A stretch of DNA of 64,000 bases from contig JAFUIN010000001.1 of NCBI GenBank assembly GCA_017468465.1, positions 14,425 to 78,424 of the forward strand, given 5' to 3'. The position numbers were made by a program, and so were the translations under genes. Positions within the stretch are counted from its first letter, which is position 1. Each line of letters begins with the position of its first letter. This document shows, piece after piece, positions 1-64,000 of this stretch. Source of the stretch: Clostridia bacterium (GTDB taxonomy: Bacteria > Bacillota > Clostridia > UMGS1840). The notes beneath the pieces are model-generated. The model did not search any database. It saw only the letters and a list, made by a program, of their open reading frames with translations, and had not been told where the DNA came from.

Positions 1-996
1 GCGGAAAATATTATTTCGGAAGCCAGAAAAACCGTGGCAGATTCCATTGGTGCAAAAGAAACTGAAATTTATTTCACTCCCTCCGGAACCCTGGCAAATA
101 ATACTGCAATTTTGGGGTATCTTCGCAGAAATAAGCATAAGGGAAATAAGGTGCTCATTTCTTCTGTAGAGCACGCTTCCGTCTATAATATCGGGAAATA
201 CCTTTCGGAAAACGGATACCTTGTGGAATGGATTCCCATAAAAGACGGAGAGCCCGATTGGGAATGGTTGGACGAACATCTGGACGAAGAGACTGCCCTT
301 GTGAGTATGATGGCGGTGAATAATGAAACCGGGACGGTGTTTGACATTTCTGCCATCAGAACCATCATTGACAAAAAGGGCTTAAAAGCCGTGCTTCATT
401 CCGATTGCATTCAGGCGTATGGAAAGCTGCCCATTTCGGTGCGGGACTTTGGTGCTGATCTGATGAGCTTTTCCGGTCATAAAATCGGTGCTCCCAAGGG
501 CATCGGCGTGTTGTATGTAAAAAAAGGGGTTCTGCTGGAACCAATGTATTTGGGCGGCGGTCAGGAAAACAATTTGTTTTCCGGCACGGAAAACGTGGCA
601 AATATTGCCGGATTTTCCGAAGCGGTAAAAATTTTTCAGAAAGAAAAGCCCATGGAAAAAATGAGGGAGCTTTCACAGACGTTTCTTTCTTGTCTTTCTC
701 CTGAAATTCCTGTAAACAGCAAACATTCATTGGGCACCATTGTGAATATTTCCTTGAATCTCAGGTCGGAAATTGTGCTTCATATGTTGGAAAGTGAGGG
801 CATTTATGTATCCTCCGGGTCTGCGTGCTCGCAAAAAAAAGGCGGCAGTAATCGCGTATTGGAAGGCTTTTCGGTGCCTAAAAAACAGCAGGATACTGCT
901 GTGAGAATTTCCTTTTCGCAGCACAACACGATAGGCGAAGTAAAATACGCTACAGAAAAAATAAATGGAATTTACCTCAAAAATAAAAAAAATTGA
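1..996 (+). CDS. Cysteine desulfurase (class V aminotransferase, NifS/IscS-like), 5'-truncated by window edge
   Basis: Frame 1 is open from base 1 (AENIISEARKTVADSIG...), so the GTG at 34 is internal. PLP-lysine motif SGHKIGAPKGIG and active-site loop SSGSACS are present. Confidence 0.85.
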   Translation, partial: AENIISEARKTVADSIGAKETEIYFTPSGTLANNTAILGYLRRNKHKGNKVLISSVEHASVYNIGKYLSENGYLVEWIPIKDGEPDWEWLDEHLDEETALVSMMAVNNETGTVFDISAIRTIIDKKGLKAVLHSDCIQAYGKLPISVRDFGADLMSFSGHKIGAPKGIGVLYVKKGVLLEPMYLGGGQENNLFSGTENVANIAGFSEAVKIFQKEKPMEKMRELSQTFLSCLSPEIPVNSKHSLGTIVNISLNLRSEIVLHMLESEGIYVSSGSACSQKKGGSNRVLEGFSVPKKQQDTAVRISFSQHNTIGEVKYATEKINGIYLKNKKN

Positions 997-1014
997 AAAA
1001 CTTTCAAAAATAGC

Positions 1015-1043
1015 TTGACAATTTCTTGATAATTCGGTATAAT
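1015..1043 (+). promoter_or_regulatory. Sigma-A type promoter for the rpmH operon
   Basis: TTGACA (1015-1020), 17-nt spacer, TATAAT (1038-1043), about 115 nt upstream of rpmH. Confidence 0.6.
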
Positions 1044-1159
1044 ATTGAATGCTAAAATTGATAAATATTGTTTTTTATCAAAGTTTGGCGCAAAAACCTT
1101 GATAGCAGGGATTCCGTTTTGTAAAGTAATCAACGATATATATTGGAGGTGCAAAAATC

Positions 1160-1294
1160 ATGAAAAGAACTTATCAGCCGAAAAAAAGACAGAGAAAAAG
1201 AGAACACGGTTTCTTCAAAAGAATGAGAACCAGAAATGGTAGAAAAATCTTAGCTAGAAGAAGAGCAAGAGGCAGAGTTAGTCTTAGCGCATAA
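1160..1294 (+). CDS. rpmH: 50S ribosomal protein L34
   Basis: Hand translation gives [44 protein letters not shown] (44 aa) with RBS GGAGGT 8 nt upstream. It is too short for the ORF track, and the track ORF 1045..1242 is in another frame. Confidence 0.95.
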
Positions 1295-1403
1295 TTCAAA
1301 AGATAAGAAATGTCGTCAAATGCTTAATGCTTGCGGCATTTTTTCTTTATCTGCCTGATTTTGTCAAATTAGGAAATTTTATCATGAAATCCGTAGGATT
1401 GGC

Positions 1404-1760
1404 ATGAGGTGTGAGGGAAAACGCTTGGTTACTTCTTTAACAGAAAATTATGAGTTTCAAAGAGTTTATAAGAAGGGGCAGTCATATCCCGGAAGATATG
1501 CCGTTTTGTATTACTTAAAAACCAATCGTGCGACGGTTCGTATGGGAATTACTGCCACTAAAAAAATAGGCAAAGCTTGTGTCAGAAATCGTGCCAGACG
1601 CTTGATATACGAAAATATGCGGCTGGTTATGCCTGCAATGAAGCCGGGCTGCGATGTTGTAGTTGTAGCGCGAAATGCCATTGTGGGGTCAGATTTTTTT
1701 GCATTGGGCAAGGAGCTGAAAAAGCTCTTACAAAAAGCGGAGGCGTTTTCTGATGAGTAA
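1404..1760 (+). CDS. rnpA: Ribonuclease P protein component
   Basis: YEFQRVYKKG...ITATKKIGKACVRNRARR is typical RnpA and the gene sits directly after rpmH. The start is uncertain; an alternative TTG at 1425 follows GAGGGA. Confidence 0.9.
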   Translation: MRCEGKRLVTSLTENYEFQRVYKKGQSYPGRYAVLYYLKTNRATVRMGITATKKIGKACVRNRARRLIYENMRLVMPAMKPGCDVVVVARNAIVGSDFFALGKELKKLLQKAEAFSDE

Positions 1761-1959
1761 GCTTTTTATTTTGCTGGTCAAAGGGTATCAAAAGTTTATT
1801 TCACCGCTTTTGGGTGCCCGATGCCGATTTTACCCAAGCTGTTCGCAATATGCCATTCTTGCCGTTCAAAAATACGGATTTTTCAAAGGTTTTTTGAAAG
1901 CCTGCTATCGTATTCTGCGATGCAATCCATGGAATCCGGGAGGCATCGACTACCCGTAA
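1753..1959 (+). CDS. yidD: Membrane protein insertion efficiency factor YidD
   Basis: 68 aa with YQKFISPLLG..CRFYPSCSQYA...RCNPW motif. It overlaps the rnpA end and precedes yidC. Confidence 0.9.
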   Translation: MSKLFILLVKGYQKFISPLLGARCRFYPSCSQYAILAVQKYGFFKGFLKACYRILRCNPWNPGGIDYP

Positions 1960-1987
1960 ACCGACCTGATTGGAAAGGAATATTTTA

Positions 1988-2893
1988 ATGTTTGATTTTA
2001 TTTATGTGTTTTTGGGCACAGTTATGCGGTTTATCTACAATTTTGTAGATAATTTCGGTATCGCTATTATTCTGTTTACCATTTTGGTTCGTGTGTGCCT
2101 GCTTCCGCTTGTGTTTAAGCAGCAGAAATCCATGGCACATATGCAAAAAATGCAGCCAAAACTGCAGGAATTGCAAAAAAAATATCAGTACGATAAAGAT
2201 AAGCTCAACGAAGAAACCATGAAGCTTTATCAGCAGTACAAATTCAACCCTATGAGCAGCTGTTTGCCGCTTTTTATTCAGATGCCCATTCTCATTGCCA
2301 TTTATGGCGTAATTCAAAACCCCATTACTTACATTTTAGGGCATCCTGTAACCGAGGAGTTAAAAGCCGCATTAACCGTGCTTTGTCAGACTCCCACCGA
2401 TACACAGCTCAATGTTGTTGCCTTTGTCAGCAACAATTTTGATAAGGCAAAAGAACTGCTTTCCACCATTACCACCACCTTTACCGCAGAAAATTTTGTG
2501 ATGAACTTTAATTTCTTCGGTATCAACCTGGGGTACACTCCTTCAACTTCTGTAATGGAACATCCCATTTTGTGGGCATTGCCTGTGTTGGCAGGTCTGA
2601 CCACATTTTTAACCAGCTACATTTCGCAAAAGCTGAATGCAAAAACACAGACTCAGGAGCAGGCTTCTCAAATGAAGAGTATGCAGCTGATTTTTCCGTT
2701 TATGACAGCATATTTCTGTTATATTCTGCCGGCTGCAATGGGCCTTTACTGGATTGTGGGTAACTTGATCCAGATTATCCAGAGCTTGACGTTGGATCGT
2801 TACATTATGCAAAAAGAAGTGGACGATTTAGACCAGAAGGAAGAAGAAAAAGCCCTGTTAAGAAAAGAATTGAAAAAGAAGAGAAAGAAATAG
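1988..2893 (+). CDS. yidC: Membrane protein insertase YidC/Oxa1 family
   Basis: Multi-TM protein with a basic C-terminal tail in conserved rnpA-yidD-yidC-jag synteny. ATG 1988 has RBS GAAAGGA 8 nt upstream; the track start (TTG 1970) is the alternative. Confidence 0.9.
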   Translation: MFDFIYVFLGTVMRFIYNFVDNFGIAIILFTILVRVCLLPLVFKQQKSMAHMQKMQPKLQELQKKYQYDKDKLNEETMKLYQQYKFNPMSSCLPLFIQMPILIAIYGVIQNPITYILGHPVTEELKAALTVLCQTPTDTQLNVVAFVSNNFDKAKELLSTITTTFTAENFVMNFNFFGINLGYTPSTSVMEHPILWALPVLAGLTTFLTSYISQKLNAKTQTQEQASQMKSMQLIFPFMTAYFCYILPAAMGLYWIVGNLIQIIQSLTLDRYIMQKEVDDLDQKEEEKALLRKELKKKRKK

Positions 2894-2911
2894 AAAGGTA
2901 GGAAACTATCC

Positions 2912-3730
2912 GTGAAAGAAATTATTACCTCTGCCAAAACCGTAGACGAAGCAATCGAAAAAGCAGTGGCAGAATTAGCAGTAGATAGAGATTTAATTGA
3001 ATTTGAAATTTTAAGCGCTCCCACCAACGGATTTTTAGGCCTGGGTGCAAAACCGGCAAGAATTTTAGCAAGATATGATGTGAAAAAACCGGAAGAAGTA
3101 AAAGAAGAACCCAAAAAAGTCGAAGCAAAAGCCCCCAAAGCAAAGGTGGAAAAGAACCCGGCAAAAGAAGTAAAGCAGCCTGAAACAAAGAAACCTACCA
3201 TCAATTATGAAGACGATGCTGATTTTGTTCCCAGTGAAAACGGTGTAAGCTTTGTGGAAGATTATGTGAAAAAACTGTTTGAATTAATGGGAATGGAAAT
3301 GACTGCAGAAGTTCGTCAGCAAGGCAGAATTATTTTTGTGAATATTGCGGGGGACGAAGCAGGCAGCATTATCGGAAAACACGGTGACACTTTGGATGCA
3401 ATTCAGCACATGCTGCAGCTTGCATTCAATAAAAAAGTAAAAGGCGGTGAAAAAATCCGTCTGGATACCGAAGACTATCGTATGAAACGTGAAAAAACCT
3501 TGACCGGTCTTGCAAAAAGCATTGCAAACCGTGTGATTAAATCACGTGGAAAATATGAATTGGAACCCATGAAAGCATATGAAAGAAGAATTATTCATTC
3601 TGCGCTTCAGAGCTATCCGATGATTACCACCTATTCTGTTGGTGTAGAGCCTCAGAGACGCTTGATTGTTGCATTTAAGCATAGAAATCAGCAAAATCAG
3701 GAAAATCAGGAAGCTGCTACAGAAGAATAA
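2912..3730 (+). CDS. jag: Jag/KhpB-type RNA-binding protein (Jag-N, KH and R3H domains)
   Basis: N-terminal TSAKTVDEAIEKAVAEL (Jag_N), a Lys/Glu-rich linker, then IIGKHGDTLDAIQ (KH) and ERRIIHSAL (R3H). Located downstream of yidC. Confidence 0.85.
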   Translation: MKEIITSAKTVDEAIEKAVAELAVDRDLIEFEILSAPTNGFLGLGAKPARILARYDVKKPEEVKEEPKKVEAKAPKAKVEKNPAKEVKQPETKKPTINYEDDADFVPSENGVSFVEDYVKKLFELMGMEMTAEVRQQGRIIFVNIAGDEAGSIIGKHGDTLDAIQHMLQLAFNKKVKGGEKIRLDTEDYRMKREKTLTGLAKSIANRVIKSRGKYELEPMKAYERRIIHSALQSYPMITTYSVGVEPQRRLIVAFKHRNQQNQENQEAATEE

Positions 3731-3830
3731 TCTGTGGATGAAGCCCACAGTCATTTGCTGTTTGTCGGATTGCACCAATCGCTACAACAAAAAAGGGACT
3801 GTCCTAAAAAAATGACAGTCCCTCACATAC

Positions 3831-3906
3831 GCTGGTGTAGCTCAGTCGGTAGAGCATCTCACTCGTAATGAGAAGGTCACGTGTTCAAGTCACGCCACCA
3901 GCTCCA
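3831..3906 (+). tRNA. tRNA-Thr (anticodon CGU), CCA encoded
   Basis: Hand-folded cloverleaf: 7-bp acceptor GCTGGTG/CACCAGC, D arm GCTC/GAGC, anticodon stem TCTCA/TGAGA with loop CTCGTAA, and T loop TTCAAGT. There is one A49-C65 mismatch and the discriminator is U. Confidence 0.93.
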
Positions 3907-3912
3907 AAAAAA

Positions 3913-3941
3913 ACGACAAGTTCGACTTGTCGTTTTTTTTT
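3913..3941 (+). terminator. Intrinsic terminator after tRNA-Thr
   Basis: ACGACAAGT-TCG-ACTTGTCGT hairpin followed by a 9-T run. Confidence 0.8.
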
Positions 3942-4077
3942 ATGAAACAAATTTTTCAGGATTTTTGAAATATACTTTGTGTGTAATTTGTTGCAATTTG
4001 AAATATATCGTGCTATAATGTTATAAGTTAATGAAAATTTATGATCTGTTACGGAAATAAACGAAGAGGAGTTCTAT

Positions 4078-5685
4078 TTAATCCTTTAGCAGCGCATAAC
4101 CGCTAAAGCTTGAGTATATTATGTTTCCATCCTCAAGATCAGCCGTAAAGGAAACCATGTATAATCCCACGTGTTCATTCACTCTGTAAACATCCAATTC
4201 GTGTTGTTCTGTGCCGTATTTTTGATGTAATTCTCTTGCAAGGTCATATAGATTGATGTTATACTGCTGACCGTTGTGATCAACTGTAAGAACCTCATCG
4301 TAGGCGTACACTTTGACCATTTGTTGATATTCTGTGATGTCAGCAGATGATTTTGTCTGGAAAAACCAGCCTTCATATCTGGATTCCTTTTCGCTGTCGG
4401 AAAAGCCGAATATTTCTGAAAAATTTTTTTCATCGTTTGGGATAAAGTCAGGCGTTTTTTTTGCATTATACTTCAAATAATTGTACGAGCTGATGATGGC
4501 TTTGGCATCTTCATCGTTGATGTTGTTGTTTGGAATCACAGCTCCATCGCTTATCATATTATTCTTCGTCAGGACATTTTTCAGGATAGCAGTCTGGCTG
4601 GCAACCGGCATGTCGATCACATTCAAAGGTGTAACGGTAACCAGCAATACAACCATTCCGGAGATCAGTGCAATCTTGTTTAAGTGCTTTGGCACAATGA
4701 TTGCTCCACCGATAAATAAGATGCTGATTGCAATTAGCACAAGAGAAATTGTTCTTGGTGTGGTGAGCCCGTATGCATTGATTCTTTCAAACACCGCAAG
4801 GGCTTGCATAATCAGCACGGGAATCAGAAAATAACCGCCATACTTTATAAAAAGCTTTGCAAGCTTTTCGGTATACTGCATCACGCTCATCACAAAGAAA
4901 ATGAAAAAGAGAGATGCAAAGGATGCAAACCAGTTAATTTCACCTACAGGCATATTCAGCGTGAATACGATTTTTGCAAGGTATATGAGCAAAATAGCGA
5001 TCAGAAGTATGTATAACGGCAATCCGGCATACAAAACAAAAATGCGGAATATTTTTGATTGTGATGCGGGAGTTTCCTTTTTTGGAATAAAGGAAAGAAA
5101 GATGTTGGGAAATCCTATCACCCATACAAAAAGGTTTACAAGTAAATATAGCTTATAGCTGTTATCCCAGGTGAATATCAGGGATTGAAAGGCTGCAATG
5201 CAGGTGGATAATCCACCGGAAAGCACCCCACATACCGCACCCGTAAAAATAAAAGAGGATACCAGCTTGGGAAATGCAACATCACGGTTTTCTCCTCGCA
5301 TCAGCGTTGAAAAGATAAAGCAGAGCAGCGCAACCATAATGCCGAAGTATGCCATAATGGTATACAGGGAGTCGTAGTTTTGTTTGATGAGTAAAAATCC
5401 TGCGATTGCAGTCAGTGCGCACAGGCTGTACTGTATCAGACTGTTTAGTTTATGGCTGATGTATTCCTGTATGGTTTTCAGGAGAACAGAAAACAACGCA
5501 ACCAAAGCATAGGTCATACACAAGGGAACGATGATTTCTTCCTTGCTTGATCCAAACAAAATTTCGTGGGATACAGTCAGATAACAGAGCACAGAACAGA
5601 CAAAGGCAATTAAATATCTTTGAATACCGTTTTTTACATTTGTGAAAAAGTTTTGAACATATTCTCGTACTTTCATGCTGAACAC
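4078..5685 (-). CDS. Hypothetical multi-pass membrane protein with a C-terminal soluble domain
   Basis: 535-aa ORF with about 10 or more hydrophobic segments and then a roughly 150-aa hydrophilic tail. I recognise no catalytic motif. A DUF4153-like family is a weak guess from memory. Confidence 0.7.
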   Translation of the reverse strand: MFSMKVREYVQNFFTNVKNGIQRYLIAFVCSVLCYLTVSHEILFGSSKEEIIVPLCMTYALVALFSVLLKTIQEYISHKLNSLIQYSLCALTAIAGFLLIKQNYDSLYTIMAYFGIMVALLCFIFSTLMRGENRDVAFPKLVSSFIFTGAVCGVLSGGLSTCIAAFQSLIFTWDNSYKLYLLVNLFVWVIGFPNIFLSFIPKKETPASQSKIFRIFVLYAGLPLYILLIAILLIYLAKIVFTLNMPVGEINWFASFASLFFIFFVMSVMQYTEKLAKLFIKYGGYFLIPVLIMQALAVFERINAYGLTTPRTISLVLIAISILFIGGAIIVPKHLNKIALISGMVVLLVTVTPLNVIDMPVASQTAILKNVLTKNNMISDGAVIPNNNINDEDAKAIISSYNYLKYNAKKTPDFIPNDEKNFSEIFGFSDSEKESRYEGWFFQTKSSADITEYQQMVKVYAYDEVLTVDHNGQQYNINLYDLARELHQKYGTEQHELDVYRVNEHVGLYMVSFTADLEDGNIIYSSFSGYALLKD

Positions 5686-5827
5686 ATCCTTTCTATAAGT
5701 CTATTTTAGCATAGCGGCTTTATATTTTCAAGATATTACGAAAAAAATCAGAAAGATATAGAAGCAGCCGAGGGAACAAGATTGTTGTTTGTTTTATCTA
5801 ATGTATTGATTTTTAAGGAGATAAACT

Positions 5828-6760
5828 ATGAAGTATTCAGACAGTTTTGGAAAGAAAAGCTCCCAAATACTTTTGGGGACTGCATATTTTGGAGACACCA
5901 TTTCCGAGGCAGAGGCATTTGCCATTATGGATAAATATTACGAGATGGGTGGCCGCCATATTGACGTTGCCCGTCTTTATGCAGATGGAGAAGCAGAAAA
6001 AGTAGTCGGAAAGTGGCTGAATGACAGAAAGCCTGCCGACATCCTTGTTTCCACCAAAGGCGGATATTATGATATGGATGGAGGAGAGGCACCCCGAATC
6101 AACGAAGCGGATATCCGTTTTGATTTGGAATGCAGTTTGAAGGCGTTAAAACAGGAGCAAATCGAATTTTACTGGCTTCACCGTGATGATGAAGCAAGAC
6201 CGGAAAATGAAATCATTGATATGATGAATCGGCTGGTCAAGGAAGGGAAAATTAAACAATTCGGTGCATCAAACTGGCGTTCACAAAGAATCGAAATGGC
6301 AAATCAATATGCAAAAGAAAATGGACTTGCCGGATTTTCAGCAAGTCAGATACGCTTTAATCCTGCCTATTGTCTGGGTGAAAGAGGCGGACTGGTAGGA
6401 ATGGATGCGGATGAGTTTGCATTCTATAAAAACAATCCTATGCCGGTGGTGGCATATTCTTCCCAGGCAAAAGGATTTTTCTCAAAGATGGCAGAACAGG
6501 GCGAAAGTGCGCTGTCCGAGAAAGCAAAAAAGCGGTACCTGTGTGAAGAAAATTTGAGACGGTTAGAGTTGATTAAACAGCTTTCGGCAGAACAGCGCTG
6601 CAGTGTTGCAGCTGTGGTATGCGGCATTCTTTGTTCTATCTCGGCTGTGGAGGTATTTCCGATTATCGGCGGAAGAACCCTTTCCCAGATTGAAGATTCT
6701 ATGAGAGGCGCGGATGTTTCAATTCCGGCAAATGTGATAACCGACGTGTTGGGTTATTAA
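5828..6760 (+). CDS. Aldo/keto reductase family oxidoreductase
   Basis: GTAYFG...GGRHIDVARLYADGEAE..VG, EFYWLHRDD and GKIKQFGASNW are typical AKR motifs. RBS AAGGAG lies upstream. Confidence 0.85.
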   Translation: MKYSDSFGKKSSQILLGTAYFGDTISEAEAFAIMDKYYEMGGRHIDVARLYADGEAEKVVGKWLNDRKPADILVSTKGGYYDMDGGEAPRINEADIRFDLECSLKALKQEQIEFYWLHRDDEARPENEIIDMMNRLVKEGKIKQFGASNWRSQRIEMANQYAKENGLAGFSASQIRFNPAYCLGERGGLVGMDADEFAFYKNNPMPVVAYSSQAKGFFSKMAEQGESALSEKAKKRYLCEENLRRLELIKQLSAEQRCSVAAVVCGILCSISAVEVFPIIGGRTLSQIEDSMRGADVSIPANVITDVLGY

Positions 6761-6779
6761 ACGCAAAAGAACAAGTATA

Positions 6780-7985
6780 ATGGAGAATGGGAAAATGAAT
6801 CTCTTGGATCAGTGTAAAAAATATGGAAAATTGATACTAAAATGGGTGCTTTTCGGCATCTTAATTGGCTTTCTTGGCGGACTATTGGGCACTGCTTTTC
6901 ATATCAGTGTGGATTTTGTTACCGAACAGCGGGAACATAACCATTGGATGATTTATCTGTTGCCTATTGGCGGGCTTCTTATTGCAGCGATGTATGGTCG
7001 CTTTCGTAACTTTGGCAATATTGACACAAAGCGTGTCTTTCAGGCGGTGAAAGAGAAAAAAGATGTTCCGCTTGTGATGATTCCACTGATTTTTTTTGGT
7101 ACGGTCATTACGCATGCATTGGGTGGTTCTGCCGGCAGAGAAGGGGCTGCACTCCAGCTTGGCGGCAGTATGGGCTACAATGTAGGACAAGCATTGAAGC
7201 AGGAGGATGACAGCAAAAAGCTGATGGTGGCAGCGGGGATGAGCAGTGTGTTTTCTGCTTTGTTTGGAACACCGCTTACTGCAACAGTTTTTTCCCTTGA
7301 GGCAACCAGAGTAGGAATGTTCAATTTTCGTGGCTTGCTTCCGGGGCTGATTTCTTCTGTGACAGCGTTTTTAGTATCCCGTTTTTGTGGGGTGGAACCG
7401 GTTCGTTTTCTGATGCCTTTCGTATCGGGGAATCTGATGTTTTCCATATTAAAGGTAATTGTGCTTGGGATTTTATGTGCAGGAGTTTCTATGGTGTTTG
7501 CATGGTCTCTTCACAAGAGTGAACATCTTGCGAAAAAGACTGCTCCGAATGCTTATGTTCGTGCTTTTGCCGGCGGGGTTCTGCTTGTGGGACTTACTTA
7601 TCTTGCCAAAACACACGACTATAACGGTGCGGGGATGGGTGTAATTGCAAATGCAATCGCCGGAGAAGCAAATTTTGAGGCGTTTCTTATGAAGATTCTG
7701 TTTACTGCAGTTACCGTTGCGGCTGGATTTAAGGGTGGCGAGATTGTGCCTACCTTTTTCATTGGAGCAACCTTTGGTTGCATGGCAAGCGGTCTGTTGG
7801 GGTTAGACCCCGGGTTTGGAGCCTGCCTTGGATTTATTGCTTTATTTTCCGGCATGACAAAATGTCCGTTTGCTTCCGTATTGTTAGGCTTGGAAGTGTT
7901 TGGGGTGAAGGGAATTCTCTTTTTTGCCATCATTGTTCCTGTCACTTACCTTTTTTCCGGACGTCTGGGACTATATAATGAATAA
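6780..7985 (+). CDS. ClC family anion channel/antiporter (short form, possibly CLC-F-like)
   Basis: GSAGREGAALQLG (gating-Glu motif without the Pro of GREGP), GTPLTA and GGEIVPTFFIGA; about 10-12 TM segments over 401 aa. Confidence 0.85.
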   Translation: MENGKMNLLDQCKKYGKLILKWVLFGILIGFLGGLLGTAFHISVDFVTEQREHNHWMIYLLPIGGLLIAAMYGRFRNFGNIDTKRVFQAVKEKKDVPLVMIPLIFFGTVITHALGGSAGREGAALQLGGSMGYNVGQALKQEDDSKKLMVAAGMSSVFSALFGTPLTATVFSLEATRVGMFNFRGLLPGLISSVTAFLVSRFCGVEPVRFLMPFVSGNLMFSILKVIVLGILCAGVSMVFAWSLHKSEHLAKKTAPNAYVRAFAGGVLLVGLTYLAKTHDYNGAGMGVIANAIAGEANFEAFLMKILFTAVTVAAGFKGGEIVPTFFIGATFGCMASGLLGLDPGFGACLGFIALFSGMTKCPFASVLLGLEVFGVKGILFFAIIVPVTYLFSGRLGLYNE

Positions 7986-7989
7986 AAAA

Positions 7990-8016
7990 ATCCCGTATGG
8001 AAACTCCATACGGGAT
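7990..8016. terminator. Bidirectional terminator between the ClC gene and rpsT
   Basis: ATCCCGTATGGA-AAC-TCCATACGGGAT perfect hairpin flanked by an A-run and T-rich sequence. Confidence 0.7.
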
Positions 8017-8034
8017 TCTTGGGACTTATGAGAA

Positions 8035-8304
8035 TTAACCTTTGATTGCCGCGTTGTATTTTTTCGCAACGTTAGATTTTTTTCTGGAAGCGGTGTTTTT
8101 CTTCAGAACGCCTTTGGTGCAAGCCATATCAATGGTTTTCACGGTGTTCTGGAAGATTTCTGCCAAGCCTGCTTTGTCTTCTTTGTCGCAAGCTGCTTCA
8201 AAAGTTTTTAAGGTAGTTTTTAAGTTAGATTTAATCATCTGGTTCTGCAGAGTTTTGGTTGCAATAACTTTTACTCTTTTTTCAGCGGATTTAATATTCG
8301 GCAT
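8035..8304 (-). CDS. rpsT: 30S ribosomal protein S20
   Basis: MPNIKSAEKRVKVIATKTLQNQMIKSNLKT... is a canonical S20 N-terminus; 89 aa. Confidence 0.95.
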   Translation of the reverse strand: MPNIKSAEKRVKVIATKTLQNQMIKSNLKTTLKTFEAACDKEDKAGLAEIFQNTVKTIDMACTKGVLKKNTASRKKSNVAKKYNAAIKG

Positions 8305-8421
8305 TTCAAAAATACTCCTTTTCTTAAAATTAAGTTTTTATAAGTATTATTTGAGTCAGAGGTTGCAGCCAAGAACGACTTGGCATTGCACTCAAATAGT
8401 ATTACCAATATAACCTTTAGT

Positions 8422-8450
8422 ATTATAATGAATAAATTGTAAAATGTCAA
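8422..8450 (-). promoter_or_regulatory. Sigma-A promoter of rpsT
   Basis: On the minus strand: TTGACA (8450-8445), 17 nt, TATAAT (8427-8422). This leaves a leader of about 110 nt. Confidence 0.6.
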
Positions 8451-8608
8451 GTGATTTCCTTAAAAAAGTTTCAAAAAATTTCATATTTTGTAAAAGAGGG
8501 CAGAATTCTTCTTTGCGTTTTTTGAAAATTGCTTGCTTTTTTTGTAGGGATATTGTATAATAAGAAAGTTGATTTTTGGGATTTATCTTACCAAAAGGAG
8601 TGTCTTAT

Positions 8609-8782
8609 ATGAAAATCATCGGTCTTATTTTGTTAGCAGCGGGAGCGTTTGTTTCCTTTGGAGCGTCGTTTTTGGTATCTAAGCTAAAAAAAAGAGATGC
8701 TACAGAGCAAGAGATTGTATCCACAAAGCTCGTGGGGCTGCTTTTTGCTGCAGCAGGTCTTGTTATCGTTCTTTTGAGTTAG
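8609..8782 (+). CDS. Small two-TM membrane protein (hypothetical)
   Basis: ATG 8609 is preceded by AAAAGGAG. The 57-aa product has two hydrophobic helices, MKIIGLILLAAGAFVSFGASFLV and LVGLLFAAAGLVIVLL. The track start at 8576 is probably over-extended. Confidence 0.5.
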   Translation: MKIIGLILLAAGAFVSFGASFLVSKLKKRDATEQEIVSTKLVGLLFAAAGLVIVLLS

Positions 8783-8801
8783 ACAGAAGACAGGTAGAGG
8801 T

Positions 8802-9764
8802 ATGAATCAGAAAAGCAAAGAATTATTGGAATTATTAAAGCAAAATGATTTGATTTTAGCACCAATGGCAGGGGTTACGGATTTAGCATTCCGTGAGATT
8901 GCAAGAGAACAGGGTGCTTTTCTTTGTGTATCGGAAATGATTAGCGCAAAAGCGTTGACTTATAAAGACAAGCATACGTTTGATTTGCTGAAAACTTCAA
9001 AAGAAGATTCGCCGCTTTCGGTACAGTTGTTTGGTCACGAGCCGGCTGTTTTGTATGATGCGGTCAAGCAAATTGAGGATATGGGTTTTTCTATGATTGA
9101 TTTGAACTCAGGGTGTCCCGCTCCGAAAATTGTGAAAAACAGTGACGGTTCTGCATTGATGCAGCAACCAAAGCTGCTGTTTGAAATCGTATCTGCCATG
9201 CGAAAAGCAACTCAGCTGCCCTTAAGCGTAAAATTGCGCATCGGCTTTGATTCGGAACATAAAAACGTGGTGGAATGCGCCAAGCTTTGTGAAGAAGCAG
9301 GAGCGGATTTTCTGACTGTTCACGGAAGAACCAGAGAAATGCAGTATAGCGGAGCTGCCGATTTGTCTTATATCAAGCAGGTAAAAGAGGCAGTTTCTAT
9401 TCCGGTTATCGGAAACGGTGATGTCTGTGACAGTGCAAGCTATTTCAGAATGAAAGAAGCGACCGGTTGTGACGGAGTGATGATTGGTCGTGCTGCACTG
9501 GGGAATCCCTTTATTTTTGACTTGATAAAACATCCAAACCGCACCATTTCCAAAGAAGAAAAAATGGGTGTTTTGTACCGCCAGGCAGAAAAAATGAACG
9601 AAACGAAAAAAAATGCCATTAAAGAAGCAAGATGCCACATTTTATGGTACTTAAAAGGGTTCCATAATGCAAAACCATATAAATTGAAAGTGGCAAATTT
9701 ACTGACACTTTCGGATGTCAAAAATTATATCGATGAAATTCTTTCGGATGATCGTGTATATTAA
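8802..9764 (+). CDS. dus: tRNA-dihydrouridine synthase (DusB-like)
   Basis: LAPMAGVTDLAFR, DLNSGCPAPKIVK and TVHGRTREMQYSG motifs of FMN-dependent Dus enzymes. Confidence 0.85.
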   Translation: MNQKSKELLELLKQNDLILAPMAGVTDLAFREIAREQGAFLCVSEMISAKALTYKDKHTFDLLKTSKEDSPLSVQLFGHEPAVLYDAVKQIEDMGFSMIDLNSGCPAPKIVKNSDGSALMQQPKLLFEIVSAMRKATQLPLSVKLRIGFDSEHKNVVECAKLCEEAGADFLTVHGRTREMQYSGAADLSYIKQVKEAVSIPVIGNGDVCDSASYFRMKEATGCDGVMIGRAALGNPFIFDLIKHPNRTISKEEKMGVLYRQAEKMNETKKNAIKEARCHILWYLKGFHNAKPYKLKVANLLTLSDVKNYIDEILSDDRVY

Positions 9765-9776
9765 ATTCTAACATTA

Positions 9777-9806
9777 CCGGCTGACTCTTTTGGTCAGTCG
9801 GTTTTT
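9777..9806 (+). terminator. Intrinsic terminator after dus
   Basis: CCGGCTGAC...GTCAGTCGG hairpin followed by TTTTT. Confidence 0.75.
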
Positions 9807-9920
9807 ATGTTTCAAAAAACTTAACAGTTGTGATAAAAATTACATTCGTATTTTCTGTGAACAAAGGAAACAATAATAACTGTCCAAGGACAAAAAATAA
9901 CGCGGATGTGATGGAAAATT

Positions 9921-10937
9921 TTGTGCAAAAATTCAATTAAAAAATTTTATATTTCATTAGTAGTATTTCTGTTTTCTGTGGGTTTTATCCGCTTGCATTT
10001 TATGAATGAAATTCCGGTGAACAGCCAAAGCGAAGTCCGATACCTGATTCCTTCCGGAAAAGCAGTTGGGATGAAGCTGAAAACCAAAGGCGTGATGGTG
10101 GTAGGAGTAGAACAAAACGGGCACCTTCCGGCAAAAAAAGCAGGTATAAAAGTAGGGGATATCATCCAAAAAGTAAACGAAACCACCCTGCAAAATACCC
10201 GCCATTTTGAAGAAATTTTAGAAACCACAAAAGAGGAAACGCTGCTATTGACTGTGCTTCGTAAAGAAAAGGAGTGCACCCTGAAACTGACGCCCACCTT
10301 GAACCAAAGTAATCAGTATGTTTGCGGATTCTGGCTCCGTGACAGTGCTGCCGGAATTGGAACCGTTACGTTTTTTACAGAGGATAAATCCTCCTTTGTG
10401 GCACTGGGGCATCCGGTCAACGATATGGATACCGACCTCTCCTATTCCGTAAGGCTTGGCTATCTGGAGCTTGTGGATATCAAAGGCGCAAAGCAAGCAC
10501 AAAAGGGACGCCCCGGTGAGTTGATTGGTGTTTTATCGGGGGAAGCAGTCGGCAGAATTTGTGAAAACACGGCATCGGGCATCCGGGGAAACGTGAAAAA
10601 TCAAACCATTGTTACAGAAAAAAAGATGCCTATTGCCAAGAAAAACGAAGTCAAAAACGGAAAAGCAACCATTTTATCAACAGTTTCGGAGGAAGGCACC
10701 AAAGAATATGAAATTGAGATACTTCGCATTTTAGACAATGGAGACTATAAGGATTTTGTGATTGAGGTAACAGACAGTGAGCTTCTTTCCAAAACAGGAG
10801 GCATCGTTCAGGGAATGTCGGGTTCACCGATAATTCAGAATGGCCGAATTGTGGGAGCTGTAACACACGTTTTTGTAAACGATTCCAAAAAAGGCTATGG
10901 CATATTTATTGAGAATATGTTAGCGGACAATGAGTAA
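9921..10937 (+). CDS. spoIVB: Stage IV sporulation protein B (S55 serine peptidase with PDZ domain)
   Basis: N-terminal TM, PDZ-like KAGIKVGDIIQKVN, and a C-terminal GGIVQGMSGSPIIQNGRIVGAVTHVFVNDSKKGYG catalytic region. Confidence 0.85.
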   Translation: MCKNSIKKFYISLVVFLFSVGFIRLHFMNEIPVNSQSEVRYLIPSGKAVGMKLKTKGVMVVGVEQNGHLPAKKAGIKVGDIIQKVNETTLQNTRHFEEILETTKEETLLLTVLRKEKECTLKLTPTLNQSNQYVCGFWLRDSAAGIGTVTFFTEDKSSFVALGHPVNDMDTDLSYSVRLGYLELVDIKGAKQAQKGRPGELIGVLSGEAVGRICENTASGIRGNVKNQTIVTEKKMPIAKKNEVKNGKATILSTVSEEGTKEYEIEILRILDNGDYKDFVIEVTDSELLSKTGGIVQGMSGSPIIQNGRIVGAVTHVFVNDSKKGYGIFIENMLADNE

Positions 10938-10975
10938 AAATTACCCGTCACGATTGCTGACGGGTAATTTTATTT
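10938..10975 (+). terminator. Intrinsic terminator after spoIVB
   Basis: AAATTACCCGTCA-CGATTGC-TGACGGGTAATTT hairpin plus T-rich tail. Confidence 0.8.
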
Positions 10976-11100
10976 GGTAATGTGTTTTTTCGCATTCTAA
11001 AATTTGCTGAAATTAAAAAAAACCATTCCAACTATTCGGAATAACTTGAAATTTTCTAACCGATATGCTATAATAAATCAAGCAAGAAGAAGGCAGGCTG

Positions 11101-11634
11101 ATGAAATTTACATTTGAAAATACATACAATCAAAAAGCATTATCTGTTATGGCAAAGTGTATTAGAAAGACTGTCAGAAAAGCAAAAAGCAACCAAAGCC
11201 ATATTTTTGGTTGGATTGTTGCCGTGTTAGGGATTCTTCTGTCACTTTCTTCCGGTGAGGAAAGGTTTATCATTGATGGAAGAAAAATCATCACCTGGCT
11301 TGTGGTTCTTGTGCTTGTTGCTGCACTGTTTTTGGAAGACAAAATCAATGGATATTTTGCAAAAAAACGGCTGCTTCCCGGTACGGAAAAAGCTGTGGTA
11401 ACCTTCGATTGTGAAAATTCGGACAGCTTTCTTTCAGAAACAGCTGTCGGCAAAACGGAATTTTCGTATGATAAGATAGGGCTGGTGGCAGAAACAGACG
11501 CATACTTTGTGTTTATATTCAGCAGCAGTCATGCACAAATTTATGATAAAAACAATCTTTCCGGCAGCACTTGTGAGGAATTCAGGCAATTTATCACCGA
11601 ACGAACAAACAAGAGCATTATCGCAGTCATATAA
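11101..11634 (+). CDS. Hypothetical membrane protein (YcxB-like architecture)
   Basis: 177 aa with two central TM helices followed by a small soluble domain. The family assignment comes from architecture only. Confidence 0.55.
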   Translation: MKFTFENTYNQKALSVMAKCIRKTVRKAKSNQSHIFGWIVAVLGILLSLSSGEERFIIDGRKIITWLVVLVLVAALFLEDKINGYFAKKRLLPGTEKAVVTFDCENSDSFLSETAVGKTEFSYDKIGLVAETDAYFVFIFSSSHAQIYDKNNLSGSTCEEFRQFITERTNKSIIAVI

Positions 11635-11691
11635 AGTGTTTTCCCAAAAAGCGATTGACATTAAATTTATCACAAAAAGGAGAGCTCCGCT

Positions 11692-12795
11692 ATGTTATTT
11701 GAAAAAGTGAAGAAAAATTTCGGATTTGGATTTATGCGGCTTCCCATGGATGGCGAGCAAGTGGATTACACTCAGGTAAATGAGATGGTAGACACTTTTT
11801 TAGAAGAAGGCTTTAACTATTTCGATACGGCACATGGATATTTGGACGGGAAGAGCGAAATCGCCATTCGGGAATGTCTGGTAAAGCGTTACCCGAGGGA
11901 TAGCTTTGTTTTGGCAGATAAGCTTTCTCCCTGGTATTACAATGCGGAGGAAGAAATCCGTCCGCTATTTCAAAAACAGCTGGAGGCTTGCGGGGTAGAT
12001 TTTTTTGATGTTTATTTGTTTCATTGTATGAATCAGGAGTTGTATCAGAAAAATATCCGTTGCAATTCCTTTGAAATTGTGAAGCAGTTAAAAGAAGAAG
12101 GAAAAATCGGACACATTGCCATGTCGTTTCACGATACAGCGGATGTGCTCGACAAAATTCTCACAGAGCAGCCTATGATAGAATATGTGCAGCTTCAGTT
12201 TAATTATCTGGACTATGATGACCCGGGCGTACAAAGCAGAGCTTGTTATGACGTGTGTATGAAGCACGGAAAAAAAGTGCTTGTTATGGAGCCTGTTAAG
12301 GGTGGTAATCTGGTGAATCTTCCGAAAGAAGCGAAAGAGCTGCTTCGGGCAAACAGCAAAGACAGCGAGGCGGCTTTTGCAATACGTTTTGCAGCAAGCT
12401 TTCCCAACATTGAAATGGTGCTGTCTGGGATGGGGAATATGGATATGCTTCGGGATAATGTTTCTGCTATGAAGGAGTTTGTTCCCTTGAGCGAAGAAGA
12501 ATTTGCACTTTCTGAGAAGCTTCGTTCACAAATTCGGGCTGTGCGGCAAATTTCCTGCACTGCTTGCCGTTATTGTGTAGATAATTGTCCCCAAAAAATT
12601 CAGATTCCCGATGTATTCTCTGTTTATAACAAACATTTGGCAGCAGAATCCGCCTGGAAAGAAACCAAAGTGATTTTACAAGAGCAGCACGCCAATGTGA
12701 AAGACTGCATTCAGTGTGGCGCTTGTGAGAAATACTGTCCGCAAAACATTCACATTAAAGAGACAATGAAGCTTTTGGGCGAAGCAATGGATTAA
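11692..12795 (+). CDS. Aldo/keto reductase with C-terminal 4Fe-4S ferredoxin-type domain
   Basis: The AKR core (FNYFDTAHGYLDGKSE) is followed by two Cys clusters, CTACRYCVDNCP and CIQCGACEKYCP. Confidence 0.85.
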   Translation: MLFEKVKKNFGFGFMRLPMDGEQVDYTQVNEMVDTFLEEGFNYFDTAHGYLDGKSEIAIRECLVKRYPRDSFVLADKLSPWYYNAEEEIRPLFQKQLEACGVDFFDVYLFHCMNQELYQKNIRCNSFEIVKQLKEEGKIGHIAMSFHDTADVLDKILTEQPMIEYVQLQFNYLDYDDPGVQSRACYDVCMKHGKKVLVMEPVKGGNLVNLPKEAKELLRANSKDSEAAFAIRFAASFPNIEMVLSGMGNMDMLRDNVSAMKEFVPLSEEEFALSEKLRSQIRAVRQISCTACRYCVDNCPQKIQIPDVFSVYNKHLAAESAWKETKVILQEQHANVKDCIQCGACEKYCPQNIHIKETMKLLGEAMD

Positions 12796-12898
12796 AAAAA
12801 TGAGACAGAAAGCAACTGTTACTTCTTGTGATATCCGACTCTAAAAAAGCTTATCTGTGGCAGATGGAACAATATAAAAGATTGAAGGAGAAAAAACA

Positions 12899-13921
12899 AT
12901 GAAAAAATTTCTGTTACCGGAAAGTGGTCAGTTTTACAAGGCGAATCTGCATTGTCACACCAATGTGTCAGATGGCAGACTTTCCCCTGCTGAAATGAAG
13001 GAAGAATACAAAAAAAGAGGCTATAGCGTGATTGCTTATACCGATCATAATGTGCTGGTTCCTCATCCGGAGCTGACCGATGATGGTTTTGTTGCACTTC
13101 ACGGCTTGGAATATGATATCACGGAAGAAGCAAAGCAAGATGAGCCGTTTCACCGGTTAAAAACCTGCCATATTTGTATGATCACTACCGATCCGGATTA
13201 TGTGGTGCAGCCCTGTTTTTGGTATTCCTGGCTCTATCAGCATTTGCCGGACCCATCTGTGGTTCAGCATGATGAGTCTATTCCGCCGTACGAATTTCAA
13301 TATACTCCCGAGTATATCAACGATATGATTAAAACCGCCCGTGAAAAAGGCTATTTTGTAACCTATAATCATCCGGCATGGTCTCAGGAAGGCTATGAAA
13401 TTTACAGCAAGTACGAAGGGATGAACGCCATGGAAATCTGCAACTACGGTTGTATTACCGAGGGATATCACGATTATAATCCCCATGTGTACGATGAGTT
13501 GCTCCGCCAGGGTAAAAAGCTGTACTGTATTGCAACTGATGATAACCACAACGGTCGCCCCCTGGATAGTCCACATTGCGATTCCTTTGGCGGTTTTACG
13601 ATGATTAAGGCAGAAAAGCTGGAATACAGAGCCATCGCTGATGCACTGAAAAACGGTAACTTCTATGCTTCACAGGGGCCTGAAATTCACAGCTTATATG
13701 TGGAAGACAACAAATTACATATTAAAACCTCTGATGCGGCAAAAATTGTCTTCACCACCGGTGTCCGCCACGGAAAGTGTCAGTATCCGTCGGAAGGGGA
13801 TACCATAAACGAAGCAGAGTTTGAGCTTCGCCCTGATGACATTTATGTTCGTGTGACCGTGTTTGACAAGAGCGGCAAGCCTGCTGATACCAACGCATAT
13901 TTTGTGGAAGATATTTTATAA
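12899..13921 (+). CDS. PHP-family metal-dependent phosphoesterase/hydrolase, paralog 1
   Basis: N-terminal ANLHCHTNVSDG (HxH) and AYTDHN, later TYNHP and ATDDNHN. RBS GAAGGAG lies upstream. 340 aa. Confidence 0.8.
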   Translation: MKKFLLPESGQFYKANLHCHTNVSDGRLSPAEMKEEYKKRGYSVIAYTDHNVLVPHPELTDDGFVALHGLEYDITEEAKQDEPFHRLKTCHICMITTDPDYVVQPCFWYSWLYQHLPDPSVVQHDESIPPYEFQYTPEYINDMIKTAREKGYFVTYNHPAWSQEGYEIYSKYEGMNAMEICNYGCITEGYHDYNPHVYDELLRQGKKLYCIATDDNHNGRPLDSPHCDSFGGFTMIKAEKLEYRAIADALKNGNFYASQGPEIHSLYVEDNKLHIKTSDAAKIVFTTGVRHGKCQYPSEGDTINEAEFELRPDDIYVRVTVFDKSGKPADTNAYFVEDIL

Positions 13922-13934
13922 AGGAGACCTCGCT

Positions 13935-14972
13935 ATGAGAACTTACTTATTGCCCGAAAAAGGACAGTTTTATAAAGCAAATTTACATTGTCATACCACC
14001 GTTTCCGACGGAAATCTGACGCCGGATGAAATCAAGGAGGCATACAAACAGCGCGGATATTCTGTTGTGGCATTTACCGACCATAATATTTTAGTGCCGC
14101 ATCCGTATCTGCAAAGCGACGATTTTGTGGCGTTGTATGGTATGGAATACTATTTTGCAGAGGTGCTTCCCGGTCAGTCATGGGAACAATCCAGAACCTC
14201 TCATTTGTGTCTGATTTCATTGGATCCTGAAAATGTGATTCAGCCTTGCTTTTATCAACCGAATTGGTTTTATGACAGACTTTTAGAACGTAACGACCCC
14301 CGCTATCAGGTGACATTGGATCCTAATGCGCCTGCTTACGAAAGAGTGTTCACACCCGACGGTGTGAATGAGGTGATTCAAACCGCCCGTGAAAAAGGTT
14401 TTTTTGTTACTTACAATCATCCCAAATGGTCCAAGGAGGGTTATGAAACCTACAGCCAATACAAGGGAATGCACGCCATTGAAATTTGCAACTACGCCTC
14501 CTATGTGAAGGGCTTCCACGAATATAACACCAAGGTGTATGAAGAAAAACTGCATAACGGTGAAAAAATCTTTGGTATTTCTGCCGACGATAACCATAAC
14601 GGTTCTCCCTTTGACAGCCCGTATAACGATTCCTTTGGTGCTTTTACCATGATCAAAGCAGAAAATTTGGATTACCGTTCCATTACCGATGCTTTGGTGA
14701 AAGGTCATTTTTACGCATCTATGGGGCCGGAAATTTACAGCATGTATCTGGAAGGCAACAAGTTGCACGTGAAAACCTCCGATGCAGCCATCATCAACTT
14801 TACCTCCGGCATCCGTCATTGCTATAATGAGTATTGTCCGGAAGGCGGCAAGCTCAACGAAGTTATTTTTGATGTATGGCCACAGGATATTTTCTTCAGA
14901 GTAACCGTGTGCGACAAAGAGGGCAGACGTGCAACCAGTAATGCCTACTTTGTGGAAGATTATGTGAAATAA
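13935..14972 (+). CDS. PHP-family metal-dependent phosphoesterase/hydrolase, paralog 2
   Basis: ATG 13935 is preceded by AAGGAGA, and the N-terminus MRTYLLPEKGQFYKANLHCHT aligns with paralogs 1 and 3. The track start at 13863 overlaps paralog 1 and is rejected. Confidence 0.8.
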   Translation: MRTYLLPEKGQFYKANLHCHTTVSDGNLTPDEIKEAYKQRGYSVVAFTDHNILVPHPYLQSDDFVALYGMEYYFAEVLPGQSWEQSRTSHLCLISLDPENVIQPCFYQPNWFYDRLLERNDPRYQVTLDPNAPAYERVFTPDGVNEVIQTAREKGFFVTYNHPKWSKEGYETYSQYKGMHAIEICNYASYVKGFHEYNTKVYEEKLHNGEKIFGISADDNHNGSPFDSPYNDSFGAFTMIKAENLDYRSITDALVKGHFYASMGPEIYSMYLEGNKLHVKTSDAAIINFTSGIRHCYNEYCPEGGKLNEVIFDVWPQDIFFRVTVCDKEGRRATSNAYFVEDYVK

Positions 14973-14988
14973 ACGGGAGGATTTTGAT

Positions 14989-16041
14989 ATGAGAAAATAT
15001 TTATTGCCCGAAAACGGACAGTTTTATAAAGCAAACTTACATAGCCATTCTACCATGTCTGACGGAAAGTTGTCTCCCGAAGAGATGAAGGCGGAATATC
15101 AGAAGCGCGGCTATAGCGTGATTGCTTATACCGACCATAACGTAATGGTTCCGCATCCGGAATTAACCGATGAAAACTTCGTTGCTCTCACCGGAACCGA
15201 ATACGATTTTGATAACGAAACCGAAGAAAATCCCTATCACGTGATTCCGGTTTGTCACATCTGCCTGATTGCATTGGACCCCGATAACGTGGTGCAGCCC
15301 TGTTTCAGCCTTCCCAATCGGTATTACGACAGAATCGTGTCATTCAACGACCCCCGATATACTGTTACTTACGATAAAACCCAGCCAAATTATTCCCGTG
15401 ATTATACGCCGGAATGTATCAACAACATTATGAAAACCGCCCGTGAAAAAGGCTTTTTCGTAACCTATAACCATCCCACCTGGTCGCTGGAACGGTTTGA
15501 AATTTACGGCAAGTACGAAGGGATGAATGCCATGGAAATCTGCAACTATGGTTGCGTTACCGAGGGCTATGACGAATATAATGCCGCTCAGTATGACGAA
15601 ATGCTTTCTGCCGGCAAAAAAATCTTTTGTATTGCAACCGATGATAATCACAACCACTATTCCTTTGACAGCCCTCGTTGCGATTCCTTTGGCGGCTTTA
15701 CTATGATTAAAGCGAAAAAGCTGGAATACCGTTCCATTACCGATGCACTGGTAAAAGGTCATTTCTATGCCTCTATGGGCCCCGAAATTTACAGCTTATA
15801 TCTGGAAGGCAACAAGCTTCACATCAAAACCTCCGATGCAAAGCGTATTGTGTTTGCCACCGGTATCCGCCATTGCCATACTGCATATCCCACCAACGGC
15901 GATCACATCAACGAAGCGGAATTTGAGCTTCGTCCTGATGATATTTATGTTCGTGTGACCGTGTTTGGGATGGACGGAAAACCTGCCGATACCAACGCTT
16001 ATTTCTTAGAAGACATCTTAGGCGAATCAGATAAAATGTAA
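14989..16041 (+). CDS. PHP-family metal-dependent phosphoesterase/hydrolase, paralog 3
   Basis: MRKYLLPENGQFYKANLHSHSTMSDG; RBS GGGAGGA upstream. The protein is a mosaic of paralog-1-like and paralog-2-like segments. Confidence 0.8.
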   Translation: MRKYLLPENGQFYKANLHSHSTMSDGKLSPEEMKAEYQKRGYSVIAYTDHNVMVPHPELTDENFVALTGTEYDFDNETEENPYHVIPVCHICLIALDPDNVVQPCFSLPNRYYDRIVSFNDPRYTVTYDKTQPNYSRDYTPECINNIMKTAREKGFFVTYNHPTWSLERFEIYGKYEGMNAMEICNYGCVTEGYDEYNAAQYDEMLSAGKKIFCIATDDNHNHYSFDSPRCDSFGGFTMIKAKKLEYRSITDALVKGHFYASMGPEIYSLYLEGNKLHIKTSDAKRIVFATGIRHCHTAYPTNGDHINEAEFELRPDDIYVRVTVFGMDGKPADTNAYFLEDILGESDKM

Positions 16042-16068
16042 GAATTTTCATAAAATATAAAAAAACAC

Positions 16069-16097
16069 TTGACATTTTGATAAAAGGATTGTATAAT
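16069..16097 (+). promoter_or_regulatory. Sigma-A promoter of the rplU operon
   Basis: TTGACA (16069-16074), 17 nt, TATAAT (16092-16097). Confidence 0.7.
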
Positions 16098-16099
16098 AC

Positions 16100-16210
16100 T
16101 GTGGTAACCGCTCTGGAGTGGCATAAGAATCTTACTTTGGTAAGGTCACCATGATCCGGGCGTGTCCTAAATAACCATCCGAAAACGGATGCAAAAAATT
16201 TAATTGGGAG
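16100..16210 (+). promoter_or_regulatory. Structured 5' leader of rplU-prp-rpmA (candidate L21-leader type ribosomal protein leader)
   Basis: A leader of about 115 nt lies between the promoter and rplU and contains several hairpins (for example CATCCG-AAAA-CGGATG at 16176-16191). Its position matches the Firmicute L21 leader. The family was not verified. Confidence 0.45.
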
Positions 16211-16218
16211 GTGCTTTT

Positions 16219-16530
16219 ATGTACGCAGTTTTGAAAACCGGCGGAAAGCAGTACAAAGTAGCAGAAGGAGATGTAATTTACATCGAAAAATTAGGACTTG
16301 GTGAAAACGAAACCTACACTTTTACCGAAGTGTTGGCAATCGGTTCTGATGATGGCATCAAAGTTGGTGCTCCTTATGTTGACGGTGCAACTGTAACCGC
16401 AAAAGCAATCAAAGAAGGAAGAAGCAAAAAGATCATTGTTTACAAGTATAAACCGAAAAAAGGTTATCACAAAAAACAGGGTCACAGACAGGCTTATACC
16501 AAAGTACAGATTGAAAAAATCAACGGTTAA
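16219..16530 (+). CDS. rplU: 50S ribosomal protein L21
   Basis: [25 protein letters not shown] is canonical. ATG 16219 follows GGGAGGTG. The track start at 16204 is over-extended. Confidence 0.95.
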
Positions 16531-16536
16531 TTTTTT

Positions 16537-16869
16537 ATGATAAACATTGAAATTAACAGGAATTACATCGGTAATATTAACCGATTTTCGGTAGATGGGC
16601 ATTCCGGCTATGAGGAAAGCGGCAGAGATATTGTTTGTGCCAGCGTTTCCACTGCCACACAATCCGTTGTGTTGGGGATGTCAGAAATCTTAGGAATCCG
16701 CTTGAATATTATCATTGATGACGGTCATCTTGAATGTGTAATTCCTGAAATTTCCGACCAGCTTGTATTGGAAAAGGTAAACATTTTGTTGGAAACAATG
16801 GTGTTAACCTTGTACCAGATGGCGTCGGAATATCCTGATTATGTAAAAATGTTAGAAGTGGAGGAATAA
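16537..16869 (+). CDS. prp: Ribosomal-processing cysteine protease Prp (YsxB family)
   Basis: Located between rplU and rpmA. The GHSGY...DIVCASVS motif carries the catalytic His and Cys. Confidence 0.9.
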
Positions 16870-16873
16870 AATT

Positions 16874-17149
16874 ATGTTCAAAATTAATTTCCAATTATTT
16901 GCTCATAAAAAAGGTGTAGGTAGCACCAAAAACGGCAGAGACAGTGAATCCAAAAGACTGGGTGCGAAAAGAGCAGACGGTCAGTTTGTTTTAGCTGGCA
17001 ACATTCTGGTTAGACAGAGAGGCACCAAAATCAATCCCGGTGAAAATGTTGGAAAAGGCTCTGACGATACTTTATACGCTTTAATCGACGGTAAAGTAAG
17101 ATTTGAAACCAAAAGAGATAAAAAACAGGTTAGCGTATACGCTATCTAA
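16874..17149 (+). CDS. rpmA: 50S ribosomal protein L27 (with Prp-cleaved N-terminal extension)
   Basis: [30 protein letters not shown]: a 9-aa propeptide followed by the canonical AHKK start. Confidence 0.95.
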
Positions 17150-17168
17150 TCTCAAACATCGCAAAGAG

Positions 17169-17202
17169 AAAGCTGTATCATTTCGGTGATACAGCTTTTT
17201 TT
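17169..17202 (+). terminator. Intrinsic terminator after rpmA
   Basis: AAAGCTGTATCA-TTTCGG-TGATACAGCTTT hairpin plus T-run. Confidence 0.85.
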
Positions 17203-17220
17203 GTGCATTTTTTGGTATCA

Positions 17221-17256
17221 AAAAGGTCTGTAGCATTTCTCGCACAGACCTTTTTT
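17221..17256. terminator. Bidirectional terminator (3' end of lexA)
   Basis: AAAA-GGTCTGT...ACAGACC-TTTTTT; an A-run and a T-run flank the hairpin. Confidence 0.7.
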
Positions 17257-17268
17257 AGCTCATTTTTA

Positions 17269-17904
17269 TTAGAATTTTCGGATTAAGCCAATCACTTTTC
17301 CCAAAATGTTTAGCTTGGTGACAATAATCGGCTCCATGGTGTCATTTTCCGGCTGCAGACGGAAATATCCATCTTCCTTGTAAAAGGTTTTGACGGTAAC
17401 GCTGTCATCCAGAAGTGCAACCACAATTTCACCGTTTTCTGCTGCAGGCTGACGGGCAACAATTAAGAAGTCGTCGGGAAGAATCCCTTTTTGAATCATA
17501 CTGGTACCCTGAACCTTTAGCATAAAGACTTGCTTATTGTTGGTCAGCTCAACGGGAATGGTCATAGTATTGTCAAAATTTTCGGATGCCCAGATCGGTT
17601 CGCCGGCTGCAACATTCCCCAAAATAGGAACCTCCACCACATTGGTATTGGACATATCCGGGTTGGAAAGAGGAGCTTTGGTTTCCTGCCCCTTCACCAC
17701 CGAGATGGCTCTGTTTTTGGAAGAGCTTTTGTTCAAGAAGCCTTTTTCTTCTAAATTTTTCAGGTGGGTGAACACGGTTGCGGTAGAACGCAACCCAACC
17801 CCCAAGCAAATATCACGAACTGTAGGCGGAAATCCGTTTTTTTCCTGAAAATCATTGATAAAATCTAAAATCAGTTTTTGTTTTTTGGTTAATTCCATAT
17901 CCAT
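17269..17904 (-). CDS. lexA: LexA repressor (S24 autopeptidase)
   Basis: N-terminal wHTH (LTKKQKLILDFI..NGFPPTVRDI), cleavage site VAAGEP, and catalytic GTSM...K in the C-terminal domain. Confidence 0.95.
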   Translation of the reverse strand: MDMELTKKQKLILDFINDFQEKNGFPPTVRDICLGVGLRSTATVFTHLKNLEEKGFLNKSSSKNRAISVVKGQETKAPLSNPDMSNTNVVEVPILGNVAAGEPIWASENFDNTMTIPVELTNNKQVFMLKVQGTSMIQKGILPDDFLIVARQPAAENGEIVVALLDDSVTVKTFYKEDGYFRLQPENDTMEPIIVTKLNILGKVIGLIRKF

Positions 17905-17999
17905 AACAGAAAGCTCCTTATTAGGTGTTTTGTCGAAAAAGACCTGAAAAACAAGGTTTTTTTCAGGTTTTTTCGGTATTTTTTCGCTTTGTTATTCAT

Positions 18000-18028
18000 A
18001 GTATAACATATAAAATTTGATTTGTCAA
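18000..18028 (-). promoter_or_regulatory. lexA promoter
   Basis: On the minus strand: TTGACA (18028-18023), 17 nt, TATACT (18005-18000). The -35 element overlaps SOS box 1. Confidence 0.6.
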
Positions 18029-18039
18029 ACATTTGTTTG
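18026..18039. promoter_or_regulatory. SOS (Cheo-type) box 1
   Basis: CAAACATTTGTTTG, a near-palindrome related to Gram-positive CGAAC-N4-GTTCG. Confidence 0.6.
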
Positions 18040-18059
18040 TATTTTTTTGAAAAAAACTC

Positions 18060-18088
18060 TTGACAAGAACAAATGTTTGTGCTACAAT
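18060..18088 (+). promoter_or_regulatory. Promoter of the yneA-like gene
   Basis: TTGACA (18060-18065), 17 nt, TACAAT (18083-18088). The spacer is occupied by SOS box 2. Confidence 0.65.
18066..18079. promoter_or_regulatory. SOS box 2
   Basis: AGAACAAATGTTTG (GAAC-N4-GTTT) inside the promoter spacer. Confidence 0.65.
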
Positions 18089-18101
18089 AGCCTCAAGAAA
18101 G

Positions 18102-18115
18102 AAACAAATGTTCGT
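18102..18115. promoter_or_regulatory. SOS box 3
   Basis: GAAACAAATGTTCG (AAAC-N4-GTTC), just downstream of the -10 element and the TSS. Confidence 0.65.
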
Positions 18116-18133
18116 GTTTAGGAGGTAAAATCC

Positions 18134-18412
18134 ATGAAATTAACGAAAAAAGGAAAAAAATGTTTGGTTTTTGTTTCGGTATTGATTTTATTGGGCGTTT
18201 TTGCTCTCAGCCAGGTAGACGTTTTGGCAAATAAAGAAGAAGTGAAATATATTTCCTACATTGTCAGAGAGCAAGATTCTCTTTGGAGTATTGCAGAGGA
18301 ATTTGGCGGGGAAGAAGACATCCGTAAAACAGTGTATGAGATTCAGAAATTAAACGGTGTCAAGTCGGATTCCTTAAAAGTGGGAACCAGACTGTTCATT
18401 CCGAATGTGTAA
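18134..18412 (+). CDS. yneA: YneA-like SOS-induced cell-division inhibitor (TM + LysM)
   Basis: 92 aa with an N-terminal TM (CLVFVSVLILLGVFAL) and a LysM domain (YIVREQDSLWSIAEEF...KLNGVKSDSLKVGTRLFIP). It is divergent from lexA, as in Bacillus. Confidence 0.75.
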   Translation: MKLTKKGKKCLVFVSVLILLGVFALSQVDVLANKEEVKYISYIVREQDSLWSIAEEFGGEEDIRKTVYEIQKLNGVKSDSLKVGTRLFIPNV

Positions 18413-18414
18413 CG

Positions 18415-18454
18415 AAAAAACCGAAGATGCAGAAACGAAGCATCTTCGGTTTTT
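18415..18454. terminator. Bidirectional terminator between yneA-like and spoIVFB
   Basis: AAAAAA-CCGAAGATGC...GCATCTTCGG-TTTTT. Confidence 0.8.
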
Positions 18455-19277
18455 AGCATTGTGAGAGTAAAAGTGTGCCGTCGCAGGTTAAGATTTTGGT
18501 TAAAATCTGAGTTTCTGTGACGGTTTTTATGATTTTACCGTCTTTTATTACGTGAACAATATAATATTGGTCACCTTGGAAATTCCGGATGATTTTTTGA
18601 GCGGGTAAATTCCATCTGGCTCCTAAATAGCAAATTGGGCGGCTGCCTGAAAAGTCAGTTTGTTCTTGCCGTTTTGCTGTTTCACCTATCGTTTGGCATA
18701 GGGTCAGCTTGTTCTGACACAGGCAGGAATACAACAAAAAAATACCGATGAGAATTAAAGAATATTGATATTTTGTGTACCAAAGCAGCCATAATCCGGA
18801 GGCGAAAATTGCAGAAGAAAGGCTGAGCGACAGCAGTCTCATTTTTTGTTTGGCAGTTGTTTTGTCATATTTTTTTGAAAAGTAAATTTCAAGCGCTCTG
18901 CCTCCGTCCAGCGGGAGACAGGGAATCAAATTAAAAAGCCCCAAAAACAAATTGGAGAAAAAGAAATATTCGGCACAAGGAAAGGGCCGATAGCTCTGTA
19001 TCAGCCAAATGACAAGAGAAATCAGCAAATTAGCAACAGGTGCCGATAAATAAACTGTCAGACTGTCGGGCGGCTTATTTTCCGTCTGGATGCAGATGCC
19101 AAAGGGCTCTAACAGAATTTTACGAACGACAATTTTTTCGTTGCACAGAAAAAACAGATGGATTGCTTCGTGAAACAACAAGGAAAGATAGGTGATGAAA
19201 AATGGAATCATATTGTGCGTGAGATAAGAAAATATCACAACCAGAGGGAGCAAGGGGCTGATTTTCAAATGCTTCAT
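18453..19277 (-). CDS. spoIVFB: Site-2 (M50) intramembrane metalloprotease, SpoIVFB-like
   Basis: HEAIHLFF (HExxH in a TM segment), NLIPCLPLDGGRAL (the second M50 motif), and a C-terminal CBS-like soluble domain. Confidence 0.8.
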   Translation of the reverse strand: MKHLKISPLLPLVVIFSYLTHNMIPFFITYLSLLFHEAIHLFFLCNEKIVVRKILLEPFGICIQTENKPPDSLTVYLSAPVANLLISLVIWLIQSYRPFPCAEYFFFSNLFLGLFNLIPCLPLDGGRALEIYFSKKYDKTTAKQKMRLLSLSLSSAIFASGLWLLWYTKYQYSLILIGIFLLYSCLCQNKLTLCQTIGETAKRQEQTDFSGSRPICYLGARWNLPAQKIIRNFQGDQYYIVHVIKDGKIIKTVTETQILTKILTCDGTLLLSQC

Positions 19278-19873
19278 TGCTTGGGCAGAAACAGAACGGG
19301 ATTCATCCGTTTTTCTCCTTTTCGGATTTCAAAATGCAGGTGTGGACCGGTGGTGTTTCCTGTGCTGCCTGCAATGCCGATACTATCTCCTTGTTTTACG
19401 GTTTCGCCCTCTTGCTTTGTGAATTGTTCCAAATGAGCATAGCAGGTGGTGAACTGGTCGTTATGGGAAATCAGAATATAATTTCCAAATCGCTCATCGG
19501 TGCCTGTTTTAGAAATGATGCCGTCTGCCGCTGCTTTCACATCGGTTCCGGCGTTGATGTCGATATCAATTCCGGTATGCTGTTCTGCGATTTGCGTGAG
19601 GGGGTTCAGCCGTTCCCCGAAGGGAGAGGTAACCGTTCCGTTTAAGGGATAGATGAATTCCGGATAGGTAAGGTTTTTTTGATAGGATGCGGTCACATCC
19701 TTCAAAAATTGTCCGATATCAGCTTCTCCGCGCATAAAATAATCCAGATTTTTTCGGAGCGTTGTTTGTCCGGATGCCAAAATGACAATCAGTGAAAGCA
19801 TCAGAATGACAATGGGCAGACACCCCATACGGTGTTTTTGTGAGGGCTGTTTTGTTTGTTTGTTTCTTTTCAA
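19274..19873 (-). CDS. M23/LytM family peptidase in the SpoIVFA position
   Basis: N-terminal TM plus an M23 domain with HTGIDID and GPHLHFEI. A 4-nt overlap with spoIVFB indicates an operon. The start is TTG and uncertain. Confidence 0.8.
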   Translation of the reverse strand: MKRNKQTKQPSQKHRMGCLPIVILMLSLIVILASGQTTLRKNLDYFMRGEADIGQFLKDVTASYQKNLTYPEFIYPLNGTVTSPFGERLNPLTQIAEQHTGIDIDINAGTDVKAAADGIISKTGTDERFGNYILISHNDQFTTCYAHLEQFTKQEGETVKQGDSIGIAGSTGNTTGPHLHFEIRKGEKRMNPVLFLPKQ

Positions 19874-20042
19874 AATGATTTCCTGTTCTCCGCCTGACTG
19901 TTAGCGGGGGAGAGTTTCCTTTCTGCTTCTTGGTGAGCGAGAAGCGCATTTTTTCTTGTCCTGTTATTTCACAATATGAAAAAAATCTAAAAATATGTTA
20001 ATTTTTACTGGACATTTTCGCAAAATGTGATACAATAATATA

Positions 20043-21119
20043 TTGAAAGATTATATACTATTATATAGTGACAAATTTTTTATCGAATTTTTCTCAGAAA
20101 GGGGGAGCGTTGTGCAGACCAAATTTTTCTCATCATCATCGCTACAGGAAGCGGCAGATTTGATTCATATGGGAGAGACGGTGGTGTTTCCGACGGAGAC
20201 GGTATACGGCCTTGGTGCAGATGCTTTTAATGCCCAGGCAGTACTGAAAATTTTCAAAGCCAAAAACCGTCCTGCAGATAATCCGCTGATTGCACATATT
20301 TCCTCTTTGGATATGATTGATTCATTAACTTGCGATTTTAATCCCATGGCACAGAGCATTGCAGCTTCTTTTATGCCGGGGCCCATTACGTTGGTTTTGA
20401 AAAAGAATGGCAGCGTGCCGGATGCGGTAACTGCCGGCCTTCCGACTGTGGGAATCAGGTTTCCGAAAAACGAAGTTGCAAGAACCTTCATTTCTTTATG
20501 CAATACCCCCATTGCAGCACCTTCTGCCAATATTTCCGGTACGGTTTCTGCAACGACATTTGAGGATGTAAAGCGGGAGCTTTCCGGTAGAGTGGGAGGC
20601 ATTATCGAGGGAGAGAATTGTGAGTTTGGGATTGAATCCACCGTGGTGGACGTAACGGGAGAGGCACCTGTTATTTTGCGTCCCGGAAGCATTACACTGG
20701 AAATGCTTCGTGAGATTTTGCCGCAAACAAAGCTGCATCCTTCTCTGATTTCAGAAACAAAAGTAGAAAAGCCTGCTTCTCCGGGAATGAAGTATATTCA
20801 CTATTCTCCCAAGGCAGAAGTGGTTTTGGTATATGGCGAGCGCGAAAAAATTGTTACTTATTTTGAGGAACAGTTACAGCCTTCGGAATGTTTATTTTTA
20901 TTTCAGGAGGAATTAGAACAATTTTCTAAAAATAAAATGTCTTTAGGCAGCGCAGCCGATTTGAATGAAATGGCACATAGAATCTTCCGGCAGTTAAAGC
21001 AGGTGGACCTGCTTGGTTACCAGAGAGTTTATATTCCCGCAGTGGAAGAAACGGGGATTGGTCTTTCTGTGATGAATCGGTTGAAAAAATCCAGCGGAGG
21101 GAAGGCGATTCATTTATGA
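20043..21119 (+). CDS. tsaC: L-threonylcarbamoyladenylate synthase, long Sua5/YwlC type
   Basis: VVFPTETVYGLGADA, NRPADNPLI, SANISG, and a C-terminal Sua5 domain. A TGnTACAAT -10 element at 20028-20036 puts the TSS near 20043, so GTG 20112 (after AAGGGGGAG) is the likelier start. Confidence 0.85.
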   Translation: MKDYILLYSDKFFIEFFSERGSVVQTKFFSSSSLQEAADLIHMGETVVFPTETVYGLGADAFNAQAVLKIFKAKNRPADNPLIAHISSLDMIDSLTCDFNPMAQSIAASFMPGPITLVLKKNGSVPDAVTAGLPTVGIRFPKNEVARTFISLCNTPIAAPSANISGTVSATTFEDVKRELSGRVGGIIEGENCEFGIESTVVDVTGEAPVILRPGSITLEMLREILPQTKLHPSLISETKVEKPASPGMKYIHYSPKAEVVLVYGEREKIVTYFEEQLQPSECLFLFQEELEQFSKNKMSLGSAADLNEMAHRIFRQLKQVDLLGYQRVYIPAVEETGIGLSVMNRLKKSSGGKAIHL

Positions 21120-21553
21120 TTTCGGTTGCTTCTCTGACACCTCAGAATGTGGAAGGTGTGGCAGCGGTAGAACGAGCTTGTTTTTCTACTCCTTGGAGCA
21201 GAGAGTCGTTTCAAAAGGATTTGACCAATGAAAATGCTGTGTATTTTTGTCTGGAAGAAGCGGGCAAAGTAATCGGCTATGTTGGCATGTGGAACATCCT
21301 TGGAGAAGGGAATATCAATAATATTGCTGTTTTACCTGATTATCGCAGAAAAGGCTATGGAAGGCTGTTGTTAGAGCGGCTGATTGCCTATGGAGAAGAA
21401 CACAAGCTTTCTTTTTTAACGTTGGAGGTAAGAGCGTCCAACGAAGGTGCCATCCGGTTATACAGCTCTTGCGGCTTTCGTGAAGTAGGGCGCAGAAAGA
21501 AATATTACGACCGTCAGGAAGATGCAATTTTAATGACACGTGTCTTTGAATGA
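21116..21553 (+). CDS. rimI: Ribosomal-protein-alanine N-acetyltransferase (GNAT)
   Basis: NIAVLPDYRRKGYGRLLL is a GNAT motif A. The gene lies between tsaC and tsaD with a 4-nt overlap. Confidence 0.8.
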   Translation: MISVASLTPQNVEGVAAVERACFSTPWSRESFQKDLTNENAVYFCLEEAGKVIGYVGMWNILGEGNINNIAVLPDYRRKGYGRLLLERLIAYGEEHKLSFLTLEVRASNEGAIRLYSSCGFREVGRRKKYYDRQEDAILMTRVFE

Positions 21554-21574
21554 ACAAAAAACGAGGGAAAAATT

Positions 21575-22663
21575 ATGGCAAAAATACTGGCAATCGAAAC
21601 TTCTTGCGATGAAACTGCGGCAGCAGTTGTGGAAAACGGTAGGACGGTTCATTCCAACATCATATATTCACAGGCAGATTTGCACGCAAAATTCGGCGGT
21701 GTTGTGCCGGAAATTGCATCCCGCAAACACATTGAGGCAATCGATAAAGTGGTCGATGAGGCACTGCTTCAGGCAGGCACCACCTTTTCGGATATTGATG
21801 CCATTGCGGTGACATCCTGCCCCGGGTTGGTGGGTGCGCTTCTCACAGGTGTTTCTTATGCAAAGGCATTAAGCTATGCAAGAAAATTACCGTTAATTTC
21901 GGTGCATCATATCAAAGGGCACATTGCGGCAAACTATCTGGAAGATGTCACGCTGAAGCCGCCGTTCTTGTGTCTGGTGGTATCCGGCGGACATACCCAG
22001 ATTGTTTATGTGAAAGACTATCTTTCTTTTGAAATTCTGGCAAAAACCCGCGACGATGCCATTGGCGAAGCCTATGACAAGGTGGCAAGAGTGCTGGGAC
22101 TTCCTTATCCGGGCGGTGTGAAGGTGGACAAAATGGCACAGTTGGGAAATCCCGATAAAATCACATTCACCAAGCCAAAATTGGGCGAAACGGATGATTT
22201 TTCGTTTAGCGGTATAAAAACTGCCGTAAATTGTTATATTAAGAAAATCATACAAAAGCCAATCACAGACTACAAAGATGACGAATTTTTAACTCAGGAA
22301 GGCTTCCAAGGGCTTGGGCTGAAGGCAGAAGGCGGAGGCATCACCAAAAATGATGTGGCAGCCTCTTTTTCCAAAACGGTTACCAAGATGCTGTTAGACC
22401 CGTTTTTCAAGCTGGCAAAGGAAAAAGGCATTCGTCAGGTTTGTATGGCAGGCGGGGTTAGTGCCAATTCGTTTCTTCGGAAAGAATTTTTCTCCCGTGG
22501 AGAACAGCTGGGGTTAAAAACGGTTTGTCCCCACATTTCTTTATGCGGAGACAATGCTGCCATGATTGGAAGCTTTGCTTATTTCAAATATGAAAAACAG
22601 TTGTTTGGGGACACTTCGCTGAATGCGATTCCCTACATTAGTATTGAGGAGGAATATCGGTAA
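21575..22663 (+). CDS. tsaD: tRNA N6-adenosine threonylcarbamoyltransferase
   Basis: ILAIETSCDETAAAV, SRKHIE and VHHIKGHI metal-site motifs, plus LCLVVSGGHT. Confidence 0.95.
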   Translation: MAKILAIETSCDETAAAVVENGRTVHSNIIYSQADLHAKFGGVVPEIASRKHIEAIDKVVDEALLQAGTTFSDIDAIAVTSCPGLVGALLTGVSYAKALSYARKLPLISVHHIKGHIAANYLEDVTLKPPFLCLVVSGGHTQIVYVKDYLSFEILAKTRDDAIGEAYDKVARVLGLPYPGGVKVDKMAQLGNPDKITFTKPKLGETDDFSFSGIKTAVNCYIKKIIQKPITDYKDDEFLTQEGFQGLGLKAEGGGITKNDVAASFSKTVTKMLLDPFFKLAKEKGIRQVCMAGGVSANSFLRKEFFSRGEQLGLKTVCPHISLCGDNAAMIGSFAYFKYEKQLFGDTSLNAIPYISIEEEYR

Positions 22664-22689
22664 GAAACAGCTTATCCGATTGTATCAGA

Positions 22690-23925
22690 ATGAAGAAAAT
22701 CTCAAAAAATGCCGACATTTACATTTTGCCGGCAAATAAATTCAAAACCTTTTCGGTAAGCTTTCATTTTTTCACAGAGCTTACGAAAGAAACTGTTACC
22801 AAAAACGCCCTGTTTCCCTTTCTTTTGAAATTGGGAAGCAAGGCATATCCCGATATGCTTTCGGTAAACAGAAAGCTTCAGGAGCTTTATGGCGGTGTGT
22901 TTGAATGCCGCGTAGCAAAGCGTGGAGATGTGCATGCCTTAAGCTTTGTGTTTGAGTTTTTAGAGCCTGCTTTTTCCGACGGTGAGCAGTTGGCAAACTG
23001 TTTGACATTTATGAAGGAAATGCTCACCAATCCGCTGGTAGAAAACGGGGGCTTTTCGGAAGCCTTTGTAGAGAGAGAAAAGGAAAACCTCACCGATTAT
23101 ATTAACGGCATTATTAACGACAAACGGGAATACACCAATATCCGTCTGACAGAAGAAATGTTTGCGGGAGACAATTATGCACTGTATGAGTATGGCAGTG
23201 TGGAGGATTTGAAGCAGATTTCTCCCAGGGATTTATATGAAAGTTATCTGGAAATTATAGAAACCGCACCTCTTACCGTGTTTATTTCCGGCGGTGTGCA
23301 GGAAGAAGAATTTTTGCAGGTATTTTCTGATTTAATTGAAAAAGAACGTAAACCGTTCCCCCAAAACACCATTTATCAAAAGCATCTTCCAACACCACAT
23401 AAGGTGGAAGAAAATCAGAATTTGGTGCAGGGAAAATTTGCCCTTGGGTTTGAGACGGGAATCCGTCCCGACCAGGAGGATTATTATGCCTTAAATCTCT
23501 TAAACAGCGTGTTTGGGTCCGGCCCACATTCCAAGCTGTTTATGAACGTGCGGGAAAAAATGTCGCTTTGTTATTATGTCTATTCCCGCTTAAACAGAAT
23601 GAAAGGCACCATGTTTGTGGGCATCGGCACCGATAAGGAGAATTTCCAAAAAGCGTATGATGCCATTTTAGAACAGCTGGAACTGTGTAAAAAAGGCGAA
23701 ATTTCTGAGGAAGAAATCGAATTTTCCAAAAAGTTTATTATTGGCATCCTAAAACAAACCGGAGATAATCAGCATAATCTTGCCGATTTTTATATGAGTG
23801 GAATTTTAGCGGGAAATCCTCTTTCTCCCGAAGAATATATCGAAAAAATAGAATCCTTAACCAAAGAGGATATTGTAAGAGTTGCCAAGGGAATCACCCT
23901 GCAAACCGAATATTATTTATCATAG
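22690..23925 (+). CDS. M16 family peptidase-like protein, non-catalytic subunit
   Basis: Insulinase fold-length protein (411 aa) lacking HxxEH, paired with the following catalytic M16 gene. Confidence 0.75.
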   Translation: MKKISKNADIYILPANKFKTFSVSFHFFTELTKETVTKNALFPFLLKLGSKAYPDMLSVNRKLQELYGGVFECRVAKRGDVHALSFVFEFLEPAFSDGEQLANCLTFMKEMLTNPLVENGGFSEAFVEREKENLTDYINGIINDKREYTNIRLTEEMFAGDNYALYEYGSVEDLKQISPRDLYESYLEIIETAPLTVFISGGVQEEEFLQVFSDLIEKERKPFPQNTIYQKHLPTPHKVEENQNLVQGKFALGFETGIRPDQEDYYALNLLNSVFGSGPHSKLFMNVREKMSLCYYVYSRLNRMKGTMFVGIGTDKENFQKAYDAILEQLELCKKGEISEEEIEFSKKFIIGILKQTGDNQHNLADFYMSGILAGNPLSPEEYIEKIESLTKEDIVRVAKGITLQTEYYLS

Positions 23926-23941
23926 GAAAGGAGTGCTTTTT

Positions 23942-25231
23942 ATGGAGTTTACCAAAACCTACGAAGAAAAACTGGGCGAAACTCTTTATAGCGGCAAGCA
24001 TGAAAGCGGACTGGATGTGTTTGTGCTTCCCAAAAAAGGGTTTTCCAAAAAATATGCCATTTATTCCGTAAAATACGGTTCCATAGATACCTCCTATCTG
24101 GTAAACGGCAAAGAAGTGAATGACCCCATGGGGATTGCCCACTTTTTAGAGCATAAGCTCTTTGAGCTGCCCGGTGGTGGAAATGCTTTTGACTTGTTTT
24201 CCAAAACCGGTGGAAATGCCAACGCATTCACCTCTCATGATATGACAGGGTATTTGTTTTCCTGCAGTGATTATTTTAACGAAAATTTAGATATTTTGCT
24301 GTCATATGTCAATGACCCCTACTTTACAGTGGAAAATGTGGCAAAGGAGCAGGGCATCATTGCACAGGAAATTAAAATGTACGATGATGACCCCGAGTGG
24401 AGATTGTTTAACAACGCTCTGGAGGCTCTTTATTTTGAAAATCCTGTTCGTAATGATATTGCCGGAACGGTAGAATCTATTTCACACATTACCAAGGATT
24501 TTTTGTATCAGATTTATGATACTTTTTATCATCCGGAAAATATGGTGCTGTTTGTTGCAGGGGATGTTGACGTGGATGATGTTGCAAAATTGGTTGATAA
24601 AAATGTGAAAAAGCGTGACCGTTCCTTTCTGGTGGAGCGAAAAATTTATCGGGAGCCGGACTGCGTGAAGCAGAAACGGATTGTGAAAGAAATGAGCGTT
24701 TCACAGCCCAGCTTTATTCTCGGTTTCAAAGATAACCATGTGGGGCTGACCGGAAAAGAGCTTCTCAAAAAGAATATGGAAACAGCACTTCTTCTTAAGA
24801 TGATGTTTTCACCGTCGGCACCGCTGTATAACGAGTTGTATCAAAAAGGACTAATCAACGACACCTTTGGGTTTGACTGTCTGAATTCAGATTCTTATTT
24901 TGCCACCTTCTTAAATGGGGAAGCAAAAGAGATTGACCGTACCGTAGAAGCGGTGCTTGCGGGCATTGAATCGGTGAAGAAAAACGGTTTTTCCAAGGAA
25001 GAAATCGAGCGGTGCAAAAAAGCATCGCTGGGCCGCCAGATTCGTGCATATGATGCCATCGAATCGGTTGCTAACAGCTTTGCGGCAAATTATTTCTATC
25101 AAATCGGTGCGTTTGACTTTTTAAGCGTGTATCCTGCCATTACGGAGGAAAGTCTTATGAAACGTCTGATGGAAGTGTTTAACGAGCATTATGCCGTATC
25201 GGAAATGAAACCTGTATCCAAAGGGGAATAA
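23942..25231 (+). CDS. M16 family zinc peptidase (catalytic subunit)
   Basis: The HFLEHKLF inverted zinc motif (HxxEH) is present. ATG 23942 follows AAAGGAG. The track start at 23882 overlaps the previous gene. Confidence 0.85.
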   Translation: MEFTKTYEEKLGETLYSGKHESGLDVFVLPKKGFSKKYAIYSVKYGSIDTSYLVNGKEVNDPMGIAHFLEHKLFELPGGGNAFDLFSKTGGNANAFTSHDMTGYLFSCSDYFNENLDILLSYVNDPYFTVENVAKEQGIIAQEIKMYDDDPEWRLFNNALEALYFENPVRNDIAGTVESISHITKDFLYQIYDTFYHPENMVLFVAGDVDVDDVAKLVDKNVKKRDRSFLVERKIYREPDCVKQKRIVKEMSVSQPSFILGFKDNHVGLTGKELLKKNMETALLLKMMFSPSAPLYNELYQKGLINDTFGFDCLNSDSYFATFLNGEAKEIDRTVEAVLAGIESVKKNGFSKEEIERCKKASLGRQIRAYDAIESVANSFAANYFYQIGAFDFLSVYPAITEESLMKRLMEVFNEHYAVSEMKPVSKGE

Positions 25232-25248
25232 AAGGAGAGAAATTCATT

Positions 25249-26202
25249 TTGAATACCATTTCTTTTGAACAGCTGGGGCTGCACTTTCACATCAATCGGG
25301 TTGCTTTTCAGTTCGGCAACCTGAAGGTGCATTGGTATGCTTTAATTATTTTAACTGGTGTTATCCTGGGCTTTTTATATGCCACGATATTTGCAAAGAG
25401 AGAAAATTTGGAAACCGATACCCTTTATGATGTTTTGCTTTGGGGGCTTCCCAGCGCAATCATTGGGGCACGGCTTTATTATGTGGTGTTCAATTTTTCG
25501 GAATATGCCGGAAGATTTTGGGATGTTTTCAAAATCTGGCAAGGTGGAATCGCTATTTACGGCGCTGTAATCGGCGCAGCGATTTCTACCTACATATATG
25601 CAAAGGTGAAGAAAATTCCCGCATTACAGCTGTTTGATATGGGCGCTTTTGGCTTGATGGTGGGGCAGGCAGTCGGACGTTGGGGGAATTTTGTCAACCA
25701 GGAAGCCTTTGGAACCAATACCGACTCCGTTTTTGCTATGTCGGGCAATCTCATCCATGCCCAGCTTGTAAAAATGCAGAGTATGGGGATGGCTGTGAAT
25801 CCGGATATGGGGGTTCACCCTACCTTTTTCTATGAATCTATATGGAACCTGTTTGGAGCAATCTTGTTAGGATTGTTTCACAAAAAGAAAAAACATCACG
25901 GGCAGATGTTTTCAGTGTATCTTGTGTGGTACGGCATCGGTAGATTTTTTATTGAAGGGCTTCGTACCGACAGCTTATATTTTTTCTCTTTCCGCATTTC
26001 ACAGGTTGTTGCGTTGGTTACAGTGATTTTGGGAATGATTCTTTTGATTTATTTTTACAAAAAGCCGCTCTGTAAACCATTGGAACAAGAGATTGATGTG
26101 GCTAAAAACGAAGAAGAAAAGGAGACAGCAGAAGAAACAGCTCCACCCTTAAACATCATTGATAAGGAAATCAAGCGAAACGAAGATAAAAGGAGAACAT
26201 AA
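25249..26202 (+). CDS. lgt: Prolipoprotein diacylglyceryl transferase
   Basis: HWYALIILTGV, GGIAIYGAVIG, GRWGNFVNQEAFG and GLRTDSL motifs, with a C-terminal charged tail. Confidence 0.9.
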   Translation: MNTISFEQLGLHFHINRVAFQFGNLKVHWYALIILTGVILGFLYATIFAKRENLETDTLYDVLLWGLPSAIIGARLYYVVFNFSEYAGRFWDVFKIWQGGIAIYGAVIGAAISTYIYAKVKKIPALQLFDMGAFGLMVGQAVGRWGNFVNQEAFGTNTDSVFAMSGNLIHAQLVKMQSMGMAVNPDMGVHPTFFYESIWNLFGAILLGLFHKKKKHHGQMFSVYLVWYGIGRFFIEGLRTDSLYFFSFRISQVVALVTVILGMILLIYFYKKPLCKPLEQEIDVAKNEEEKETAEETAPPLNIIDKEIKRNEDKRRT

Positions 26203-27336
26203 ATGGTAACCATTGCAAATGATGCAAAGTACGCAATTTGGCTGACAAAAATATTGGGCTATGGTAATCCCAAGGGAAAACAGCTGATCAATACTTACGG
26301 TTCAGCACGGGCTGTTTTTGATTTGAAGCCTTCTGAAATCGACAAAATTTCTTACTTAACGCCGCAACAGAAAACGGCACTTTATAACAAAGATTTAGAT
26401 TACGCTTTGGGTGTCATTGAACAATGTATGTTGAACAATGCGTCTGTCTATTGCTATGGAGAAGAAGGATATCCCGATTGTTTGTCGGTGATTTATGCAC
26501 CGCCCATTGTGCTTTATGAAAAAGGACATCATTACGATTACGATACGGCGCCCACCTTTGGCATTGTGGGAACCCGTGATTTGACTGAATATGGCAGACG
26601 GACATCCTACGATTTTGCATATGACCTGGCAAAAAACGGCATGATTATTGTTAGCGGTATGGCAGACGGATGTGATTCACAGGCACATTTTGGAGCGTTG
26701 AAAGCAGGACAGGCTACGGTTGCTGTTTTGGGAACAGGCATTGACGTGGTGTATCCCAAAAAGAATCAGGAACTTTATGAATATATTTGCGGTTACGGAG
26801 CAGTGTTGAGTGAATATCCGCCCGGAACGAAAGCTACGCACTACAGCTTTCCGCAAAGAAATCGAATTATCAGTGCGATTTCTATGGGAATACTGGTGGC
26901 AGAAGGGGACTTGGACAGCGGTTCTCTCATTACAGCCGACCATGCAAACAATCAGGGAAAGGATGTATTTGTCATTCCCAACAACATCTATGCAGAAAAC
27001 AGCAGAGGAACCAATCAGCTGCTTAAGGAATTTGCTTTGGTTGCCACTTGTCCCCAGGATATTGTGCAACGGTATATTGAGCATTTTCCCGAATATTTAT
27101 ATCAGGAAGCCAAAGAGCATAAGGTTTCACAGGAGCAATATGTCAAGGCATTGGCAGAATTGTCGCCTGATGAGAAGAAACTGTTGGAGCAAATTACGGA
27201 AAAACCAAGATATATTGATGAATTAGTCAGACGTTCCGGTCTTCCGGTTGGGAAGGTGAACGGACTTTTGACCTTGCTTATGATGAAAGACATTATCTAC
27301 AGCGTGCCGGGAAATTCCTATGCACTGAAGCTGTAA
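26203..27336 (+). CDS. dprA: DNA processing protein DprA (Smf)
   Basis: GIVGTRDLTEYGR, SGMADGCDS and FPQRNRIISA Rossmann-like DprA core. Upstream of topA, as in Bacillus. Confidence 0.9.
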   Translation: MVTIANDAKYAIWLTKILGYGNPKGKQLINTYGSARAVFDLKPSEIDKISYLTPQQKTALYNKDLDYALGVIEQCMLNNASVYCYGEEGYPDCLSVIYAPPIVLYEKGHHYDYDTAPTFGIVGTRDLTEYGRRTSYDFAYDLAKNGMIIVSGMADGCDSQAHFGALKAGQATVAVLGTGIDVVYPKKNQELYEYICGYGAVLSEYPPGTKATHYSFPQRNRIISAISMGILVAEGDLDSGSLITADHANNQGKDVFVIPNNIYAENSRGTNQLLKEFALVATCPQDIVQRYIEHFPEYLYQEAKEHKVSQEQYVKALAELSPDEKKLLEQITEKPRYIDELVRRSGLPVGKVNGLLTLLMMKDIIYSVPGNSYALKL

Positions 27337-27366
27337 CTGGTTGATGAATAAAGGAGAGTAAAATAT

Positions 27367-29514
27367 ATGGCACAGAACTTAATTATTGTGGAATCCCCGG
27401 CAAAAGCCAAAACCATCGAAAAATATCTTGGTCCCGGCTATGAGGTTATTGCATCCATGGGGCATTTGAGAGATTTGCCGAAAAAAACCATGGGCGTTGA
27501 CATAGAAAAAAACTTTGAACCAAAATATCAGATTATGCCGGAACGAAAAGAACTGGTGAAAAAACTGACTCAGCTTTCCAAAACGGCTGACCGTATTTAT
27601 CTGGCGACAGACCCTGACCGCGAAGGAGAAGCAATCAGCTGGCATATTGCCAACATCCTGAAAATCGACGAAAAAGAGCCTTGCCGAGTAACCTTTAACG
27701 AAATTACCCAAAATGCGGTTACCCAGGCAATGAAAGCTCCCCGTGCCATTGATTTGGACCTGGTGGATGCACAGCAGGCACGCCGTGTATTAGATAGAAT
27801 TGTGGGGTATAAATTAAGTCCGTTTTTATGGAAAAAAATCCGTAAGGGATTATCTGCCGGCAGAGTACAATCGGTTACTGTGCGGATTATTTGCGACAGA
27901 GAGGATGAAATCAATTCCTTCAAACCGGAAGAATACTGGACCATTGATGCAGAATTTCTAACAGCGGACAAAAAGAAATTTGTTTCCAGATTATACGGCA
28001 AGAACGGCAAAAAAATGGAAATTCACGACGGCGAAACCGCCGGAGCAGTTCTGGCAGAATTAAAGGAGTCTCAAATTGCGGTAAAAAGCGTGAAGAAAAC
28101 CGTGAAAAAACGGTACGCTTATCCGCCTTACAGCACCAGTACCTTGCAGCAGGATGCTTCCAGAAAGCTCAATTTCACCTCTCGCAAAACCATGTCTGTT
28201 GCACAAACACTTTATGAAGGGGTAGAAATTGAAGGAAAAGGGCTCTTGGGGCTGATTACCTACATGAGAACCGACAGCCTGCGTGTATCTCAGGAAGCGG
28301 TATCTGCAGCAAAAGAATACACGTTACAAAACATTGGCAAAGACTATTATCCGGAAAAGCCCAATGTGTATAAGAAAAAAGGCACAACCACGCAGGATGC
28401 TCACGAAGCAATCCGCCCCACTTATATTGAGCTGGAACCGGATATGATTAAATCTTCTTTGACCAATGACCAATATAAACTTTACAAGCTGATCTGGAAT
28501 CGTTTTCTTTCTTCTCAGTTAAAGCCGGCACTGTTTGATGTGCTGACGGTAGAGGTGGAAGCAAACAGCGAAAAAAGCACTTACAATTTCCGTACCTCTG
28601 CACAGAATATGAAGTTTGACGGATGTATGAAATTCTATCTTTCTCCTGATGAAGAAGAAGACGATAAGGTGAAAATTCCCACCCTTTCTGATGGAGAAAG
28701 CCTGAGCCTTTCCAAGCTCACCGACAAACAGAATTTCACCACACCACCCAGCCGATACACAGAAGCAAGTCTCATCAAAGCGCTGGAAGAAAAAGGCATT
28801 GGCAGACCGTCTACCTATGCACCGACGATCTTTACCATTTTAAGCCGTGAGTATATTGAAAAAGAAGGCAAAACGCTGAAGCCGACCCAACTGGGAGCAT
28901 TGGTGACAGAAGTTATGAAAAAAAGCTTCCCGAGTATTGTGGATGAGCATTTTACCGCAACTATGGAAGAAGATTTGGACGGAATTGAATCGGGCAAATA
29001 CTGGAAGGATGTATTGGGCGAGTTTTATGCCGATTTTCAGAAGGGCTTGTCAGTTGCAGATGAAACTGTAGAAAAAACACCTGAAGTTTCCGATGTTTTA
29101 TGTGAAAAATGCGGTGCACAAATGATTATCAAAAGCGGACGATTCGGGAAATTTTTGGCGTGTCCTAACTATCCGGACTGTAAAACCACCAAGCCTCTGG
29201 TAAAAGAAATCGAAAACATTCCCTGTCCCAAGTGCGGCAGCAAAATTCTGGAAAGAAAATCCCGCACCGGAAAAATTTTCTACGGTTGCGAAAAATATCC
29301 GGAATGTGATTTTGCTTCCTGGGATAAGCCCACCGGAAAGGTATGCGAAAAATGCGGAAGCTATATGATTGTGAAAAAATATCAGCGCGGCGGTAAGGAA
29401 TATTGCTCCAACGAGGCTTGCGAACTGAGTGCACCCAAGCCAAAAGCAAAAAGTACAGCAAAAAAGACCACTGCGAAAAAAACAGCAACCAAGAAAAAAT
29501 CAACAAAGGAATAG
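27367..29514 (+). CDS. topA: DNA topoisomerase I
   Basis: TOPRIM LIIVESPAKAKTI, LATDPDREGEAI, catalytic-Tyr region YMRTDS, C-terminal C4 zinc ribbons and a Lys-rich tail. Confidence 0.95.
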   Translation: MAQNLIIVESPAKAKTIEKYLGPGYEVIASMGHLRDLPKKTMGVDIEKNFEPKYQIMPERKELVKKLTQLSKTADRIYLATDPDREGEAISWHIANILKIDEKEPCRVTFNEITQNAVTQAMKAPRAIDLDLVDAQQARRVLDRIVGYKLSPFLWKKIRKGLSAGRVQSVTVRIICDREDEINSFKPEEYWTIDAEFLTADKKKFVSRLYGKNGKKMEIHDGETAGAVLAELKESQIAVKSVKKTVKKRYAYPPYSTSTLQQDASRKLNFTSRKTMSVAQTLYEGVEIEGKGLLGLITYMRTDSLRVSQEAVSAAKEYTLQNIGKDYYPEKPNVYKKKGTTTQDAHEAIRPTYIELEPDMIKSSLTNDQYKLYKLIWNRFLSSQLKPALFDVLTVEVEANSEKSTYNFRTSAQNMKFDGCMKFYLSPDEEEDDKVKIPTLSDGESLSLSKLTDKQNFTTPPSRYTEASLIKALEEKGIGRPSTYAPTIFTILSREYIEKEGKTLKPTQLGALVTEVMKKSFPSIVDEHFTATMEEDLDGIESGKYWKDVLGEFYADFQKGLSVADETVEKTPEVSDVLCEKCGAQMIIKSGRFGKFLACPNYPDCKTTKPLVKEIENIPCPKCGSKILERKSRTGKIFYGCEKYPECDFASWDKPTGKVCEKCGSYMIVKKYQRGGKEYCSNEACELSAPKPKAKSTAKKTTAKKTATKKKSTKE

Positions 29515-29517
29515 AGT

Positions 29518-30849
29518 ATGAATCAAACCATTCACATTGTGGGGGGAGGCTTGGCAGGGGCAGAAGCTGCATATGCCGCAGCCCGTCTGGGCGGTCAGGT
29601 AAAGCTTTATGAAATGAAGCCGAAGAAAAAGTCTCCTGCACATAAAAGCGATGATTTGGCAGAGCTTGTCTGTTCCAATTCCTTAAAAGGAAACCGAATT
29701 TCCAATGCCTGTGGACTTTTGAAAGAAGAGCTTCGTTATTTAGGCTCTCTTTGTATGGAAAGTGCAGAGCTTTCCAAGGTGCCTGCCGGAGATGCGTTGG
29801 CGGTGGATCGGGACAAGTTTTCTCGCTATATTACCCAAATTATTCAAAAACATCCCAATATTGAAATTATTTCGGAAGAAGTAACGAAAATTCCGGATGG
29901 AATTTGCATTTTAGCAACCGGGCCGTTGACCTCCGAACCCCTTGCAAAAGAAATTGCCAGCCTTTTGGGAGAAGAAAGTCTGTATTTTTTTGATGCAGCA
30001 GCTCCCGTTGTGGCGAAAGACAGCATTGATATGTCGGTGTGCTATAAAATGGCGCGCTACGGTAAAGGCACGGCAGATTACATCAACTGCCCCTTCACAA
30101 AGGAGCAATATGACGCTTTTTACGAGGAGTTAGTTCATGCGAAGTTAGCGCCGCTTCATCTGGAAGAAGAACAAAAAATCAAAGTGTTTGAAGGCTGTAT
30201 GCCGGTGGAGGTTATGGCAAAGCGAGGCGAAAAAACCTTGCTGTTTGGTCCTATGAAACCGGTTGGCTTGCCGGACCCGGTGAGCGGAAAAGAGTATCAC
30301 GCTGTGGTTCAGCTCCGGCAGGAAAACACCGAAGACACCATGTATAATTTGGTGGGCTTTCAGACCAATCTGACCTTTGGAGAACAAAAGAGAGTGTTTT
30401 CAATGATTCCGGGACTTCAAAATGCAGAGTTTCTCCGCTATGGCGTGATGCACCGGAATACTTACATCAATGCACCCAAACACCTGTTACCCACCAATCA
30501 GCTGAAAATCAGACCAAATCTGTTTTTCGCAGGGCAAATGACAGGGGTAGAAGGCTATGTGGAGTCCATGGCGTCCGGTTTTTTAGCGGGAGTGAATGCC
30601 TATCTTTATGCAAATGACAAGGAATTGCTCACCTTCCCGAAAGAAACAGCATTGGGAGCATTACTCCATTATATTACAGATGAAACCATTGAAAATTTTC
30701 AACCGATGAATATGAATTTCGGCATTTTGCCGAAACTTGAGGAACGAATCAAGTCCAAGCAGGAACGGTATGAAAAAATTGCCGGCATTGCTTTGGATAA
30801 GATGAAGCAGTTTATCAGGGAAAACCAGATTTTAAGAGGGGAACCGTAA
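29518..30849 (+). CDS. trmFO: Methylenetetrahydrofolate--tRNA-(uracil-5)-methyltransferase
   Basis: IHIVGGGLAGAEAA FAD motif and LVCSNSLK. Located downstream of topA. Confidence 0.95.
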   Translation: MNQTIHIVGGGLAGAEAAYAAARLGGQVKLYEMKPKKKSPAHKSDDLAELVCSNSLKGNRISNACGLLKEELRYLGSLCMESAELSKVPAGDALAVDRDKFSRYITQIIQKHPNIEIISEEVTKIPDGICILATGPLTSEPLAKEIASLLGEESLYFFDAAAPVVAKDSIDMSVCYKMARYGKGTADYINCPFTKEQYDAFYEELVHAKLAPLHLEEEQKIKVFEGCMPVEVMAKRGEKTLLFGPMKPVGLPDPVSGKEYHAVVQLRQENTEDTMYNLVGFQTNLTFGEQKRVFSMIPGLQNAEFLRYGVMHRNTYINAPKHLLPTNQLKIRPNLFFAGQMTGVEGYVESMASGFLAGVNAYLYANDKELLTFPKETALGALLHYITDETIENFQPMNMNFGILPKLEERIKSKQERYEKIAGIALDKMKQFIRENQILRGEP

Positions 30850-32691
30850 ATGGCACAAACAAAGAATTTAGAGTCCAAACTGGACGAGATTTTATGCGAG
30901 GTGGAGCGTCCTGCCCGTTATGCAGGAGGAGAATATAACAGTGTGGTAAAAGATTGGGATAAAACCGATCTTCACTTTGTGTTTTGTTTTCCCGACTTGT
31001 ATGAAATCGGGATGTCTCATCTGGGCATCAAAATTTTATATGAAATCTTAAACCGTCGTGACGATATCTGGGCAGAGCGGGTGTTTATGGTAGGTCAGGA
31101 TATGGAAGACAAAATGAAAGAACACCACATTCCGCTGTATTCTTTAGAAAGCAAAATGCCCTTAAAAGCACATGATGTCATTGGCTTCACTCTCCAGTAT
31201 GAGCTGTCTTATTCTTCCATTTTGTCAATGCTTGCTTTGGCAGAAATTCCGCTTCTTTCCAAAGAAAGAGACGAGACATATCCTCTGGTATGTGCCGGTG
31301 GCCCTTGTGCATTCAATCCTGAACCGCTGGCAGATTTTATCGACTTTTTTATGATTGGCGAAGGGGAAGATGTGATTGTCAGCGTGTCTGACATTATTCT
31401 GGAAGGTAAGAAAAACGGTTGGGCAAAACAAGAAATTTTAGAAAAACTGGCAGCATTGCAGGGTGTTTATGTTCCCTCTTTGGTAGCGGTGGAATATCAT
31501 CCTGACGGCACGGTGAAATCCATTTCCAAAACAGTAGAAAAAACGGTGATTACAGACCTTTCCAACGCAATATATCCCACCAAATTAGTGGTTCCCTTTG
31601 CAGAAGCGGTTCACGACCGTATTACCTTAGAGGTTATGCGTGGCTGTATGAGAGGCTGTCGATTCTGTCAGGCAGGGTATATTTACCGTCCCAAACGGGA
31701 AAAAGATTTTGAAAAGCTGTCTGAAATTGCCAAGCTTTCTTTCTGCAGTACCGGATATGAGGAAATTTCGCTTTCTTCGTTAAGCACCAGCGATTACTTA
31801 CAGTTAAAGGATTTGAAAACCAGGCTCAACAGCTTTACCAAAGAAAATATGATCAATCTGGCATTGCCGTCTCTTCGGATTGACAATTTTCACGAAGAGG
31901 CGTTGGAAAGCTTGTCCGAAGTGCGAAAAAGCTCTCTGACCTTTGCGCCAGAGGCAGGCACCCAGCGGATGCGGGATATTATCAACAAAAATATTTCCGA
32001 AGAAACCATCTTAAACACCATGAAGTTTGCTTATGAAAACGGCTGGTCTACCGTGAAGCTTTATTTTATGATTGGCTTGCCCTTTGAAACCGATGAGGAT
32101 GTTTTGGGCATCTGTGAACTGGTGAAAAAGATTGAGGCAATTTATTACAGCGTGCCCAAAGAACAAAGAGGGAAGCGGTTTGGCATTACTGTTTCGGTTT
32201 CTACCTTTGTGCCAAAGCCGCATACGCCGTTCCAGTGGGCACCGCAGGATTCTTTTGATACCATTTTAAGAAAGCAAAATCTATTAAAAGAAAATTTACG
32301 CTCCAAGCATATTCGCTTAAACTGGCACGATGCGGAAACTTCTGTTTTGGAAGGCGCATTTTCCAGAGGAGACAGACGGCTTGGAAAGGTGCTTTTAGAA
32401 GCTCATCAATTGGGCTGCAAGTTGGACGGCTGGAACGAATATTTCTCCTTTGAAAAATGGCAGGAAGCATTCAAAAATGCCGGTGTAGATATGACATTTT
32501 ACAATGAGAGAGAGCGTTCTATAGACGAGGTTCTCCCCTGGGAAGTAACCTCTTGCGGTGTGACCAAGGAATTTTTCAAACGGGAATTAGCCTTGGCGAA
32601 AGAAGCACTGACCACGCCAAACTGTAAAGATAAATGTGCCGGCTGCGGTGCAAACCGCTATCAGTGTGACAGCGTTTGTCACAACCGGTAA
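30850..32691 (+). CDS. Radical SAM protein with N-terminal B12-binding-like domain (uncharacterised large family)
   Basis: EVMRGCMRGCRFCQAGY contains the CxxxCxxC cluster motif. The protein is 613 aa with a C-terminal Cys-rich tail, CKDKCAGCGANRYQCDSVC. Confidence 0.85.
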   Translation: MAQTKNLESKLDEILCEVERPARYAGGEYNSVVKDWDKTDLHFVFCFPDLYEIGMSHLGIKILYEILNRRDDIWAERVFMVGQDMEDKMKEHHIPLYSLESKMPLKAHDVIGFTLQYELSYSSILSMLALAEIPLLSKERDETYPLVCAGGPCAFNPEPLADFIDFFMIGEGEDVIVSVSDIILEGKKNGWAKQEILEKLAALQGVYVPSLVAVEYHPDGTVKSISKTVEKTVITDLSNAIYPTKLVVPFAEAVHDRITLEVMRGCMRGCRFCQAGYIYRPKREKDFEKLSEIAKLSFCSTGYEEISLSSLSTSDYLQLKDLKTRLNSFTKENMINLALPSLRIDNFHEEALESLSEVRKSSLTFAPEAGTQRMRDIINKNISEETILNTMKFAYENGWSTVKLYFMIGLPFETDEDVLGICELVKKIEAIYYSVPKEQRGKRFGITVSVSTFVPKPHTPFQWAPQDSFDTILRKQNLLKENLRSKHIRLNWHDAETSVLEGAFSRGDRRLGKVLLEAHQLGCKLDGWNEYFSFEKWQEAFKNAGVDMTFYNERERSIDEVLPWEVTSCGVTKEFFKRELALAKEALTTPNCKDKCAGCGANRYQCDSVCHNR

Positions 32692-32713
32692 CCCCATTCT
32701 TTTTGGGAAAGGA

Positions 32714-33820
32714 ATGAGCGAATTGAAAAGATTGGTTATTGAAACCGACAAATTAAGAGAAAATGTTCAAAACCTCAAAGAATATTGTAAAGATACCACT
32801 ATAATTGGGGTGGTAAAGGGCGATGGATACGGCTTGTCACTGGTTCCTTATGCAACCTTTTTGTCAGAGCAGGGGATTACACACTTTGCTGTTTCGGAGG
32901 CGTCTGAAGCATTGGCATTGAAAGAATGTGAACAGTTTTATCAAGCCGTTGTTTTGTTGATGACACCCCAGAATGATGAAAAAACGGTGGAACAACTGCT
33001 GAAAAAAGGGGTTACCCTGACAGTTGGAGCTTTGCCACATCTGGAGCTCATTGAAAAAATTGCAGAAACCAAAGAGCTTGTTGCCAATGTGCATCTGAAG
33101 GTGGATACCGGCTTTGGAAGATTTGGCTTTTCCTATCGGAATGAAAAAGAAATTGTAACAGCTTTTTCAAAGCACGGAAAAACCGTGAATATTACCGGGG
33201 TATTTACGCATTATTCCTGCTCTTTTGAACCCAAATATAAAATTACCAAACAGCAGGATGAGCGTTTCGACAGCGTGCTTGAAATCTTAACAAAACAAAA
33301 CGCTTCGCTGATGGAAAACCTTTTGATTCACAGCGCCAATTCCTGTGGTGCACTTTTGTATCCCAATAAGAATCGCAATGCGGTTCGTATCGGGTCTGCA
33401 TTTTTGGGACGTCTTCCCATGAAAGCACCGGTGAAGCTTCATCGCATTGCTTATCTGGAAACCAAGGTGTTGGATGTAAATGAAGTGCGTAAAGGGGATA
33501 ACATTGCATACGGCAATGTTTATCTTGCCAAGGAAGATATGAAAACCGCGGTCATCGGCATTGGCTATAAAGACGGTTTTTTTACCACCAAGCAGAATGA
33601 TGCTTACCGTTTGATTGATATTTTGCGATATCTGTATGCCGATTTCAGAAGCCTTGGTAAGAAAACATTTCTCTACCAAGGAAAATATGAAATTTTGGGA
33701 CGGGTCGGGATGTATTGTGCCATTGTAAAAAATGACGGAAGCTTGTCACCAAATGATATTGTAAAGGTAGATTGTAATCCTTTATTGATAGATTTCTCCA
33801 TCCGTCGGGAATACCGATAA
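32714..33820 (+). CDS. Alanine racemase-fold (fold-type III PLP) protein, divergent
   Basis: IGVVKGDGYGLS (PLP-Lys region), HLKVDTGFGRFG, and AVIGIGYKDGF...GRVGMY. ATG 32714 follows GGGAAAGGA. The track start at 32636 overlaps the radical SAM gene. Confidence 0.7.
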   Translation: MSELKRLVIETDKLRENVQNLKEYCKDTTIIGVVKGDGYGLSLVPYATFLSEQGITHFAVSEASEALALKECEQFYQAVVLLMTPQNDEKTVEQLLKKGVTLTVGALPHLELIEKIAETKELVANVHLKVDTGFGRFGFSYRNEKEIVTAFSKHGKTVNITGVFTHYSCSFEPKYKITKQQDERFDSVLEILTKQNASLMENLLIHSANSCGALLYPNKNRNAVRIGSAFLGRLPMKAPVKLHRIAYLETKVLDVNEVRKGDNIAYGNVYLAKEDMKTAVIGIGYKDGFFTTKQNDAYRLIDILRYLYADFRSLGKKTFLYQGKYEILGRVGMYCAIVKNDGSLSPNDIVKVDCNPLLIDFSIRREYR

Positions 33821-33847
33821 TATTACATAGAAAGCGAGGACACGGCT

Positions 33848-35122
33848 ATGGAAATTGTCAGCTATATTCTGTTGGCACTTTCGGTTGTGATTGTGGTGCT
33901 TTTGATTCTTGTTTTAACCACCAAAAATAACCAGAACGATTTTTCCAATTTACGAATGGAACTGACCAATCAACTGAAAAACATGTCAGACATGCTTTCG
34001 GAAACTCAAAAACAAACTGCACATCAGCAGGATGTAAGAATCGGCGATTTGAATACCCGTTTTGAATCCTTTCAGAAGGAGGTTTCCGAACGGTTAAAAT
34101 CTTCGGAAGAACGGCTCAATCAGTTTTCCTTGAACAACGAAAAAAAACTGGAGCAAATTCGGGAAACAGTGGAAGGAAAGCTGACCCGAATGCAAGAAGA
34201 TAACAATAAAAAACTGGAAAAAATGCGGGAAACTGTGGATGAAAAGCTGCAAAAAACACTGGAAGACAGAATTGGAAAGTCCTTTCAGTTGGTATCACAG
34301 CGACTGGAAGAGGTTTATAAAGGTCTTGGGGAAATGAAAACCCTTGCTTCCGGTGTGGGCGATTTGAAAAAAGTGCTTTCCAATGTGAAAACCCGCGGAA
34401 TTTTAGGCGAAATTCAGCTGGGCTCTATTTTGGAACAGATGTTTTCGCCCGACCAGTATGAGCAGAATGTTGCAGTGAAAAAAGGCAGCTCCAATGTGGT
34501 GGAGTTTGCCATTCGTTTGCCCGGCGACGGAAAAGAACCGTTGTATTTACCCATTGATGCCAAATTTCCCGTGGATGCTTATGCGCAGCTTACCGATGCT
34601 TATGATACCGGTGATATCACACAGATTGAAGCGGCAAAAACTGCGTTGGACCGTCGCATCAAACAGTTTGCCAAAGACATCAGTGAAAAATATATTTCAC
34701 CGCCGGAAACCACCGATTTTGCCATTATGTTTTTACCGGTGGAAGGCTTATATGCCGAAGTGGTTCGTCACGGAATGGTGGAGGTGCTGCAACGGGAATA
34801 TAAAATCAATCTGGCAGGTCCAACCACCATTTGCGCTTTTTTACAGAGTTTGCAAATGGGCTTCAAAACCCTGGCAATTCAAAAGCGTTCCAGCGAAGTG
34901 TGGAATGTTTTGGGTGCTGTAAAAACCGAATTTGAGAAATTCTCCGATGTCATTCAATCTGCACAGCAGCGGTTGGATCAGGCGCATGGCGAGCTGGAAA
35001 AGCTGGTAGGGGTCAGAACCCGTGCCATCCGCAGGAAGTTAAACAGCGTTTCTTCACTGTCCGAGGAAGAAACCAGAAAGCTTTTGCCCGATGTGTCGGA
35101 ATCGGACGAAGTGGTTGAGTAG
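33848..35122 (+). CDS. rmuC: DNA recombination protein RmuC
   Basis: N-terminal TM, a long coiled coil, then the RmuC nuclease-like core (RGILGEIQLGSILE, FAIMFLPVEGLY). Confidence 0.9.
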   Translation: MEIVSYILLALSVVIVVLLILVLTTKNNQNDFSNLRMELTNQLKNMSDMLSETQKQTAHQQDVRIGDLNTRFESFQKEVSERLKSSEERLNQFSLNNEKKLEQIRETVEGKLTRMQEDNNKKLEKMRETVDEKLQKTLEDRIGKSFQLVSQRLEEVYKGLGEMKTLASGVGDLKKVLSNVKTRGILGEIQLGSILEQMFSPDQYEQNVAVKKGSSNVVEFAIRLPGDGKEPLYLPIDAKFPVDAYAQLTDAYDTGDITQIEAAKTALDRRIKQFAKDISEKYISPPETTDFAIMFLPVEGLYAEVVRHGMVEVLQREYKINLAGPTTICAFLQSLQMGFKTLAIQKRSSEVWNVLGAVKTEFEKFSDVIQSAQQRLDQAHGELEKLVGVRTRAIRRKLNSVSSLSEEETRKLLPDVSESDEVVE

Positions 35123-35146
35123 TGTAAGAGAAAGAAGGCAGTTTTT

Positions 35147-36595
35147 ATGAAGTTTAATTCCAATATCAATTTATCCATGCTGACCGATTTTTACGAGTTT
35201 ACCATGTCAAACGGCTATTTCAAAAATGGAATGAAAGATACCATTGTGGCATTTGATTTGTTTTTTCGGAAAATTCCAAACGATGGTGGCTATGCCATTA
35301 TGGCAGGCTTGGAGCAACTGATTGAATATATCAAAAACCTGCATTTTTCCAAGGAGGATGTGGCTTATCTTCGGAACAAAGGAATCTTTTGCGAAGAATT
35401 TTTAGAATATCTGGAAAACTTCCGGTTTTCTTCTTCTGTATGGGCAATTCCGGAGGGAACACCGATTTTCCCCATGGAGCCGGTTGTCAGCGTAAAAGGA
35501 CCGGTCATTGAAGCGCAGCTGATGGAAACCATGCTTCTTTTAACAGTGAACCATCAGTCCCTCATTGCGACCAAGGCAAACCGCATTGTGCAGGCAGCTG
35601 AGGGCAGAGCGGTGATGGAATTTGGTTCTCGTCGTGCACAAGGCTACGACGGTGCAATTTACGGTGCAAGAGCCGCTTACATTGGCGGATGTGCCGGAAC
35701 AGCCTGCACCGTTACAGACCAGTTGTTTGATATTCCCGCTCTGGGAACGATGGCACACAGCTGGGTGCAGATGTTTGATTCCGAATTGGAAGCGTTTTTA
35801 ACTTATGCGAAAAACTATCCGGAAGATTGTACCCTTTTGGTAGATACCTATAATGTGCTAAAGTCGGGCATTCCCAATGCCATTAAAGCCTTTGATCAGG
35901 AAGTTGTTCCCAGAGGGTTCCGCCCCAAAGGGATCCGCATTGACAGCGGAGATATTACCTATCTTTCAAAAAAAGCCAGAAAAATGTTGGATGATGCCGG
36001 CTATCCTGGTGTAAAAATTGTGGCATCTAATTCGCTGGATGAATACATTATTCGCGATATGCTCAACCAAGGAGCCAAGGTGGATACATTCGGGGTTGGG
36101 GAACGGCTGATTACCTCAAAATCTGAGCCGGTATTTGGCGGCGTTTATAAATTGGTTTCGGTATTTCAGGGCGAAAAAGAAATCCCAAAAATCAAGCTTT
36201 CGGAAAATGTGTCTAAAATCACTATTCCCGGTTTTAAGAGCTTGTATCGTTTATATTCCAATGAAACAGGGAAAGCCATTGCCGATGTGATTACATTGCA
36301 CGATGAAAGCTTTGACGGTGTCACCGAATATGAGCTGTTTGACCCGCAGTTTACCTGGAAACGAAAAAAAGTGACCAATTTTACAGCAAGAAAGCTGTTG
36401 GTTCCGATTTTTGAAAATGGGAAACAGGTGTATACTTCTCCCACCTTGAAAGAACTCAAGGATTATTGCAAACAGGAGGTAGATACCCTGTGGGATGAGG
36501 TGAGACGTTTCGAGAATCCGCACACTTATTATGTAGATTTGTCCCAGAATCTTTGGGAAATTCGTGATAAAATGTTACAGGAGCACAACTCATAA
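35147..36595 (+). CDS. pncB: Nicotinate phosphoribosyltransferase
   Basis: LTDFYEFTMSNGYF, EFGSRRAQG, GTMAHSWVQ and IRIDSGD motifs. Confidence 0.9.
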   Translation: MKFNSNINLSMLTDFYEFTMSNGYFKNGMKDTIVAFDLFFRKIPNDGGYAIMAGLEQLIEYIKNLHFSKEDVAYLRNKGIFCEEFLEYLENFRFSSSVWAIPEGTPIFPMEPVVSVKGPVIEAQLMETMLLLTVNHQSLIATKANRIVQAAEGRAVMEFGSRRAQGYDGAIYGARAAYIGGCAGTACTVTDQLFDIPALGTMAHSWVQMFDSELEAFLTYAKNYPEDCTLLVDTYNVLKSGIPNAIKAFDQEVVPRGFRPKGIRIDSGDITYLSKKARKMLDDAGYPGVKIVASNSLDEYIIRDMLNQGAKVDTFGVGERLITSKSEPVFGGVYKLVSVFQGEKEIPKIKLSENVSKITIPGFKSLYRLYSNETGKAIADVITLHDESFDGVTEYELFDPQFTWKRKKVTNFTARKLLVPIFENGKQVYTSPTLKELKDYCKQEVDTLWDEVRRFENPHTYYVDLSQNLWEIRDKMLQEHNS

Positions 36596-36669
36596 TTTTT
36601 ATGTCTTTTGCATATTGATAGCAGTAAATCGGAAAAATTTGCTTAAGTTTTTCTTTTTCACCCGGGGAA

Positions 36670-36699
36670 TTGACAAAATATGTGAAAATATGCTATACT
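36670..36699 (+). promoter_or_regulatory. Candidate sigma-A promoter of mgtC-like gene
   Basis: TTGACA (36670-36675), 18 nt, TATACT (36694-36699). Confidence 0.5.
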
Positions 36700-36727
36700 A
36701 TTTGTTAATGATGAGAGGAGGGAAAAG

Positions 36728-37369
36728 ATGGAACTGTATTTGACGTACATTCTTCGTCTGGTAGTTGCCAGCGTGTGCGGTGTTATTATTGGATTTGAGC
36801 GTACAAACCGTGCAAAGGAAGCAGGTTTACGGACCCATTGTATTGTTGCTTGTGCATCCTGCCTCATGATGTTAGTTTCTATTTACGGCTTTATGAATAT
36901 TCCCAATATTACCAACCGCGACCCTGCCAGAATTGCAGCGCAAATTGTCAGTGGAATCGGTTTCTTGGGTGCCGGTATGGTGTTTGTAAAGCATCAGATG
37001 ATCAGCGGCCTTACCACAGCTGCAGGTATCTGGGCAACTGCCGGAATCGGCATGGCGATTGGTTGTGGCATGTATGTGGTGGGAGTTTCCGGCACATTGC
37101 TGATTCTTCTGGCACAAACAATTCTGCACTTCAGAGGCAGATTCACCGCAAAGCCGAAGAGTAAGATTATGACCGTAAAAAATATTGAAAATGCGGACAT
37201 TATCAAAGAGAAATTTGCGGAGAACAAGATCACCGTTTACGATACCAATATCGTGAAGAAAAACGGGATGTTTACCTATGTGTTCTACATAGAAATTCCT
37301 TGCGATTTGAACGAAGAAGAATTTCTTCGCGGAATCCCGTATGACTGTGCATTAAAAAGTGAACTTTAA
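36728..37369 (+). CDS. mgtC: MgtC/SapB family membrane protein
   Basis: GFERTNRAKEAGLRTH and VSGIGFLGAGMVF motifs, with a C-terminal ACT-like soluble domain. Confidence 0.85.
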   Translation: MELYLTYILRLVVASVCGVIIGFERTNRAKEAGLRTHCIVACASCLMMLVSIYGFMNIPNITNRDPARIAAQIVSGIGFLGAGMVFVKHQMISGLTTAAGIWATAGIGMAIGCGMYVVGVSGTLLILLAQTILHFRGRFTAKPKSKIMTVKNIENADIIKEKFAENKITVYDTNIVKKNGMFTYVFYIEIPCDLNEEEFLRGIPYDCALKSEL

Positions 37370-37395
37370 TTGAAATACAGTAACTGCACGAAACC

Positions 37396-37444
37396 GACCC
37401 CTAAAAGTTAGAGTGAAAATCTAACACTTAGGGGTCTTTTTTTT
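37396..37444 (+). terminator. Intrinsic terminator after mgtC
   Basis: GACCCCTAA...TTAGGGGTC stem followed by 8 T. Confidence 0.8.
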
Positions 37445-37534
37445 GTGGCAGAATATCGTTTTGAAATGTTTTGTTATTCTTAAAAAACGAAGAAACAAAA
37501 GATTTTGGTACCAATGTTTTGTTGCTTGACCACA

Positions 37535-37577
37535 TAAAAAAGAGCTGTGACAAAATGAATGTCATTTTGCCACAGCC
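37535..37577 (-). terminator. Intrinsic terminator of the argD-argF-GNAT operon
   Basis: On the minus strand: GGCTGTGGCAAAATGA...TCATTTTGTCACAGCTC followed by TTTTTT. Confidence 0.8.
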
Positions 37578-37600
37578 TACTGAAAAGTTTGAGCTTTTTG

Positions 37601-38095
37601 CTATACTTTTTTATATTCTTTTACCATCAGCGCACGTTTGTAGCCACGGTCTTCGGAAATGGAGTCGATGTAGAACTTTCTGCCATAGTAGAAACGAACC
37701 AAATCAAAATATTTTGCGGCGGTGTGAAGCTCCAGCCGGCTGACACCTTTTTCCATCATTACAGTATCCACAACGCTCATTAAGCTTTTGCCAACCCCAT
37801 GATTCTGAAATTCGGGGCTGACACCAAACCGGCTTAAATATGCAGTGCCGTCGGGCTTCACTTTAATACGGACACTTCCGGCAGGCACTTCATTGATAAA
37901 TGCCACAAACACCAGTTTGCTATCTAAGTCTCTTAAAATATCTTCGTAGGTTTCGTTCAAGGCTTCGGTATCTTCTAACCCTGCATTTTTAATGTACTTC
38001 TGAAACGAAATTTTGGTGATTGCCTGAATTTCTGGAATTTCCGCTTCGGTTGCAAGACGAATATGAAAGCCGTAAAAATCTTTTTCTTTTGCCAT
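37601..38095 (-). CDS. GNAT family N-acetyltransferase (last gene of the arg operon)
   Basis: FGVSPEFQNHGVGKSLM is a GNAT motif A. 164 aa, located 22 nt downstream of argF. Confidence 0.8.
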   Translation of the reverse strand: MAKEKDFYGFHIRLATEAEIPEIQAITKISFQKYIKNAGLEDTEALNETYEDILRDLDSKLVFVAFINEVPAGSVRIKVKPDGTAYLSRFGVSPEFQNHGVGKSLMSVVDTVMMEKGVSRLELHTAAKYFDLVRFYYGRKFYIDSISEDRGYKRALMVKEYKKV

Positions 38096-38117
38096 TGTTA
38101 TACAAATCCTCTTTCTC

Positions 38118-39041
38118 TTATTTGTAGGAGTCTGCCATCAGCATGGTCATAATTGCCTTTTGTGCATGGAGACGGTTTTCTGCTTCTTGGAAAATGCGGG
38201 AGTGGGGTCCGTCGATGACATCTTCGGTTACTTCAAATCCACGGTATGCCGGCAGACAATGGAGGAAAATGGAATTTTCGCTGGTTAAAGAGAACAGCTT
38301 TTTGTTTACCTGATAGTCACCAAATTCTTTTACCTTGGTTTCTTTTTCCGATTCCTGCCCCATACTTACCCAAGTGTCGGTATATACAATATCTGCACCC
38401 TTCATTGCTTCTTCGGGGTCAACGGTTTCTACAATTTTGCAGTTTTTTGCTAAATCTTTTGCCTTTTCAATCTGGTCGGGGACGCATTTATATTTTTCGG
38501 GAGTTGCAATGTAGCAGTCGATGCCTGCCATTGCACAAGCGTGTGCCAGAGAATGTGCCATATTGTTGCCGTCACCCACATAGGCAAATTTTAAGCCTTC
38601 CAGCTTGCCGAATTCTTCGTAAATGGTTTGCATGTCTGCCATTGCCTGACAGGGATGCTCCAAATCAGTTAAGGCGTTGATAACGGGGATAGAGCCGTAT
38701 TTTGCCAAATCGTAAACATCATCCTGAGAGAAGGTACGAATCATAATGCCGTCTAACATGCCCGACAGCACGTTTGCAGTATCGTAAATGGTTTCGCCTC
38801 TTCCCAGCTGGATATCATTAGAGCTTAAAAACAGAGGATGACCGCCCAGCTGATACATTCCCACTTCGAAGGAAACACGGGTTCTTGTGGAGGATTTTGC
38901 AAAAATCATCCCCAGGCTTTTTCCGGAAAGATAGGGGTGAGGGGTGCCGGCCTTCTGCATCTTTTTCAGTTTGTGTGCCAGGGTTAAAATATCGTCAAAT
39001 TCTTGTTTTGTAATATCGGTAATACTGATAAAATGTTTCAT
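38118..39041 (-). CDS. argF: Ornithine carbamoyltransferase
   Basis: SSTRTRVSFE, HPCQAMAD, FLHCLPAY motifs. Confidence 0.95.
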   Translation of the reverse strand: MKHFISITDITKQEFDDILTLAHKLKKMQKAGTPHPYLSGKSLGMIFAKSSTRTRVSFEVGMYQLGGHPLFLSSNDIQLGRGETIYDTANVLSGMLDGIMIRTFSQDDVYDLAKYGSIPVINALTDLEHPCQAMADMQTIYEEFGKLEGLKFAYVGDGNNMAHSLAHACAMAGIDCYIATPEKYKCVPDQIEKAKDLAKNCKIVETVDPEEAMKGADIVYTDTWVSMGQESEKETKVKEFGDYQVNKKLFSLTSENSIFLHCLPAYRGFEVTEDVIDGPHSRIFQEAENRLHAQKAIMTMLMADSYK

Positions 39042-39058
39042 GTCTATAAATTCCTTTC

Positions 39059-40243
39059 TTAATAAGCGGTGAGAAGCTCTGTAAGCTTTGCTGTGAGTAA
39101 ATCAATTTCGTTTTTGGTGATAATCAGCGGGGGAACCAACCGGAATACAGTTTCGCCAACGGTTCCAACCAAGAAGCCTGCTTCAAACAGCTGTTTGGAG
39201 AGAGCTTTTGCAATGGGCTGAGCAAATTCAACCCCAATCATCAGCCCTTTTCCGCGCACTTCCCTTATCAATGGGAATTTTTCTTTGAGCAAATTCAGTT
39301 CATTCATAAAGTAAGTGCCCATTTCTTTGGCGTTATTCAAAACACCGCCGAGGAGTTCGTTTACCACACAGATTCCGGCTGAGGTTGCCAACGGATTTCC
39401 GCCAAAGGTGGTTCCGTGGTCTCCGGGGGTAAATGCAGCAAACTGCTCTTTACAAAGGATTGCACCAATGGGAATTCCACCTGCCAACGCTTTCGCCAAG
39501 GTGAAAATATCCGGTTCCACTCCGACGGTTTCATAAGCAAATAGGGTGCCGCAACGTCCCATGCCGGTTTGCACTTCATCAAAAATCAGGACAATATCTT
39601 TTTCGGTACAAATTTTTCGGATTTCCTGTAAGTAAGCTTTTTGCAGCGGTCTTACGCCGCTTTCGCCCTGGATCACCTCCAGCATCACTGCACCGGTTTT
39701 CTCGGTAACAGCTTTTTTGAAGGCTTCGATGTCATTTGCCGGAACATGAATGAATTTTTCCACCAGAGGAGCGTAAGGCTTTTGATATTTTTCCTGTCCG
39801 GTTGCAGATACGGTTGCCAGAGTCCTTCCGTGAAAAGAATTCTCTAATGTAATCACTTCCGGCTTTTTCTGCCCTTTATTATAAAAATATTTTCGTGCCA
39901 GTTTTAAGGCGCCTTCGTTTGCTTCTGCGCCGGAATTTGCAAAGAATGCCCTGTCGCAACAGGAATTTTCGCACAGCATTTTTGCTAAATTTGCCTGAGA
40001 TTCAATGTAGTACAGACTGGAGGTATGTATCAGTTTTTTCGCTTGATTGCAGATGGTTTCGGTAAGCTTGGGATGGTTGTGGCCCAAGACATTTACTGCG
40101 ATTCCTGCCATAAAATCGTAATACACTTTGCCGTCGGTTGCGGTCATGGTCATCCCGTTTCCTTCGGTGAAGCAAACGGGGAGCCGCTCGCCAAAGGTAT
40201 TCATATAATACTTCCGGTCAGTTTCTCTGATTTGGTCTAACAT
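39059..40243 (-). CDS. argD: Acetylornithine aminotransferase
   Basis: Class III aminotransferase motifs: NSGAEANEGALKLARK, DEVQTGMGRCG and TFGGNP (PLP-Lys region FTLAKALAGG). Confidence 0.9.
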   Translation of the reverse strand: MLDQIRETDRKYYMNTFGERLPVCFTEGNGMTMTATDGKVYYDFMAGIAVNVLGHNHPKLTETICNQAKKLIHTSSLYYIESQANLAKMLCENSCCDRAFFANSGAEANEGALKLARKYFYNKGQKKPEVITLENSFHGRTLATVSATGQEKYQKPYAPLVEKFIHVPANDIEAFKKAVTEKTGAVMLEVIQGESGVRPLQKAYLQEIRKICTEKDIVLIFDEVQTGMGRCGTLFAYETVGVEPDIFTLAKALAGGIPIGAILCKEQFAAFTPGDHGTTFGGNPLATSAGICVVNELLGGVLNNAKEMGTYFMNELNLLKEKFPLIREVRGKGLMIGVEFAQPIAKALSKQLFEAGFLVGTVGETVFRLVPPLIITKNEIDLLTAKLTELLTAY

Positions 40244-40257
40244 AATTTCACCTTCAA

Positions 40258-40271
40258 TGAATAATTATACA
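40258..40271. promoter_or_regulatory. Candidate ArgR operator (ARG box)
   Basis: TGAATAATTATACA resembles the TGAAT-W4-ATTCA core. It lies between the -10 element and the argD RBS. A second weaker AT-rich palindrome (TACATATTTATACA) sits in the promoter spacer. Confidence 0.4.
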
Positions 40272-40292
40272 TTTTTAACTAATAATAAACCT

Positions 40293-40321
40293 ATTATACT
40301 ACATATTTATACATCTGTCAA
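40293..40321 (-). promoter_or_regulatory. Sigma-A promoter of argD operon
   Basis: On the minus strand: TTGACA (40321-40316), 17 nt, TATAAT (40298-40293). Confidence 0.65.
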
Positions 40322-40359
40322 TAACTTTCGGGATATTTTTTGTTTTTTGCAAAAAGATA

Positions 40360-40388
40360 TTTACAAATCGGTTATATTATGTTATAAT
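40360..40388 (+). promoter_or_regulatory. Candidate promoter of lepA
   Basis: TTTACA (40360-40365), 17 nt, TATAAT (40383-40388). This implies a leader of about 150 nt. Confidence 0.5.
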
Positions 40389-40543
40389 ACTATATTGAAA
40401 TCGTATCGTTAGTTTTTCTGCGTTCTGCAGAAGATGAGAAACCTGTGATTGAAAATTTATACAAAAAATATACAGTGTCCGTATTATGCGGAATTTTTGA
40501 AGAAAGGAACACGGCAGATTTTATATCGCCTTTTTGATAAATT

Positions 40544-42346
40544 ATGAGCGACAGACAAAAACACATCAGAAATTTCTCCATTATTGCCCATATTGACCAT
40601 GGGAAATCTACCCTGGCAGACCGCCTGTTAGAAAAAACCGGGGTTGTTTCTGCCAGAGAAATGGAAGAACAGCTTCTGGATAATATGGAGCTGGAGCGTG
40701 AGCGCGGCATTACCATTAAGGCAAGAGCCGTTCGTTTGGTGTATCAGGCAAAAAACGGAGAAGAATATATTTACAATTTGATTGATACTCCCGGTCACGT
40801 GGACTTTAACTACGAAGTGTCCCGCAGCTTAAAAGCTTGCGAAGGAGCTATTCTTATTGTGGATGCTGCGCAGGGGATTGAAGCGCAGACCTTGGCAAAC
40901 GCTTATCTGGCAGTAGATAACGATTTGGAAATTCTGCCGGTGATCAATAAAATTGACTTGCCCAGCGCCAGACCGGATGTTGTAAAAAACGAAATTGAAG
41001 ATATTATCGGGATTCCGGCAGATGAAGCACCGCTGATTTCTGCAAAAAACGGGACGAACATTGAAGATGTGCTGGAAGCTATCGCAACTGCCATTCCGGC
41101 ACCCTCAGGGGATGAAAATGCGCCCCTTAAGGCATTGATTTTTGACTCTTATTATGATGCTTACAAGGGCGTTATTATCTACATTCGTGTGATTGATGGA
41201 AAAATCACCCAAAACACTACCATGAAAATGATGTCCAACGGCAAAGAGTTTGAAGTGGTGGAATTGGGATACTTAAATGCGCTTGGCATGACGCCCTGTC
41301 AGGAGCTTTGTGCCGGCGAGGTTGGCTATGTAACCGCTTCCATTAAAACCTTGCGGGATACCTCTGTGGGAGATACTGTTACCGATAAGTTCAATCCTGC
41401 AAAGGAGGCTCTGCCGGGATATAAAGCTGTTCAGCCTATGGTGTTCTGCGGGCTATATCCGGTGGACGGTGCCCGTTATGACGATTTGAAGGATGCTCTG
41501 TTGAAGTTACAGTTAAATGACGCAGCATTGATTTTTGAACCGGAAACCTCTATTGCATTGGGCTTTGGGTTCCGCTGCGGATTTTTGGGATTGTTGCATC
41601 TGGAAATTATTCAGGAACGTCTGGAACGGGAATTCAATTTAGATTTAATTACCACTGCTCCCAGCGTAATTTATAAAATTACCAAAACAGATGGCACCAC
41701 CATGAATCTGGATAACCCCACCAATCTTCCCAATCCTTCGGAAATTGCTTCTATGGAGGAGCCGTTTGTTTCGGCAACCATTATGTCGCCTACCGATTAT
41801 GTGGGAAATATTATGGAGCTTTGTCAGGAACGTCGTGGTGTGTTTATTGATATGAAATATCTGGATGAAACGAGAGTTTCCATCCATTACGATATGCCGC
41901 TCAATGAAATTATATATGATTTCTTTGATGATTTGAAATCCCGCACAAAGGGATATGCTTCTTTGGATTACGAGCTGGCAAGCTACAAGGAGTCCAAGCT
42001 GGTGAAATTAGACATTCTCTTAAACGGCGAAATTGTGGATGCACTTTCCTTTATTGTGCATACCGATAAGGCTTATGCCCGCGGCAGAAGAATTGCAGAA
42101 AAACTCAAGGAAGTAATTCCGAGACAGTTGTTTGAAATTCCCATTCAGGCGGCAATCGGCAACAAGGTCATTGCCCGTGAAACCGTAAAAGCAATGCGCA
42201 AAGACGTGCTTGCAAAATGTTACGGTGGGGATATTACCCGTAAGAAAAAGCTTCTGGAAAAACAAAAAGAAGGTAAAAAGCGGATGCGCCAGTTTGGCAC
42301 GGTGGAAGTGCCACAGGAAGCGTTTATGTCCGTGTTAAAGCTGTAA
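40544..42346 (+). CDS. lepA: Translation elongation factor 4
   Basis: [30 protein letters not shown] and NKIDL GTPase motifs, plus the LepA C-terminal domain. Confidence 0.95.
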
Positions 42347-43458
42347 TGATGAAAGCGGGACTTTATTTTCACATTCCTTATTGTGTCAGAAAATGTGAGT
42401 ATTGCGACTTTTATTCCATTTCGGACCTTGGGAGCCAGCAGACCTATTTTGAAGCAATTCGCAAGGAAATGGAAGGCTATCGCTACAAAAACATTTTGGT
42501 GGATTCTGTTTTCATCGGGGGCGGAACTCCTTCTTATGCAGATGCAAAAGAGGTGGAAAGTCTGTTGGAGCGGGCAAGGGAGATTTTTTCGTTTTCTCCC
42601 GATACCGAAATTACCATTGAACTGAATCCTAAAACCTTTGACGAAGAAAAACTTTTGGTGTATCGAAGAAGCGGTGTAAACCGCATCAGTATGGGGCTTC
42701 AGTCTGCCAATGATGATGAGCTTTCAAAGCTGGGCAGAATTCATACGGCAAAGGAATTCCTTTCATCCTATCATTTGCTGCGAAAAAACGGCTTTTCCAA
42801 TATCAATACCGACATTATGTATGGGTTGCCCGATTCCACTGTCACTACATTGCAAAAAACGCTGACCTTTTTGAAGGAATTGGACTGTGAGCATATTTCA
42901 GCCTATGCACTGACCTTGGGTGAAGATTCCCCTCTTTATCAAAGAGGGTATCGGTTTCCCGACGATGACGGTGTGTATGAGCAATACCGTTTGGTGTGTG
43001 AAATGCTGTCCGATTACCGCCATTATGAAATTTCCAATTTTGCAAAAGTGGGAACTTCTCCTTGCAGACATAATCTGAAATACTGGCAAAGAGCGCCTTA
43101 CCTTGGTTTTGGTGCGGCAGCGCATAGCTTTTATGAGAATTGCCGCTGGGAAAACCCTGCCGATATCCAGGGTTATATCAAGCAGATGGAAAGAGGAGCG
43201 CATTCTTTGATTACCAATATTTCGGCAGAGGAAGCAATGTGGGAAACATTGATGCTGTCTCTGCGGACAGACAGCGGTGTCAGCTTTTCCCAGCTGCCTG
43301 AGCATTTTTGGGAACAAAACCGCTCGCTACTTCAGCAATATGAAGCACATGGTTATGTCAAAACCGGCGAAACAGGTTTTTCGCTTACGGAAGACGGATA
43401 TTTTGTTTCCAACAGTATTTTGACTTCGCTGAAGCTGGACACCCTTCACAATCAGTAG
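42346..43458 (+). CDS. hemW: Radical SAM heme chaperone HemW (HemN-like)
   Basis: YFHIPYCVRKCEYCDF contains the CxxxCxxC motif. The start overlaps the lepA stop (TAATGATG), in conserved lepA-hemW synteny. Confidence 0.9.
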   Translation: MMKAGLYFHIPYCVRKCEYCDFYSISDLGSQQTYFEAIRKEMEGYRYKNILVDSVFIGGGTPSYADAKEVESLLERAREIFSFSPDTEITIELNPKTFDEEKLLVYRRSGVNRISMGLQSANDDELSKLGRIHTAKEFLSSYHLLRKNGFSNINTDIMYGLPDSTVTTLQKTLTFLKELDCEHISAYALTLGEDSPLYQRGYRFPDDDGVYEQYRLVCEMLSDYRHYEISNFAKVGTSPCRHNLKYWQRAPYLGFGAAAHSFYENCRWENPADIQGYIKQMERGAHSLITNISAEEAMWETLMLSLRTDSGVSFSQLPEHFWEQNRSLLQQYEAHGYVKTGETGFSLTEDGYFVSNSILTSLKLDTLHNQ

Positions 43459-43512
43459 AAAAACGATAGCGTCACAAGATAGATTATAAGAAAGTTTACG
43501 AGAGAGACGATT

Positions 43513-45549
43513 ATGAAAAAACAGTCTAAACAAAAGAAACAGTCACCAAAACAAAAAAAGAATATTGTAACCAATAAAGAAACCCTTTCTGTGATCAGAA
43601 AGCTGTATTCCATTCCCAATTTGGCAATCAGTTTTGTTGTGATGTGTGCCTTTTCGGTGTCACTTGCTTTTTACAATCCGATTTTGGCGGGAATACAGTT
43701 CTTCGTGTCTCTTTTGATATTTGTAATATTTCTGATGAGTGGCAACAATTCTGCCAGAAAGTTTCGTGAATATATCGAAGGTCTTTCTTTTGACGTGGAA
43801 TCTGCCAGCCACAATTCTGTGTTAAAGTCTCCTTTCCCCATGGCAATTCTGCGTGAAAACGGAGAAATTATGTGGTATAACGATTCTTTGGCGACACTTT
43901 TGCCGCAGGGAGATTATATCGGTAAAATTTTCAACCAGGTATTTTCTGAGTTTGAATTGCCCGCAGAAAGCGGAAACAAATCGGAGATTTTTCTTCAGGA
44001 ACGGAATTTTACTGTATACAGCGTGCTTGCCGATGAATCAAAATCTGCAGAGGAACGGGTATATGTTTACTACTTCATCGAAACAACTGACCTCTGTGAG
44101 CTGAAACAAAAATACGAAGAGGATATGATTGTAAAAGGTTATATCTATGTTGATAACTTAGACGAAATCACCAAGCATATCTCCGATTCGGAGCGTGCTG
44201 TGATTGCTTCTCAAACCGAAAAACTGATTTCCGATTTCGTTGGAATGCATCAGGGAGTTCTTAATAAATTTGACCGTGACCGCTATTCCTTCATCATGGA
44301 ACGGAAATTTTTTGAAGAAATTCTGAAAAATAAAATTCCCATTCTGAAAGAAGTGAAAAATATTGAAACCTACGACAGCCTGCCTGTTACCTTGAGCATT
44401 GGTATCGGCGTGGGAGAAAGTCTGGGAGAAACCGAAAACTTTTCCCGTGTGGCGCTGGATATGGCGTTGGGCCGTGGCGGTGACCAGGCGGTTATCAAAA
44501 AAGGAAACGATTTTACTTATTTTGGCGGTCAGAACAGAGAAACCGAAAAACGAACCAAGGTTCGTTCCAGAATTATTGCCTTGTCGTTTAAGGAAATGGT
44601 AGCAGAAGCCGATAAGGTGATTATTATGGGGCACAAAAGCGCTGACATGGACTCTTTGGGGTCTTGTCTGGGGCTTGCCCGAATTGCCTCTGCCTACGAT
44701 AAACCGGCGTACATCATTATTGATGAAAGCAATGTCAACACCGAAGCGGTATTCCAAAAAACCCGTGCAGATAAGGATTTTGACGATACTTTTGTCACTC
44801 CTGCACAGGCAGAAATGCTGCTAGATTCCAATACGTTGGTGGCTGTGGTGGATACCCACAAAGCATCCTTGACAGCTGCGCCTGAGATTTTGACAAAGGA
44901 CGTGAAAATCTTTTTGGTTGACCACCATCGTAAAGGTGCCGACTTTATCTATGATGCACAGCTTACCTTCCACGAGCCTTACGCATCTTCTACTTGTGAA
45001 TTGGTGGTGGAGATGCTTCAATATCTGGATGATAAAGTGAAGCTTAAAAGGCTGGAAGCAGAAAGTCTTTATGCCGGCATTTTGATTGATACCCAGAATT
45101 TTTCTATGAAAACCGGTGTCAGAACCTTTGAAGCGGCATCGTATTTACGAAAAACCGGTATGGAACCCGGTGTTGCAAAAAATCTGGTTAAAACCGATTT
45201 TGACAATTACATCAAAGTGTCTGAAATTGTCCGTTCTGCTGAAATTTATAAAGACTCTATTGCTATTGTAAGATATTACGGTGAAGAGGATAACAGCATC
45301 TTTATTGCACAGGCGGCAGATGATTTGATTGATATTAAAGGTATTGAAGCAGCATTTGTTATTTTCCGACGGGGCGAGGACACCATTATCAGTGCCCGTT
45401 CCAACGGGAAAATCAATGTGCAGGTCATTATGGAAAAAATGGGTGGCGGCGGACATCAGTTGGTTGCAGGCTGTCAAAGCAAAGAACTGACAGTTGACCG
45501 TGCCATTATGCAGATTAAAGAAATATTAGACGAAATGGAAGAAGTGTAA
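43513..45549 (+). CDS. gdpP: Cyclic-di-AMP phosphodiesterase GdpP (2 TM, PAS-like, degenerate GGDEF, DHH/DHHA1)
   Basis: Two N-terminal TM helices, GHKSADMDSLGS (DHH motif I), VDHHR, and GGGGHQLVAG (DHHA1). Located upstream of rplI-dnaB, like Bacillus yybT. Confidence 0.9.
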   Translation: MKKQSKQKKQSPKQKKNIVTNKETLSVIRKLYSIPNLAISFVVMCAFSVSLAFYNPILAGIQFFVSLLIFVIFLMSGNNSARKFREYIEGLSFDVESASHNSVLKSPFPMAILRENGEIMWYNDSLATLLPQGDYIGKIFNQVFSEFELPAESGNKSEIFLQERNFTVYSVLADESKSAEERVYVYYFIETTDLCELKQKYEEDMIVKGYIYVDNLDEITKHISDSERAVIASQTEKLISDFVGMHQGVLNKFDRDRYSFIMERKFFEEILKNKIPILKEVKNIETYDSLPVTLSIGIGVGESLGETENFSRVALDMALGRGGDQAVIKKGNDFTYFGGQNRETEKRTKVRSRIIALSFKEMVAEADKVIIMGHKSADMDSLGSCLGLARIASAYDKPAYIIIDESNVNTEAVFQKTRADKDFDDTFVTPAQAEMLLDSNTLVAVVDTHKASLTAAPEILTKDVKIFLVDHHRKGADFIYDAQLTFHEPYASSTCELVVEMLQYLDDKVKLKRLEAESLYAGILIDTQNFSMKTGVRTFEAASYLRKTGMEPGVAKNLVKTDFDNYIKVSEIVRSAEIYKDSIAIVRYYGEEDNSIFIAQAADDLIDIKGIEAAFVIFRRGEDTIISARSNGKINVQVIMEKMGGGGHQLVAGCQSKELTVDRAIMQIKEILDEMEEV

Positions 45550-45583
45550 TTCTTCTGTGAATATGAGAAAGGATGGATGAAAT

Positions 45584-46030
45584 ATGAAAGTAATTTTACT
45601 GCAGGACGTAAAAGGAAGCGGAAAAAAAGGGGATGTTATCAACAGCTCTGACGGTTATGCAAGAAATTTTCTGTTTCCGAAAAAATTGGCAGTGGAAGCA
45701 ACTGCTGCAAATTTGACGGAGCTTAAAAATCAAAAAGACTCTGTTGCGCATAAACGTGCGGTGAATCACGACAACTCCGAGAAATTAAAAGAACGTCTGG
45801 AAGCGCAGACTTTTACCATTTCTGCAAAATCCGGCGATAACGGAAAACTGTTTGGTGCAGTGACCTCCATCGACCTGGTCAAAGCCATTCAGGAGCAGAG
45901 CGGCATTGAAGTGGAAAAGAAAAAAGTGGTATTGAAAGATGCTATCAAGATGCTGGGTGTATACGAAATAACCGTAAAGCTGTTTGAAGACGTCAGCGCA
46001 AAAGTGAAAGTTGAAATTAAAGGATTATAG
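45584..46030 (+). CDS. rplI: 50S ribosomal protein L9
   Basis: [36 protein letters not shown] is canonical. Confidence 0.95.
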
Positions 46031-46036
46031 TAAGCT

Positions 46037-47368
46037 ATGGATATTGTAAGAGATTTACCCTACAGCCTGGAAGCCGAAACTGCGGTTTTGGGTTCTGTGA
46101 TTATTGATAAGGAACGTTTGCTGGAAGTGATGGAAGTGATTTCGGCAGACGATTTTTACCTGGAAAAAAACAAGGCGATTTATCAGGCGATCTCCAATTT
46201 ATTTAATTTGAATATTCCGGTTGATGTGGTTACTCTTTATGAAGAGTTGACCCGTCAGGGCATTTATGAGCAGGTTGGCGGAAAAGAGTATATTTTGGAC
46301 ATTGTAAACTCTGTTCCCACTACCGAAAATGTGAAGCACTATGCGCAGATTGTATCCGATAAAGCACACTTAAGAAAATTAATCGGCTTGTGCCAGGAAA
46401 TTGAAACCGCAGGCTATGAATCCAAAGGGGCACAGGAAGTAACCGAGCTTGCCGTGCAAAAGATTTTTGATTTGGTTTCCGAGCGGGATATGGGCGGTGC
46501 GGTGCACATTAAACAGGTTTTGTACCAAAACTATAATAAATTGGCAGAAATGATGGGAAAACAGGGAGAAGTCTCCGGTATTCCTACCGGTTTTTCTGAA
46601 CTGGACAGACGCCTTTCCGGACTTCAGCCCTCTACTTTGGTGTTGATTGCAGCCCGTCCGGCAATGGGGAAAACCTCTTTTGCCATTAACATTGCACAAA
46701 ATGTCGCCATTGGGCAGAACATTCCGGTGCTTATCTTCTCGTTGGAAATGTCCAAGGAGGAATTGGTAAACCGTATTATTTCTTCGGAAGCAAGAATTGA
46801 GTCAGACAAAATTCGTTCCGGAGAAATCAGCCCCGAAGATTTGAATAAGTTTTTAGATATTATGGAGCCCTTATCCAAGGCACCCATTTACATTGATGAT
46901 ACTGCATCCATTACGGTGACAGAGCTTCGTGCCAAAGCAAAACGGCTGAAGCTGGAAAAAGGACTGGGACTCATTGTGATTGACTATCTGCAGCTGATGA
47001 ACGGTCGTCGTTCGGAAAGCCGCCAGGTAGAAATTGCGGAAATCAGTCGTAGCTTAAAAATTTTGGCAAAAGAGCTGGAAGTTCCTGTGATCGCAGTTTC
47101 CCAGCTGTCCCGTGGTCCGGAAAATCGTGCCGACAATAAGCCGATGCTTTCCGACTTGAGAGAATCCGGTGCCATTGAACAGGACGCCGACATTGTAATG
47201 TTTTTATTCCGTGAGGAATATTATAAGCCCGAAACCACCGAAAAACATAACATTGGCGAATGTATTATCGCAAAGCACAGAGCCGGCGAAACCGGTTCCT
47301 TTGAAATGACCTGGTTGGGCAAATATACCAGCTTCTATGATTTGGAGACTCGTCATGATCCCTATTGA
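46037..47368 (+). CDS. dnaB: Replicative DNA helicase
   Basis: LPYSLEAETAVLGSVI N-terminus, Walker A ARPAMGKTSFA, and IDYLQLM, SQLSR motifs. Confidence 0.95.
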   Translation: MDIVRDLPYSLEAETAVLGSVIIDKERLLEVMEVISADDFYLEKNKAIYQAISNLFNLNIPVDVVTLYEELTRQGIYEQVGGKEYILDIVNSVPTTENVKHYAQIVSDKAHLRKLIGLCQEIETAGYESKGAQEVTELAVQKIFDLVSERDMGGAVHIKQVLYQNYNKLAEMMGKQGEVSGIPTGFSELDRRLSGLQPSTLVLIAARPAMGKTSFAINIAQNVAIGQNIPVLIFSLEMSKEELVNRIISSEARIESDKIRSGEISPEDLNKFLDIMEPLSKAPIYIDDTASITVTELRAKAKRLKLEKGLGLIVIDYLQLMNGRRSESRQVEIAEISRSLKILAKELEVPVIAVSQLSRGPENRADNKPMLSDLRESGAIEQDADIVMFLFREEYYKPETTEKHNIGECIIAKHRAGETGSFEMTWLGKYTSFYDLETRHDPY

Positions 47369-48722
47369 TGTTACAAGGTTTGATTTGTTTCGCAAAGTAC
47401 AACAAGCAGTGGCAGACAGCCATATGCTGTCTGATGGGGATTCGGTTCTGGTTGGTCTTTCCGGAGGCGCCGATTCTGTTGCTCTTTTACGGATTCTTCT
47501 GGCGTTGAAAGAGCAATATCACCTGTCTGTTTCCTGTGCACATGTGAACCACAGACTCAGGGGTGATGCGGCAAAACGGGATATGCAGTTTGTCACGAAT
47601 CTTTGCAAAAAGACGGAGGTTCCCCTTGCGGTTTTAGAAGAAGATGTGAAGGACTATGCCCTTCGTTATCATCTTTCTTTGGAGGAAGCAGGGCGCGCAG
47701 TGCGATACCGCTTTTTTACAGAGCAAAAGACCGATAAAATTGCAGTGGCACATACCAAAAATGATAATGCAGAAACCGTTTTTATGAATTTGGTAAAGGG
47801 AAATCTACCCATGGGCATTCCCCAAAAACGAGAACAGATTATCCGCCCGCTTTTGGGGATAACCAAGGAAGAGCTTGTTTCCTTTCTGGCAGAAATCGGG
47901 CAGGATTATGTGACCGATGAAACCAATTTTTCCAAAGAATATTTGAGAAATCGTATTCGCCTGGAAGCAATTCCCTATTTGGAAGAAAATTTTAACAAAA
48001 ACTTCACACAAACCGTATATAATACCTCTGACATTTTGTGGCAGGAGCAAGATTATCTGGAGGGCATGGTTTCGGAGTTTCTGAAAACGCATGCAACGAT
48101 TCAGGCGCAACGGATACAGATATCCAAAAAGGCAGTTGCCGAAGCCCACGTTGCCATTGCAAGAAAGGTAATCCGTCGGTGTTATTATCTTCTTGCAGGG
48201 GAAAAAGGACATATTTCTTACGAGCAGATTCATCGCCTGCTTGCTCTTTGCAAAAGTGGGCAAAGTGGGCAGAAAATAGAGCTTCCCTCCAAGGTGGAAG
48301 GGGCGCTTTGTAATGATTGGCTGATGTTCTCTCGTAAGCAAGAGGAAACATCTTATACTTATCCTCTTTCTTTCGGGGAATGGGTGGATGTGCCGGAATG
48401 GGATTGTGCTTTTTGTCTTGCCAAAGAAATGCCGGAGGATTGCGATTATTCTTATCCTATGGTTGTATCATCCGGTGACAGTGTATGGGTAAGAAATCGA
48501 AAAAACGGCGATAAAATTTATTTTAGTAATCAAAATATTCATAAAAAAGTTTCCGATTTTTTATCGGAGAAAAAAGTTCCGCTTTGGGACAGAAACCGTA
48601 TTCCATTGGTTTTGGTCAATGATGACATACGTGTCATTACAGGATATTTTTGGGAAAGTATTCCGAAAAAAGCAAATAATATCATACATGTTTTGATAAA
48701 ATTTAAGAGAAAAGGAAATTAG
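47337..48722 (+). CDS. tilS: tRNA(Ile)-lysidine synthase
   Basis: PP-loop VGLSGGADSVALL. Upstream of hpt-ftsH. ATG 47355 is an equally plausible start. Confidence 0.9.
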   Translation: MIWRLVMIPIDVTRFDLFRKVQQAVADSHMLSDGDSVLVGLSGGADSVALLRILLALKEQYHLSVSCAHVNHRLRGDAAKRDMQFVTNLCKKTEVPLAVLEEDVKDYALRYHLSLEEAGRAVRYRFFTEQKTDKIAVAHTKNDNAETVFMNLVKGNLPMGIPQKREQIIRPLLGITKEELVSFLAEIGQDYVTDETNFSKEYLRNRIRLEAIPYLEENFNKNFTQTVYNTSDILWQEQDYLEGMVSEFLKTHATIQAQRIQISKKAVAEAHVAIARKVIRRCYYLLAGEKGHISYEQIHRLLALCKSGQSGQKIELPSKVEGALCNDWLMFSRKQEETSYTYPLSFGEWVDVPEWDCAFCLAKEMPEDCDYSYPMVVSSGDSVWVRNRKNGDKIYFSNQNIHKKVSDFLSEKKVPLWDRNRIPLVLVNDDIRVITGYFWESIPKKANNIIHVLIKFKRKGN

Positions 48723-48726
48723 TGTT

Positions 48727-49275
48727 ATGGCAAAGATGGAGCAGGATGTTAAAAAAGTTTTGTTTACAAAAGAAGAAATCGAGGCAAGAATAGTAGAACT
48801 GGGAAAACAAATCACCACTGATTATGAGGGAGCAAAAAGCCTGCTGGTAATTGGAATTTTGAAAGGTTCTTGCATATTTTTTGCAGATTTGGTTCGTCAG
48901 CTGGATTTGCCTGTGGAGATTGAATTTATGAGCGTGTCCAGTTATCAGGACAGCAGTGTATCCAGCGGTGAAGTAAAAATCACCAAGGATGTATCTCACT
49001 CAGTTGCCAAACGGCACGTTTTATTTGTGGAAGATATTATTGATACCGGCTTTACCATGTCCAAGGTAATGGAGATTTTCAAAGAAAGAGGTGCTGCTTC
49101 TGTGAAGCTTTGCTCTCTTTTAAGCAAGCCTGACCGTCGTAAAGTAGAGATTGATATTGATTACTTAGGTTTTACCATTCCTGATGAATTTGTCATTGGC
49201 TATGGTTTGGATTTTGCTGAAAAATACAGAAATCTGCCGTATGTTGGCGTTCTGGATGAAAGCGTATATCTGTAA
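48727..49275 (+). CDS. hpt: Hypoxanthine phosphoribosyltransferase
   Basis: PRPP motif VLFVEDIIDTGFT, and IGYGLDFAEKYRNLPYV. Confidence 0.95.
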   Translation: MAKMEQDVKKVLFTKEEIEARIVELGKQITTDYEGAKSLLVIGILKGSCIFFADLVRQLDLPVEIEFMSVSSYQDSSVSSGEVKITKDVSHSVAKRHVLFVEDIIDTGFTMSKVMEIFKERGAASVKLCSLLSKPDRRKVEIDIDYLGFTIPDEFVIGYGLDFAEKYRNLPYVGVLDESVYL

Positions 49276-49305
49276 TTTTAGATATTTTTATATTGGAGGT
49301 AACGG

Positions 49306-51195
49306 ATGAAGAAGTTTTTGAAGAATATCGGTTTTTATGTGCTGTTATTTGCCATTTTTATGACAGTGCTTTCCATTTTGACCGTAGGAGATCAGCCGGA
49401 GATTGTGAAATATTCCGATTTTGTGGTGCAGTTTAAGGCAGGCGAAATCAAATCCATCACATACTATCAGGGCGAAAACCGTGTGGAAGCGGTGCACAAT
49501 TCCAAAGGAATGGAAAAAAATATTGAAGTTGTGATTCCCAGTCTGGACACCATGAATCAGGATTTGGGTGTGGATATTTCCAAATATATGGCAGAGGGGA
49601 AAGACACTCTGACCTATTCGGTTGTTCCGCCTCAGACAGCACCCTGGTGGTTTGCCATTATTTCACCCCTTGGGCTCATTATCATTGCTGTTTTGTTCTG
49701 GGTGTTCTTTATGCGTCAGGCAGGTGGTGGCGGCGGTGCAATGGCTTTTGGGAAAAGCAAAGCACGTATGACCGACCCCTCCAAAGCAACTGTTACCTTT
49801 GATGATGTAGCAGGTGCAGATGAAGAAAAAGAAGAACTGAAAGAAGTGGTGGATTTCTTAAAAAATCCCCAGAAATATCATGCCATCGGTGCAAGAATTC
49901 CCAAAGGACTTTTGCTGGTTGGCCCTCCGGGAACCGGTAAAACACTGCTTGCAAAGGCTTGTGCCGGCGAGGCAGGTGTTCCCTTCTTTTCCATCAGTGG
50001 TTCTGACTTTGTGGAAATGTTTGTCGGTGTGGGTGCATCCCGTGTAAGAGATTTGTTTGAAAATGCAAAAAAAGCATCCCCTTGTATCATTTTTATCGAC
50101 GAAATTGATGCTGTTGGCCGTCACAGAGGCGCAGGCTTAGGTGGCGGACACGATGAAAGAGAGCAGACTTTGAATCAGCTGTTGGTGGAAATGGATGGTT
50201 TTACCGAAAATCAGAACATCATTATTGTAGCTGCAACCAACCGCCCCGATATTTTAGATCCGGCACTGCTTCGTCCCGGTCGATTTGACCGTCAGCTTGT
50301 GGTGAATTATCCCGATGTAAAGGGCAGAGAAGAAATTCTCAAGGTTCACTCCCGTAAAAAACCGTTGGCTTCCGATGTGGATTTATCTGTTATTGCAAAA
50401 ACCACTGCCGGCTTTACCGGAGCCGATCTCGAAAATCTGTTAAACGAAAGTGCACTTCTTGCAGCTCGTGAAAATAGAACCCAGATCAATATGCAGGATG
50501 TTTCCGAGGCGATGATTAAGGTTATCGCAGGGCCGGAAAAGAAATCCAAAAAGGCGAGCGAAAAGGAAAAGAGCTTAACGGCATATCATGAAGCAGGTCA
50601 TGCTATTGTGACAAAGCTTCTGCCCAATCAGGACCCTGTGCATCAGATTTCCATTATTCCCAGAGGCAGAGCAGGCGGTTATACCTTGTCTCTCCCCAGT
50701 GAAGATAAAATGTATGCTTCCAAAGTGGGTATGATGGAAGAAATTGTGGTTCTTTTAGGTGGTCGTGTGGCAGAAAAACTGGTGCTTGACGATATTTCTA
50801 CCGGTGCTTCCAACGATATTCAGCGTGCAACCAAAATTGCCCGTGAAATGATTACCAAATATGGTATGAGTGAAAAATTAGGTCCCATTTGCTTCGGCAG
50901 TGAGCAGGATGAGGTGTTTATCGGAAAAGATTTTGGTCAGACCAGAAACTATTCCGAACAGGTTGCCTCTCAAATTGATGAAGAAATCAAAGCAGTGATT
51001 GACAGTTGTTATGAGAAATGTCAGGCACTATTGTCAGACAATATGGAGCTGCTGCATGAGCTTGCAAAACTGCTTTTGGAAAAAGAAAAGGTGGAAGGCG
51101 ACGAATTTTTGGCACTCTATAATAAGGTGAATGGCATCGTGGAAAATCCTTCCAACGAAGAAACAACCCAAGAGGCACAAGATGGCAACGAATAA
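49306..51195 (+). CDS. ftsH: ATP-dependent zinc metalloprotease FtsH
   Basis: Two TM helices, Walker [15 protein letters not shown], the SRH motif, and zinc site HEAGHA. Confidence 0.95.
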
Positions 51196-51799
51196 AAAAC
51201 CAAAATTCTATGCAGTAAAAGTGGGAGCTGCTCCCGGTATTTATGAAAGCTGGGCAGAATGCGAGCCCTTAATTAAGGGCTTTGCCGGCGCAGAATACAA
51301 AAGCTTTTCCACCCGTGAAGAAGCAGAGTATTATCTTACGGGAAAGGCTCTTGCTGTGGAGCAGTTGCCTAGTGAAGATACTCTTTTTGCCTATGTAGAC
51401 GGAAGCTATAACATAGAAACCGGTGTTTACGGATACGGTGTTGTTTTGATTTTTTCCGACGGACATATCGAGGAGATGTCCGGCGGAGATAAAAAAGAAG
51501 AAGTAGCTTCTATGCGAAATGTGGCAGGAGAGCTGAAAGGTGCTATGCTTGCCATGCAGTATGCCGTGAACCACGGATTTCGGAAAGTGAAAATTTTTCA
51601 CGATTACGAAGGCATTGCAAAATGGGCAAAGGGTGAGTGGAAAACCAATCTGGATGCTACTGCTTCCTACAGAGAATTTGCCTGGATGATTGGTGCAAAA
51701 ATTGAGCTTTCTTTTGAAAAGGTAGATGCTCACACCGGTGTATTTTATAATGAGCGGGCAGATGTCTTAGCGAAACAGGGCGCCGGAATTACGGAATAA
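51182..51799 (+). CDS. rnhA: Ribonuclease H1 with N-terminal hybrid-binding domain
   Basis: [45 protein letters not shown] is an HBD. It is followed by an RNase H core with acidic residues in YVDGSY, GELKG, HDYEG and [11 protein letters not shown] 51182 overlaps the ftsH stop. Confidence 0.8.
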
Positions 51800-51807
51800 A
51801 TTATCAC

Positions 51808-51865
51808 AAAAAATGACATTATTTGCATTGCAAGTATTGTCATTTTTGTTTTTTTGTGATAGAAT
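51808..51865 (+). repeat. Terminator-promoter cassette, copy A
   Basis: A 14-bp-arm hairpin (51813-51843) plus a T-run. The -35-like TTGTCA lies in the 3' arm (51837-51842), followed by 17 nt and an extended -10 TGATAGAAT (51857-51865). 52/58 identical, ungapped, to 57064-57121. Confidence 0.8.
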
Positions 51866-51890
51866 AGATTTAACGAAAGTTAAATCTATT
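51863..51890. promoter_or_regulatory. Perfect 12-bp inverted repeat overlapping the -10/TSS (candidate operator)
   Basis: AATAGATTTAAC-GAAA-GTTAAATCTATT, with all 12 pairs complementary. This segment is absent from cassette copy B. Confidence 0.6.
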
Positions 51891-51892
51891 TG

Positions 51893-51971
51893 GCTAAATT
51901 CGCGTTCCGCGAGCTAAATTGAGCAAGCTCAGCTAAATTGCCTACGGCAGCTAAATGTGCTTCGCACGCTA
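51893..51971 (+). repeat. Tandem array of four GCTAAAT + short hairpin modules (unclassified leader element)
   Basis: GCTAAAT occurs at 51893, 51913, 51932 and 51950, with GCTA at 51968. The spacers are distinct palindromes: TCGCG-TTC-CGCGA, TGAGC-AA-GCTCA, TGCC-TAC-GGCA and GTGC-TTC-GCAC. Confidence 0.75.
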
Positions 51972-52025
51972 CAGTATGAAACTCAGATAAAAATAAATTT
52001 TTTCGATTATAGGGAGAAGAATGAA

Positions 52026-52370
52026 ATGTATAAAAAAATAGAGCAGTTAAAAACAGTAACCAAAAAAACTAACGAAGGCAAAGATAAAATGTTCAAGACC
52101 AACCTTGCAGACTTTGACGGTTGGAATCCGAAAGCCAGACTGTTTTCTTTGGTGCAGGTACCGCCGGGGGAAGAAGTAGACTTTCATATGCACGTTGGTG
52201 AGAGTGAAACATTCTTTATTCTTTCCGGCAAGGGCATCTATACTGATAACGGAACTCAGGTTGAGGTGGCACCCGGAATGGTAACCTTCACACCCTCAGG
52301 GGAAGGCCATTCCATTAAAAATACGGGCGATGATATGCTTTCCTTTATCGCTTTGATTGTAGTTGATTAA
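52026..52370 (+). CDS. Cupin domain protein (small, single domain)
   Basis: Metal-site motifs FHMHVGESETFFILSG and PSGEGHSIKN. ATG 52026 lies 9 nt after AGGGAG. The track start (GTG 51957) lies inside the hairpin array and is rejected. Confidence 0.8.
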   Translation: MYKKIEQLKTVTKKTNEGKDKMFKTNLADFDGWNPKARLFSLVQVPPGEEVDFHMHVGESETFFILSGKGIYTDNGTQVEVAPGMVTFTPSGEGHSIKNTGDDMLSFIALIVVD

Positions 52371-52479
52371 ATGCCGACGTTTTGATTGGTGATACCCGGC
52401 TTGTCAAAAAAAGTAATCATGCTTAAAAATGTGGCAATGCCACAGTTCAAAAAAATATATAGATATGGAGGAATTCAAG

Positions 52480-53388
52480 ATGAATTCACAACAAGCAGTT
52501 CGTGCAGCGGTAGACGCTCACACTATTATTCCTGCGTTCAACATTCCCTATTTGCCGATGGTTGAACCGGTTGTTCAGGCGATTGTAGATGAGGATTCTT
52601 TGGCGATGGTTCAGGTTGCCCGTCTGGAATGGGAAAAATTTGAATCACAAAGTCCCGAAGCAGTTGCAAAAGAATATTTCAAGTTTGCAAAAGAAGGTTA
52701 CACCCTTCTTCATCTGGACCATGTTCCCGCCATTGACGAGGATATGAAAAAAGTAGATTATATGGATATTATCAAACGGGCATTGGATGTGGGCTATCAG
52801 TCTGTAATGGTTGACGGTTCCAGACTTCCCCTGGACGAAAACATTGCAACTACAGCAGAAGTTGCAGCACTGGCAAAAACCTTTGGAGCTGCAGTGGAAG
52901 CAGAATTGGGAGCAGTATCCGGTCACGAAGGAAGTGGCATCGGCTTAAGCTATGAAGAACTGTTTACCACCAAAAAAGGTTTCACAGTTCCGGAAGAAGC
53001 AAAACGGTTTGCAAAGGAATCCGGCTGTGACTGGTTGTCTGTTGCTGCCGGAAGTTTCCATGGCGCCATCGCGTCCAGCACCAAGCATCTGAAAAAGCCC
53101 AATGCAAGACTGGACATTGAACATATTAAAACATTGTCTGAAATTACCGGCAAAATGCCCTTGGTACTTCACGGCGGAAGCGGCATTGAGCAAGACTACA
53201 TCTTAAAAGCAATGGCAAACGGTATCGCAAAAATCAACGTAGGAACTGAAATCCGCCAGCCCTATGAATTTGCACTGGAAGAAAAACCGGGTGATATTGC
53301 CTATGCACAGCAGAAGGTGTATGACCGTACCCGTTGGGTAATTCATGAATTTTTGCGCACCACCGGTAACCACAGCAAATTAAAATAA
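52480..53388 (+). CDS. Class II ketose-bisphosphate aldolase family protein
   Basis: IIPAFNIPY, LHLDHV, VEAELG and LVLHGGSG motifs. ATG 52480 follows GGAGGAA. Confidence 0.8.
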   Translation: MNSQQAVRAAVDAHTIIPAFNIPYLPMVEPVVQAIVDEDSLAMVQVARLEWEKFESQSPEAVAKEYFKFAKEGYTLLHLDHVPAIDEDMKKVDYMDIIKRALDVGYQSVMVDGSRLPLDENIATTAEVAALAKTFGAAVEAELGAVSGHEGSGIGLSYEELFTTKKGFTVPEEAKRFAKESGCDWLSVAAGSFHGAIASSTKHLKKPNARLDIEHIKTLSEITGKMPLVLHGGSGIEQDYILKAMANGIAKINVGTEIRQPYEFALEEKPGDIAYAQQKVYDRTRWVIHEFLRTTGNHSKLK

Positions 53389-53428
53389 AATTGTAAGCAC
53401 ACCTCACGGTACAGTGTAAGGAGCCATT

Positions 53429-54394
53429 ATGAAAACAGTTTTTATTTTGAATCCCAAGGCAGGTAAGGGACGGCAAAAAGAAAAAACAGAAGAAATTCTG
53501 CTCAAAATAATTGCCGAAAAGGAGCTGGATGCACAAGTTTACGTCACCGCCTATCCGGGCGATGCCACAAGGTTTGTGAGAGAGCATTGTAAGACTTATG
53601 GAGCGGCCCGGTTTATTGCTTGTGGCGGAGATGGAACCTTAAGCGAAGTGCTAAACGGCGCTGTTGGGTTTTCGGGGGCAGAGGTTGGTGTGATGCCGCT
53701 GGGAAGCGGAAACGATTTTTGCAGAAATTTCCCGTGTGATACTGCATTTGGCGATGTATATTTGCAGGCAGTATCGGAAGCTGTTGCTTGTGACGCCATT
53801 CGGTATACTACCACGGTGAACGGAGAAGCTGTTACGGGGTATTGTGCAAATATGTTTAATATTGGCTTTGACTGTAAGGTGGCAGATACCACCAATCATC
53901 TGAAAGATAAAACTGTATTTGGTGGTTCTTTTGCATACTTTTTGTCCATTCTTATGAATCTGATTCAAAAGAAGGTGACGTTTCTTACGGTAACAGCAGA
54001 CGGGCTTTGTGAGCATAGCGGAGCAACGCTTTTAACCTCTGTTGCCAACGGAAAATACTGTGGCGGCGGGATTATGAGCAATCCGATGGCATCCTTACGT
54101 GATGGGAGAATCAATTTCAATATCATCAGAAACATTTCCCGTTTGCGGTTTGTTTCGTTGCTCTTTTCTTATATGAAAGGGACGCATATGTCCAAAAAAG
54201 GAATTGAGAAGTACATATTGTCCAAGCATTGCAAAACCTTGACGGTAACGCCGGAGAACGGCATTATGAGGCTTTGTATTGATGGAGAAATTGTGACTGC
54301 CGGTGAAACCACCTTTGAAATTGTGCCCAATGCGATTCAGTTTGTGTTGCCCGGGGTGAAAAACCAAAGCACGTTAATCGGAGTATGCAGATAA
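53429..54394 (+). CDS. Diacylglycerol kinase-family lipid kinase (YegS/DagK-like)
   Basis: FIACGGDGTLSEVLNG and MPLGSGNDFCRNF motifs. Confidence 0.85.
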   Translation: MKTVFILNPKAGKGRQKEKTEEILLKIIAEKELDAQVYVTAYPGDATRFVREHCKTYGAARFIACGGDGTLSEVLNGAVGFSGAEVGVMPLGSGNDFCRNFPCDTAFGDVYLQAVSEAVACDAIRYTTTVNGEAVTGYCANMFNIGFDCKVADTTNHLKDKTVFGGSFAYFLSILMNLIQKKVTFLTVTADGLCEHSGATLLTSVANGKYCGGGIMSNPMASLRDGRINFNIIRNISRLRFVSLLFSYMKGTHMSKKGIEKYILSKHCKTLTVTPENGIMRLCIDGEIVTAGETTFEIVPNAIQFVLPGVKNQSTLIGVCR

Positions 54395-54410
54395 AAAATC
54401 AAAAAAATAC

Positions 54411-54439
54411 TTGACAATCGTTTACAGATATGGTATACT
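54411..54439 (+). promoter_or_regulatory. Sigma-A promoter of the T-box-controlled gene
   Basis: TTGACA (54411-54416), 17 nt, TATACT (54434-54439). Confidence 0.7.
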
Positions 54440-54445
54440 ATGCTC

Positions 54446-54737
54446 TAATGAAAGGCTGTGACGAAGAGGGCAGATTCAGGCGAACCTTTGAGAGAAGTGG
54501 CGGTTGGTGCGAGCCATAGGGGACAGAGTTTGTTTGTAGCTTCTGAGCCGGGAGGAAGAAAGTTTTCAAAAGAAATGAGTAGAACCTCTCCGTGATTGCT
54601 GCGTTAAGGCATAAGAGGTTGTTAGACCTTAAGAGTGGCGATAGAATTATCGCAATTTGAGTGGTACCGCGGGTGAATAATTGCTAAAACACTCGTCTCA
54701 AAGAATTTTACCGATGCTTTGAGGCGAGATTTTTTTT
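54446..54737 (+). promoter_or_regulatory. T-box riboswitch leader (tRNA-sensing transcription attenuator)
   Basis: Stem I has a K-turn (GGC-UGU-GA.../...GA-GCC, 54454-54549), an AGAGA bulge (54491-54495) and distal loop GGUUGGUGCGA. Stem II has AGUAGAA. The T-box sequence AAUUUGAGUGGUACCGCGGGUG lies at 54654-54675. The terminator is CTCGTCTCAAAG/CTTTGAGGCGAG plus U8 (54692-54737). Confidence 0.85.
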
Positions 54738-54763
54738 GCCTCAAAAAAGGAGGATTTTTTAAT

Positions 54764-57055
54764 ATGGAAAACTCAATGGACATCAGCTTAAAAATTAAGG
54801 AGATGGCATGGCGTATTCGCGAGCTTCGGGAAATTGAAGGCTTTACCCCCGAAGATATGGCGGAAAAGACAGGTGTATCGTTGGAAGACTATCGGAAAAT
54901 GGAAAATGGAGAAGCAGACCTGAACTTTGCTTTTATTTACCGTTGTGCAGAAGTGTTCCGGGTAAACGTTACCGATATTATCGAAGGTACCAGCCCCAAT
55001 CTTCGCTCTTACACAGTGACTCGTGCAGGAGCTGGTCAGCAGATTGCAAAGGCTCATGGCATGGTATATTACAATATGGCACATGCTTTCCGTAACAGAA
55101 TCGCAGAGCCCTTGTATGTTGTAAGCACCTATGATGAAGCAGCACAAAATAAAGACATTGAACTGACCACTCACGAAGGTCAGGAATGTGATATTGTGAT
55201 TGAAGGCAATCTGATGGTGCAAATCGGGGAACATAAAGAAGTGCTTGGCCCCGGCGACAGCATTTACTATAACAGTAGCACTCCCCACGGTATGATTGCT
55301 GTAAATGGAAAAGACTGTAAATTCTACGCGTTTGTGCTTCGTGCCGATGCCGAAGTTGCTGAAAAAGTGGCAGAAGTGGTTCCTACAGAGCAGATTATCG
55401 GCTCCATTCATCGGGATACCAAAGACAGAATTTATCATAAATTTATCGACGTGGTGGAAGACGAACAGGGAACACCTACCTCTATCACCTTCAAAAATAC
55501 AGAAAAGTTCAATTTTGCATTCGATTTGGTGGATGAGCTGTCCAGAAAAGAGCCGGACAAGCTTTGTATGCTCCACATTTCCAAAAACAAAACCGAACGT
55601 CGCTTCACCTTTACCGATATGCGTAAAAAATCCAGCCAGTGTGCTAACTATTTTGCATCCTTGGGGATTAAAAAGGGCGACCGCGTTATGCTCATTTTAA
55701 GACGTCACTATCAGTTCTGGATTGCTATGCTGGGGCTGAATAAGCTGGGTGCTGTTGCCATTCCGGCGGTTGACCAGCTGCACGAGCATGATTTGGAATA
55801 TCGTTTCCAGTCTGCAGGGGTTAGTGCAATTGTTTGTACTGCAGAAGGCGAAGTTTCAAACTATGTTGATATGGCGGCGAAAAATTGCCCCACATTGCAG
55901 CATAAAATGCTGGTTGGCGGCAAAAAAGAGGGCTGGAGAAGCTTTAACGAAGAATATAAACGCTTCAGCACACATTTTGAACGTACCGAAGATTCTCCCT
56001 GCGGTGATGATACCATGCTGATGTATTTCACCTCCGGAACCTCCGGCTATCCGAAAATTGCTACCCATAACTATAAATATCCTTTGGGTCATTTTCATAC
56101 TGCTAAATATTGGCACAATGTAGACCCTGACGGATTGCACTTTACCATTTCCGATACCGGTTGGGCAAAGGCAATGTGGGGCAAATTATACGGTCAGTGG
56201 CTGTGCGAAGCGGCAACCTTTGTATACGATTTTGACCGATTTGATGCAGCAGAAATTCTGCCCATGTTCCAGAAGCATCACATTACCACCTTCTGTGCAC
56301 CGCCTACTATGTTGCGCATGATGATAAAACAGGACATTTCCAAATACGACTTTTCTTCTGTTCGTCATATGACTACCGCTGGAGAAGCACTGAATCCGGA
56401 AGTGTACCGTCAATTTGAAAAAGCAACTGGCTTACAGATTAAAGAAGGTTTCGGTCAGACCGAAAGCACCATGATTATCGGGAACCTGGTTGGTAAGCCT
56501 CATAAAATCGGTGCAATGGGAAAACCGGCACCGATTTACAAGGTAGAGCTTCATAATGCAGACGGTGAACAGGTAAAAACCAGTGAATCCGGCGAAATTG
56601 TTATCAATGTTAAAGACGGCGCACCTTGCGGTCTCTTTACCGGATATTACGGTGACGAAGAAAAAACCAAAGAGGTATGGCACGATGGCTATTATCACAC
56701 CGGTGACGTTGCCTGGTGCGATGAAGACGGATATTATTGGTATGTTGGCCGTGTGGACAATGTTATTAAATCTTCCGGATACAGAATCGGACCCTTTGAA
56801 ATTGAAAGCGTTATTATGGAGCTTCCATATGTTTTGGAATGCGGTGTTTCTGCTGTTCCCGATGAAGTAAGAGGGCAGATTGTAAAAGCCAGCATCGTAT
56901 TGGTTAACGGCACGGAAGGCACAGATGAGCTGAAAAAAGAAATCCAGAATTATGTTAAGGAAAAAACAGCTCCCTATAAGTACCCCAGAATTGTTGAATT
57001 CAAGGAATCGTTGCCCAAAACCGTAAGCGGAAAAATTCAGAGAAACAAATTGTAA
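54764..57055 (+). CDS. Fusion protein: XRE-type HTH + cupin + AMP-forming acyl-CoA synthetase (medium/short-chain ACS-like)
   Basis: N-terminal HTH (IRELREIEGFTPEDMAEKTGVSLEDYRKMENG), cupin (GDSIYYNSSTPHGM), then adenylation motifs YFTSGTSGYPK, EGFGQTES, YYHTGD, GRVDNVIKSSGYRIGPFEIE and PKTVSGKIQR. ATG 54764 lies 9 nt after AAAGGAGGA. Confidence 0.85.
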   Translation: MENSMDISLKIKEMAWRIRELREIEGFTPEDMAEKTGVSLEDYRKMENGEADLNFAFIYRCAEVFRVNVTDIIEGTSPNLRSYTVTRAGAGQQIAKAHGMVYYNMAHAFRNRIAEPLYVVSTYDEAAQNKDIELTTHEGQECDIVIEGNLMVQIGEHKEVLGPGDSIYYNSSTPHGMIAVNGKDCKFYAFVLRADAEVAEKVAEVVPTEQIIGSIHRDTKDRIYHKFIDVVEDEQGTPTSITFKNTEKFNFAFDLVDELSRKEPDKLCMLHISKNKTERRFTFTDMRKKSSQCANYFASLGIKKGDRVMLILRRHYQFWIAMLGLNKLGAVAIPAVDQLHEHDLEYRFQSAGVSAIVCTAEGEVSNYVDMAAKNCPTLQHKMLVGGKKEGWRSFNEEYKRFSTHFERTEDSPCGDDTMLMYFTSGTSGYPKIATHNYKYPLGHFHTAKYWHNVDPDGLHFTISDTGWAKAMWGKLYGQWLCEAATFVYDFDRFDAAEILPMFQKHHITTFCAPPTMLRMMIKQDISKYDFSSVRHMTTAGEALNPEVYRQFEKATGLQIKEGFGQTESTMIIGNLVGKPHKIGAMGKPAPIYKVELHNADGEQVKTSESGEIVINVKDGAPCGLFTGYYGDEEKTKEVWHDGYYHTGDVAWCDEDGYYWYVGRVDNVIKSSGYRIGPFEIESVIMELPYVLECGVSAVPDEVRGQIVKASIVLVNGTEGTDELKKEIQNYVKEKTAPYKYPRIVEFKESLPKTVSGKIQRNKL

Positions 57056-57063
57056 AAAATATA

Positions 57064-57121
57064 AAAAAATGACAATATTTGCTTTGCAAGTATTGTCATT
57101 TTTAATTTTATGTGATATAAT
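57064..57121 (+). repeat. Terminator-promoter cassette, copy B
   Basis: Hairpin ATGACAATATTTGC-TTT-GCAAGTATTGTCAT (57069-57099) plus a T-run. TTGTCA (57093-57098), 17 nt, then TGATATAAT (57113-57121). It terminates the ACS gene and promotes the MFS gene. Confidence 0.8.
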
Positions 57122-57172
57122 GTATTTGGTAATTTTTACAGCCAAAATATCTAACAGCAAAGGAAGAAAAAA

Positions 57173-58495
57173 ATGAACACACAAACGACAAAAAGTTGGC
57201 GCACAAACAAATGGATGAGAGCAGCAATTCCGGCGCTTTTACTGCATTGCAGTATCGGAACCGTTTACTGCTGGTCCATTTTCAGCCAGGAAATTGCAGA
57301 TTATATCGGCTTTTCAAAGGGTGCTACCGAGTGGGCATTCAGCCTTGCGATTTTCTTTTTGGGGATGTCGGCAGCCTTTTTGGGAAATATTGTAGAAAAA
57401 GATATCCATAAATCGTCTTTGATTGCTACCATCTGCTTTGCAATCGGCATGGCGGGAACCGGTGGATTTATCTACTATGGCGGTCTTCATCAGGGAAGTG
57501 TGGTTTCTTTAATCGGCATTTATCTTTGCTATGGCGTCATTATGGGCATCGGCTTGGGAACCGGCTATCTTTCTCCCGTCAAAACGCTGATGATCTGGTT
57601 TAGCGACAAAAAAGGTCTTGCAACCGGCCTTGCAGTTGCAGGCTTTGGTGCAGCAAAAGCGATTGCCAGCCCCATTATGCAGTCAATGCTTTCTTCCATG
57701 GGGGAAAGCGGAATCTACAAAATGTTTTTGATTTTGGCTTGTGTATATTTTGTCATGATGTTTATCGGGCATCTTTTGCTGAAAAAGCCGGACGATTGGC
57801 ATGAGCCTACGGGAGCAGAAAAGAAAGACAGCATCATGACCGTCTTAAAATCCAGACCGATTAGCAACTATGTTGGGATCTGGCTGATGTTCTACATCAA
57901 CATTACATGCGGGCTGGCCCTTTTGTCGCAAGAAAAAATGATTGTAAAATGTATCGGCTTAGCAAGCTTTGTAGGGGTTATTTCTACGGTGTCTGCAATC
58001 TTTAATGCTGTGGGACGTCTTGGCTTTTCTGCTTGGGGCGACAAGATGAAAGACAGAAACACCATCTATAAAATTATTTTTGCTTTCTCTATTTTGTTTA
58101 CTGCCATTGTCATTGTAACAAATGGTATTGCAAACGGCGCAAACAGCGGCTTTTTAGCAGCGTTAGTGCTGATTCTCATTATGTTTGTCAATGCAGGCTA
58201 TGGCGGCGGATTTTCCAATGTTCCCACCTTGCTGTCTGACCATTACGGCATGGGAAGCATCAGCGCAATTCACGGAATCACCCTTTCTGCATGGGCATTT
58301 GCAGGGCTTAGCGGAAATCAGCTTGCTACCTGGATTGTAAATAATTTTGGAAATCCCGTTACACAAAATGGAGTTACGGTGAATCCCCAGGGATACCAGA
58401 TGGTGCTTTATGTTACCATTGCACTTTACATCGTTGCAATGCTTCTGAGTATGTTTTTGGTAAAAAGCAAAGCAGAAGTAAAGCAGAAGGCTTAA
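57173..58495 (+). CDS. MFS transporter (oxalate/formate antiporter-like, OFA family)
   Basis: About 12 TM segments over 440 aa, with N-terminus RWMRAAIPALLLHCSIGTVYCWSIF typical of OFA-type MFS carboxylate transporters (from memory). Confidence 0.75.
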   Translation: MNTQTTKSWRTNKWMRAAIPALLLHCSIGTVYCWSIFSQEIADYIGFSKGATEWAFSLAIFFLGMSAAFLGNIVEKDIHKSSLIATICFAIGMAGTGGFIYYGGLHQGSVVSLIGIYLCYGVIMGIGLGTGYLSPVKTLMIWFSDKKGLATGLAVAGFGAAKAIASPIMQSMLSSMGESGIYKMFLILACVYFVMMFIGHLLLKKPDDWHEPTGAEKKDSIMTVLKSRPISNYVGIWLMFYINITCGLALLSQEKMIVKCIGLASFVGVISTVSAIFNAVGRLGFSAWGDKMKDRNTIYKIIFAFSILFTAIVIVTNGIANGANSGFLAALVLILIMFVNAGYGGGFSNVPTLLSDHYGMGSISAIHGITLSAWAFAGLSGNQLATWIVNNFGNPVTQNGVTVNPQGYQMVLYVTIALYIVAMLLSMFLVKSKAEVKQKA

Positions 58496-58601
58496 TAACT
58501 GCCGGCAAGATACCATTATTTTTGAAAAAACAAATTATTGACATCTAAGGCGAACATTCTGTGTATGATAAATAAATTTAAGATTAAACGGAGGAATCAA
58601 A

Positions 58602-60722
58602 ATGAATCATTTTATTTTCAATAAGGAAAGAATGGATTTCCGCTACAGTTCCGGCACTACCATTTATAATGAAAAACTTTGGGACGGAAGATTGGTGAGT
58701 ATCAATTACTGCGCAACCGGCATGCCTCCCCATGACCACGACTGCGTGATGGAGGCTCCTGTATGTGCTTTCGACTTAGCTGTTGACGGCAAGGACGCCA
58801 CCTTCGGCTGGGAATTTGAAAACTGGGAAACATCGGAGGAAACATCCGGCAGAGCTTATGCAGAACTGACCTTAAAAAATCATAGATTGGCATTACAGAT
58901 GCGCGTGTTGACCTTCTGTGGAGAAAACGGATTTTTCTCCAGACATATTTATCTGAAAAATCTTTCCGATAAACCTCAGTCCATTACCAAAATTTCACCT
59001 CTTTGCGGTACCTTGTGGGAAAAGAAACACGATGTGAAAGATTCGCTGGGTGACTATGATAAATCCTTGGTTTATGTAGGTTGTTTCAAAGATAATCACT
59101 GGGGTGCAGAAGGCAATTTTGATTGGTATAACGTGCCCTATAATGCATGGGTTTCCTTTGGCGGTGAAAACGGAAGAAGCGGTCATGGCCATCCCTTTGC
59201 GATTGCAAAAAATGACCTGTTGGGCGGTTATTTTGTGTGTCAGATGGAATGGGGTGCAAACTGGAAATTCGCATTCAAAAACGATTTTAGAAACTTTGCT
59301 GCAACCGATAACAACGGCTTAAAACCCTATATCCGTGTAAAATTCAATCTGTCTCCCGAAGCACCTGCCCCCATGCGTGTTATGGAAGCAGGAGAAGAAG
59401 TGGAAGCACCCCGCATCCATTTTGGCTTTGGCTACAACGATTTTGACGATACCATTTATGCACTGCATACTTATCAGAGAAAATATCTGTTGCACAGACC
59501 CAATCGTGGTTATGATATGATTTCCTATGACCATTGGGGCTATATGGAACACGAAATGACCGAAGAAAAACTGCTGATCGAAGTGGAACGTGCCGCAAAA
59601 TTAGGCGCAGAAATCTTCGTGATTGATGCCGGCTGGTACGGCAGAGCTGACAAAAACTTCTGGTTAAGTGTTGGCGATTGGCATATGTGTCATCTGGAAA
59701 ATGACTTACATCCCGTTGTAAAACGAGCAAAAGAACTGGGTATGAAATTCGGTCTCTGGGTAGAACCGGAAGCTTGGGGGATTGACAGTTTAGCTCGTGA
59801 AGAACATCCCGGATGGTTGCTTGAGCGTTATGGTCACGGCATTGAAAGAGTAATTGATTTTTCTCATCCTGAAGCAGAAAAGTATATTGAAGATGTGCTT
59901 TGCTCCTTAGTAGAAAAATATGATCTGGATATGATTCGTCTGGACTACAATAATGGTTACATCGGCGAAGGAGGCTTCAATGAAAACGGTGACTATTTAG
60001 AAAACAGTCATTGGCGTAATGTAGAAGCAATTCACAGAATTTTTGACAATATTCATAAAAAATATCCCGATTTACATTTGGAAAACTGTGCTTCCGGTGG
60101 CGGCAGAACGGACCTGGGTATGATGACCAGATTCTCCAAAACGCAGTTCTCCGACTGGTACAAATTCCCCCGTGTTGCACGCACCTTCAACGGAATGTCT
60201 ATGTGCTTACCGCCGGAATGCCTGATGTTTATTTATGGCTCTGCTATGAGCGCATCTGCTTACGGTAATGCAGAATCACAGCTGCAGATGACCGTTCAGG
60301 GAATTCCGCAGTTGTCCGGTGTTGCCCGCTATGAAGAAGAAGTAAATCCCGAGCTGGAAGCGATGATTCAGAAATATCTGAAGCTGTTCAAAGAATATAT
60401 CAGACCCATTCAGAATAAAGTAAAACTCTATCATCATACCCCTGTTGTGGGTGGATTCTCCGGCAGAGGCTGGGTGGTAACCGAAGCAATGCTTCCGGAC
60501 GGCTCCAAAGGATATGTGAATATCAACCGTCTGCCCAATGCAACAGAAGATGTATGGCAGTTAAAGCTGAAGGGTTGCGATTGCACCAAAGATTACATTT
60601 TGACTGACGTTGCTACCGGCAAGCAGTTTGCTGTCAGCGGTTACAGCTTATATACAGAAGGAATGCCCGTTGCATTGGACGGTGCGCTGACCTCTCGTAT
60701 GTTTTTAGTAGAACTGAAATAA
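58602..60722 (+). CDS. Glycoside hydrolase family 36 (alpha-galactosidase-like)
   Basis: FVIDAGWYG, KFGLWVEPE, IRLDYN and ENCASGGGRTD motifs of GH36 (nucleophile and acid/base regions). Confidence 0.8.
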   Translation: MNHFIFNKERMDFRYSSGTTIYNEKLWDGRLVSINYCATGMPPHDHDCVMEAPVCAFDLAVDGKDATFGWEFENWETSEETSGRAYAELTLKNHRLALQMRVLTFCGENGFFSRHIYLKNLSDKPQSITKISPLCGTLWEKKHDVKDSLGDYDKSLVYVGCFKDNHWGAEGNFDWYNVPYNAWVSFGGENGRSGHGHPFAIAKNDLLGGYFVCQMEWGANWKFAFKNDFRNFAATDNNGLKPYIRVKFNLSPEAPAPMRVMEAGEEVEAPRIHFGFGYNDFDDTIYALHTYQRKYLLHRPNRGYDMISYDHWGYMEHEMTEEKLLIEVERAAKLGAEIFVIDAGWYGRADKNFWLSVGDWHMCHLENDLHPVVKRAKELGMKFGLWVEPEAWGIDSLAREEHPGWLLERYGHGIERVIDFSHPEAEKYIEDVLCSLVEKYDLDMIRLDYNNGYIGEGGFNENGDYLENSHWRNVEAIHRIFDNIHKKYPDLHLENCASGGGRTDLGMMTRFSKTQFSDWYKFPRVARTFNGMSMCLPPECLMFIYGSAMSASAYGNAESQLQMTVQGIPQLSGVARYEEEVNPELEAMIQKYLKLFKEYIRPIQNKVKLYHHTPVVGGFSGRGWVVTEAMLPDGSKGYVNINRLPNATEDVWQLKLKGCDCTKDYILTDVATGKQFAVSGYSLYTEGMPVALDGALTSRMFLVELK

Positions 60723-60741
60723 TAATCAAGGAGAATTTACT

Positions 60742-61509
60742 ATGGCATTTTTTGAAGCGAATTTCTACAGTGAATCTTTAGGTCTTCAGACAACCGTAAA
60801 TGTAATTATGCCGCAAAGACACACCGATGGACAAATTGGTGTGGAGGGGAAGGCTGGTAATGCAGAATATAAATGCTTATATTTGCTTCATGGCTTAAGT
60901 GACGACCATTCCATCTGGCTGCGGCGCACCTCCATTGAACGCTATGCTGATGAATACGGCATTTGCGTGGTGATGCCGTTTGGCGGAAAAAGCTTTTATA
61001 CCGATATGAAATATGGGGAACAGTTTTACACCTATATTTCCGAAGAGTTGCCCCGCTTGATGTATGAATTTTTCGGTATTTCCCAAAAGAGAGAAAACAA
61101 CTTCATTGCAGGGCTTTCCATGGGTGGCTATGGGGCTTTGAAAATCGGACTGAAAAATCCGGAAAAATATGCTGCTTGTGCCGGACTTTCTTCGGTTGCG
61201 GATATTCGCAGCTGGACCAAAGGCTGTCCTGATCTGATGGCATCTGTTTTCGGAGCAAATCCGCAAGTTCCCGACTCTGAAGATTTATTCTGTATTGCAG
61301 AAAATGCCGACAAGAATGCACTGAAACCCCGTGTTTATATGGGAGTCGGAACAGAAGATTTCTTATATGAAGATAATGTGCGGCTTCGTGACAAATTCCA
61401 GACCCTTGGGTTTGACTATACCTATCGGGAATCCTCCGGCACACATTGCTGGACTTTCTGGGACGAATACATCCAGTATGTGATGAATTGGATGTTTAAC
61501 GAAAAATAA
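60742..61509 (+). CDS. Esterase family protein (EstA/esterase D-like, PF00756-type)
   Basis: LYLLHGLSDDHSIW, the nucleophile elbow GLSMGGYGA, and C-terminal SGTHCWTFW. It resembles the tributyrin esterase EstA layout. Confidence 0.8.
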   Translation: MAFFEANFYSESLGLQTTVNVIMPQRHTDGQIGVEGKAGNAEYKCLYLLHGLSDDHSIWLRRTSIERYADEYGICVVMPFGGKSFYTDMKYGEQFYTYISEELPRLMYEFFGISQKRENNFIAGLSMGGYGALKIGLKNPEKYAACAGLSSVADIRSWTKGCPDLMASVFGANPQVPDSEDLFCIAENADKNALKPRVYMGVGTEDFLYEDNVRLRDKFQTLGFDYTYRESSGTHCWTFWDEYIQYVMNWMFNEK

Positions 61510-61569
61510 GCTTTTTGTAAGTCGGGGCTGACCGATGAATTGTCGCACAGCATAAGAGGAATATGTTTT

Positions 61570-62727
61570 ATGAAAAAAGTAGTAATTGCCATTGATTCTT
61601 TCAAAGGAAGCCTTTCTACCTTCGGGGCAGGAACGGCAATCGAGGAAGGAATCAGACAAGTATATCCGAATGCCGAGGTAATCATTTCCCCCATTGCTGA
61701 TGGGGGAGAGGGGACTGTAGAAGCGGTTGTTTCTGCTACAGGTGGCGAATTTGTCACCTGTAGCGTTTGCGGTCCTTTGGGGAACAGAATCGCCGCATCC
61801 TATGGCTTTATTTCGCAGACCAAAACTGCCGTGATTGAAATGTCTCAGGCAGCAGGAATCACCTTAATCAGCGATGCTGAGAGAAATCCCTTACATACCA
61901 CCACCTTTGGTGTGGGAGAATTGATTCTGGACGCCATCTCCAAAGGCTGTCGCAATTTTGTGATTGGCATTGGAGGAAGTGCCACCAATGACGGTGGAGT
62001 AGGAATGCTTCAGGCATTGGGCTTTGAATTTTTGAACAAAGACGGAAAACAGGTTTCTTATGGTGCAAAAGGTCTTCAGGAAATTGTTGCAATCAAAACA
62101 GAGAATGCAGTAAAAGAGCTGAAGGAATGCCAATTTTCAGTTGCCTGTGATGTCAAAAATGTGCTCTGCGGAGAAAACGGCTGCAGTGCGGTTTACGGGC
62201 CACAAAAAGGGGCAACACCCGAAATGATTTTAGAAATGGATTCCTGGCTGAAGGATTATGCACGTCTGACAAAAGAGGTTCTTCCTGCTTCGGACGAGAA
62301 TTTTCCCGGTACCGGTGCCGCAGGAGGAATGGGATTTGCACTTCTTTCCTATCTGGATGCAACACTATGCTCCGGTATAGAGCTTGTAATCAGAGAAACC
62401 GGGCTGGAACGTCATATTCCGGATGCCGATGTTGTCATCACCGGTGAAGGACGGTTGGACGGACAGTCCTACATGGGGAAAGCTCCCATTGGTGTGGCAA
62501 AGCTTGCAAAAAAATATGGAAAAACAGTGCTTGCATTTTCGGGCTGTGTAACCGATGATGCAGTACTGTGTAATGAACATGGAATTGATGCATTTTTTCC
62601 CATTGTGAGAAAACCGTGTACTTTGGAAGAAGCGATGGATGTGGAAAATGCTCATAAAAACTTAAGGGACACCGTTTGCCAGGTGTTTCGTTTGCTGAAC
62701 GTGTACGACAATCGTTCAATCAATTAA
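61570..62727 (+). CDS. glxK: Glycerate kinase
   Basis: MKKVVIAIDSFKGSLS, ADGGEGT, IGIGGSATNDGGVGM and ITGEGRLDGQS motifs. The track start at 61540 is over-extended. Confidence 0.9.
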   Translation: MKKVVIAIDSFKGSLSTFGAGTAIEEGIRQVYPNAEVIISPIADGGEGTVEAVVSATGGEFVTCSVCGPLGNRIAASYGFISQTKTAVIEMSQAAGITLISDAERNPLHTTTFGVGELILDAISKGCRNFVIGIGGSATNDGGVGMLQALGFEFLNKDGKQVSYGAKGLQEIVAIKTENAVKELKECQFSVACDVKNVLCGENGCSAVYGPQKGATPEMILEMDSWLKDYARLTKEVLPASDENFPGTGAAGGMGFALLSYLDATLCSGIELVIRETGLERHIPDADVVITGEGRLDGQSYMGKAPIGVAKLAKKYGKTVLAFSGCVTDDAVLCNEHGIDAFFPIVRKPCTLEEAMDVENAHKNLRDTVCQVFRLLNVYDNRSIN

Positions 62728-62774
62728 AAACTATCAGACAACTTGACATAAAACAGCAAAAGGAGATACTGCTT

Positions 62775-63575
62775 ATGAAATGTGAAAAAATCCTGTTAGA
62801 TGAGGGCGTATATTTAGAAACCTACATTGCAGACCAAAACCCTTGGTTCAAAAGAAAAGCAATGCTTGTGATTCCCGGCGGAGGATATGAATTTGTAGAC
62901 AATTTTGTAGAGGGAGACCCTGTTGCACAGGCGTATATTCCCTATGGCTTCAATGCTTTCATATTACGCTACACGGTGGATCGTTCCAAAGCGTTTCCGG
63001 GGCAGCTGATTGAAGCTTCTAAAGCAATGAAATACATTCGTGACCATGCGGAAGAATATGGCATTGACCCCGAAGAGGTTTATGCCATTGGTTTTTCCGC
63101 CGGAGGACATCTGTGCGGTTCGCTGGCGACTATGTGGATGAGAAAAGAAATTCGGGATGCTGTTCCGATGCCTTATGGCTATAATAAGCCAAAGGGAGTC
63201 ATTCTGATGTATCCTGTTATCACAGGCAATCCGGAATTTTCTCATCAGGACAGCTTCCGCAATTTACTTTGCAACAACAATCCCACCGAAGAACAGCTGA
63301 AATCGGTTAGTTTAGAGAATTTTGTAAACGAAGATACCGTGCCTGCCTATATCGCTCACGGCACAGGAGATGACTGTGTGCCCGTTGAAAATTCGCTGAT
63401 TATGGCGAATGCCTATACCAAAGCCAAAGTTCCTTATGAACTGCATATTTATCCTGACAGAAAGCACGGCTTTGGGCTGGGGAACGAAATTACCGGTCAG
63501 AATACCGATTATCACATCGGGGAAAACATTAGTCGTTGGGTGGAAGAAACGGTTATCTGGATGAAAACGCTGTAG
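62775..63575 (+). CDS. Alpha/beta hydrolase (acetyl esterase/lipase-like)
   Basis: VIPGGGY oxyanion region, nucleophile elbow GFSAGGH, and C-terminal GTGDDCVP...HGF. ATG 62775 follows AAAGGAGA. Confidence 0.8.
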   Translation: MKCEKILLDEGVYLETYIADQNPWFKRKAMLVIPGGGYEFVDNFVEGDPVAQAYIPYGFNAFILRYTVDRSKAFPGQLIEASKAMKYIRDHAEEYGIDPEEVYAIGFSAGGHLCGSLATMWMRKEIRDAVPMPYGYNKPKGVILMYPVITGNPEFSHQDSFRNLLCNNNPTEEQLKSVSLENFVNEDTVPAYIAHGTGDDCVPVENSLIMANAYTKAKVPYELHIYPDRKHGFGLGNEITGQNTDYHIGENISRWVEETVIWMKTL

Positions 63576-63695
63576 TTGTTTTTTCTGACATGATACAGTT
63601 GGATGAAGTGTCTGTTTTTTGTGATGCAGGGAATGAAAAAGATGTGAAAAAACACCTTTACTCCCGGCAAAATTTGTTTTAAGTAGGAAACCAAT

Positions 63696-64000
63696 ATGAA
63701 TTTTTTAACACTCTTATTCGGTATCTTTGCACTTCTCGGTGCCTTGGACCGAATCACCGGCAACCATCTGAAGCTGGGAGATGAATTTGAAAAAGGTGTG
63801 CAATCAGTAGGGCCCTTGGCAGTTGCAATGGTAGGGATGCTTACTGTTGCACCGGTTTTATCCCAATTTTTGATTCCGCTCTGTACGCCCTTTGCCAAGC
63901 TAATTGGTATTGACCCGTCTTTTATTGGCGGATTTGTTGCCAATGACATGGGCGGTGCTGCGATTGCCGCACAGCTTTCCGGTACGGTGTGGAGTCGGTT
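63696..64000 (+). CDS. eutH: EutH-family (ethanolamine permease-like) membrane protein, 3'-truncated by window edge
   Basis: Hand translation gives MNFLTLLFGIFALLGALDRITGNHLKLGDEFEKGVQSVGPLAVAMVGMLTVAPVL...GGFVANDMGGAAIA, which matches the EutH N-terminal pattern. It is absent from the ORF track because it is open-ended. Confidence 0.75.
   Translation, partial: MNFLTLLFGIFALLGALDRITGNHLKLGDEFEKGVQSVGPLAVAMVGMLTVAPVLSQFLIPLCTPFAKLIGIDPSFIGGFVANDMGGAAIAAQLSGTVWSR

Follow-up and report, generated by a model that had tools for sequence, protein, structure and literature searches.

Three differentiated PHP-family paralogs in a Clostridia tandem array, with patchy similarity that probably stems from old recombination and uneven divergence

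In characterised enzymes of the PHP superfamily (PF02811), nine residues from the HxH, D, H, E, H, H and D..H motif series build a trinuclear metal site. The named CehA/McbA enzymes come from xenobiotic-degrading Proteobacteria, and BVU_3505 of Bacteroides vulgatus (3e38), a structural-genomics entry of 343 aa with a PHP domain and a C-terminal beta domain, is itself uncharacterised. In a window of 64,000 nucleotides (the whole stretch of DNA analysed), we examined three consecutive genes, P1, P2 and P3, whose products keep the PHP motif series, score above the PF02811 GA and have a predicted barrel like that of the superfamily. They differ from histidinol phosphatase, 3',5'-nucleoside bisphosphate phosphatase, RNase AM/RNM and PolX, reaching 23–33 bits against cut-offs of 117–426 for these enzymes. 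All three pass the cut-off of the CehA/McbA domain model NF038032, but nothing at the locus points to carbamate hydrolysis and, unlike the CehA/McbA enzymes of Proteobacteria, they are encoded at a housekeeping locus in gut Clostridia. The best match by structure is BVU_3505 (Foldseek E 4e-11, probability 1.0), which has the same two-domain build, but with an identity of 14–15%, a TM-score of 0.45 and an rmsd of 10.6 Å. As an array, the locus resembles tandem families shaped by unequal crossover and conversion in its head-to-tail order, in the discordant trees of the gene parts, in the copy numbers of one, two and three found at this position, and in a hybrid gene that occurs where one copy has been lost. 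Unlike those families, it displays no present-day concerted evolution, the three genes being 30–36% divergent at the nucleotide level and evolving independently.

All three genes lie on the + strand. P1 (12899..13921) codes for a PHP-family hydrolase of 340 aa whose C-terminal domain is a beta-sandwich, P2 (13935..14972) for one of 345 aa, and P3 (14989..16041), the last gene of the array, for one of 350 aa. All three assignments draw on the ORF, Pfam, NCBIfam and orthologs, that of P3 also on an AlphaFold2 model. The start of P2 is placed at the ATG at 13935, which has AGGAG 8 nt upstream, and not at the TTG at 13863, where the longest ORF begins; GGAGG precedes the start of P3. Because the gaps are 13 nt (P1–P2) and 16 nt (P2–P3), every gene is preceded by a ribosome-binding site of its own and no terminator was detected within the array, the co-oriented genes are predicted to form, probably, one transcription unit. 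Directly upstream, throughout the clade (synteny in L001–L008, L086 and L087), lies a gene for an aldo/keto reductase whose C-terminal domain is of the 4Fe-4S dicluster type (11692..12795, + strand; PF00248 at 3.9e-41, Fer4 families). After the P3 stop, a perfect sigma-70 consensus, TTGACA-17-TATAAT (16069..16097, + strand), is taken as a putative promoter that would drive rplU-prp-rpmA and mark where the PHP unit ends downstream. An Rfam scan of 11000–18000 gave no family at threshold and linked no riboswitch or leader to the array.

The initial annotation had described PHP motifs followed by a C-terminal beta-rich domain and had guessed a CehA/McbA-like family, and both proposals hold for all three proteins. 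The motifs HCHT/HCHT/HSHS, TDHN, YNHP and DDNHN are all present, and P1, P2 and P3 score 31.2, 32.4 and 31.4 bits with PF02811 (GA 26.4) and 93.5, 91.1 and 84.2 bits with NF038032 (cut-off 80), a domain-level model and not an equivalog, whose match spans residues 12–293 and ends at model position 230–252 of 315. None of the three reaches the cut-off of a full-length equivalog for characterised PHP enzymes (NF041577, 30–33 bits vs 400; NF047791, 25–28 vs 375; NF004981, 23–25 vs 117), and these matches are confined to residues 14–56. Searches of the PDB by sequence and by profile returned only remote PHP matches, mostly in the N-terminal HxH region. The AlphaFold2 model of P3 (pLDDT 96) is matched by Foldseek, with probability 1.0, to 3e38, 2anu, 7ug9, 9etk, 3o0f, 2yb1 and the PHP domains of Pol III alpha, the matches being PHP phosphoesterases (3e38, 2anu, RNase AM, 2yb1), with TM-scores of only ~0.45. 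Model and matches agree with a distorted (beta/alpha)7 barrel, and the C-terminal domain gives FN3-like matches.

Nine metal-ligand positions, assigned by motif order and not by inspection of the model, are H18, H20, D25, H50, E71, H90, H162, D219 and H221 in P3 numbering. No variation occurs among 61 homologs at H18, H20, D25, H50, E71, H162, D218/D219 and H221, and H90 is kept in at least 90% of them; all nine residues are identical among P1, P2 and P3. Since each protein keeps the complete metal site, the three are presumed to be active hydrolases. The most likely substrate would be a phosphoester, each paralog probably has a substrate of its own, and a diversifying substrate range across the array is a reasonable proposal. 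PADLOC assigned none of the three proteins to a defence family at E <= 0.01.

Within this genome, P2 stands furthest from the other paralogs: at the amino-acid level P1–P2 are 58% identical, P1–P3 69% and P2–P3 about 59%, and the corresponding nucleotide identities are 64%, 70% and 66%. The shared blocks that had first drawn attention to the genes are present, namely RGYSVIAYTDHNV.VPHPELTD and INEAEFELRPDDIYVRVTVF...GKPADTNAYF in P1 and P3, and NDPRY.VT and YRSITDALVKGHFYASMGPEIYS.YLEGNKLH in P2 and P3; the variable loop of P1 is shorter by 4–5 codons. The near-identical P1/P3 nucleotides that had been reported are likewise real, with 52 of 56 positions matching (93%) between 13809–13864 and 15911–15966, but the register originally given was 2 nt off, and 13809–13866 compared with 15909–15966 yields 15 matches in 58. 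The C-terminal part of P1 (13745..13918, + strand; alignment nt 871–1050, the second half of the beta-sandwich) groups with the P3 type, and the window identity to its counterpart in P3 (15847..16023, + strand) is 0.77–0.83. Just before it, the P3 block YRSITDALVKGHFYASMGPEIYSLYLEGNKLH (15727..15846, + strand; alignment nt 751–870) is closest to P2 14673–14792, with a window identity of 0.89 for P2–P3 vs 0.77 for P1–P3. It shares M, Y, G and AAGCTTCAC codons with P2 at positions where P1 and the P3-like genes of two-gene arrays have Q, H and D; trees for this block have weak bootstrap values, and it may be a short tract of P3 converted by P2. The longest exact run between paralogs of this genome is a 26-nt match of P1 (13019..13044, + strand) with P3 (15109–15134), which holds a Ser codon, AGC, that is peculiar to these two genes, all orthologs having TCN, and which is a candidate for a lineage-specific micro-conversion. 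Even in the blocks that are most alike, pS is 0.42–0.57, and nearly all comparisons between paralogs approach saturation at synonymous sites.

The initial annotation had called the similarity mosaic and not tree-like, a description that is borne out by clustering of site patterns beyond chance and by conflicting segment trees, both as would be expected from past recombination between paralogs. With P3 set as the child, a 3SEQ-like permutation test gave p = 0.007–0.010, and p = 0.02 with synonymous sites only (runs test, p = 0.004). When the sites were those fixed in six or more of the seven species (clade consensus), clustering was significant at p < 5e-5; fixed synonymous informative sites across species number only 10, too small a set for testing, and do not cluster. 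For P1–P3, pN is 0.17 in nt 871–1050 vs 0.34 in nt 91–450, and the ratio of P1–P3 to P1–P2 pN falls from 0.94 to 0.55 between nt 91–450 and nt 871–1050. Polarisation against 71 outgroups identified 32 P2-derived, 16 P1-derived and 18 P3-derived single-lineage states and few shared-derived ones (7, 4 and 5), and much of what the P1 and P3 blocks have in common is ancestral, kept in these genes while P2 changed.

The same locus in related genomes carries other forms of the array: a P1-N/P2-C hybrid (G1b) followed by a P3-like partner (G2b), a P2-like plus a P3-like gene (L087), and a single gene (L086), the P3 type being present in every variant found. A scan of metagenome contigs for more arrays returned two distant loci only. 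The variants point to old unequal crossovers, the direction of the copy-number change (three to two, or two to three) being inferred by parsimony. In the hybrid, the 16 biallelic consensus sites of the class P1+G1b all fall no later than nt 496 and the 12 of the class G1b+P2 all no earlier than nt 544, and third-position identity in nt 931–1050 is 0.61 for G1b–P2 vs 0.34 for G1b–P1 or G1b–P3.

Trees (NJ/JC distances) were built for nt 91–750 and nt 871–end. In the former, P1+G1b (bootstrap 100), P2+L087_b (100) and the P3 type (95) are recovered, with P1 outside the sister pair of P2 and P3 (84%). In the latter, P2+L087_b+G1b (98) and L087_b+G1b (93) form one group, and P1 joins P3 and G2b without L086/L087_c (77%), or the P3 type (74%). 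Support for this placement of P1 is moderate (74–77%), comes from ~180 nt with NJ/JC and could be distorted by faster amino-acid change in the C-terminal part of P3. A specific grouping of the P1 C-terminal part with G2b (85–86%) was set aside as a probable artefact of that faster change, because pS is equal among P1, P3 and G2b. P3 had been thought to be the recombinant, but with orthologs and outgroups included the P3-type genes are one lineage in both gene parts and it is P1 that shifts. Since P1 lies outside P2+P3 in the tree of the catalytic part and inside the P3 type in the C-terminal tree, P1, not P3, appears to be the likelier recombinant. Nor does the NDPRY loop common to P2 and P3 call for conversion, as the two are plain sisters in the catalytic part (84–89%).

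Orthologs of the three genes occur 1:1:1 in six other GTDB species genomes, and a seventh contig (L088) carries part of the array; all of the comparison genomes are MAGs. P1 orthologs are 87–90% identical in the six genomes, and P2, the paralog most conserved among its own orthologs, is 91–96% identical; ortholog dN/dS is 0.046–0.060 at dS 0.8–1.2, and 67 columns are fixed inside each paralog clade yet differ between clades. P1 and P3 differ at 304–330 nt in every combination of genomes. In every alignment window, mean paralog identity within genomes equals that between genomes, diagonal residuals of the paralog distances stay within ~2 sd, and clade means are equal. The longest exact paralog run in any genome is at most 33 nt, while runs between genomes have a mean of 22 nt and a maximum of 40. 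We thus found neither the excess likeness within genomes nor the long identical tracts by which concerted evolution was sought, and these distances and runs, together with a pS of at least 0.42 in every block, speak against the exchange that had been described as ongoing. As to conversion in the lineage of this genome, autapomorphies that match a paralog were considered and rejected as a sign of it, their level being the background of other genomes except for the 26-nt tract.

We consider it probable, at about 70%, that P1, P2 and P3 are old, differentiated PHP paralogs whose patchy similarity combines ancient recombination at a domain junction with uneven divergence, and that they have evolved independently since. 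The genes would be long-established, functionally differentiated members of one uncharacterised PHP subfamily, each protein comprising a PHP barrel and, C-terminal to it, a fibronectin-III-like beta-sandwich. Recombination long ago between tandem copies, at the junction of the PHP and beta domains or a short way inside it, would have supplied P1 with a C-terminal part derived from a P3-type gene; in related genomes, unequal crossover would have joined the N-terminal part of P1 to the C-terminal part of P2 with the loss of one gene. Uneven lineage-specific divergence would account for the remainder, P2 having changed most at the termini and P1 most in the variable loop. These events would be older than the radiation of at least seven species, after which the copies would have evolved independently under strong purifying selection, with at most a micro-tract of ~26 nt exchanged in this genome. 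Dating by dS was tried and abandoned, and the events are poorly datable because synonymous sites are near saturation.

An unlikely alternative is that no recombination took place among the three genes of the window and that the patchiness reflects heterotachy and retained ancestral states, P2 being fast in the N-terminal, core and C-terminal blocks and P1 in the variable loop. The polarisation, in which most informative columns are single-lineage derived, the 10 fixed synonymous informative sites that are unclustered across species, and the near-saturated pS fit this explanation. It is opposed by the move of P1 from outside P2+P3 (84–89%) to inside the P3 type (74–77%) between gene parts, by the fall of the pN ratio from 0.94 to 0.55, and by the synonymous-only sites of the trio, which still cluster; moreover, the P1-N/P2-C hybrids, with sharply split site classes and third-position support, independently show recombination.

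We regard as rather improbable that the array instead grew from two genes to three by unequal crossover in a two-gene ancestor, P2 combining a P3-type N-terminal part with the C-terminal part of the first gene and the C-terminal part of P1 being overwritten later from P3. Such growth would accommodate the sister relationship of P2 and P3 in the N-terminal part with its common NDPRY loop, the grouping of the P2 C-terminal part with that of the first gene of two-gene arrays, and the occurrence of two-gene (L087) and one-gene (L086) arrays at the same locus. However, it needs a strong burst of rate in P2, because pN in the N-terminal part is 0.34 for P2–P3 vs 0.14 between P3 and the P3-like genes of two-gene arrays; in addition, the C-terminal part of G1b lies inside the P2 type beside L087_b, as expected of a derived hybrid, and one event more is required than with deletion. 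Highly improbable, and largely refuted, is the model of the initial annotation, in which conversion continues today and P3 arose recently by recombination of P1-like with P2-like sequence and still generates diversity: the significant clustering in the trio, the 26-nt match with its AGC codon, the ~11 differences (~2 sd) by which P1–P3 of this genome falls short of the prediction from row and column means, and three extra P2-like residues (S, H, L) of its P3 in 15727–15846 speak for it, but the mosaic is common to all seven species, within-genome identity equals between-genome identity in every window, the longest exact runs equal those between genomes, P3 autapomorphies matching a paralog amount to 33–36% vs 18–36% in other genomes, with many of the sites being retained ancestral states, and pS is nowhere below 0.42.

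On the reading that we prefer, ancient recombination plus uneven divergence, the locus is fairly ordinary, since its patchiness would come from ancient swaps and uneven change, not from ongoing exchange; tandem duplication and old recombination suffice, with no new mechanism. More speculatively, recombination at the junction of barrel and beta-sandwich might repeatedly create new pairs of catalytic and accessory domains among tandem paralogs, with array forms (single, P2+P3, hybrid+P3, P1+P2+P3) swapped as cassettes among gut Clostridia between conserved flanks, the aldo/keto reductase gene upstream and rplU downstream. If so, the locus would amount to natural domain shuffling on a small scale in an enzyme family with no assigned substrate. 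Between L005 and L003, the flanks are about 87–97% identical and the arrays about 60–80%. The hybrid genes show where the protein tolerates domain exchange. The subfamily, 3390 database proteins at E <= 1e-10 and mostly from animal-gut Clostridia, has no characterised member or close solved structure, and a clade with three long-kept, differentiated copies offers a natural contrast set for finding substrates. Nothing in the surroundings of the array suggests catabolism of aromatic or xenobiotic compounds, and genomic context was dropped as a clue to function, neighbours not being conserved among 71 single-copy homologs. An M20 peptidase was the sole neighbour seen in the one homolog locus that was looked up.

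The locus is a tandem paralog family of a PHP subfamily that bears the scars of old unequal crossover and conversion. Its three co-oriented genes, P1 (12899-13921, 340 aa), P2 (13935-14972, 345 aa counted from an ATG preceded by AGGAG) and P3 (14989-16041, 350 aa), are separated by gaps of 13 nt (P1-P2) and 16 nt (P2-P3); each of the three has its own Shine-Dalgarno sequence, no terminator-like site was found within the array, and the arrangement is operon-like. A gene for an aldo/keto reductase (AKR) fused to a 4Fe-4S dicluster domain (11692-12795) ends 103 nt upstream. Between the P3 stop codon and rplU-prp-rpmA lies a perfect sigma-70 promoter, TTGACA-17-TATAAT (16069-16097), followed by a leader of ~120 nt with a hairpin, CATCCGAAAACGGATG (16176-16191), just ahead of rplU; an Rfam search of 11000-18000 yielded no family above threshold, ribosomal-protein leaders included. 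Within the window's clade, the array is always located between the AKR gene and rplU, with the AKR-4Fe-4S gene as the invariant upstream neighbour; this gene is not adjacent to any of 71 single-copy homologs elsewhere. The region at 11101-11634 holds a 177-aa ORF with predicted hydrophobic stretches and no Pfam match, and the spoIVB-AKR interval in six related loci contains a ~900-aa ORF that is P-type ATPase-like by eye only.

Each protein scores above the Pfam PHP threshold (31-32 bits; threshold 26.4), and the CehA/McbA assignment, originally a guess, proved correct, with the NCBIfam domain model matching each at 84-93 bits (cut-off 80). For the equivalog models of characterised PHP enzymes, similarity is confined to the first ~40 residues and scores stay far under the cut-offs, and no PADLOC model matches P1, P2 or P3. 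The family is large, comprising 3390 proteins at E <= 1e-10, named in the sources only "PHP domain-containing protein". An AlphaFold2 model of P3 built from a 61-homolog alignment (pLDDT 96, pTM 0.93) consists of a barrel that extends to around residue 260 and an all-beta domain after it. Foldseek searches of the PDB with this model retrieved PHP proteins only, the best match being 3e38 (BVU_3505; E 4e-11, TM 0.45), a two-domain protein of unknown function, followed by TM0559, RNase AM, BAD_1165, Cv1693 and Pol III/PolX PHP domains; searching the PDB by sequence and by profile found nothing closer. The C-terminal domain alone gave weak fibronectin-III-like matches.

The nine PHP metal-ligand positions are conserved in P1-P3 and across the 61 homologs, and all three genes encode intact PHP-fold proteins with a C-terminal beta-sandwich, each under strong purifying selection. 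Each paralog would thus be catalytically active as a metal-dependent hydrolase, with phosphoester cleavage the most probable reaction by analogy with characterised PHP enzymes. The substrates probably differ among the three. Divergence peaks in the residue ~75-140 loop (pN 0.34) and within the beta-domain. Apart from the constant AKR-Fe/S neighbour, the genomic context provided no substrate lead, and gene neighbourhood conservation was absent among the single-copy homologs. The general interest of the locus is modest, and the PHP subfamily itself is so far uncharacterised.

The mosaic similarity reported in the initial annotation was confirmed as an observation, and its interpretation is partly supported. 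Identities at the protein and nucleotide levels are 58% and 64% for P1-P2, 69% and 70% for P1-P3, and about 59% and 66% for P2-P3. Every quoted peptide block was found; the example of near-identical nucleotide sequence had been placed 2 nt out of register, but the similarity itself holds (52/56 between 13809-13864 and 15911-15966). Sites at which P3 agrees with P1 only or with P2 only are clustered in the trio (permutation p = 0.007-0.010). Clustering remains for codons whose encoded residue is identical across the trio (p = 0.02; runs test p = 0.004) and is stronger for states common to at least six of the seven species (p < 5e-5), among which P1=P3 states prevail at alignment nt 121-330, 451-750 and 871-1065, and P2=P3 states at nt 331-450 and 751-870.

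The proposal that exchange is ongoing is not supported: in each 90-nt window, paralogs of one genome are on average as similar as paralogs from different genomes. Each paralog has 1:1 orthologs in six other species (84-97% amino-acid identity; dS 0.8-1.2, dN/dS 0.046-0.060), the three paralog clades are cleanly monophyletic, and 67 alignment columns are fixed inside each clade and different among clades. The number of differences between P1 and P3 is 304-330 in any genome combination, and pS is 0.42-0.57 even in the most similar blocks. The longest exact paralog run in the window is 26 nt and does not exceed between-genome runs, which average 22 nt (maximum 40 nt). This 26-nt stretch (P1 13019-13044, P3 15109-15134), which includes a Ser AGC codon exclusive to P1 and P3 of this genome (TCN in all orthologs), is the sole candidate found for a recent exchange event. 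P3 of the window also has three extra P2-like residues at 15727-15846, but the share of its private changes found in a paralog resembles that in other genomes.

Triplication is not usual in the family: among 79 loci from species-representative genomes, 71 are single-copy, six have the same three-gene array and two have two genes. In relatives, the AKR-to-rplU locus carries one, two or three PHP genes (three in the window and six others): a single P3-like gene in L086 (6001-7035), the AKR gene followed by P2-like and P3-like genes in L087 (845-2932), and a hybrid with a P1 N-terminal and a P2 C-terminal part plus a P3-like gene in L004 (4960-7035) and L005 (5661-7734). In neighbour-joining (JC) trees, all built on short segments with saturated synonymous sites, the hybrid falls with P1 across nt 1-750 (100% bootstrap) and joins P2 across nt 871-1050 (96-98%); for the nt 751-870 block the trees gave no resolved groupings. 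The 16 consensus sites that link the hybrid to P1 are all located up to nt 496 and the 12 that link it to P2 all from nt 544 onwards, and third-position identity in its C-part (nt 931-1050) is 0.61 to P2 versus 0.34 to P1 or P3. The switch falls between ~nt 750 and 870 (residues 250-290), where the beta-domain starts in the P3 model. A P1-N/P2-C hybrid with exactly one gene missing is the product expected from unequal crossover between P1 and P2. Assembly artefacts are an unlikely source of the hybrids, which occur in independent MAGs, are 89-90% identical mutually and are 25-30% divergent from every P1 and P2.

P3 had been proposed as the recombinant, but once L086 and L087 were added to the trees, P3-type genes formed one lineage in both gene parts and P1 did not. 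P1 lies outside P2+P3 over nt 91-750 (84% bootstrap; 89% for nt 91-450) and is nested in the P3 type over nt 871-end (74-77%). Correspondingly, pN between P1 and P3 is 0.34 in nt 91-450, the same as for P2-P3 and P1-P2, and 0.17 in the C-part (here nt 871-1050) versus 0.31-0.32 for the other two pairs. This makes P1 the likelier recombinant. P2 and P3 do share the NDPRY loop, but its sharing requires no conversion, since P1 is the outlier in that part of the gene. When polarised against 71 outgroup sequences, most informative columns are private to one lineage (P2 32, P1 16, P3 18) and few are shared-derived (7, 4 and 5), so that much of the impression of shared blocks reflects retained ancestral sequence. 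The mosaic probably combines real but old recombination among tandem copies with uneven divergence among paralog lineages. Alternatively, the array could have expanded from two to three genes with P2 created as a hybrid, but P2 would have had to pass through a burst of faster evolution; the polarity of the copy-number change is argued from parsimony.

Between L005 (3400-8639) and L003 (3740-10944), a locus with a different number of PHP genes, the upstream flanks are ~80-95% identical (AKR 93% at the amino-acid level) and the downstream flanks 83-100%, whereas the array is just ~55-85% identical. The array type is thus discordant with the flanks, as if a cassette had been swapped between lineages. 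The P3-rplU spacer, 177 nt in the window, contains 1.1-1.4 kb of extra DNA in some three-gene genomes (L003 9131-10240; L002 6502-7872). Elsewhere in the family, a shorter subfamily of 314-319 aa (L051, L061, L075, L076 and L078, with the match at 6001-6942) lacks the entire variable loop (alignment columns ~105-137), and in three Acutalibacteraceae genomes (JAZRNB01, JAZSNB01, JAZSJT01) a loop-less and a full-length copy occur on separate contigs of the same MAG.

Follow-up and report, generated by a model that had tools for sequence, protein, structure and literature searches.

A 58-nt cassette at operon junctions 3' of rnhA in uncultured Clostridia probably combines an intrinsic terminator with an overlapping promoter

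Two gene junctions about 5 kb apart in the genome of an uncultured Clostridia bacterium of ruminant gut metagenomes carry near-identical copies of a 58-nt cassette, copy A at 51808-51865 and copy B at 57064-57121 of the 64,000-nt stretch of DNA analyzed here (hereafter the window). The cassette is probably an overlapping intrinsic terminator and sigma-A promoter that has been duplicated locally, with both termination and initiation at this site being predictions. It is a compact version of a known terminator-promoter arrangement and not a new kind of element, and as far as it has been sampled it constitutes a small family of one clade and one locus, not a repeat dispersed throughout the genome.

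The two copies, AAAAAATGACATTATTTGCATTGCAAGTATTGTCATTTTTGTTTTTTTGTGATAGAAT (A) and AAAAAATGACAATATTTGCTTTGCAAGTATTGTCATTTTTAATTTTATGTGATATAAT (B), align without gaps, and on recounting they differ at 6 positions, which leaves intact the 52 of 58 identities given in an earlier note on this DNA. A repeat search widened the match to 75 nt (family D7; 51797-51871 versus 57053-57127, with 62/75 positions or 83% identical); in both copies it begins at the TAA that closes the upstream gene and ends shortly past the -10 element. The 29-nt palindrome at the core of the cassette occurs exactly twice in the 64 kb, where 100 dinucleotide-preserving shuffles gave an expectation of 0.00. A covariance model run with its filters off found copies A (80.9 bits) and B (84.9 bits) as the sole strong matches in the window, and no further copy in its remaining approximately 57 kb. 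Because the flanking genes are unrelated by Pfam and the similarity ends at the cassette edges, the two copies are not part of a larger duplication, and the suggestion that their likeness did not come from gene duplication holds.

All genes of the cassette region are on the + strand. Copy A is preceded by tilS, hprT, ftsH, and rnhA, the last gene of this run (51182-51799), which encodes a 205-aa RNase H1 with Pfam Cauli_VI and RNase_H domains; 14 nt lie between the rnhA stop codon and the copy A hairpin. A leader of 160 nt separates copy A from a cupin gene (52026-52370), the first gene of an operon (52026-54394) that continues with a class-II aldolase (about 52480-53388) and a DAGK/YegS-like kinase (53429-54394). 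The next gene encodes a 763-aa fusion of HTH_3, cupin, and AMP-binding domains (54764-57055), and 14 nt separate its stop codon from the copy B hairpin. Beyond copy B is an MFS transporter gene (57173-58495, identified by Pfam), which starts 51 nt after the copy B -10 and is followed by a melibiase and further genes. The assignments of rnhA, the cupin operon, and the fusion gene rest on Pfam together with gene calls of the identical contig L001, which belongs to a set (L001-L006) with an identical MFS protein, common neighbouring genes, and the same cassette copies.

The fusion gene has its own predicted promoter (54411-54439, TTGACA-17-TATACT) and a T-box leader (54449-54703). The leader scored 85.7 bits against RF00230 (E = 3e-18), slightly below the gathering score of 93, and together with its promoter it spans 54411-54703. 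Clostridia commonly have the architecture of this fusion protein (more than 120 cluster representatives at an identity of at least 80%), and the placement of a tRNA-sensing leader before an acyl- or aminoacyl-adenylate-forming enzyme fused to a DNA-binding domain is an unusual pairing. Elsewhere in the window, positions 12899-16020 hold three tandem copies of a unit of about 1.05 kb (spacing 1048 and 1054 nt, 60-80% identical, families D1-D6), which are presumably three tandem paralogous genes.

Outside the repeated cassette, the leader 3' of copy A includes an unrelated ladder-like element in truncated form, with only its 5' half present (51867-51975, + strand). This remnant consists of one 5' hairpin followed by four units of GCTAAAT and a short GC-rich hairpin, each hairpin having a different sequence. 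A full ladder is present in L022 (10693-10900), with four GCTAAAT-hairpin units, the centre GCTAAAAGCGAATTTAATTTAGC, and then units of a hairpin and ATTTAGC; across the full versions the centre reads GCTAAAAG(C/T)GAATTTAATTTAGC and is followed by 2-4 hairpin-ATTTAGC units. The full ladder is predicted to fold into stacked 7-bp GCUAAAU/AUUUAGC helices with side hairpins (z = -4.3, versus -0.66 for the half in the window). The same architecture is found in two IMG/VR contigs (L082, about 10176-10312, and L103, about 148-328, both on the - strand), where the ladders adjoin tRNA genes, after a terminator and before a promoter. Their hairpin sequences differ, and 8 pairs have compensatory changes among 3 sequences. 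The ladder corresponded to no Rfam family and no GenBank phage sequence, and the literature on the heptamer and its complement yielded nothing relevant. Candidate identities for the ladder are a structured RNA, an element of single-stranded DNA, and an array bound by protein.

The cassette itself is composed of an A-run, a hairpin with 13-bp arms, a T-run, and the promoter-like string TTGTCA-17 nt-TG-n-TAnAAT, with the -35 hexamer inside the 3' arm. Both window copies read A-run, TGACA(A/T)TATTTGC, a 3-nt loop, GCAAGTATTGTCA, TTTTT, a T-rich spacer, and TGTGATA(G/T)AAT. In copy A these elements are the A-run (51808-51813), 5' arm (51814-51826), loop (51827-51829), 3' arm (51830-51842, with TTGTCA at 51837-51842), T-run (51843-51847) leading into the T-rich spacer, TG extension (51857-51858), and -10 TAGAAT (51860-51865). 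The corresponding positions in copy B are 57064-57069 for the A-run, 57070-57082 for the 5' arm, 57083-57085 for the loop, 57086-57098 for the 3' arm (TTGTCA at 57093-57098), 57099-57103 for the T-run, 57113-57114 for the TG extension, and 57116-57121 for the -10 TATAAT. Terminator and promoter elements share bases: the 3' arm ends with the 6 nt of the -35 hexamer, and the U-tract doubles as the promoter spacer.

Repeat, promoter, and folding analyses support this delineation, and the sequence, the promoter scan, and the folding agree with the anatomy proposed in the earlier note, namely a terminator-like hairpin with a -35 in its 3' arm, a 17-nt spacer, and an extended -10. Folded with their flanks, copies A and B reach -22.7 and -21.5 kcal/mol (z = -5.2 and -5.8 versus shuffles), and copy B was the top-ranked terminator-like site, with 18 pairs, in a scan of the 47-62 kb region. 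The promoter scan recovered TTGTCA-17-TAGAAT (51837-51865) and TTGTCA-17-TATAAT (57093-57121), both with the TG extension, whose hexamers match the consensus at 10/12 positions in copy A and 11/12 in copy B. Among promoter-like sites of the same 47-62 kb, the promoter 10 nt before the T-box leader, which served as the internal positive control, ranked first, copy B second, and copy A third.

Related loci were fetched via homologues of the fusion protein and of RNase H1 and scanned with a mismatch-tolerant search and with the covariance model, which was built from 11 copies. These scans gave 15 cassette instances in 9 related uncultured Clostridia genomes. All 15 are co-oriented with their flanking genes and each follows a same-strand stop codon, the distance from stop codon to hairpin being 4-37 nt in the 13 instances measured; two hairpins in L143 begin a few bases past the stops. 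One copy is linked to rnhA and is present in all 9 genomes of the clade. It follows the rnhA stop wherever RNase H1 is at least 71% identical to that of the window (the window, L143, L007, L013, L020, L021, L022, and L025, with L023 and L024 carrying the same copy as L022), and relatives with RNase H1 58-61% identical have rnhA abutting the next gene without a cassette. The gene that comes after the rnhA cassette varies between a cupin, DUF559, a recombinase island, GNAT, NAT_N/GNAT_C, and a 110-aa ORF.

Extra copies, one or two per locus, are found at other operon junctions of the variable locus 3' of rnhA. They follow the fusion gene in the window, L143, L007, and L020, AlaDH in L007, and both a DAGK-like kinase and EamA in L022, which gives the junction types rnhA/x, fusion/x, AlaDH/MFS, DAGK/EamA, and EamA/x. 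The L007 copy after AlaDH precedes an orthologue of the window's MFS transporter (85% identical protein), so this gene has the fusion gene as its upstream neighbour in the window versus AlaDH in L007.

The housekeeping genes upstream of rnhA were covered over roughly 10 kb in each of seven genomes (about 70 kb in all) and had no copy, and neither had the surroundings of fusion genes in more distant species. A strict pattern, TGACANTANTTGC-N(2-6)-GCAANTANTGTCA, was used for scans of larger collections. In 185,579 species-representative genomes it retrieved one real copy, the rnhA copy of MAG RGIG7452 (L013), and two chance matches; this MAG, with its one strict copy, is the only whole MAG that the genome scan covered. 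Since the pattern misses the short and 28-nt variants (L020a, L020b, L022b, and L022c), these scans give a lower bound. Four matches in JGI metagenome contigs had loops of 4-6 nt and were judged to be chance from loop length alone, and the pattern with a fixed 3-nt loop matched nothing in viral contigs. BLASTN of the 75-mer against phage and plasmid collections returned chance-level matches only (E at least 0.04), Rfam gave nothing at copies A and B at gathering or E-value thresholds, and literature on the arm sequences produced unrelated primer or eukaryotic matches only. The idea of a small intergenic family is supported by the instances at several junction types, but the description of the module as dispersed does not fit what was sampled, as every copy lies within the variable locus just 3' of rnhA and the strict pattern has a single genuine occurrence in the genome collection.

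In comparisons of the window with L020, L021, L022, and L025, third-codon identity of ftsH and rnhA is 46-61%, the cassette is 74-90% identical (82-92% for the hairpin and T-run), and the 34 nt after the -10 are only 26-65% identical. This contrast points to purifying selection on the cassette with sharp borders. Within these borders the outer arms, TGACAATATT and (A/G)TATTGTCA, are almost invariant, as are the A-run and the T-run. The loop is variable, with eight different triplets among the 29-nt hairpins, and the inner stem is variable too; in L021 and L025, A has been replaced by G in the right arm in such a way that sense-strand pairing persists as G·U. Most copies retain a T facing a G in the stem. 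The hairpin is 26 nt long in L020b and L022c, which have a shorter stem with 10-bp arms and a 6-nt loop, 28 nt in L020a, and 29 nt elsewhere. L022b has two compensatory double changes, one of which turns TTGTCA into the consensus TTGACA with the 5' arm changed to match; this is the single -35 change observed. Pair counting gave 96.5% paired cells and 2 pairs with double changes, a level reached by 27/500 shuffles, and the support from covariation is modest and comes largely from one diverged copy.

The stem is AT-rich, with 4 G-C pairs of 13, and the 13-bp stem is lengthened by 5 A-U pairs. The hairpin from A-run to T-run has a folding energy of -13 to -20 kcal/mol, or -9 to -15 kcal/mol without the A/T runs, and in 11 of 12 copies it is more stable on the sense than on the antisense strand. 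TTTTT lies directly 3' of the stem in 14/15 copies (TTTT in L025), and a T-rich tail of 11-12 nt is likewise found in 14/15. The string TTG(T/A)CA-17 nt-TG-n-TAnnnT is also kept in 14 of the 15 copies, the exception being L025, where a 6-nt spacer deletion removed the promoter spacing and the hairpin and T-run were kept. The three L007 copies share a private TTTTTTATTT variant in the spacer, suggesting gene conversion or recent copying.

That the hairpin is transcribed is indicated by its location past stop codons, by the U-tract, by wobble pairing on the sense strand, and by the compensatory changes; a sigma-A promoter is indicated by the TG-extended -10 at a constant spacing of 17 nt. In the mechanism that we propose, the A-run, the 13-bp stem, and the T-run would form a Rho-independent terminator in the RNA of the upstream gene, a few bases past its stop codon. 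At the DNA level, the TTGTCA that ends the 3' arm would act as a -35 box, and this box and the TG-n-TAnAAT 17 nt downstream of it would together constitute an extended -10 promoter of sigma-A type, from which the following gene or operon would be transcribed. The module is probably ancestral at the 3' end of rnhA in this clade of uncultured gut and rumen Clostridia, from where it would have been copied to one or two more operon junctions in the gene-variable locus 3' of rnhA.

Such an arrangement would place the outer stem under a double constraint, in which the outer 3' arm must stay a -35 box and the 5' arm must stay complementary to it, and strong sequence conservation of the outer stem would result. 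The loop and the inner stem could drift freely provided that sense-strand pairing holds. The double constraint accounts for the invariance of TATTGTCA and its complement, and less well for that of the A-run, which is superfluous to one-way termination. The weaker matches of the covariance model are ordinary A-run/stem/T-run hairpins after a tRNA, AlaDH, melibiase, and the fusion gene of a distant relative. Their presence in equivalent slots, as in the AlaDH slot that holds an ordinary terminator in L001 and a cassette in L007, shows that cassettes occupy terminator positions.

Alternatively, the palindrome could be the operator of a dimeric DNA-binding regulator that overlaps the -35, with the downstream units forming one regulon and the HTH_3-cupin fusion as a candidate regulator, a reading that we consider unlikely. 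It would fit the near-invariance of the arm sequences, which goes beyond pairing across genomes whose synonymous sites are near saturation, and it would fit the free loop, since many operators have a free central spacer. Overlap with the -35 is the classical position of a repressor, and in the window, L007, L020, and L143 the gene immediately before one cassette encodes HTH_3 and cupin domains. However, the distance between the outer half-sites varies (hairpins of 26, 28, or 29 nt), whereas a rigid dimer would require it to be constant on duplex DNA; this variation argues against a dimeric operator. Substitutions in the arms keep wobble pairs or are compensated on the sense strand, the A-run, the T-run, and the site just past stop codons would have no role in an operator, and the palindrome matches no published motif. 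The fusion gene itself has its own promoter and T-box, as described above, and L022 has three cassettes with no fusion gene in the locus.

The fusion protein is an unlikely binder of the palindrome, with HTH_3-cupin fusions present without palindrome sites in L008-L012. At these five loci the fusions are 80-87% identical and stand in four distinct contexts, and no palindrome was found within 10 kb of them within 8/26 mismatches or at a meaningful covariance model score. The earlier note had offered co-regulated promoters sharing an operator within the hairpin as one explanation, which is now disfavoured by the variable arm spacing and by the wobble and compensatory changes of the inner stem. 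A common core promoter alone does not show co-regulation of the cupin operon and the MFS gene.

A reading of the cassette as a short element that moves or recombines, whether as a repeat of MITE/REP type or as a recombination site that marks and shifts operon-sized gene modules after rnhA, appears quite improbable. This reading draws on the gene order around the cassettes, which differs between genomes with the cassettes staying at block borders: rnhA is followed by five different gene sets, and the MFS orthologues stand behind different genes in the window and L007. The variant private to the three L007 copies also speaks for it, and the conserved imperfection of the palindrome, the T opposite G, recalls REP or IS200/IS605-type hairpins. 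Against this, the copy number is low and confined to a single locus, neither a target-site duplication nor any terminal repeat other than the hairpin is visible at the cassette edges, and the flanking sequences do not align. The cassettes have no associated transposase or RAYT, the only nearby recombinases being those of an inserted island in L007, and viral, phage, and plasmid collections gave no real match to the cassette. The variable spacer is unfit for the core site of a tyrosine recombinase, the central region being 6, 8, or 9 nt when the outer 10 bp are taken as arms, and gene gains have also occurred inside blocks without a cassette, as with an LRR gene in L021.

The L007 island (1132-8154) lies between the rnhA cassette and a DAGK-like gene, where the window has the cupin and aldolase genes. 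It contains a recombinase fragment, KilA-N, a large serine recombinase, an AAA_21 ATPase, and an HD protein, and the cassette promoter faces it. The nearest relative is L143, whose RNase H1 is 94% identical. There an ORF for a DUF559 protein (Vsr-like endonuclease; 10740-11260) takes the place of the ladder remnant between the rnhA cassette and the cupin gene, and GC-rich inverted repeats (CCTCCCTTGCCTAAAGGGAGGGGG ... CCCCTTTAGGCAAGGGGG) flank this ORF. We also considered the directly repeated 58-nt module, which would insulate and re-promote whatever comes after it, as a docking and recombination substrate for swapping operon-sized blocks after rnhA, a reading that we regard as unlikely; if it were true, the locus would be a home-grown, recombinase-independent gene-cassette system in which the junction supplies both terminator and promoter.

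Very unlikely is a terminator-only cassette with an incidental AT-rich TATAAT and downstream genes read from elsewhere or by read-through, for which the hairpin and T-run kept in L025 despite the lost 17-nt spacing, the commonness of TATAAT-like hexamers in so AT-rich a region (GC 0.15-0.29), and the 42 promoter-like sites versus 29 expected in 15 kb can be cited, but the -10 with its TG lies exactly 17 nt from TTG(T/A)CA in 14/15 copies and is followed by unconserved bases, the window copies, at 10-11/12 with the TG extension, are the best in the region after the T-box promoter, and the sole compensatory change inside the -35 (L022b) moves toward the consensus TTGACA.

An overlapping terminator and promoter has precedent, with interoperon pairs of this kind documented in ribosomal and translation operons of Salmonella (PMC6735719). 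As in Salmonella, an upstream terminator and a downstream promoter overlap physically within a short intergenic space, and the arrangement is evolutionarily conserved (PMC6735719). Unlike the Salmonella pairs, which lie between ancient housekeeping operons (PMC6735719), the cassette described here has 2-3 near-identical paralogous copies per locus and borders a gene-variable region, and its function is predicted. Because the downstream partner changes between species, the cassette does not lock gene order.

With its A-run, stem-loop, and T-run just past a stop codon, the cassette also resembles the A-tract/U-tract ("bidirectional-type") terminators of low-GC Firmicutes. Terminators of the same form occur in these genomes at 3906-3952 of the window, at L001 18824, and at L020 20240. 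Unlike ordinary terminators, whose stems are unrelated to one another, the cassettes share 26/26 arm bases and a fixed downstream -10. The terminator at 3906-3952 directly follows a tRNA gene (3831-3903), has a different stem (AAAAAAAACGACAAGT-TCG-ACTTGTCGTTTTTTTTT), and at 34.5 bits is the best covariance model match outside the family. Several unrelated terminators in these genomes have the stem start G(A/G)CAA(T/G) in common.

Short palindromic intergenic repeats such as REP/BIME, the pneumococcal BOX, RUP, and SPRITE elements, Neisseria Correia elements, and MITEs can act as sites of transcription termination or initiation and often lie just past stop codons. REP/BIME, BOX, and Correia-type families have tens to hundreds of copies genome-wide, and MITEs are marked by inverted repeats at their ends together with target duplications, or by a transposase associated with them. 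The cassette, at 58 nt and with 1-3 copies in one locus, has none of those hallmarks, and its likeness to REP, BOX, and Correia-type repeats is superficial.

By itself the cassette opens no new biological question; the rearranging gene blocks around it and the ladder element beside copy A are more intriguing. The cassette could help to mark operon boundaries when uncultured Clostridia are annotated, and it could be employed as an insulating junction in hosts of low GC content. If confirmed, it would be a clean, natural, and minimal 58-nt terminator-plus-promoter part whose two functions share bases, and it would show how such base sharing freezes a sequence, to the point that the sole tolerated -35 change is one that is compensated and directed toward the consensus.

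Follow-up and report, generated by a model that had tools for sequence, protein, structure and literature searches.

A probable left half of a dispersed, modular hairpin repeat ahead of a cupin operon in an uncultured Clostridia bacterium

Results

The cupin locus and its repeat array

The locus described here lies in a 64-kb window (the whole stretch of DNA that was analysed, 64,000 nt) and comprises an RNase H1-type gene that ends at 51799, a predicted promoter followed by a palindrome and a repeat array, and a cupin-aldolase-kinase operon (Table 1). The first-pass annotation had described four GCTAAAT heptamers spaced at 20, 19, 18 and 18 nt up to a truncated GCTA, with a heptamer-like GTTAAAT upstream (51879-51885); all of these coordinates were reproduced, as was the extended -10 promoter that it had placed ahead of the array. 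The adjacent inverted repeat that it mentioned does form part of the array's unit, and it is longer than had been noted, reaching into the -10 box (H0 in Table 1).

Table 1. Features of the promoter, repeat array and operon in the window (position 1 is the first letter of the window).
Feature	Coordinates	Strand	Basis or comment
Terminator-like hairpin of the RNase H1-type gene (ATGACA...TGTCAT + T-run)	51813..51856	+	direct sequence reading
Predicted sigma-70-type promoter: TTGTCA, 17 nt, TAGAAT; TG at 51857-58 (extended -10)	51837..51865	+	10/12 consensus positions
H0 palindrome, 12-13 bp, GAATAGATTTAAC-GAAA-GTTAAATCTATT(T)	51862..51891	.	covers the expected transcription start and part of the -10 box
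Heptamer 1, GCTAAAT	51893..51899	+	direct sequence reading, motif count
Hairpin H1, TCGCG-TTC-CGCGA	51900..51912	+	slot consensus TCGC..GCGA over 47 full elements
Heptamer 2, GCTAAAT	51913..51919	+	direct sequence reading, motif count
Hairpin H2, TGAGC-AA-GCTCA	51920..51931	+	sequence and comparison with other copies
Heptamer 3, GCTAAAT	51932..51938	+	direct sequence reading, motif count
Hairpin H3, TGCC-TAC-GGCA (bottom strand CC-GTA-GG)	51939..51949	+	sequence
Heptamer 4, GCTAAAT	51950..51956	+	direct sequence reading, motif count
Hairpin H4, GTGC-TTC-GCAC	51957..51967	+	bottom strand holds GCGAAGC, the canonical DNA mini-hairpin (PMC13037366)
Truncated fifth repeat, GCTA	51968..51971	+	breakpoint; full elements continue with GCT..GCGAATTTA and an inverted right arm
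Locus-specific leader with RBS (GGGAG, 52012-16)	51972..52025	+	outside the repeat family; model match ends at 51976
Cupin gene	52026..52370	+	ATG at 52026
Class-II aldolase family gene	52429..53388	+	
DAGK/YegS-type kinase gene	53429..54394	+	

Each of the spacers between the heptamers (TCGCGTTCCGCGA, TGAGCAAGCTCA, TGCCTACGGCA and GTGCTTCGCAC) is a palindrome of 4-5 bp. Over the 64-kb window GCTAAAT occurs 8 times against 12.1 +/- 3.5 expected and is not over-represented, so that four heptamers within 64 nt at a regular period are a local feature and not an effect of composition. Tandem Repeats Finder (TRF) did not call the array, because its spacers share no sequence similarity. A decaying tandem duplication was rejected as its origin: TRF found no repeat, and the spacers are unrelated to one another, yet each fits its own slot in other genomes. 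An array of intrinsic terminators, or an attenuator, was also considered; no terminator-like sites were found in 51650-52150, and what follows each hairpin of the array is AGCTAAAT instead of a T-run. The folding energy of the leader alone, as RNA, is not exceptional (z = -0.73), and as DNA both strands of the half-array fold moderately well (z = -2.6 and -3.1), values that do not tell the strands apart. The evidence for structure in the window array is thus its comparison with other copies, not thermodynamics.

The promoter recurs in other copies as well. TGnTAGAAT forms the left edge of a conserved promoter-type unit, and TGnTA(G/T)AAT directly precedes H0 both in the window copy and at loci L024, L063, L258, L259, L261, L262, L272 and L264, while the same position is occupied by TGTTAGAAT in L017 and by TGGTATAAT in L038. 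The H0 palindrome of the window is found ahead of arrays at 9 other loci; in other copies its place is taken by a terminator-like hairpin. The upstream RNase H1-type gene is followed by a terminator-like hairpin that lies outside the repeat unit, overlaps the -35 box with its 3' stem and is not conserved in other promoter-type copies. Judging from the promoter consensus, transcription would start at about 51872-74, and the array would then make up the first ~100 nt of the 5'-UTR, the repeat unit having supplied the operon's promoter. Any effect of the array on the cupin operon would probably be generic, through 5' hairpins that alter mRNA stability or through recognition by a family-wide factor, and would not be expected to be ligand- or pathway-specific.

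A family of modular, two-armed elements

A model (R1) derived solely from other genomes (46 left arms) matches the window at 51891-51976 along its full 88 positions (85.3 bits, E = 6e-16), its sole match in the 64 kb. The window array and that of a full element in another MAG (L054) are 97% identical; the L054 element stands behind a CCA-ending stable-RNA gene and its terminator. Like the other members of the family, the window copy has at least three GCTAAAT heptamers at a period of 18-21 nt with non-identical short palindromes between them, slot-specific identities for H1 to H4, and the longer hairpin H0 directly before heptamer 1.

Judged by these other copies, the array is only half of a complete unit, the full element having a second, inverted arm. 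The full element is ~166-171 nt long and consists of four modules of GCTAAAT plus hairpin, a centre (GCT..GCGAATTTA) and three to four inverted modules of ATTTAGC plus hairpin; the longer hairpin H0 stands before it as a further part of the complete unit. We found 60 centre-oriented full copies, most commonly with 4+4 modules (median length 166 nt). The heptamers are invariant across the aligned full elements; in the right arm a variant, ATTTCGC, is common and has no compensating partner on the left. The window copy has the promoter/H0 head and the left arm, is broken right after GCTA and is joined there to the cupin leader; neither the centre GCGAATTTA nor an inverted right arm was found anywhere in the 64-kb window (near the array, with up to 2 meaningful mismatches sought). 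Truncated half copies like this one occur at L024, L025, L100 and L258-L263. The promoter/H0 head precedes one module (L258, L259, L263), three (L024), four (the window) or a full element (L261, L262, L063, L272), and the genes that follow these promoter/H0-headed copies are mutually unrelated. The copies appear to be mosaic, with H0, arms and module number reassorting by recombination or transposition, and the family would seem to behave like interspersed repeats of the REP/BIME or BOX type.

Dispersal across uncultured Clostridia

Species-representative genomes were scanned for three perfect GCTAAAT heptamers at 10-14 nt spacing, which gave at least 120 matches; since perfect heptamers were demanded, the copy numbers are minimum values, and the taxonomic range may be wider. 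Among the first 120 matches listed, about 72 are arrays whose spacers are palindromic and differ from one another, and all of the array loci listed are in MAGs of Clostridia, Oscillospiraceae, Ruminococcus or Acutalibacteraceae. Separate contigs of the RUG14256 genome carry at least 5 copies between them, RGIG8738 has 5 arrays on a single 186-kb contig, and many copies lie at contig ends. Some arrays follow tRNA, tmRNA or rRNA operons; others lie where two genes converge or precede unrelated genes. Most full copies are co-oriented with the flanking genes; in Firmicutes, this is generally also the direction of replication. A phage-borne family was considered and rejected, since ~3 of the 120 pattern matches listed for viral contigs are genuine elements, one lying next to a tRNA.

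Within a genome, copies typically show a likeness of 0.6-0.9, and identical pairs are rare; in the usual case the within-genome values are ~0.75-0.88, against 0.90-0.99 for the best copy in another species. Such divergence is explained at least as readily by ancient, conserved paralogs, which may be functional, as by selfish spread, and mobility of the element is suggested by its distribution and mosaicism only. No transposase or other recurrent enzyme gene was found beside the elements (within 3 kb of the arrays, 72 loci), and no target-site duplication was seen at their flanks. Clustering of the neighbouring genes gave a single sizeable recurrent group adjacent to the elements, that of the PF05635 genes described below.

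The first-pass annotation knew of no RNA class with this architecture, and the Rfam 15 search agrees: neither the window leader nor the elements at 18 full-element loci matched a family at gathering or E-value thresholds, and in the window the top score was 22.8 bits, for RefA1 (gathering score 94) on the minus strand. Literature searches on the heptamer, on MITE/REP elements in Ruminococcus or Clostridia, and on PF05635 found no description of the element.

The array is not tied to the cupin gene

In the earlier proposal the array was a device in the cupin leader that had evolved for this operon (a riboregulator, an antiterminator platform or an operator array), and orthologous loci lacking it had been named beforehand as grounds for refutation. 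This proposal is not supported: the orthologs are without the array and the array recurs elsewhere. At 7 loci with five distinct cupin orthologs (72-85% identity) no array was present, and the cupin gene lies in a different, unrelated neighbourhood in every MAG examined. Where the cupin protein is identical, the arrays differ: L122 has 3 modules, lacking the H3 module; L130 has another H0 and H1; and L126 has other upstream modules.

Hairpins covary and favour DNA-type loops

The 280 left-arm modules contain 170 distinct spacers, 94% of whose paired positions are Watson-Crick. By slot, Watson-Crick pairing is 0.91-0.97, compared with 0.42-0.63 when the partners are swapped between copies; the exceptions are H1, which barely varies (swap control 0.83), and an internal-loop hairpin, h2, which reaches 0.74. 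Double changes were seen in 18 of 45 RNAalifold pairs, and the H2 variant TGAACAAGTTCA, found in copies elsewhere, is itself a double compensatory change. Homologous copies thus bear out the observation of a constant linear motif between stems that vary but keep their pairing. Each slot keeps its own identity and changes by compensatory substitutions, which means that the hairpins are under selection as single-stranded nucleic acid structures; together with the invariant heptamers they point to a real molecular function.

The loops show a strand bias. Read in the GCTAAAT direction, 88 of 114 triloops have the form C-T(N)(N)C-G (TTC 53, TGC 17, TAC 14, TCC 4) and the tetraloops are mostly TNNC, so that on the ATTTAGC strand the loops are C-GNA-G and C-GNNA-G, loop types known from DNA mini-hairpins of extraordinary stability (PMC13037366). 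Relative to the cupin mRNA, the favoured GNA/GNNA loops are on the antisense strand, which suggests that the hairpins were not shaped for that mRNA. Mismatches in the right arms, read on the ATTTAGC strand, are G.A (70) and G.T (19) as against C.T (2) and A.C (3), and the left arms are the mirror image. The full element folds with z = -9.4 as DNA and z = -7.2 as RNA. Two other tests were uninformative: left-arm G.U against A.C, as a test for RNA (10 vs 17), and left-right covariation of the heptamers, as a test for arm-arm pairing, the latter because the heptamers are invariant. The ATTTCGC variant, lacking a left partner, is mild evidence against strict arm pairing at that position. Pairing between left and right hairpins is present in L077 (GAAC/GTTC) and lost in L063, and was rejected as a conserved feature. 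Likenesses of single hairpins to a parS half-site and a LexA box were dismissed as coincidental; they occur in some subtypes only and have the wrong spacing or core.

Association with PF05635 genes

The full element stands 24-44 nt before the ATG of a gene for a PF05635 Avd-like four-helix-bundle protein at 10 loci, in at least 6 different contexts. The arrangement is the same at L090, where the gene is cut by the locus edge, while at L084 the element is ~206 nt upstream with another repeat between. All examined genes of this PF05635 subfamily have the element upstream, and the promoter/H0 subtype, in its complete form, runs straight into the gene. The family has at least 8000 database members, those listed being >88% identical and mostly on contigs of <2 kb; the homologs 2RLD and 2GSC are five-chain entries. 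PF05635 proteins resemble Avd, the accessory protein of diversity-generating retroelements (PMC10053308).

Discussion

We conclude, with a probability of roughly 0.8, that window positions 51857-51971 belong to a modular palindromic repeat that is dispersed among Clostridia/Oscillospirales and is present here in truncated form, and are not a regulator that evolved for the cupin operon. What such an element is for, or how it spreads, can be read in several ways.

It could be a non-autonomous mobile element of the REPIN/MITE kind, with hairpins recognised in single-stranded DNA (e.g., the lagging-strand template) by a transposase encoded elsewhere, in which case the window copy would be a dead half-element; we find this somewhat unlikely. 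Two inverted arms, intergenic dispersal, a variable number of modules and the tendency to break assemblies all fit, as do the stable DNA mini-hairpin loops on the ATTTAGC strand (PMC13037366), the preference there for G.A and G.T over C.T and A.C mismatches, the better folding of the full element as DNA than as RNA, and the co-orientation of most full copies with flanking genes. However, no Y1/HUH or other transposase is recurrently adjacent, and although the arms are inverted as in a MITE, no duplication was seen at the flanks and the copies within a genome are divergent, not near-identical. The REP, BIME and REPIN repeats of Proteobacteria, which belong to REP-associated tyrosine transposase systems (PMC3116915; PMC3337134), are similar in that they are short palindromes in many dispersed intergenic copies, often 3' of genes, that form clusters with alternating short linkers (BIME) and inverted pairs (REPIN), persist for long periods with conserved structure, and are thought to act as single-stranded DNA hairpins. 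The present element shares the dispersal, the clustering and the inverted pairs. It differs in what is conserved: in REPs this is the palindrome with its 5' GTAG, whereas the present repeat keeps its 7-nt linker invariant and lets the palindromes vary while still pairing (170 distinct spacers in 280 modules). Its stems are only 4-5 bp, its hosts are Clostridia and not Proteobacteria, and no RAYT gene was found in the 8-kb element loci.

The pneumococcal BOX elements (boxA-boxB(n)-boxC) are another set of modular intergenic repeats in a Firmicute, with a variable number of internal modules and no known transposase of their own. Their complementary outer parts fold back on each other, and they lie in 5' and 3' untranslated regions, where they can alter the expression of neighbouring genes. 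BOX differs from the present element in having conserved modules of 45-59 nt and no known associated protein gene, and the two are not known to have sequence similarity. The mini-hairpin DNAs GCGNAGC and GCGNNAGC are structural motifs, not an element family; their described natural examples are single sites in single-stranded DNA replication origins and promoters, without arrays (PMC13037366). The exact GCGAAGC is nonetheless present in many right-arm hairpins, as well as on the bottom strand of H4 in the window. Any role of the element as single-stranded DNA is, for now, suggested by its loop statistics only.

A second reading assigns the arrays to the protein encoded with the complete element: they would be binding platforms for the PF05635 Avd-like protein, the full element serving as an autoregulated leader and the gene-less copies, among them the promoter/H0/left-arm unit of the window, as a regulon, decoys or non-autonomous passengers of an element that in its autonomous form has the gene. 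The position of the element upstream of every subfamily gene examined (10 loci at 24-44 nt), the size and near-identity of the family and its likeness to Avd (PMC10053308) speak for this, and five chains per homolog entry could be set beside arms of four full repeats and one partial. Against it, ~50 of the 60 full copies are without such a gene nearby, there is none in the 64-kb window, PADLOC gave no match, nucleic-acid binding by the subfamily is purely putative, and the five-fold correspondence is at present numerology; we therefore regard this reading as doubtful. A bolder form, which we offer as speculation of much the same standing, is that element and gene constitute a previously unrecognised protein-nucleic acid system in which a putative pentamer reads the five-fold heptamer array or a ladder of four-way junctions. 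The heptamers would be presented between mini-hairpins, or the ladder would arise from pairing of the two arms; promoter, array and gene together would be the autonomous form, and the gene-less arrays, the cupin one included, would be non-autonomous copies or a regulon.

There is a precedent of sorts in the intervening sequences of Leptospira 23S rRNA, which carry a PF05635 ORF inside inverted repeats within the rRNA gene. Both cases couple an ORF for a PF05635 four-helix bundle to a long fold-back inverted repeat at stable-RNA loci (for the kinship with Avd, see PMC10053308). They differ in that the present element is two-armed, lies upstream of the ORF and outside rRNA, and in most copies has no ORF.

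Recognition of the array as double-stranded DNA, by a protein that binds the H0 palindrome, spreads cooperatively over the GCTAAAT repeats and represses the promoter, is more improbable again. The overlap of H0 with the -10 box and predicted transcription start is operator-like, its half-site GTTAAAT is heptamer-like, the two arms between them hold the heptamer in both orientations, as duplex recognition predicts, and the 18-21 bp period is close to two helical turns. But duplex recognition leaves the palindromic upkeep of the variable spacers unexplained, and most copies have at the H0 position an unrelated, terminator-like hairpin in which nothing resembles the half-site. The binder might be a nucleoid-associated protein; another candidate would be the HTH-cupin-AMP-binding protein, whose gene lies downstream, though the gene for this HTH fusion is not linked to elements elsewhere.

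Finally, a cis-acting RNA of the cupin leader (a multivalent regulator platform, a boxA/boxB-like repeat or an operon-specific unclassified riboregulator) has very little left in its favour: the array does lie between a good predicted promoter and an RBS, with covarying hairpins and no match to a known family, but orthologous cupin loci are without it, it also occurs behind the terminators of stable-RNA genes and between convergent genes, strains with the same cupin protein have three, four or different modules, the leader's folding energy is ordinary, the loop bias favours the antisense strand, and no alternative terminator/anti-terminator structure was found. The likeness to lambda nut sites (boxA + boxB) and to TRAP or CsrA target arrays is that of a conserved linear motif alternating with a hairpin or spacer, repeated; those systems, however, are locus-specific, with defined partner proteins and conserved hairpin loops, while the element is dispersed genome-wide and the array is half of a palindromic unit.

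For the cupin-aldolase-kinase operon, then, the analysis yields no new riboswitch-like leader; the promoter of the operon appears to be one that moves with the repeat element. The family itself is a widespread, structurally constrained repeat of ~170 nt in uncultured Oscillospirales of the rumen and gut, with invariant linkers and covarying hairpins that reverse the logic of REPs and with loop statistics that point to DNA-type mini-hairpins. In practical terms, the element breaks metagenome assemblies and moves promoters between genes, which matters for the annotation of MAGs and for their interpretation. It is also tightly linked to a family of Avd-like proteins, and if the proposed protein-nucleic acid system were real, the standalone "23S rRNA IVS proteins", a very large family, would gain their first nucleic-acid partner.

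Array and leader at the cupin operon

Checked on the sequence, the heptamer GCTAAAT, the partial GCTA and the related GTTAAAT all lie where the first-pass annotation had placed them, and the spacers that follow the heptamers (TCGCGTTCCGCGA, TGAGCAAGCTCA, TGCCTACGGCA and GTGCTTCGCAC, in order) are palindromes in four of four cases, with stems of 4–5 bp and loops of 2–4 nt. The heptamer is not enriched across the 64-kb window (8 occurrences vs. 12 expected), so its clustering at the array is local; Tandem Repeats Finder called no repeat there, since the spacers share no sequence similarity. The adjacent inverted repeat (H0, the long hairpin before the first heptamer) is indeed present but longer than noted, and overlaps both the −10 box and the predicted transcription start (~51872–74), so that most of its left half would lie outside the RNA. 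The leader RNA has an ordinary folding energy (z = −0.73), and an Rfam scan of the leader brought no family near threshold, in keeping with the view that it belongs to no known family.

Features of the window copy and its surroundings, with the layout of the full element
Feature	Position in window	Sequence or product	Basis
Heptamer	51893, 51913, 51932, 51950	GCTAAAT	window sequence
Partial repeat	51968	GCTA	window sequence
Related heptamer	51879	GTTAAAT	window sequence
Promoter	51837–51865	TTGTCA-17-TAGAAT, TG upstream
Palindrome (H0)	51862–51891	GAATAGATTTAAC-GAAA-GTTAAATCTATT(T)
Cupin gene	52026–52370 (ATG at 52026)	114 aa
ftsH	49306–51195
RNase H1-type ORF (from first ATG)	51131–51799
HTH–cupin–AMP-binding ORF	54719–57055 (+)	778 aa
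Full element		H0 long hairpin; left arm (GCTAAAT + hairpin) x4; centre GCT..GCGAATTTA; right arm (ATTTAGC + hairpin) x3–4

The cupin gene is 72–85% identical across MAGs (comparison loci L131–L137), with wholly different neighbors in each, and seems to be often relocated. At the end of its cluster is an ORF of unusual architecture, fusing an XRE-type HTH, a cupin domain and an AMP-binding (adenylate-forming) enzyme. The overlap of 65 nt between the RNase H1-type ORF and the end of ftsH is probably a matter of start-codon choice; related contigs have the gene called from a later start (205 aa).

The full element and its truncated copy

Most copies extend past the fourth hairpin into a two-armed element, whose right arm carries the heptamer as its reverse complement, ATTTAGC, and whose asymmetric centre was used to orient copies. 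The 60 full copies found have a median length of 166 nt and most often carry 4+4 modules; an alignment of 30 elements, drawn from different species, shows no variation in the heptamers or in the A and T that flank them. Compared with shuffled sequences, a full element has a far more stable fold (z = −7.2 as RNA, −9.4 as DNA); in the predicted folds left heptamers pair with right heptamers, and the hairpins form side branches. Since the heptamers are invariant, this arm–arm pairing can be neither proved nor disproved by comparison; a right-arm variant seen often, ATTTCGC, is not matched by a compensating left-arm partner.

Trained solely on left arms from other genomes, a covariance model matches the window at 51891–51976 (85 bits, E = 6e-16), with no second match in the 64 kb, and the window array is 97% identical to that of a full element in another MAG, lying 3′ of a CCA-ending stable-RNA gene and terminator. 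In the window copy, agreement with the family consensus ends immediately past GCTA (51971), and neither centre nor right arm was found anywhere in the window. The copy's head, TGnTAGAAT plus a 13-bp palindrome, is a repeated unit by itself, preceding one module (L258, L259, L263), three (L024), four (the window) or a full element (L261, L262, L063, L272). Each is followed by genes unrelated to those after the others, and conservation does not extend upstream of the TG. Comparison across genomes identifies the window feature as an incomplete copy within a repeat family that is dispersed and mosaic. Strains with a cupin protein identical to the window's differ at the array: L122 lacks module 3, L130 has a different H0 and H1, and L126 has different upstream modules. 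The array had first been proposed as a regulator of the cupin operon; a conserved role of this kind is ruled out by these differences, by the absence of arrays at the 72–85% identical orthologs (in unrelated neighborhoods) and by recurrence of the array at other loci.

Structural selection and the probable folding strand

That pairing is kept while the stems change sequence was correctly observed, and now rests on homologous copies. The 280 left-arm modules comprise 170 different spacers, with 94% of end-to-end positions Watson–Crick. Each slot (H1–H4 in the left arm, h1–h3 in the right) is recognizable across species and changes via double substitutions (TGAGCAAGCTCA vs. TGAACAAGTTCA; TCGCC..GGCGA vs. 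TCGGC..GCCGA). H1 hardly varies; in h2 a purine-rich internal loop is conserved. Watson–Crick pairing per slot is 0.91–0.97, vs. 0.42–0.63 with 3′ halves swapped between copies, and RNAalifold finds double changes in 18 of 45 pairs. These substitution patterns show the family's hairpins to be under structural selection.

On the strand that reads GCTAAAT, loops strongly favor C-T(N)(N)C-G: 88 of 114 triloops are TTC (53), TGC (17), TAC (14) or TCC (4), and tetraloops are mostly TNNC. On the opposite strand they read C-GNA-G and C-GNNA-G, the loops carried by GCGNAGC and GCGNNAGC, which are extraordinarily stable DNA mini-hairpins (PMC13037366); right-arm hairpins often contain GCGAAGC exactly. 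Non-canonical positions on the top strand of right arms are 70 G.A and 19 G.T vs. 2 C.T and 3 A.C, with the mirror image in left arms. Both biases point to the ATTTAGC-reading strand as the better folder in each arm. In the window copy this strand is antisense to the cupin mRNA, which speaks against the hairpins having been shaped for that mRNA. For single-stranded DNA as their relevant form, the evidence amounts to a hint only.

Dispersal and genomic neighborhoods

A scan for three heptamers at spacings of 10–14 nt, with each species represented by a single genome, gave at least 120 matches. Among the 120 listed, about 72 loci are true arrays (palindromic, non-identical spacers), every one in a MAG labelled Clostridia, Eubacteriales, Oscillospiraceae, Ruminococcus, Acutalibacteraceae or similar, and the hosts, where labelled, are mostly ruminants; the other listed matches are ordinary tandem repeats from other phyla. 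Several MAGs are rich in copies: RUG14256 has at least five on separate contigs, and RGIG8738 five arrays on a single 186-kb contig. Many copies lie at contig ends, as expected for assembly-breaking repeats; phage contigs hardly carry arrays. The heptamer also occurs in other arrays of Planctomycetota and a CPR MAG (L002, L029, L042, L106, L119), as identical units of GCTAAAT + (GGT)ATTCACGGCGG adjoining a CCGCCGTG-TATT-CACGGCGG hairpin, in both orientations within a contig; these differ from the Clostridia element in taxon and spacer logic.

Behind tRNA genes (Met, Val, Leu, Pro, Cys), tmRNA and an rRNA operon, elements stand directly after a terminator-like H0. Other copies are found downstream of protein-coding genes, in 5′ leaders or between convergent genes. 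They tend to be co-oriented with the upstream gene (31 vs. 12) and the downstream gene (29 vs. 8), which fits transcription or replication direction alike. One H0 (GACAGATTTCGACAAAGAAATCTGTC) is identical at L054, L092 and L093 (two in one MAG, the third in another species) and a second (GACATTATTCGAWAAAGAATAATGTC) is common to L068 and L098, so this “terminator” either travels with the element or is homogenized between copies. Just downstream of the right arm at L054, L084 and L092 (e.g., L092:6010-6200) lies a second, unrelated repeat family with long inverted repeats (...CCAAAAATCGACA..TGTCGATTTTACTTATTACCTATTC..TTCACTATTCC.TAAAAGGACTTGTCGATTTTTGGAAAGTAATAAGTAATAG.GAATAAGGAAGAAGT.AAGG), and the intergenic regions concerned have the appearance of nests made up of several families of repeats. 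A short motif, (T)TGCATCTAWW..(T)T, follows the right arm at L021, L079, L084, L092, L093 and L098 and flanks an array-less cupin ortholog on both sides (L134/L135); it was not found in the window.

Neighboring genes are otherwise unrelated, with one exception: a PF05635/TIGR02436 four-helix-bundle gene of the Avd-like “23S rRNA IVS protein” family, whose closest solved homologs are five-chain entries. At 10 loci with different flanks (including tmRNA, tRNA-Met, tRNA-Val, glutamine synthetase, EF-G and promoter-type heads) a full element ends 24–44 nt before its ATG; L090 has the same arrangement, the gene being cut by the locus edge, and two homologs chosen blind from a protein search both have the element upstream. 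The 64-kb window contains no PF05635 gene. A search with the L077 protein matched at least 8000 database proteins; the 120 among the matches listed are ~88–99% identical and mostly on contigs <2 kb, suggesting that gene and leader element commonly break metagenome assemblies. At L048:5500-6400 (minus strand) a tandem duplication runs from an element through the first ~27 codons of the gene and a T-run to a second element and the complete gene.

Discussion

The element, found neither in Rfam nor in the searchable literature, is rated here as belonging among interspersed palindromic repeats. At the cupin operon, the element's own promoter would now drive transcription, with the left arm as the 5′ end of the mRNA, and any effect of the array on the operon would probably be generic.

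Three readings of the family still stand. Loop bias, inverted arms and dispersal fit a REPIN/BIME-like single-stranded DNA element, although no transposase recurs within 3 kb of the arrays at 72 loci, no target duplication was seen, and copies within a genome are old. A duplex-DNA operator array would leave the palindromic spacers unexplained. Alternatively, the arrays may be a platform for the linked Avd-like protein, as the tight gene linkage and invariant heptamers would fit, even though the gene is absent beside most copies; there is a real chance that this link hides something more novel.

Follow-up and report, generated by a model that had tools for sequence, protein, structure and literature searches.

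A class-I transcriptional T-box, specific for tRNA-Val as judged from its sequence, precedes the gene for an HTH-cupin-acyl-CoA-synthetase fusion protein in the 64,000-nucleotide stretch of DNA analysed here (the window); read-through induced by the tRNA is inferred. We consider it fairly probable that this leader couples a shortage of valine to the salvage of isobutyrate to valine via a VOR-type 2-oxoacid:ferredoxin oxidoreductase (VOR) and a branched-chain aminotransferase (BCAT), all steps downstream of the T-box being inferred.

The T-box leader and its specifier

A covariance search with RF00230, which the earlier note on this DNA had proposed, yielded a match at 54449-54703 (cmscan of 54350-54800; 85.7 bits, E 2.5e-19) covering the full model (1-219) and placing the specifier at GUA. 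The score is below the RF00230 gathering score of 93, and the leader was thus missed by the whole-window scan at the gathering threshold; the leader of one ortholog (L058) reached 93.5 bits. Because scores lie at or below this threshold, standard annotation misses many such leaders. The following elements were identified.

54391..54409 (+): A-rich UP-element-like tract ATAAAAAATCAAAAAAATA, directly 5' of the -35 hexamer (sequence; function inferred)
54411..54439 (+): sigma-70-type promoter, TTGACA, 17 nt spacer, TG-n-TATACT (extended -10; 11/12 matches)
54449..54737 (+): complete transcriptional T-box leader with Stem I, Stem II, IIA/B, Stem III and antiterminator/terminator (RF00230; covariation on 41 orthologs)
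54454..54549 (+): Stem I, with K-turn base, GAAG/CUUC helix, AG bulge and distal loop (sequence, covariance model [CM], covariation)
54454-56, 54457-59, 54460/54461 with 54545/54546, and 54547-49 (+): K-turn, comprising GGC, UGU, G54460/A54461 versus G54545/A54546, and GCC
54463-66 with 54540-43 (+): Stem I helix, GAAG paired with CUUC
54491-95 (+): AG bulge AGAGA (sequence, CM)
54502-12 (+): distal loop GGUUGGUGCGA (sequence, CM)
54536..54539 (+): specifier GUA (Val) and conserved 3' purine G54539 (CM specifier position, conservation, TBDB position rule)
54550..54633 (+): Stem II, GGGAGG 54550-55/CCUCUC 54585-90 with AGUAGAA S-turn 54578-84, and the IIA/B region
54638..54653 (+): Stem III, GCGAUA-GAAU-UAUCGC (sequence, CM)
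54654-75 (+): T-box sequence
54658..54700 (+): antiterminator, UGAG 54658-61/CUCA 54697-700 and GCGGG 54669-73/CUCGU 54692-96 (CM alignment)
54692..54737 (+): intrinsic terminator CUCGUCUCAAAG/CUUUGAGGCGAG, 54692-54703 with 54717-54728, 12 bp including one G-U

Near-consensus promoters are found immediately 5' of Stem I in nearly all orthologous loci, and AAAAAATCRAAAAAA-like tracts lie 5' of the -35 hexamer in many of them. The K-turn, AG bulge, distal loop, Stems II and III and T-box sequence, which the earlier note had read from the letters alone, were all found where it had placed them, and so was the 12-bp terminator with its U8. The terminator helix, which is followed by A and U8 (54729-37), is seen in both the MFE and centroid folds, and the 5' half of this helix shares nucleotides with the 3' strand of the antiterminator, making the two structures mutually exclusive. 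The antiterminator itself had been given as GAGUG/CACUC. This pairing was rejected in favour of the two helices listed above, as it would bury the UG of UGGU. In the CM alignment a 7-nt bulge, UGGUACC (54662-68), separates the two helices and contains UGGU, in agreement with the note's inference of discriminator A: predicted pairing of UGGU with the tRNA 3' end ACCA would imply A73. The window contains no tRNA-Val gene from which anticodon UAC and A73 could be confirmed.

Single-sequence MFE folding of the whole leader was uninformative (z = -1.17), which is to be expected of a two-state RNA, and covariation on orthologous leaders, a check also suggested by the note, was used instead. In 41 such leaders, 93.9% of cells were paired, compared with 34-52% when the partners were slid; double changes occurred in 36 of the 51 helix pairs, and the observed covariation values were reached by none of 500 shuffles. 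Helices 1-5 (Stem I) were 77-100% paired with compensatory changes, helices 6-8 (Stem II and IIA/B) were 93-98% paired with many double changes, and Stem III (helix 9) and the terminator (helix 10) were 97.5 and 99.6% paired, respectively. The tandem GA/GA, AGAGA and GGUUGGUG (54502-09) were invariant or nearly so in these 41 orthologs, and the antiterminator core TGGTACCGCG was invariant in all orthologs.

The assignment of the specifier to valine, also made in the earlier note, rests on the CM position together with conservation and codon usage. GUA and its purine are invariant in 77/77 Val-type leaders (the window and 76 orthologous loci), whereas the 5' neighbouring bases vary, which removes the UGU (Cys) frame that the note had likewise dismissed. 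It is very hard to believe that the specifier is mis-assigned and that another tRNA is sensed through UGU (Cys), UUG (Leu) or a shifted frame: both codons overlap GUA in the window, and the specifier loop is non-canonical, lacking the AGUA/GAA S-turn (AGG on the 5' side, UUGUAG on the 3' side; a family-wide deviation), but neither UGU nor UUG is conserved (orthologs read CGGUAG, AUGUAG and CAGUAG), in TBDB Val is specified most often by GUA (0.61) and Cys never by UGU (0.00), and the inferred A73 would not match tRNA-Cys, whose discriminator is U73.

This leader shares with class-I T-boxes of Firmicutes (valS, ileS and ilv-leu leaders) the K-turn, the codon followed by a purine, the AG bulge, the distal loop, the Stem II S-turn, IIA/B, Stem III, the UGGN bulge and the competing terminator. 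The subfamily to which it belongs differs in the absent specifier-loop S-turn and in its RF00230 scores of 85.7-93.5 bits. It also differs in its target, since the usual targets are an aminoacyl-tRNA synthetase, an ilv gene or a transporter.

The fusion protein and its gene neighbourhood

54748..54753 (+): ribosome-binding site AGGAGG, 10 nt 5' of the ATG (sequence)
54764..57055 (+): HTH-cupin-acyl-CoA-synthetase fusion gene, 763 aa (translation, Pfam, NCBIfam, PDB, fold search)
aa 13-76 of the fusion: XRE-type HTH (HTH_3) domain (Pfam)
aa about 115-195 of the fusion: cupin (Cupin_2) domain with His137/Glu141/His175 (Pfam, conserved residues)
aa about 253-763 of the fusion: Macs/MbcS-like AMP-forming acyl-CoA synthetase domain
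57065..57103 (+): hairpin and T-run terminator ending the T-box-controlled unit
57093-57121: promoter of the adjoining MFS gene

Pfam, NCBIfam and PDB matches bear out the description of the target in the earlier note as an adenylate-forming short/medium-chain acyl-CoA synthetase. The nearest solved structure to the synthetase domain is 3ETC (Macs of Methanosarcina acetivorans), which aligns end to end with 624 bits (E 2e-186). The best NCBIfam match is MbcS (NF047394), with 440.4 bits against an equivalog cutoff of 850 that was not reached; judged by these matches, the fusion is a subfamily related to MbcS and not an MbcS ortholog. The catalytic motifs of the synthetase are all intact and highly conserved. 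In the alignment to 3ETC, the Gly of FGQTE replaces the acetate-pocket Trp of acetyl-CoA synthetase and the Trp of AKYW is kept, both features being common to the fusion and Macs. The roles of these two residues have been described for Macs, whose preferred substrate is the branched acid 2-methylbutyrate and whose adenylation step has a broad substrate range (PMC10455477). MbcS of S. aureus is selective for 2-methylbutyrate and isobutyrate from the medium, its demonstrated role being the supply of primers for branched-chain fatty acids (PMC10026030). Macs has neither the HTH-cupin module nor a T-box, and the MbcS literature examined describes neither T-box control nor an N-terminal fusion. The most likely reaction of the synthetase domain is the ATP-dependent ligation of isobutyrate to CoA, giving isobutyryl-CoA; this substrate is inferred from homology and context without enzymology. 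The alternative raised in the earlier note, direct adenylation of the amino acid, found no support.

The N-terminal module gave no sequence match in PDB. A fold search with its model returned matches of 13-20% identity and a TM-score of about 0.34, with HppE-type enzymes on top and the V. cholerae HTH_3 regulator 1Y9Q also among them. The His-x3-Glu...His pattern of this module is invariant and resembles the metal triad of HppE; O2-dependent chemistry is nevertheless unlikely in these anaerobes. XRE-cupin regulators (1Y9Q) and HppE/HEPD/MPnS-type enzymes have the same two-domain composition, but in the fusion the module is joined to an acyl-CoA synthetase. An N-terminal query for stand-alone HTH-cupin homologs retrieved only contig-edge fragments of the same fusion family.

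In the window the fusion gene is monocistronic. The adjoining gene, for an MFS monocarboxylate-type transporter, was considered as a further member of the unit and rejected, as the terminator at 57065-57103 and its own promoter intervene. Because of this promoter and its absence from related loci (missing from 80/80), the transporter lends no support to the model. No homolog of VOR, BCAT or the P-loop ATPase described below was found anywhere in the window, and none of the closest relatives, which are 87-93% identical, has a VOR or BCAT gene within 10 kb. The gene stands alone in this lineage, and we infer that the VOR and BCAT steps are encoded elsewhere in the genome.

Related loci and the proposed salvage route

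At least 552 species genomes encode relatives of the fusion; these are gut and rumen Clostridia, and the loci originate from rumen and hindgut MAGs. Among the 80 best loci, 76 have a T-box core upstream, which answers the earlier note's question of whether orthologs carry T-boxes as well. In about 30 related genomes (L042, L046-L075, L079 and L080), the same Val T-box and fusion head an operon in the order T-box(GUA), fusion, P-loop ATPase, 2x[4Fe-4S] ferredoxin, VorB, beta and gamma subunits, and BCAT. The genes are co-directional, with start and stop codons overlapping or nearly abutting, and VorB and BCAT both score above their NCBIfam cutoffs (567 versus 399 and 448 versus 307, respectively). 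The VOR that the earlier note had suggested looking for is therefore co-operonic with the fusion in these relatives, although none occurs in the window. Unlike classical T-boxes, those of the relatives have a VOR/BCAT salvage operon as their target.

A second fusion paralog is located just upstream, and its T-box specifier is AUC (Ile) in 26/26 cases. In the synthetase domain, six differences distinguish the Val-type from the Ile-type protein (N326H, A468G, M471L, A483G, M570L and G573A); at three of these positions (326, 468 and 573) the Ile-type has the Macs residue and the Val-type does not. These residues are in line with the Val-type taking a smaller (C4) substrate and the Ile-type a C5 one, but the evidence is indirect and no kinetic data are available. 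Of 23 paralog-specific positions, 17 are in the HTH-cupin module. The additional AMP-binding copy in L072, considered as a possible Leu/isovalerate counterpart of the two paralogs, proved to be an unrelated FadD-like enzyme (31% identity), and a search that was not exhaustive found no Leu-type paralog. In the tandem loci, VOR and BCAT lie behind the Val T-box only, so how a shortage of Ile alone would reach them is unexplained.

The following mechanism is proposed. When tRNA-Val is charged, the 12-bp/U8 terminator would form and transcription would end before the gene. Uncharged tRNA-Val would pair through its anticodon UAC with GUA in Stem I, and its free ACCA end with UGGU, stabilizing the antiterminator and allowing transcription to proceed. 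The synthetase domain would then produce isobutyryl-CoA from isobutyrate, ATP and CoA, VOR would convert this to 2-oxoisovalerate by reductive carboxylation, and BCAT would yield valine. Isobutyrate, which is abundant in the gut and rumen, could thus be salvaged under valine shortage. The reductive direction of VOR is inferred, because induction by uncharged tRNA-Val makes sense only if the pathway runs in the biosynthetic direction. This conversion of isobutyrate to valine by way of isobutyryl-CoA and 2-oxoisovalerate, offered as speculation in the earlier note, is strongly supported by the VOR/BCAT operon of the relatives, with the substrate inferred and untested. Allison and co-workers reportedly found that rumen bacteria and methanogens carboxylate branched-chain volatile fatty acids reductively to the keto acids of branched-chain amino acids (BCAA). 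The steps of that route (acid, acyl-CoA, 2-oxo acid, amino acid) are the same as those proposed here; the classical route is known physiologically, whereas candidate genes and a regulator are available in the present case.

Alternative readings and biological meaning

The enzyme might instead turn external isobutyrate into a FabH primer, isobutyryl-CoA, for the synthesis of iso-even branched-chain fatty acids, which would take the place of primer derived from valine and spare scarce valine for protein synthesis. The demonstrated role of MbcS, the best family match, and the solitary gene of the window lineage, without VOR or BCAT, are compatible with this idea. We regard it as unlikely, however, since the orthologous gene is co-operonic in about 30 genomes with VOR and BCAT, which are needed for amino-acid synthesis and not for primers. 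If BCAT and VOR were induced under valine shortage and ran oxidatively, they would use up valine, and the parallel Ile-specific paralog fits an amino-acid logic.

It is slightly less plausible still that the substrate of the synthetase is a different acid (acetate, propionate, butyrate, or an aromatic or hydroxy acid) and that the enzyme's link with valine is indirect. Many CoA-ligase families are matched below cutoff (acetate-CoA ligase PRK04319, for one, with 381 bits), and this and the breadth of the Macs adenylation step leave room for such a substrate. The Gly in place of the acetate-pocket Trp and the preference of both closest characterised relatives for branched C4/C5 acids point the other way, and the Val and Ile T-boxes on two paralogs with VorB/BCAT neighbours would be hard to explain otherwise.

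We give even less credence to the T-box output being mainly a regulator, in which the HTH-cupin would control ilv, vor or transporter genes and the synthetase would act as a BirA-like sensor. XRE-cupin regulators typically carry HTH_3 and Cupin_2 modules, 1Y9Q was matched in the fold search, and most paralog-specific positions fall in this module. On the other hand, inspection of 101 promoter regions revealed no operator for the HTH and no conserved palindrome, but merely promoter elements and A-tracts; the best-ranking folds are HppE-type enzymes, whose HTH-like domain does not bind DNA; and the intact, conserved catalytic motifs argue for an enzyme. A regulatory function does not exclude an enzymatic role.

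Beyond the salvage of isobutyrate to valine, it is possible, but in our view doubtful, that the fusions are trigger enzymes of a BCAA salvage regulon, not described before, in uncultured Oscillospirales of the gut and rumen, with two amino-acid-specific layers of control, T-box and cupin sensor. A Val- or Ile-specific T-box would set transcription, and the metal-binding cupin would sense valine or isoleucine, or their 2-oxo acids, and either feedback-gate the adenylating enzyme or switch the HTH onto DNA. The invariant His137/Glu141/His175 and the paralog-specific residues in and around the cupin are cited for this proposal. If true, such a regulon would explain in molecular terms why these bacteria use and require branched-chain volatile fatty acids, as has long been known.

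No T-box before an acyl-CoA synthetase or VOR was found in the full-text literature or in T-box surveys and databases (Vitreschak et al. 2008 was not covered), and the searchable literature contained no dedicated activating enzyme, operon or regulator for the reductive carboxylation of branched acids. T-boxes report reliably which amino acid the downstream gene serves, and their logic here gives a function to a protein family that is abundant in gut and rumen Clostridia and has no name, with Val-tied and Ile-tied paralogs that are both linked to VOR and a branched-chain aminotransferase. The conversion of isoacids to amino acids has been known in rumen physiology for decades and underlies the feeding of 'isoacids' to ruminants. 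If the proposed account holds, the present loci would supply candidate genes and a regulatory mechanism for the conversion of isobutyrate to valine and of 2-methylbutyrate to isoleucine, and T-box regulons would extend to carboxylic-acid salvage.

T-box leader and valine specifier

The leader of the 763-aa HTH-cupin-acyl-CoA-synthetase fusion gene matched the full T-box model RF00230 (model positions 1–219) at 54449–54703, with 85.7 bits and an E-value of 2.5e-19, in a permissive Rfam scan of 54350–54800. This score is slightly lower than the curated gathering score of 93, and a gathering-threshold Rfam scan of the whole window found only a tRNA and missed the T-box. The elements from which the earlier note had read a T-box were all recovered in place, including the GAAG/CUUC helix. 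The leader and its flanks comprise the following features:

54391–54409, + strand, A-tract of the form AAAAAATCRAAAAAA, directly 5' of the -35 hexamer
54411–54439, + strand, near-consensus extended -10 promoter (TTGACA, 17 nt, TG-n-TATACT), 10 nt 5' of the leader
54454–54456 (GGC), UGU, G54460/A54461 opposite G54545/A54546, and 54547–54549 (GCC), + strand, K-turn, from the sequence and the RF00230 alignment
Stem I, + strand, GAAG/CUUC helix
54491–54495, + strand, AGAGA bulge
54502–54512, + strand, distal loop GGUUGGUGCGA
Stem II, + strand, with AGUAGAA
54638–54653, + strand, Stem III
54654–54675, + strand, T-box sequence
54692–54703 with 54717–54728, + strand, 12-bp terminator, then A and U8
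3' of the terminator, + strand, ribosome-binding site AGGAGG, then ATG at 54764

The competing 12-bp terminator with U8 proposed in the earlier note stands, but its GAGUG/CACUC antiterminator pairing would sequester part of UGGU within the helix; the RF00230 model instead pairs UGAG/CUCA and GCGGG/CUCGU, with UGGUACC as the 7-nt bulge between them. The specifier loop is of a reduced form, without the usual AGUA/GAA S-turn, that is common to this T-box subfamily, whose Rfam scores range from 85.7 to 93.5 bits (window 54449–54703; related locus L058, 1063–1307 and 3697–3945) against the gathering score of 93. Many such leaders are therefore missed by default Rfam-based annotation.

The T-box core TGGTACCGCG was detected upstream of the fusion gene in 76 of the 80 best related loci; among the other four, L021 and L051 are cut by contig ends, L032 is ambiguous, and L014 truly lacks the T-box leader. 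Each of the 77 Val-type leaders (the window and 76 loci) has GTA and a following purine set directly against the CTTC helix, whereas the bases 5' of GUA vary (UUUGUAG, UCGGUAG, CAAUGUAG, and GCAGUAG), and the overlapping UGU and UUG frames are thus unconserved. According to TBDB, GUA is the commonest Val specifier (0.61) and UGU is never used for Cys, and the earlier choice of Val GUA over UGU is borne out. RNAalifold recovered the canonical T-box helices from 41 aligned leaders, in which 93.9% of helix cells are paired (34–52% with slid partners) and 36 of 51 pairs show compensatory double changes, values reached by none of 500 shuffles. The window RNA is a genuine transcriptional T-box specific for Val.

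The ortholog without a T-box, L014, is 87% identical and is the sole case of T-box loss, with a promoter and a short leader at 3500–4000 and no core; in L043, a tRNA gene lies directly 5' of the leader (3400–3500), replacing the usual promoter context. The A-tract AAAAAATCRAAAAAA recurs 5' of the -35 hexamer of the T-box promoter in many loci, including those of distant lineages, and is probably an UP element; because it is non-palindromic, an operator role is unlikely.

Gene neighbourhood in the window and in relatives

About 30 more distant orthologous loci (L042, L046–L075, L079, and L080) share a common arrangement, in which the T-box(GUA) fusion gene heads a co-directional series of genes whose start and stop codons overlap or almost touch. 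The downstream members encode a P-loop ATPase of the CbiA/ParA type, a ferredoxin of 68 aa (2x[4Fe-4S]), a VorB-type 2-oxoacid:ferredoxin oxidoreductase (VOR; alpha, beta, and gamma subunits), and an aminotransferase. For the alpha subunit, the score exceeds the NCBIfam cutoff of '3-methyl-2-oxobutanoate dehydrogenase subunit VorB' (567 vs 399), and the aminotransferase likewise passes the branched-chain aminotransferase (BCAT) equivalog (448 vs 307). About 25 of these loci also contain, directly 5' of this unit, a further HTH-cupin-synthetase paralog that has a separate promoter and a T-box of its own; the specifier of this T-box is AUC (Ile) in each of 26 cases. Both leaders of L058 were confirmed by Rfam, the GUA-G leader at 93.5 bits and the AUC-A leader at 87.4 bits. 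Thus, through their Val and Ile T-boxes, the two paralogous activating enzymes are wired to different branched-chain amino acids, and the adjoining enzymes are exactly those needed to convert a branched acyl-CoA to the amino acid concerned.

The P-loop ATPase (approximately 220 aa, NUBPL-like; L049 6283–6945, with equivalents in 31 loci) is given no name by NCBIfam, and its start overlaps the fusion stop (ATGA); a role in delivering Fe-S clusters to VOR or in VOR maturation is possible. In the tandem loci (L046–L075), the Val T-box promoter follows the Ile-type stop within a few tens of bases (L053 3600–3720; L058 3636–3700), with no obvious terminator between them. VOR and BCAT lie only behind the Val T-box there, and their induction under isoleucine-only shortage is unexplained.

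No VOR or BCAT gene was found in the window, or within 10 kb of the fusion gene in its closest relatives. The fusion gene in the window is monocistronic, being delimited by the following features:

57065–57103, strong hairpin and T-run terminator directly after the fusion gene
57093–57121, near-consensus promoter of the next gene (TTGTCA, 17 nt, TG-n-TATAAT), overlapping the terminator region
57173–58495, next gene, SfMCT/oxalate-formate-type MFS transporter

A monocarboxylate transporter adjoining a carboxylate-activating enzyme is suggestive, yet its membership of the unit was rejected, given the separate terminator and promoter and its absence from all 80 related loci. The closest relatives (87–93% identical) carry a small GNAT acetyltransferase gene (approximately 143 aa) 60–130 nt 3' of the fusion gene, which is absent at this position in the window:

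L081, 12424–12858
L082, 12355–12786
L083, 3128–3559

Since AMP-forming acyl-CoA synthetases are classically inactivated through GNAT-mediated lysine acetylation, this gene could provide an extra control layer in these relatives. Comparison of L081 1132–8154 with window 51800–53400 showed that this closest relative, although syntenic with the window (FtsH, RNase H1, YegS-type kinase, and fusion gene), contains between the RNase H and kinase genes an insertion that looks like a mobile or defence island (recombinases, KilA-N protein, resolvase, AAA_21 ATPase, and HD protein), where the window has a class-II aldolase instead. Elsewhere in the window, 12899–16041 holds three tandem paralogous genes (340–369 aa), each with only a weak Pfam PHP-domain match (~31 bits).

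Domains of the fusion protein and differences between paralogs

Close relatives of the fusion protein number in the thousands, and relatives occur in at least 552 genomes in a scan of one genome per species. Among the 120 matches listed (80–93% identity, 98–100% query coverage), all have cupin and AMP-binding matches and most also match an HTH family; the best 80 loci (75–96% identity) all derive from gut or rumen Clostridia, Oscillospiraceae, or Acutalibacteraceae MAGs. The window protein contains the following domains and putative metal-site residues:

aa 18–71, HTH_3
aa 131–189, Cupin_2
aa 260–629, AMP-binding, with AMP-binding_C
nt 55172–55174, 55184–55186, and 55286–55288, codons of cupin His137, Glu141, and His175

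The top NCBIfam match is MbcS (440 bits, under the equivalog cutoff of 850), with acetate-CoA ligase models ranking lower, and the nearest solved structure is 3ETC, Macs of M. acetivorans (E 2e-186, end-to-end alignment); together with the AMP-binding domains, these matches agree with the adenylate-forming acyl-CoA synthetase proposed earlier. MbcS selectively activates 2-methylbutyrate and isobutyrate (PMC10026030), and Macs prefers 2-methylbutyrate, the acetate-pocket Trp of true acetyl-CoA synthetases being replaced by Gly (PMC10455477). Like Macs, the window protein keeps both this Gly (FGQTE) and the alternative pocket Trp (AKYW).

Comparison of 63 Val-type (62 from loci and the window) and 25 Ile-type sequences identified 23 positions fixed differently, 17 in the HTH-cupin module and six in the synthetase domain (N326H, A468G, M471L, A483G, M570L, and G573A, Val-type to Ile-type). 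Macs is identical to the Ile-type at 326, 468, and 573. Position 468 is Ala in the Val-type and Gly in the Ile-type and Macs, and position 573 shows the reverse (Val-type Gly, Ile-type Ala). Ala468 would be consistent with closer packing around the smaller C4 acid, but this is suggestive only, as it has not been established that these positions line the acyl pocket. Same-genome paralogs are 44–54% identical in the HTH-cupin module vs 76% in the synthetase domain.

The HTH-cupin module has no sequence match in PDB and is found essentially only within this fusion family. In its AlphaFold model (mean pLDDT 67.7), the HTH and the cupin are predicted with confidence and the connector is not, and the best Foldseek matches are HppE, HEPD, MPnS, and Psf4, enzymes whose catalytic unit combines an HTH-like domain with a metal cupin, together with the V. 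cholerae HTH_3 regulator 1Y9Q. All 88 Val- and Ile-type fusions share His137, Glu141, and His175, in an H-x3-E...H spacing that resembles the HppE iron triad. The paralog-specific E133H, C142F, and M151K share this sequence stretch, which hints, from residue patterns alone, at a paralog-specific ligand pocket.

Inferred route from branched acids to amino acids

Upon valine shortage, uncharged tRNA-Val(UAC) would bind GUA and UGGU, allowing the antiterminator to form and the fusion gene, or in relatives the whole operon, to be transcribed. The synthetase would then convert isobutyrate to isobutyryl-CoA, VOR would carboxylate this to 2-oxoisovalerate with reduced ferredoxin and CO2, and BCAT would yield valine; the Ile paralog would serve an equivalent route from 2-methylbutyrate. 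The RNA part of this mechanism is well supported, whereas the assignment of substrate and pathway rests on inference from homology, operon context, and regulatory logic, without a biochemical test. The biosynthetic direction is inferred because induction by uncharged tRNA fits no other.

A mainly regulatory role of the HTH cannot be excluded and does not conflict with an enzymatic role; no conserved operator was found in 101 promoter regions, and the module might sense a ligand and gate the enzyme, bind DNA as a regulator, or do both. In the stand-alone lineage, MbcS-like supply of primers for branched-chain fatty acids is possible, but it leaves the VOR/BCAT operons unexplained. That the synthetase acts on a different acid is unlikely, being disfavoured by the two nearest characterised relatives and by the Val/Ile pairing. 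A mis-assigned specifier is effectively excluded.

Isobutyrate-to-valine conversion is classical rumen physiology, the RNA is a standard T-box, and the enzyme families are already known; the mechanism will not surprise T-box specialists. The combination of a T-box-controlled acyl-CoA synthetase with a VOR/BCAT salvage operon, a Val/Ile paralog pair, and an HTH-cupin fusion appears to be undescribed. No mention of such T-box targets was found in searchable full text, the Wels 2008 survey, the RegPrecise RNA-regulon paper, or TBDB, although subscription-only literature was not covered and a prior description is possible. These results assign a function, inferred as above, to a very abundant unnamed family, and an old question of rumen and gut microbiology becomes directly testable.
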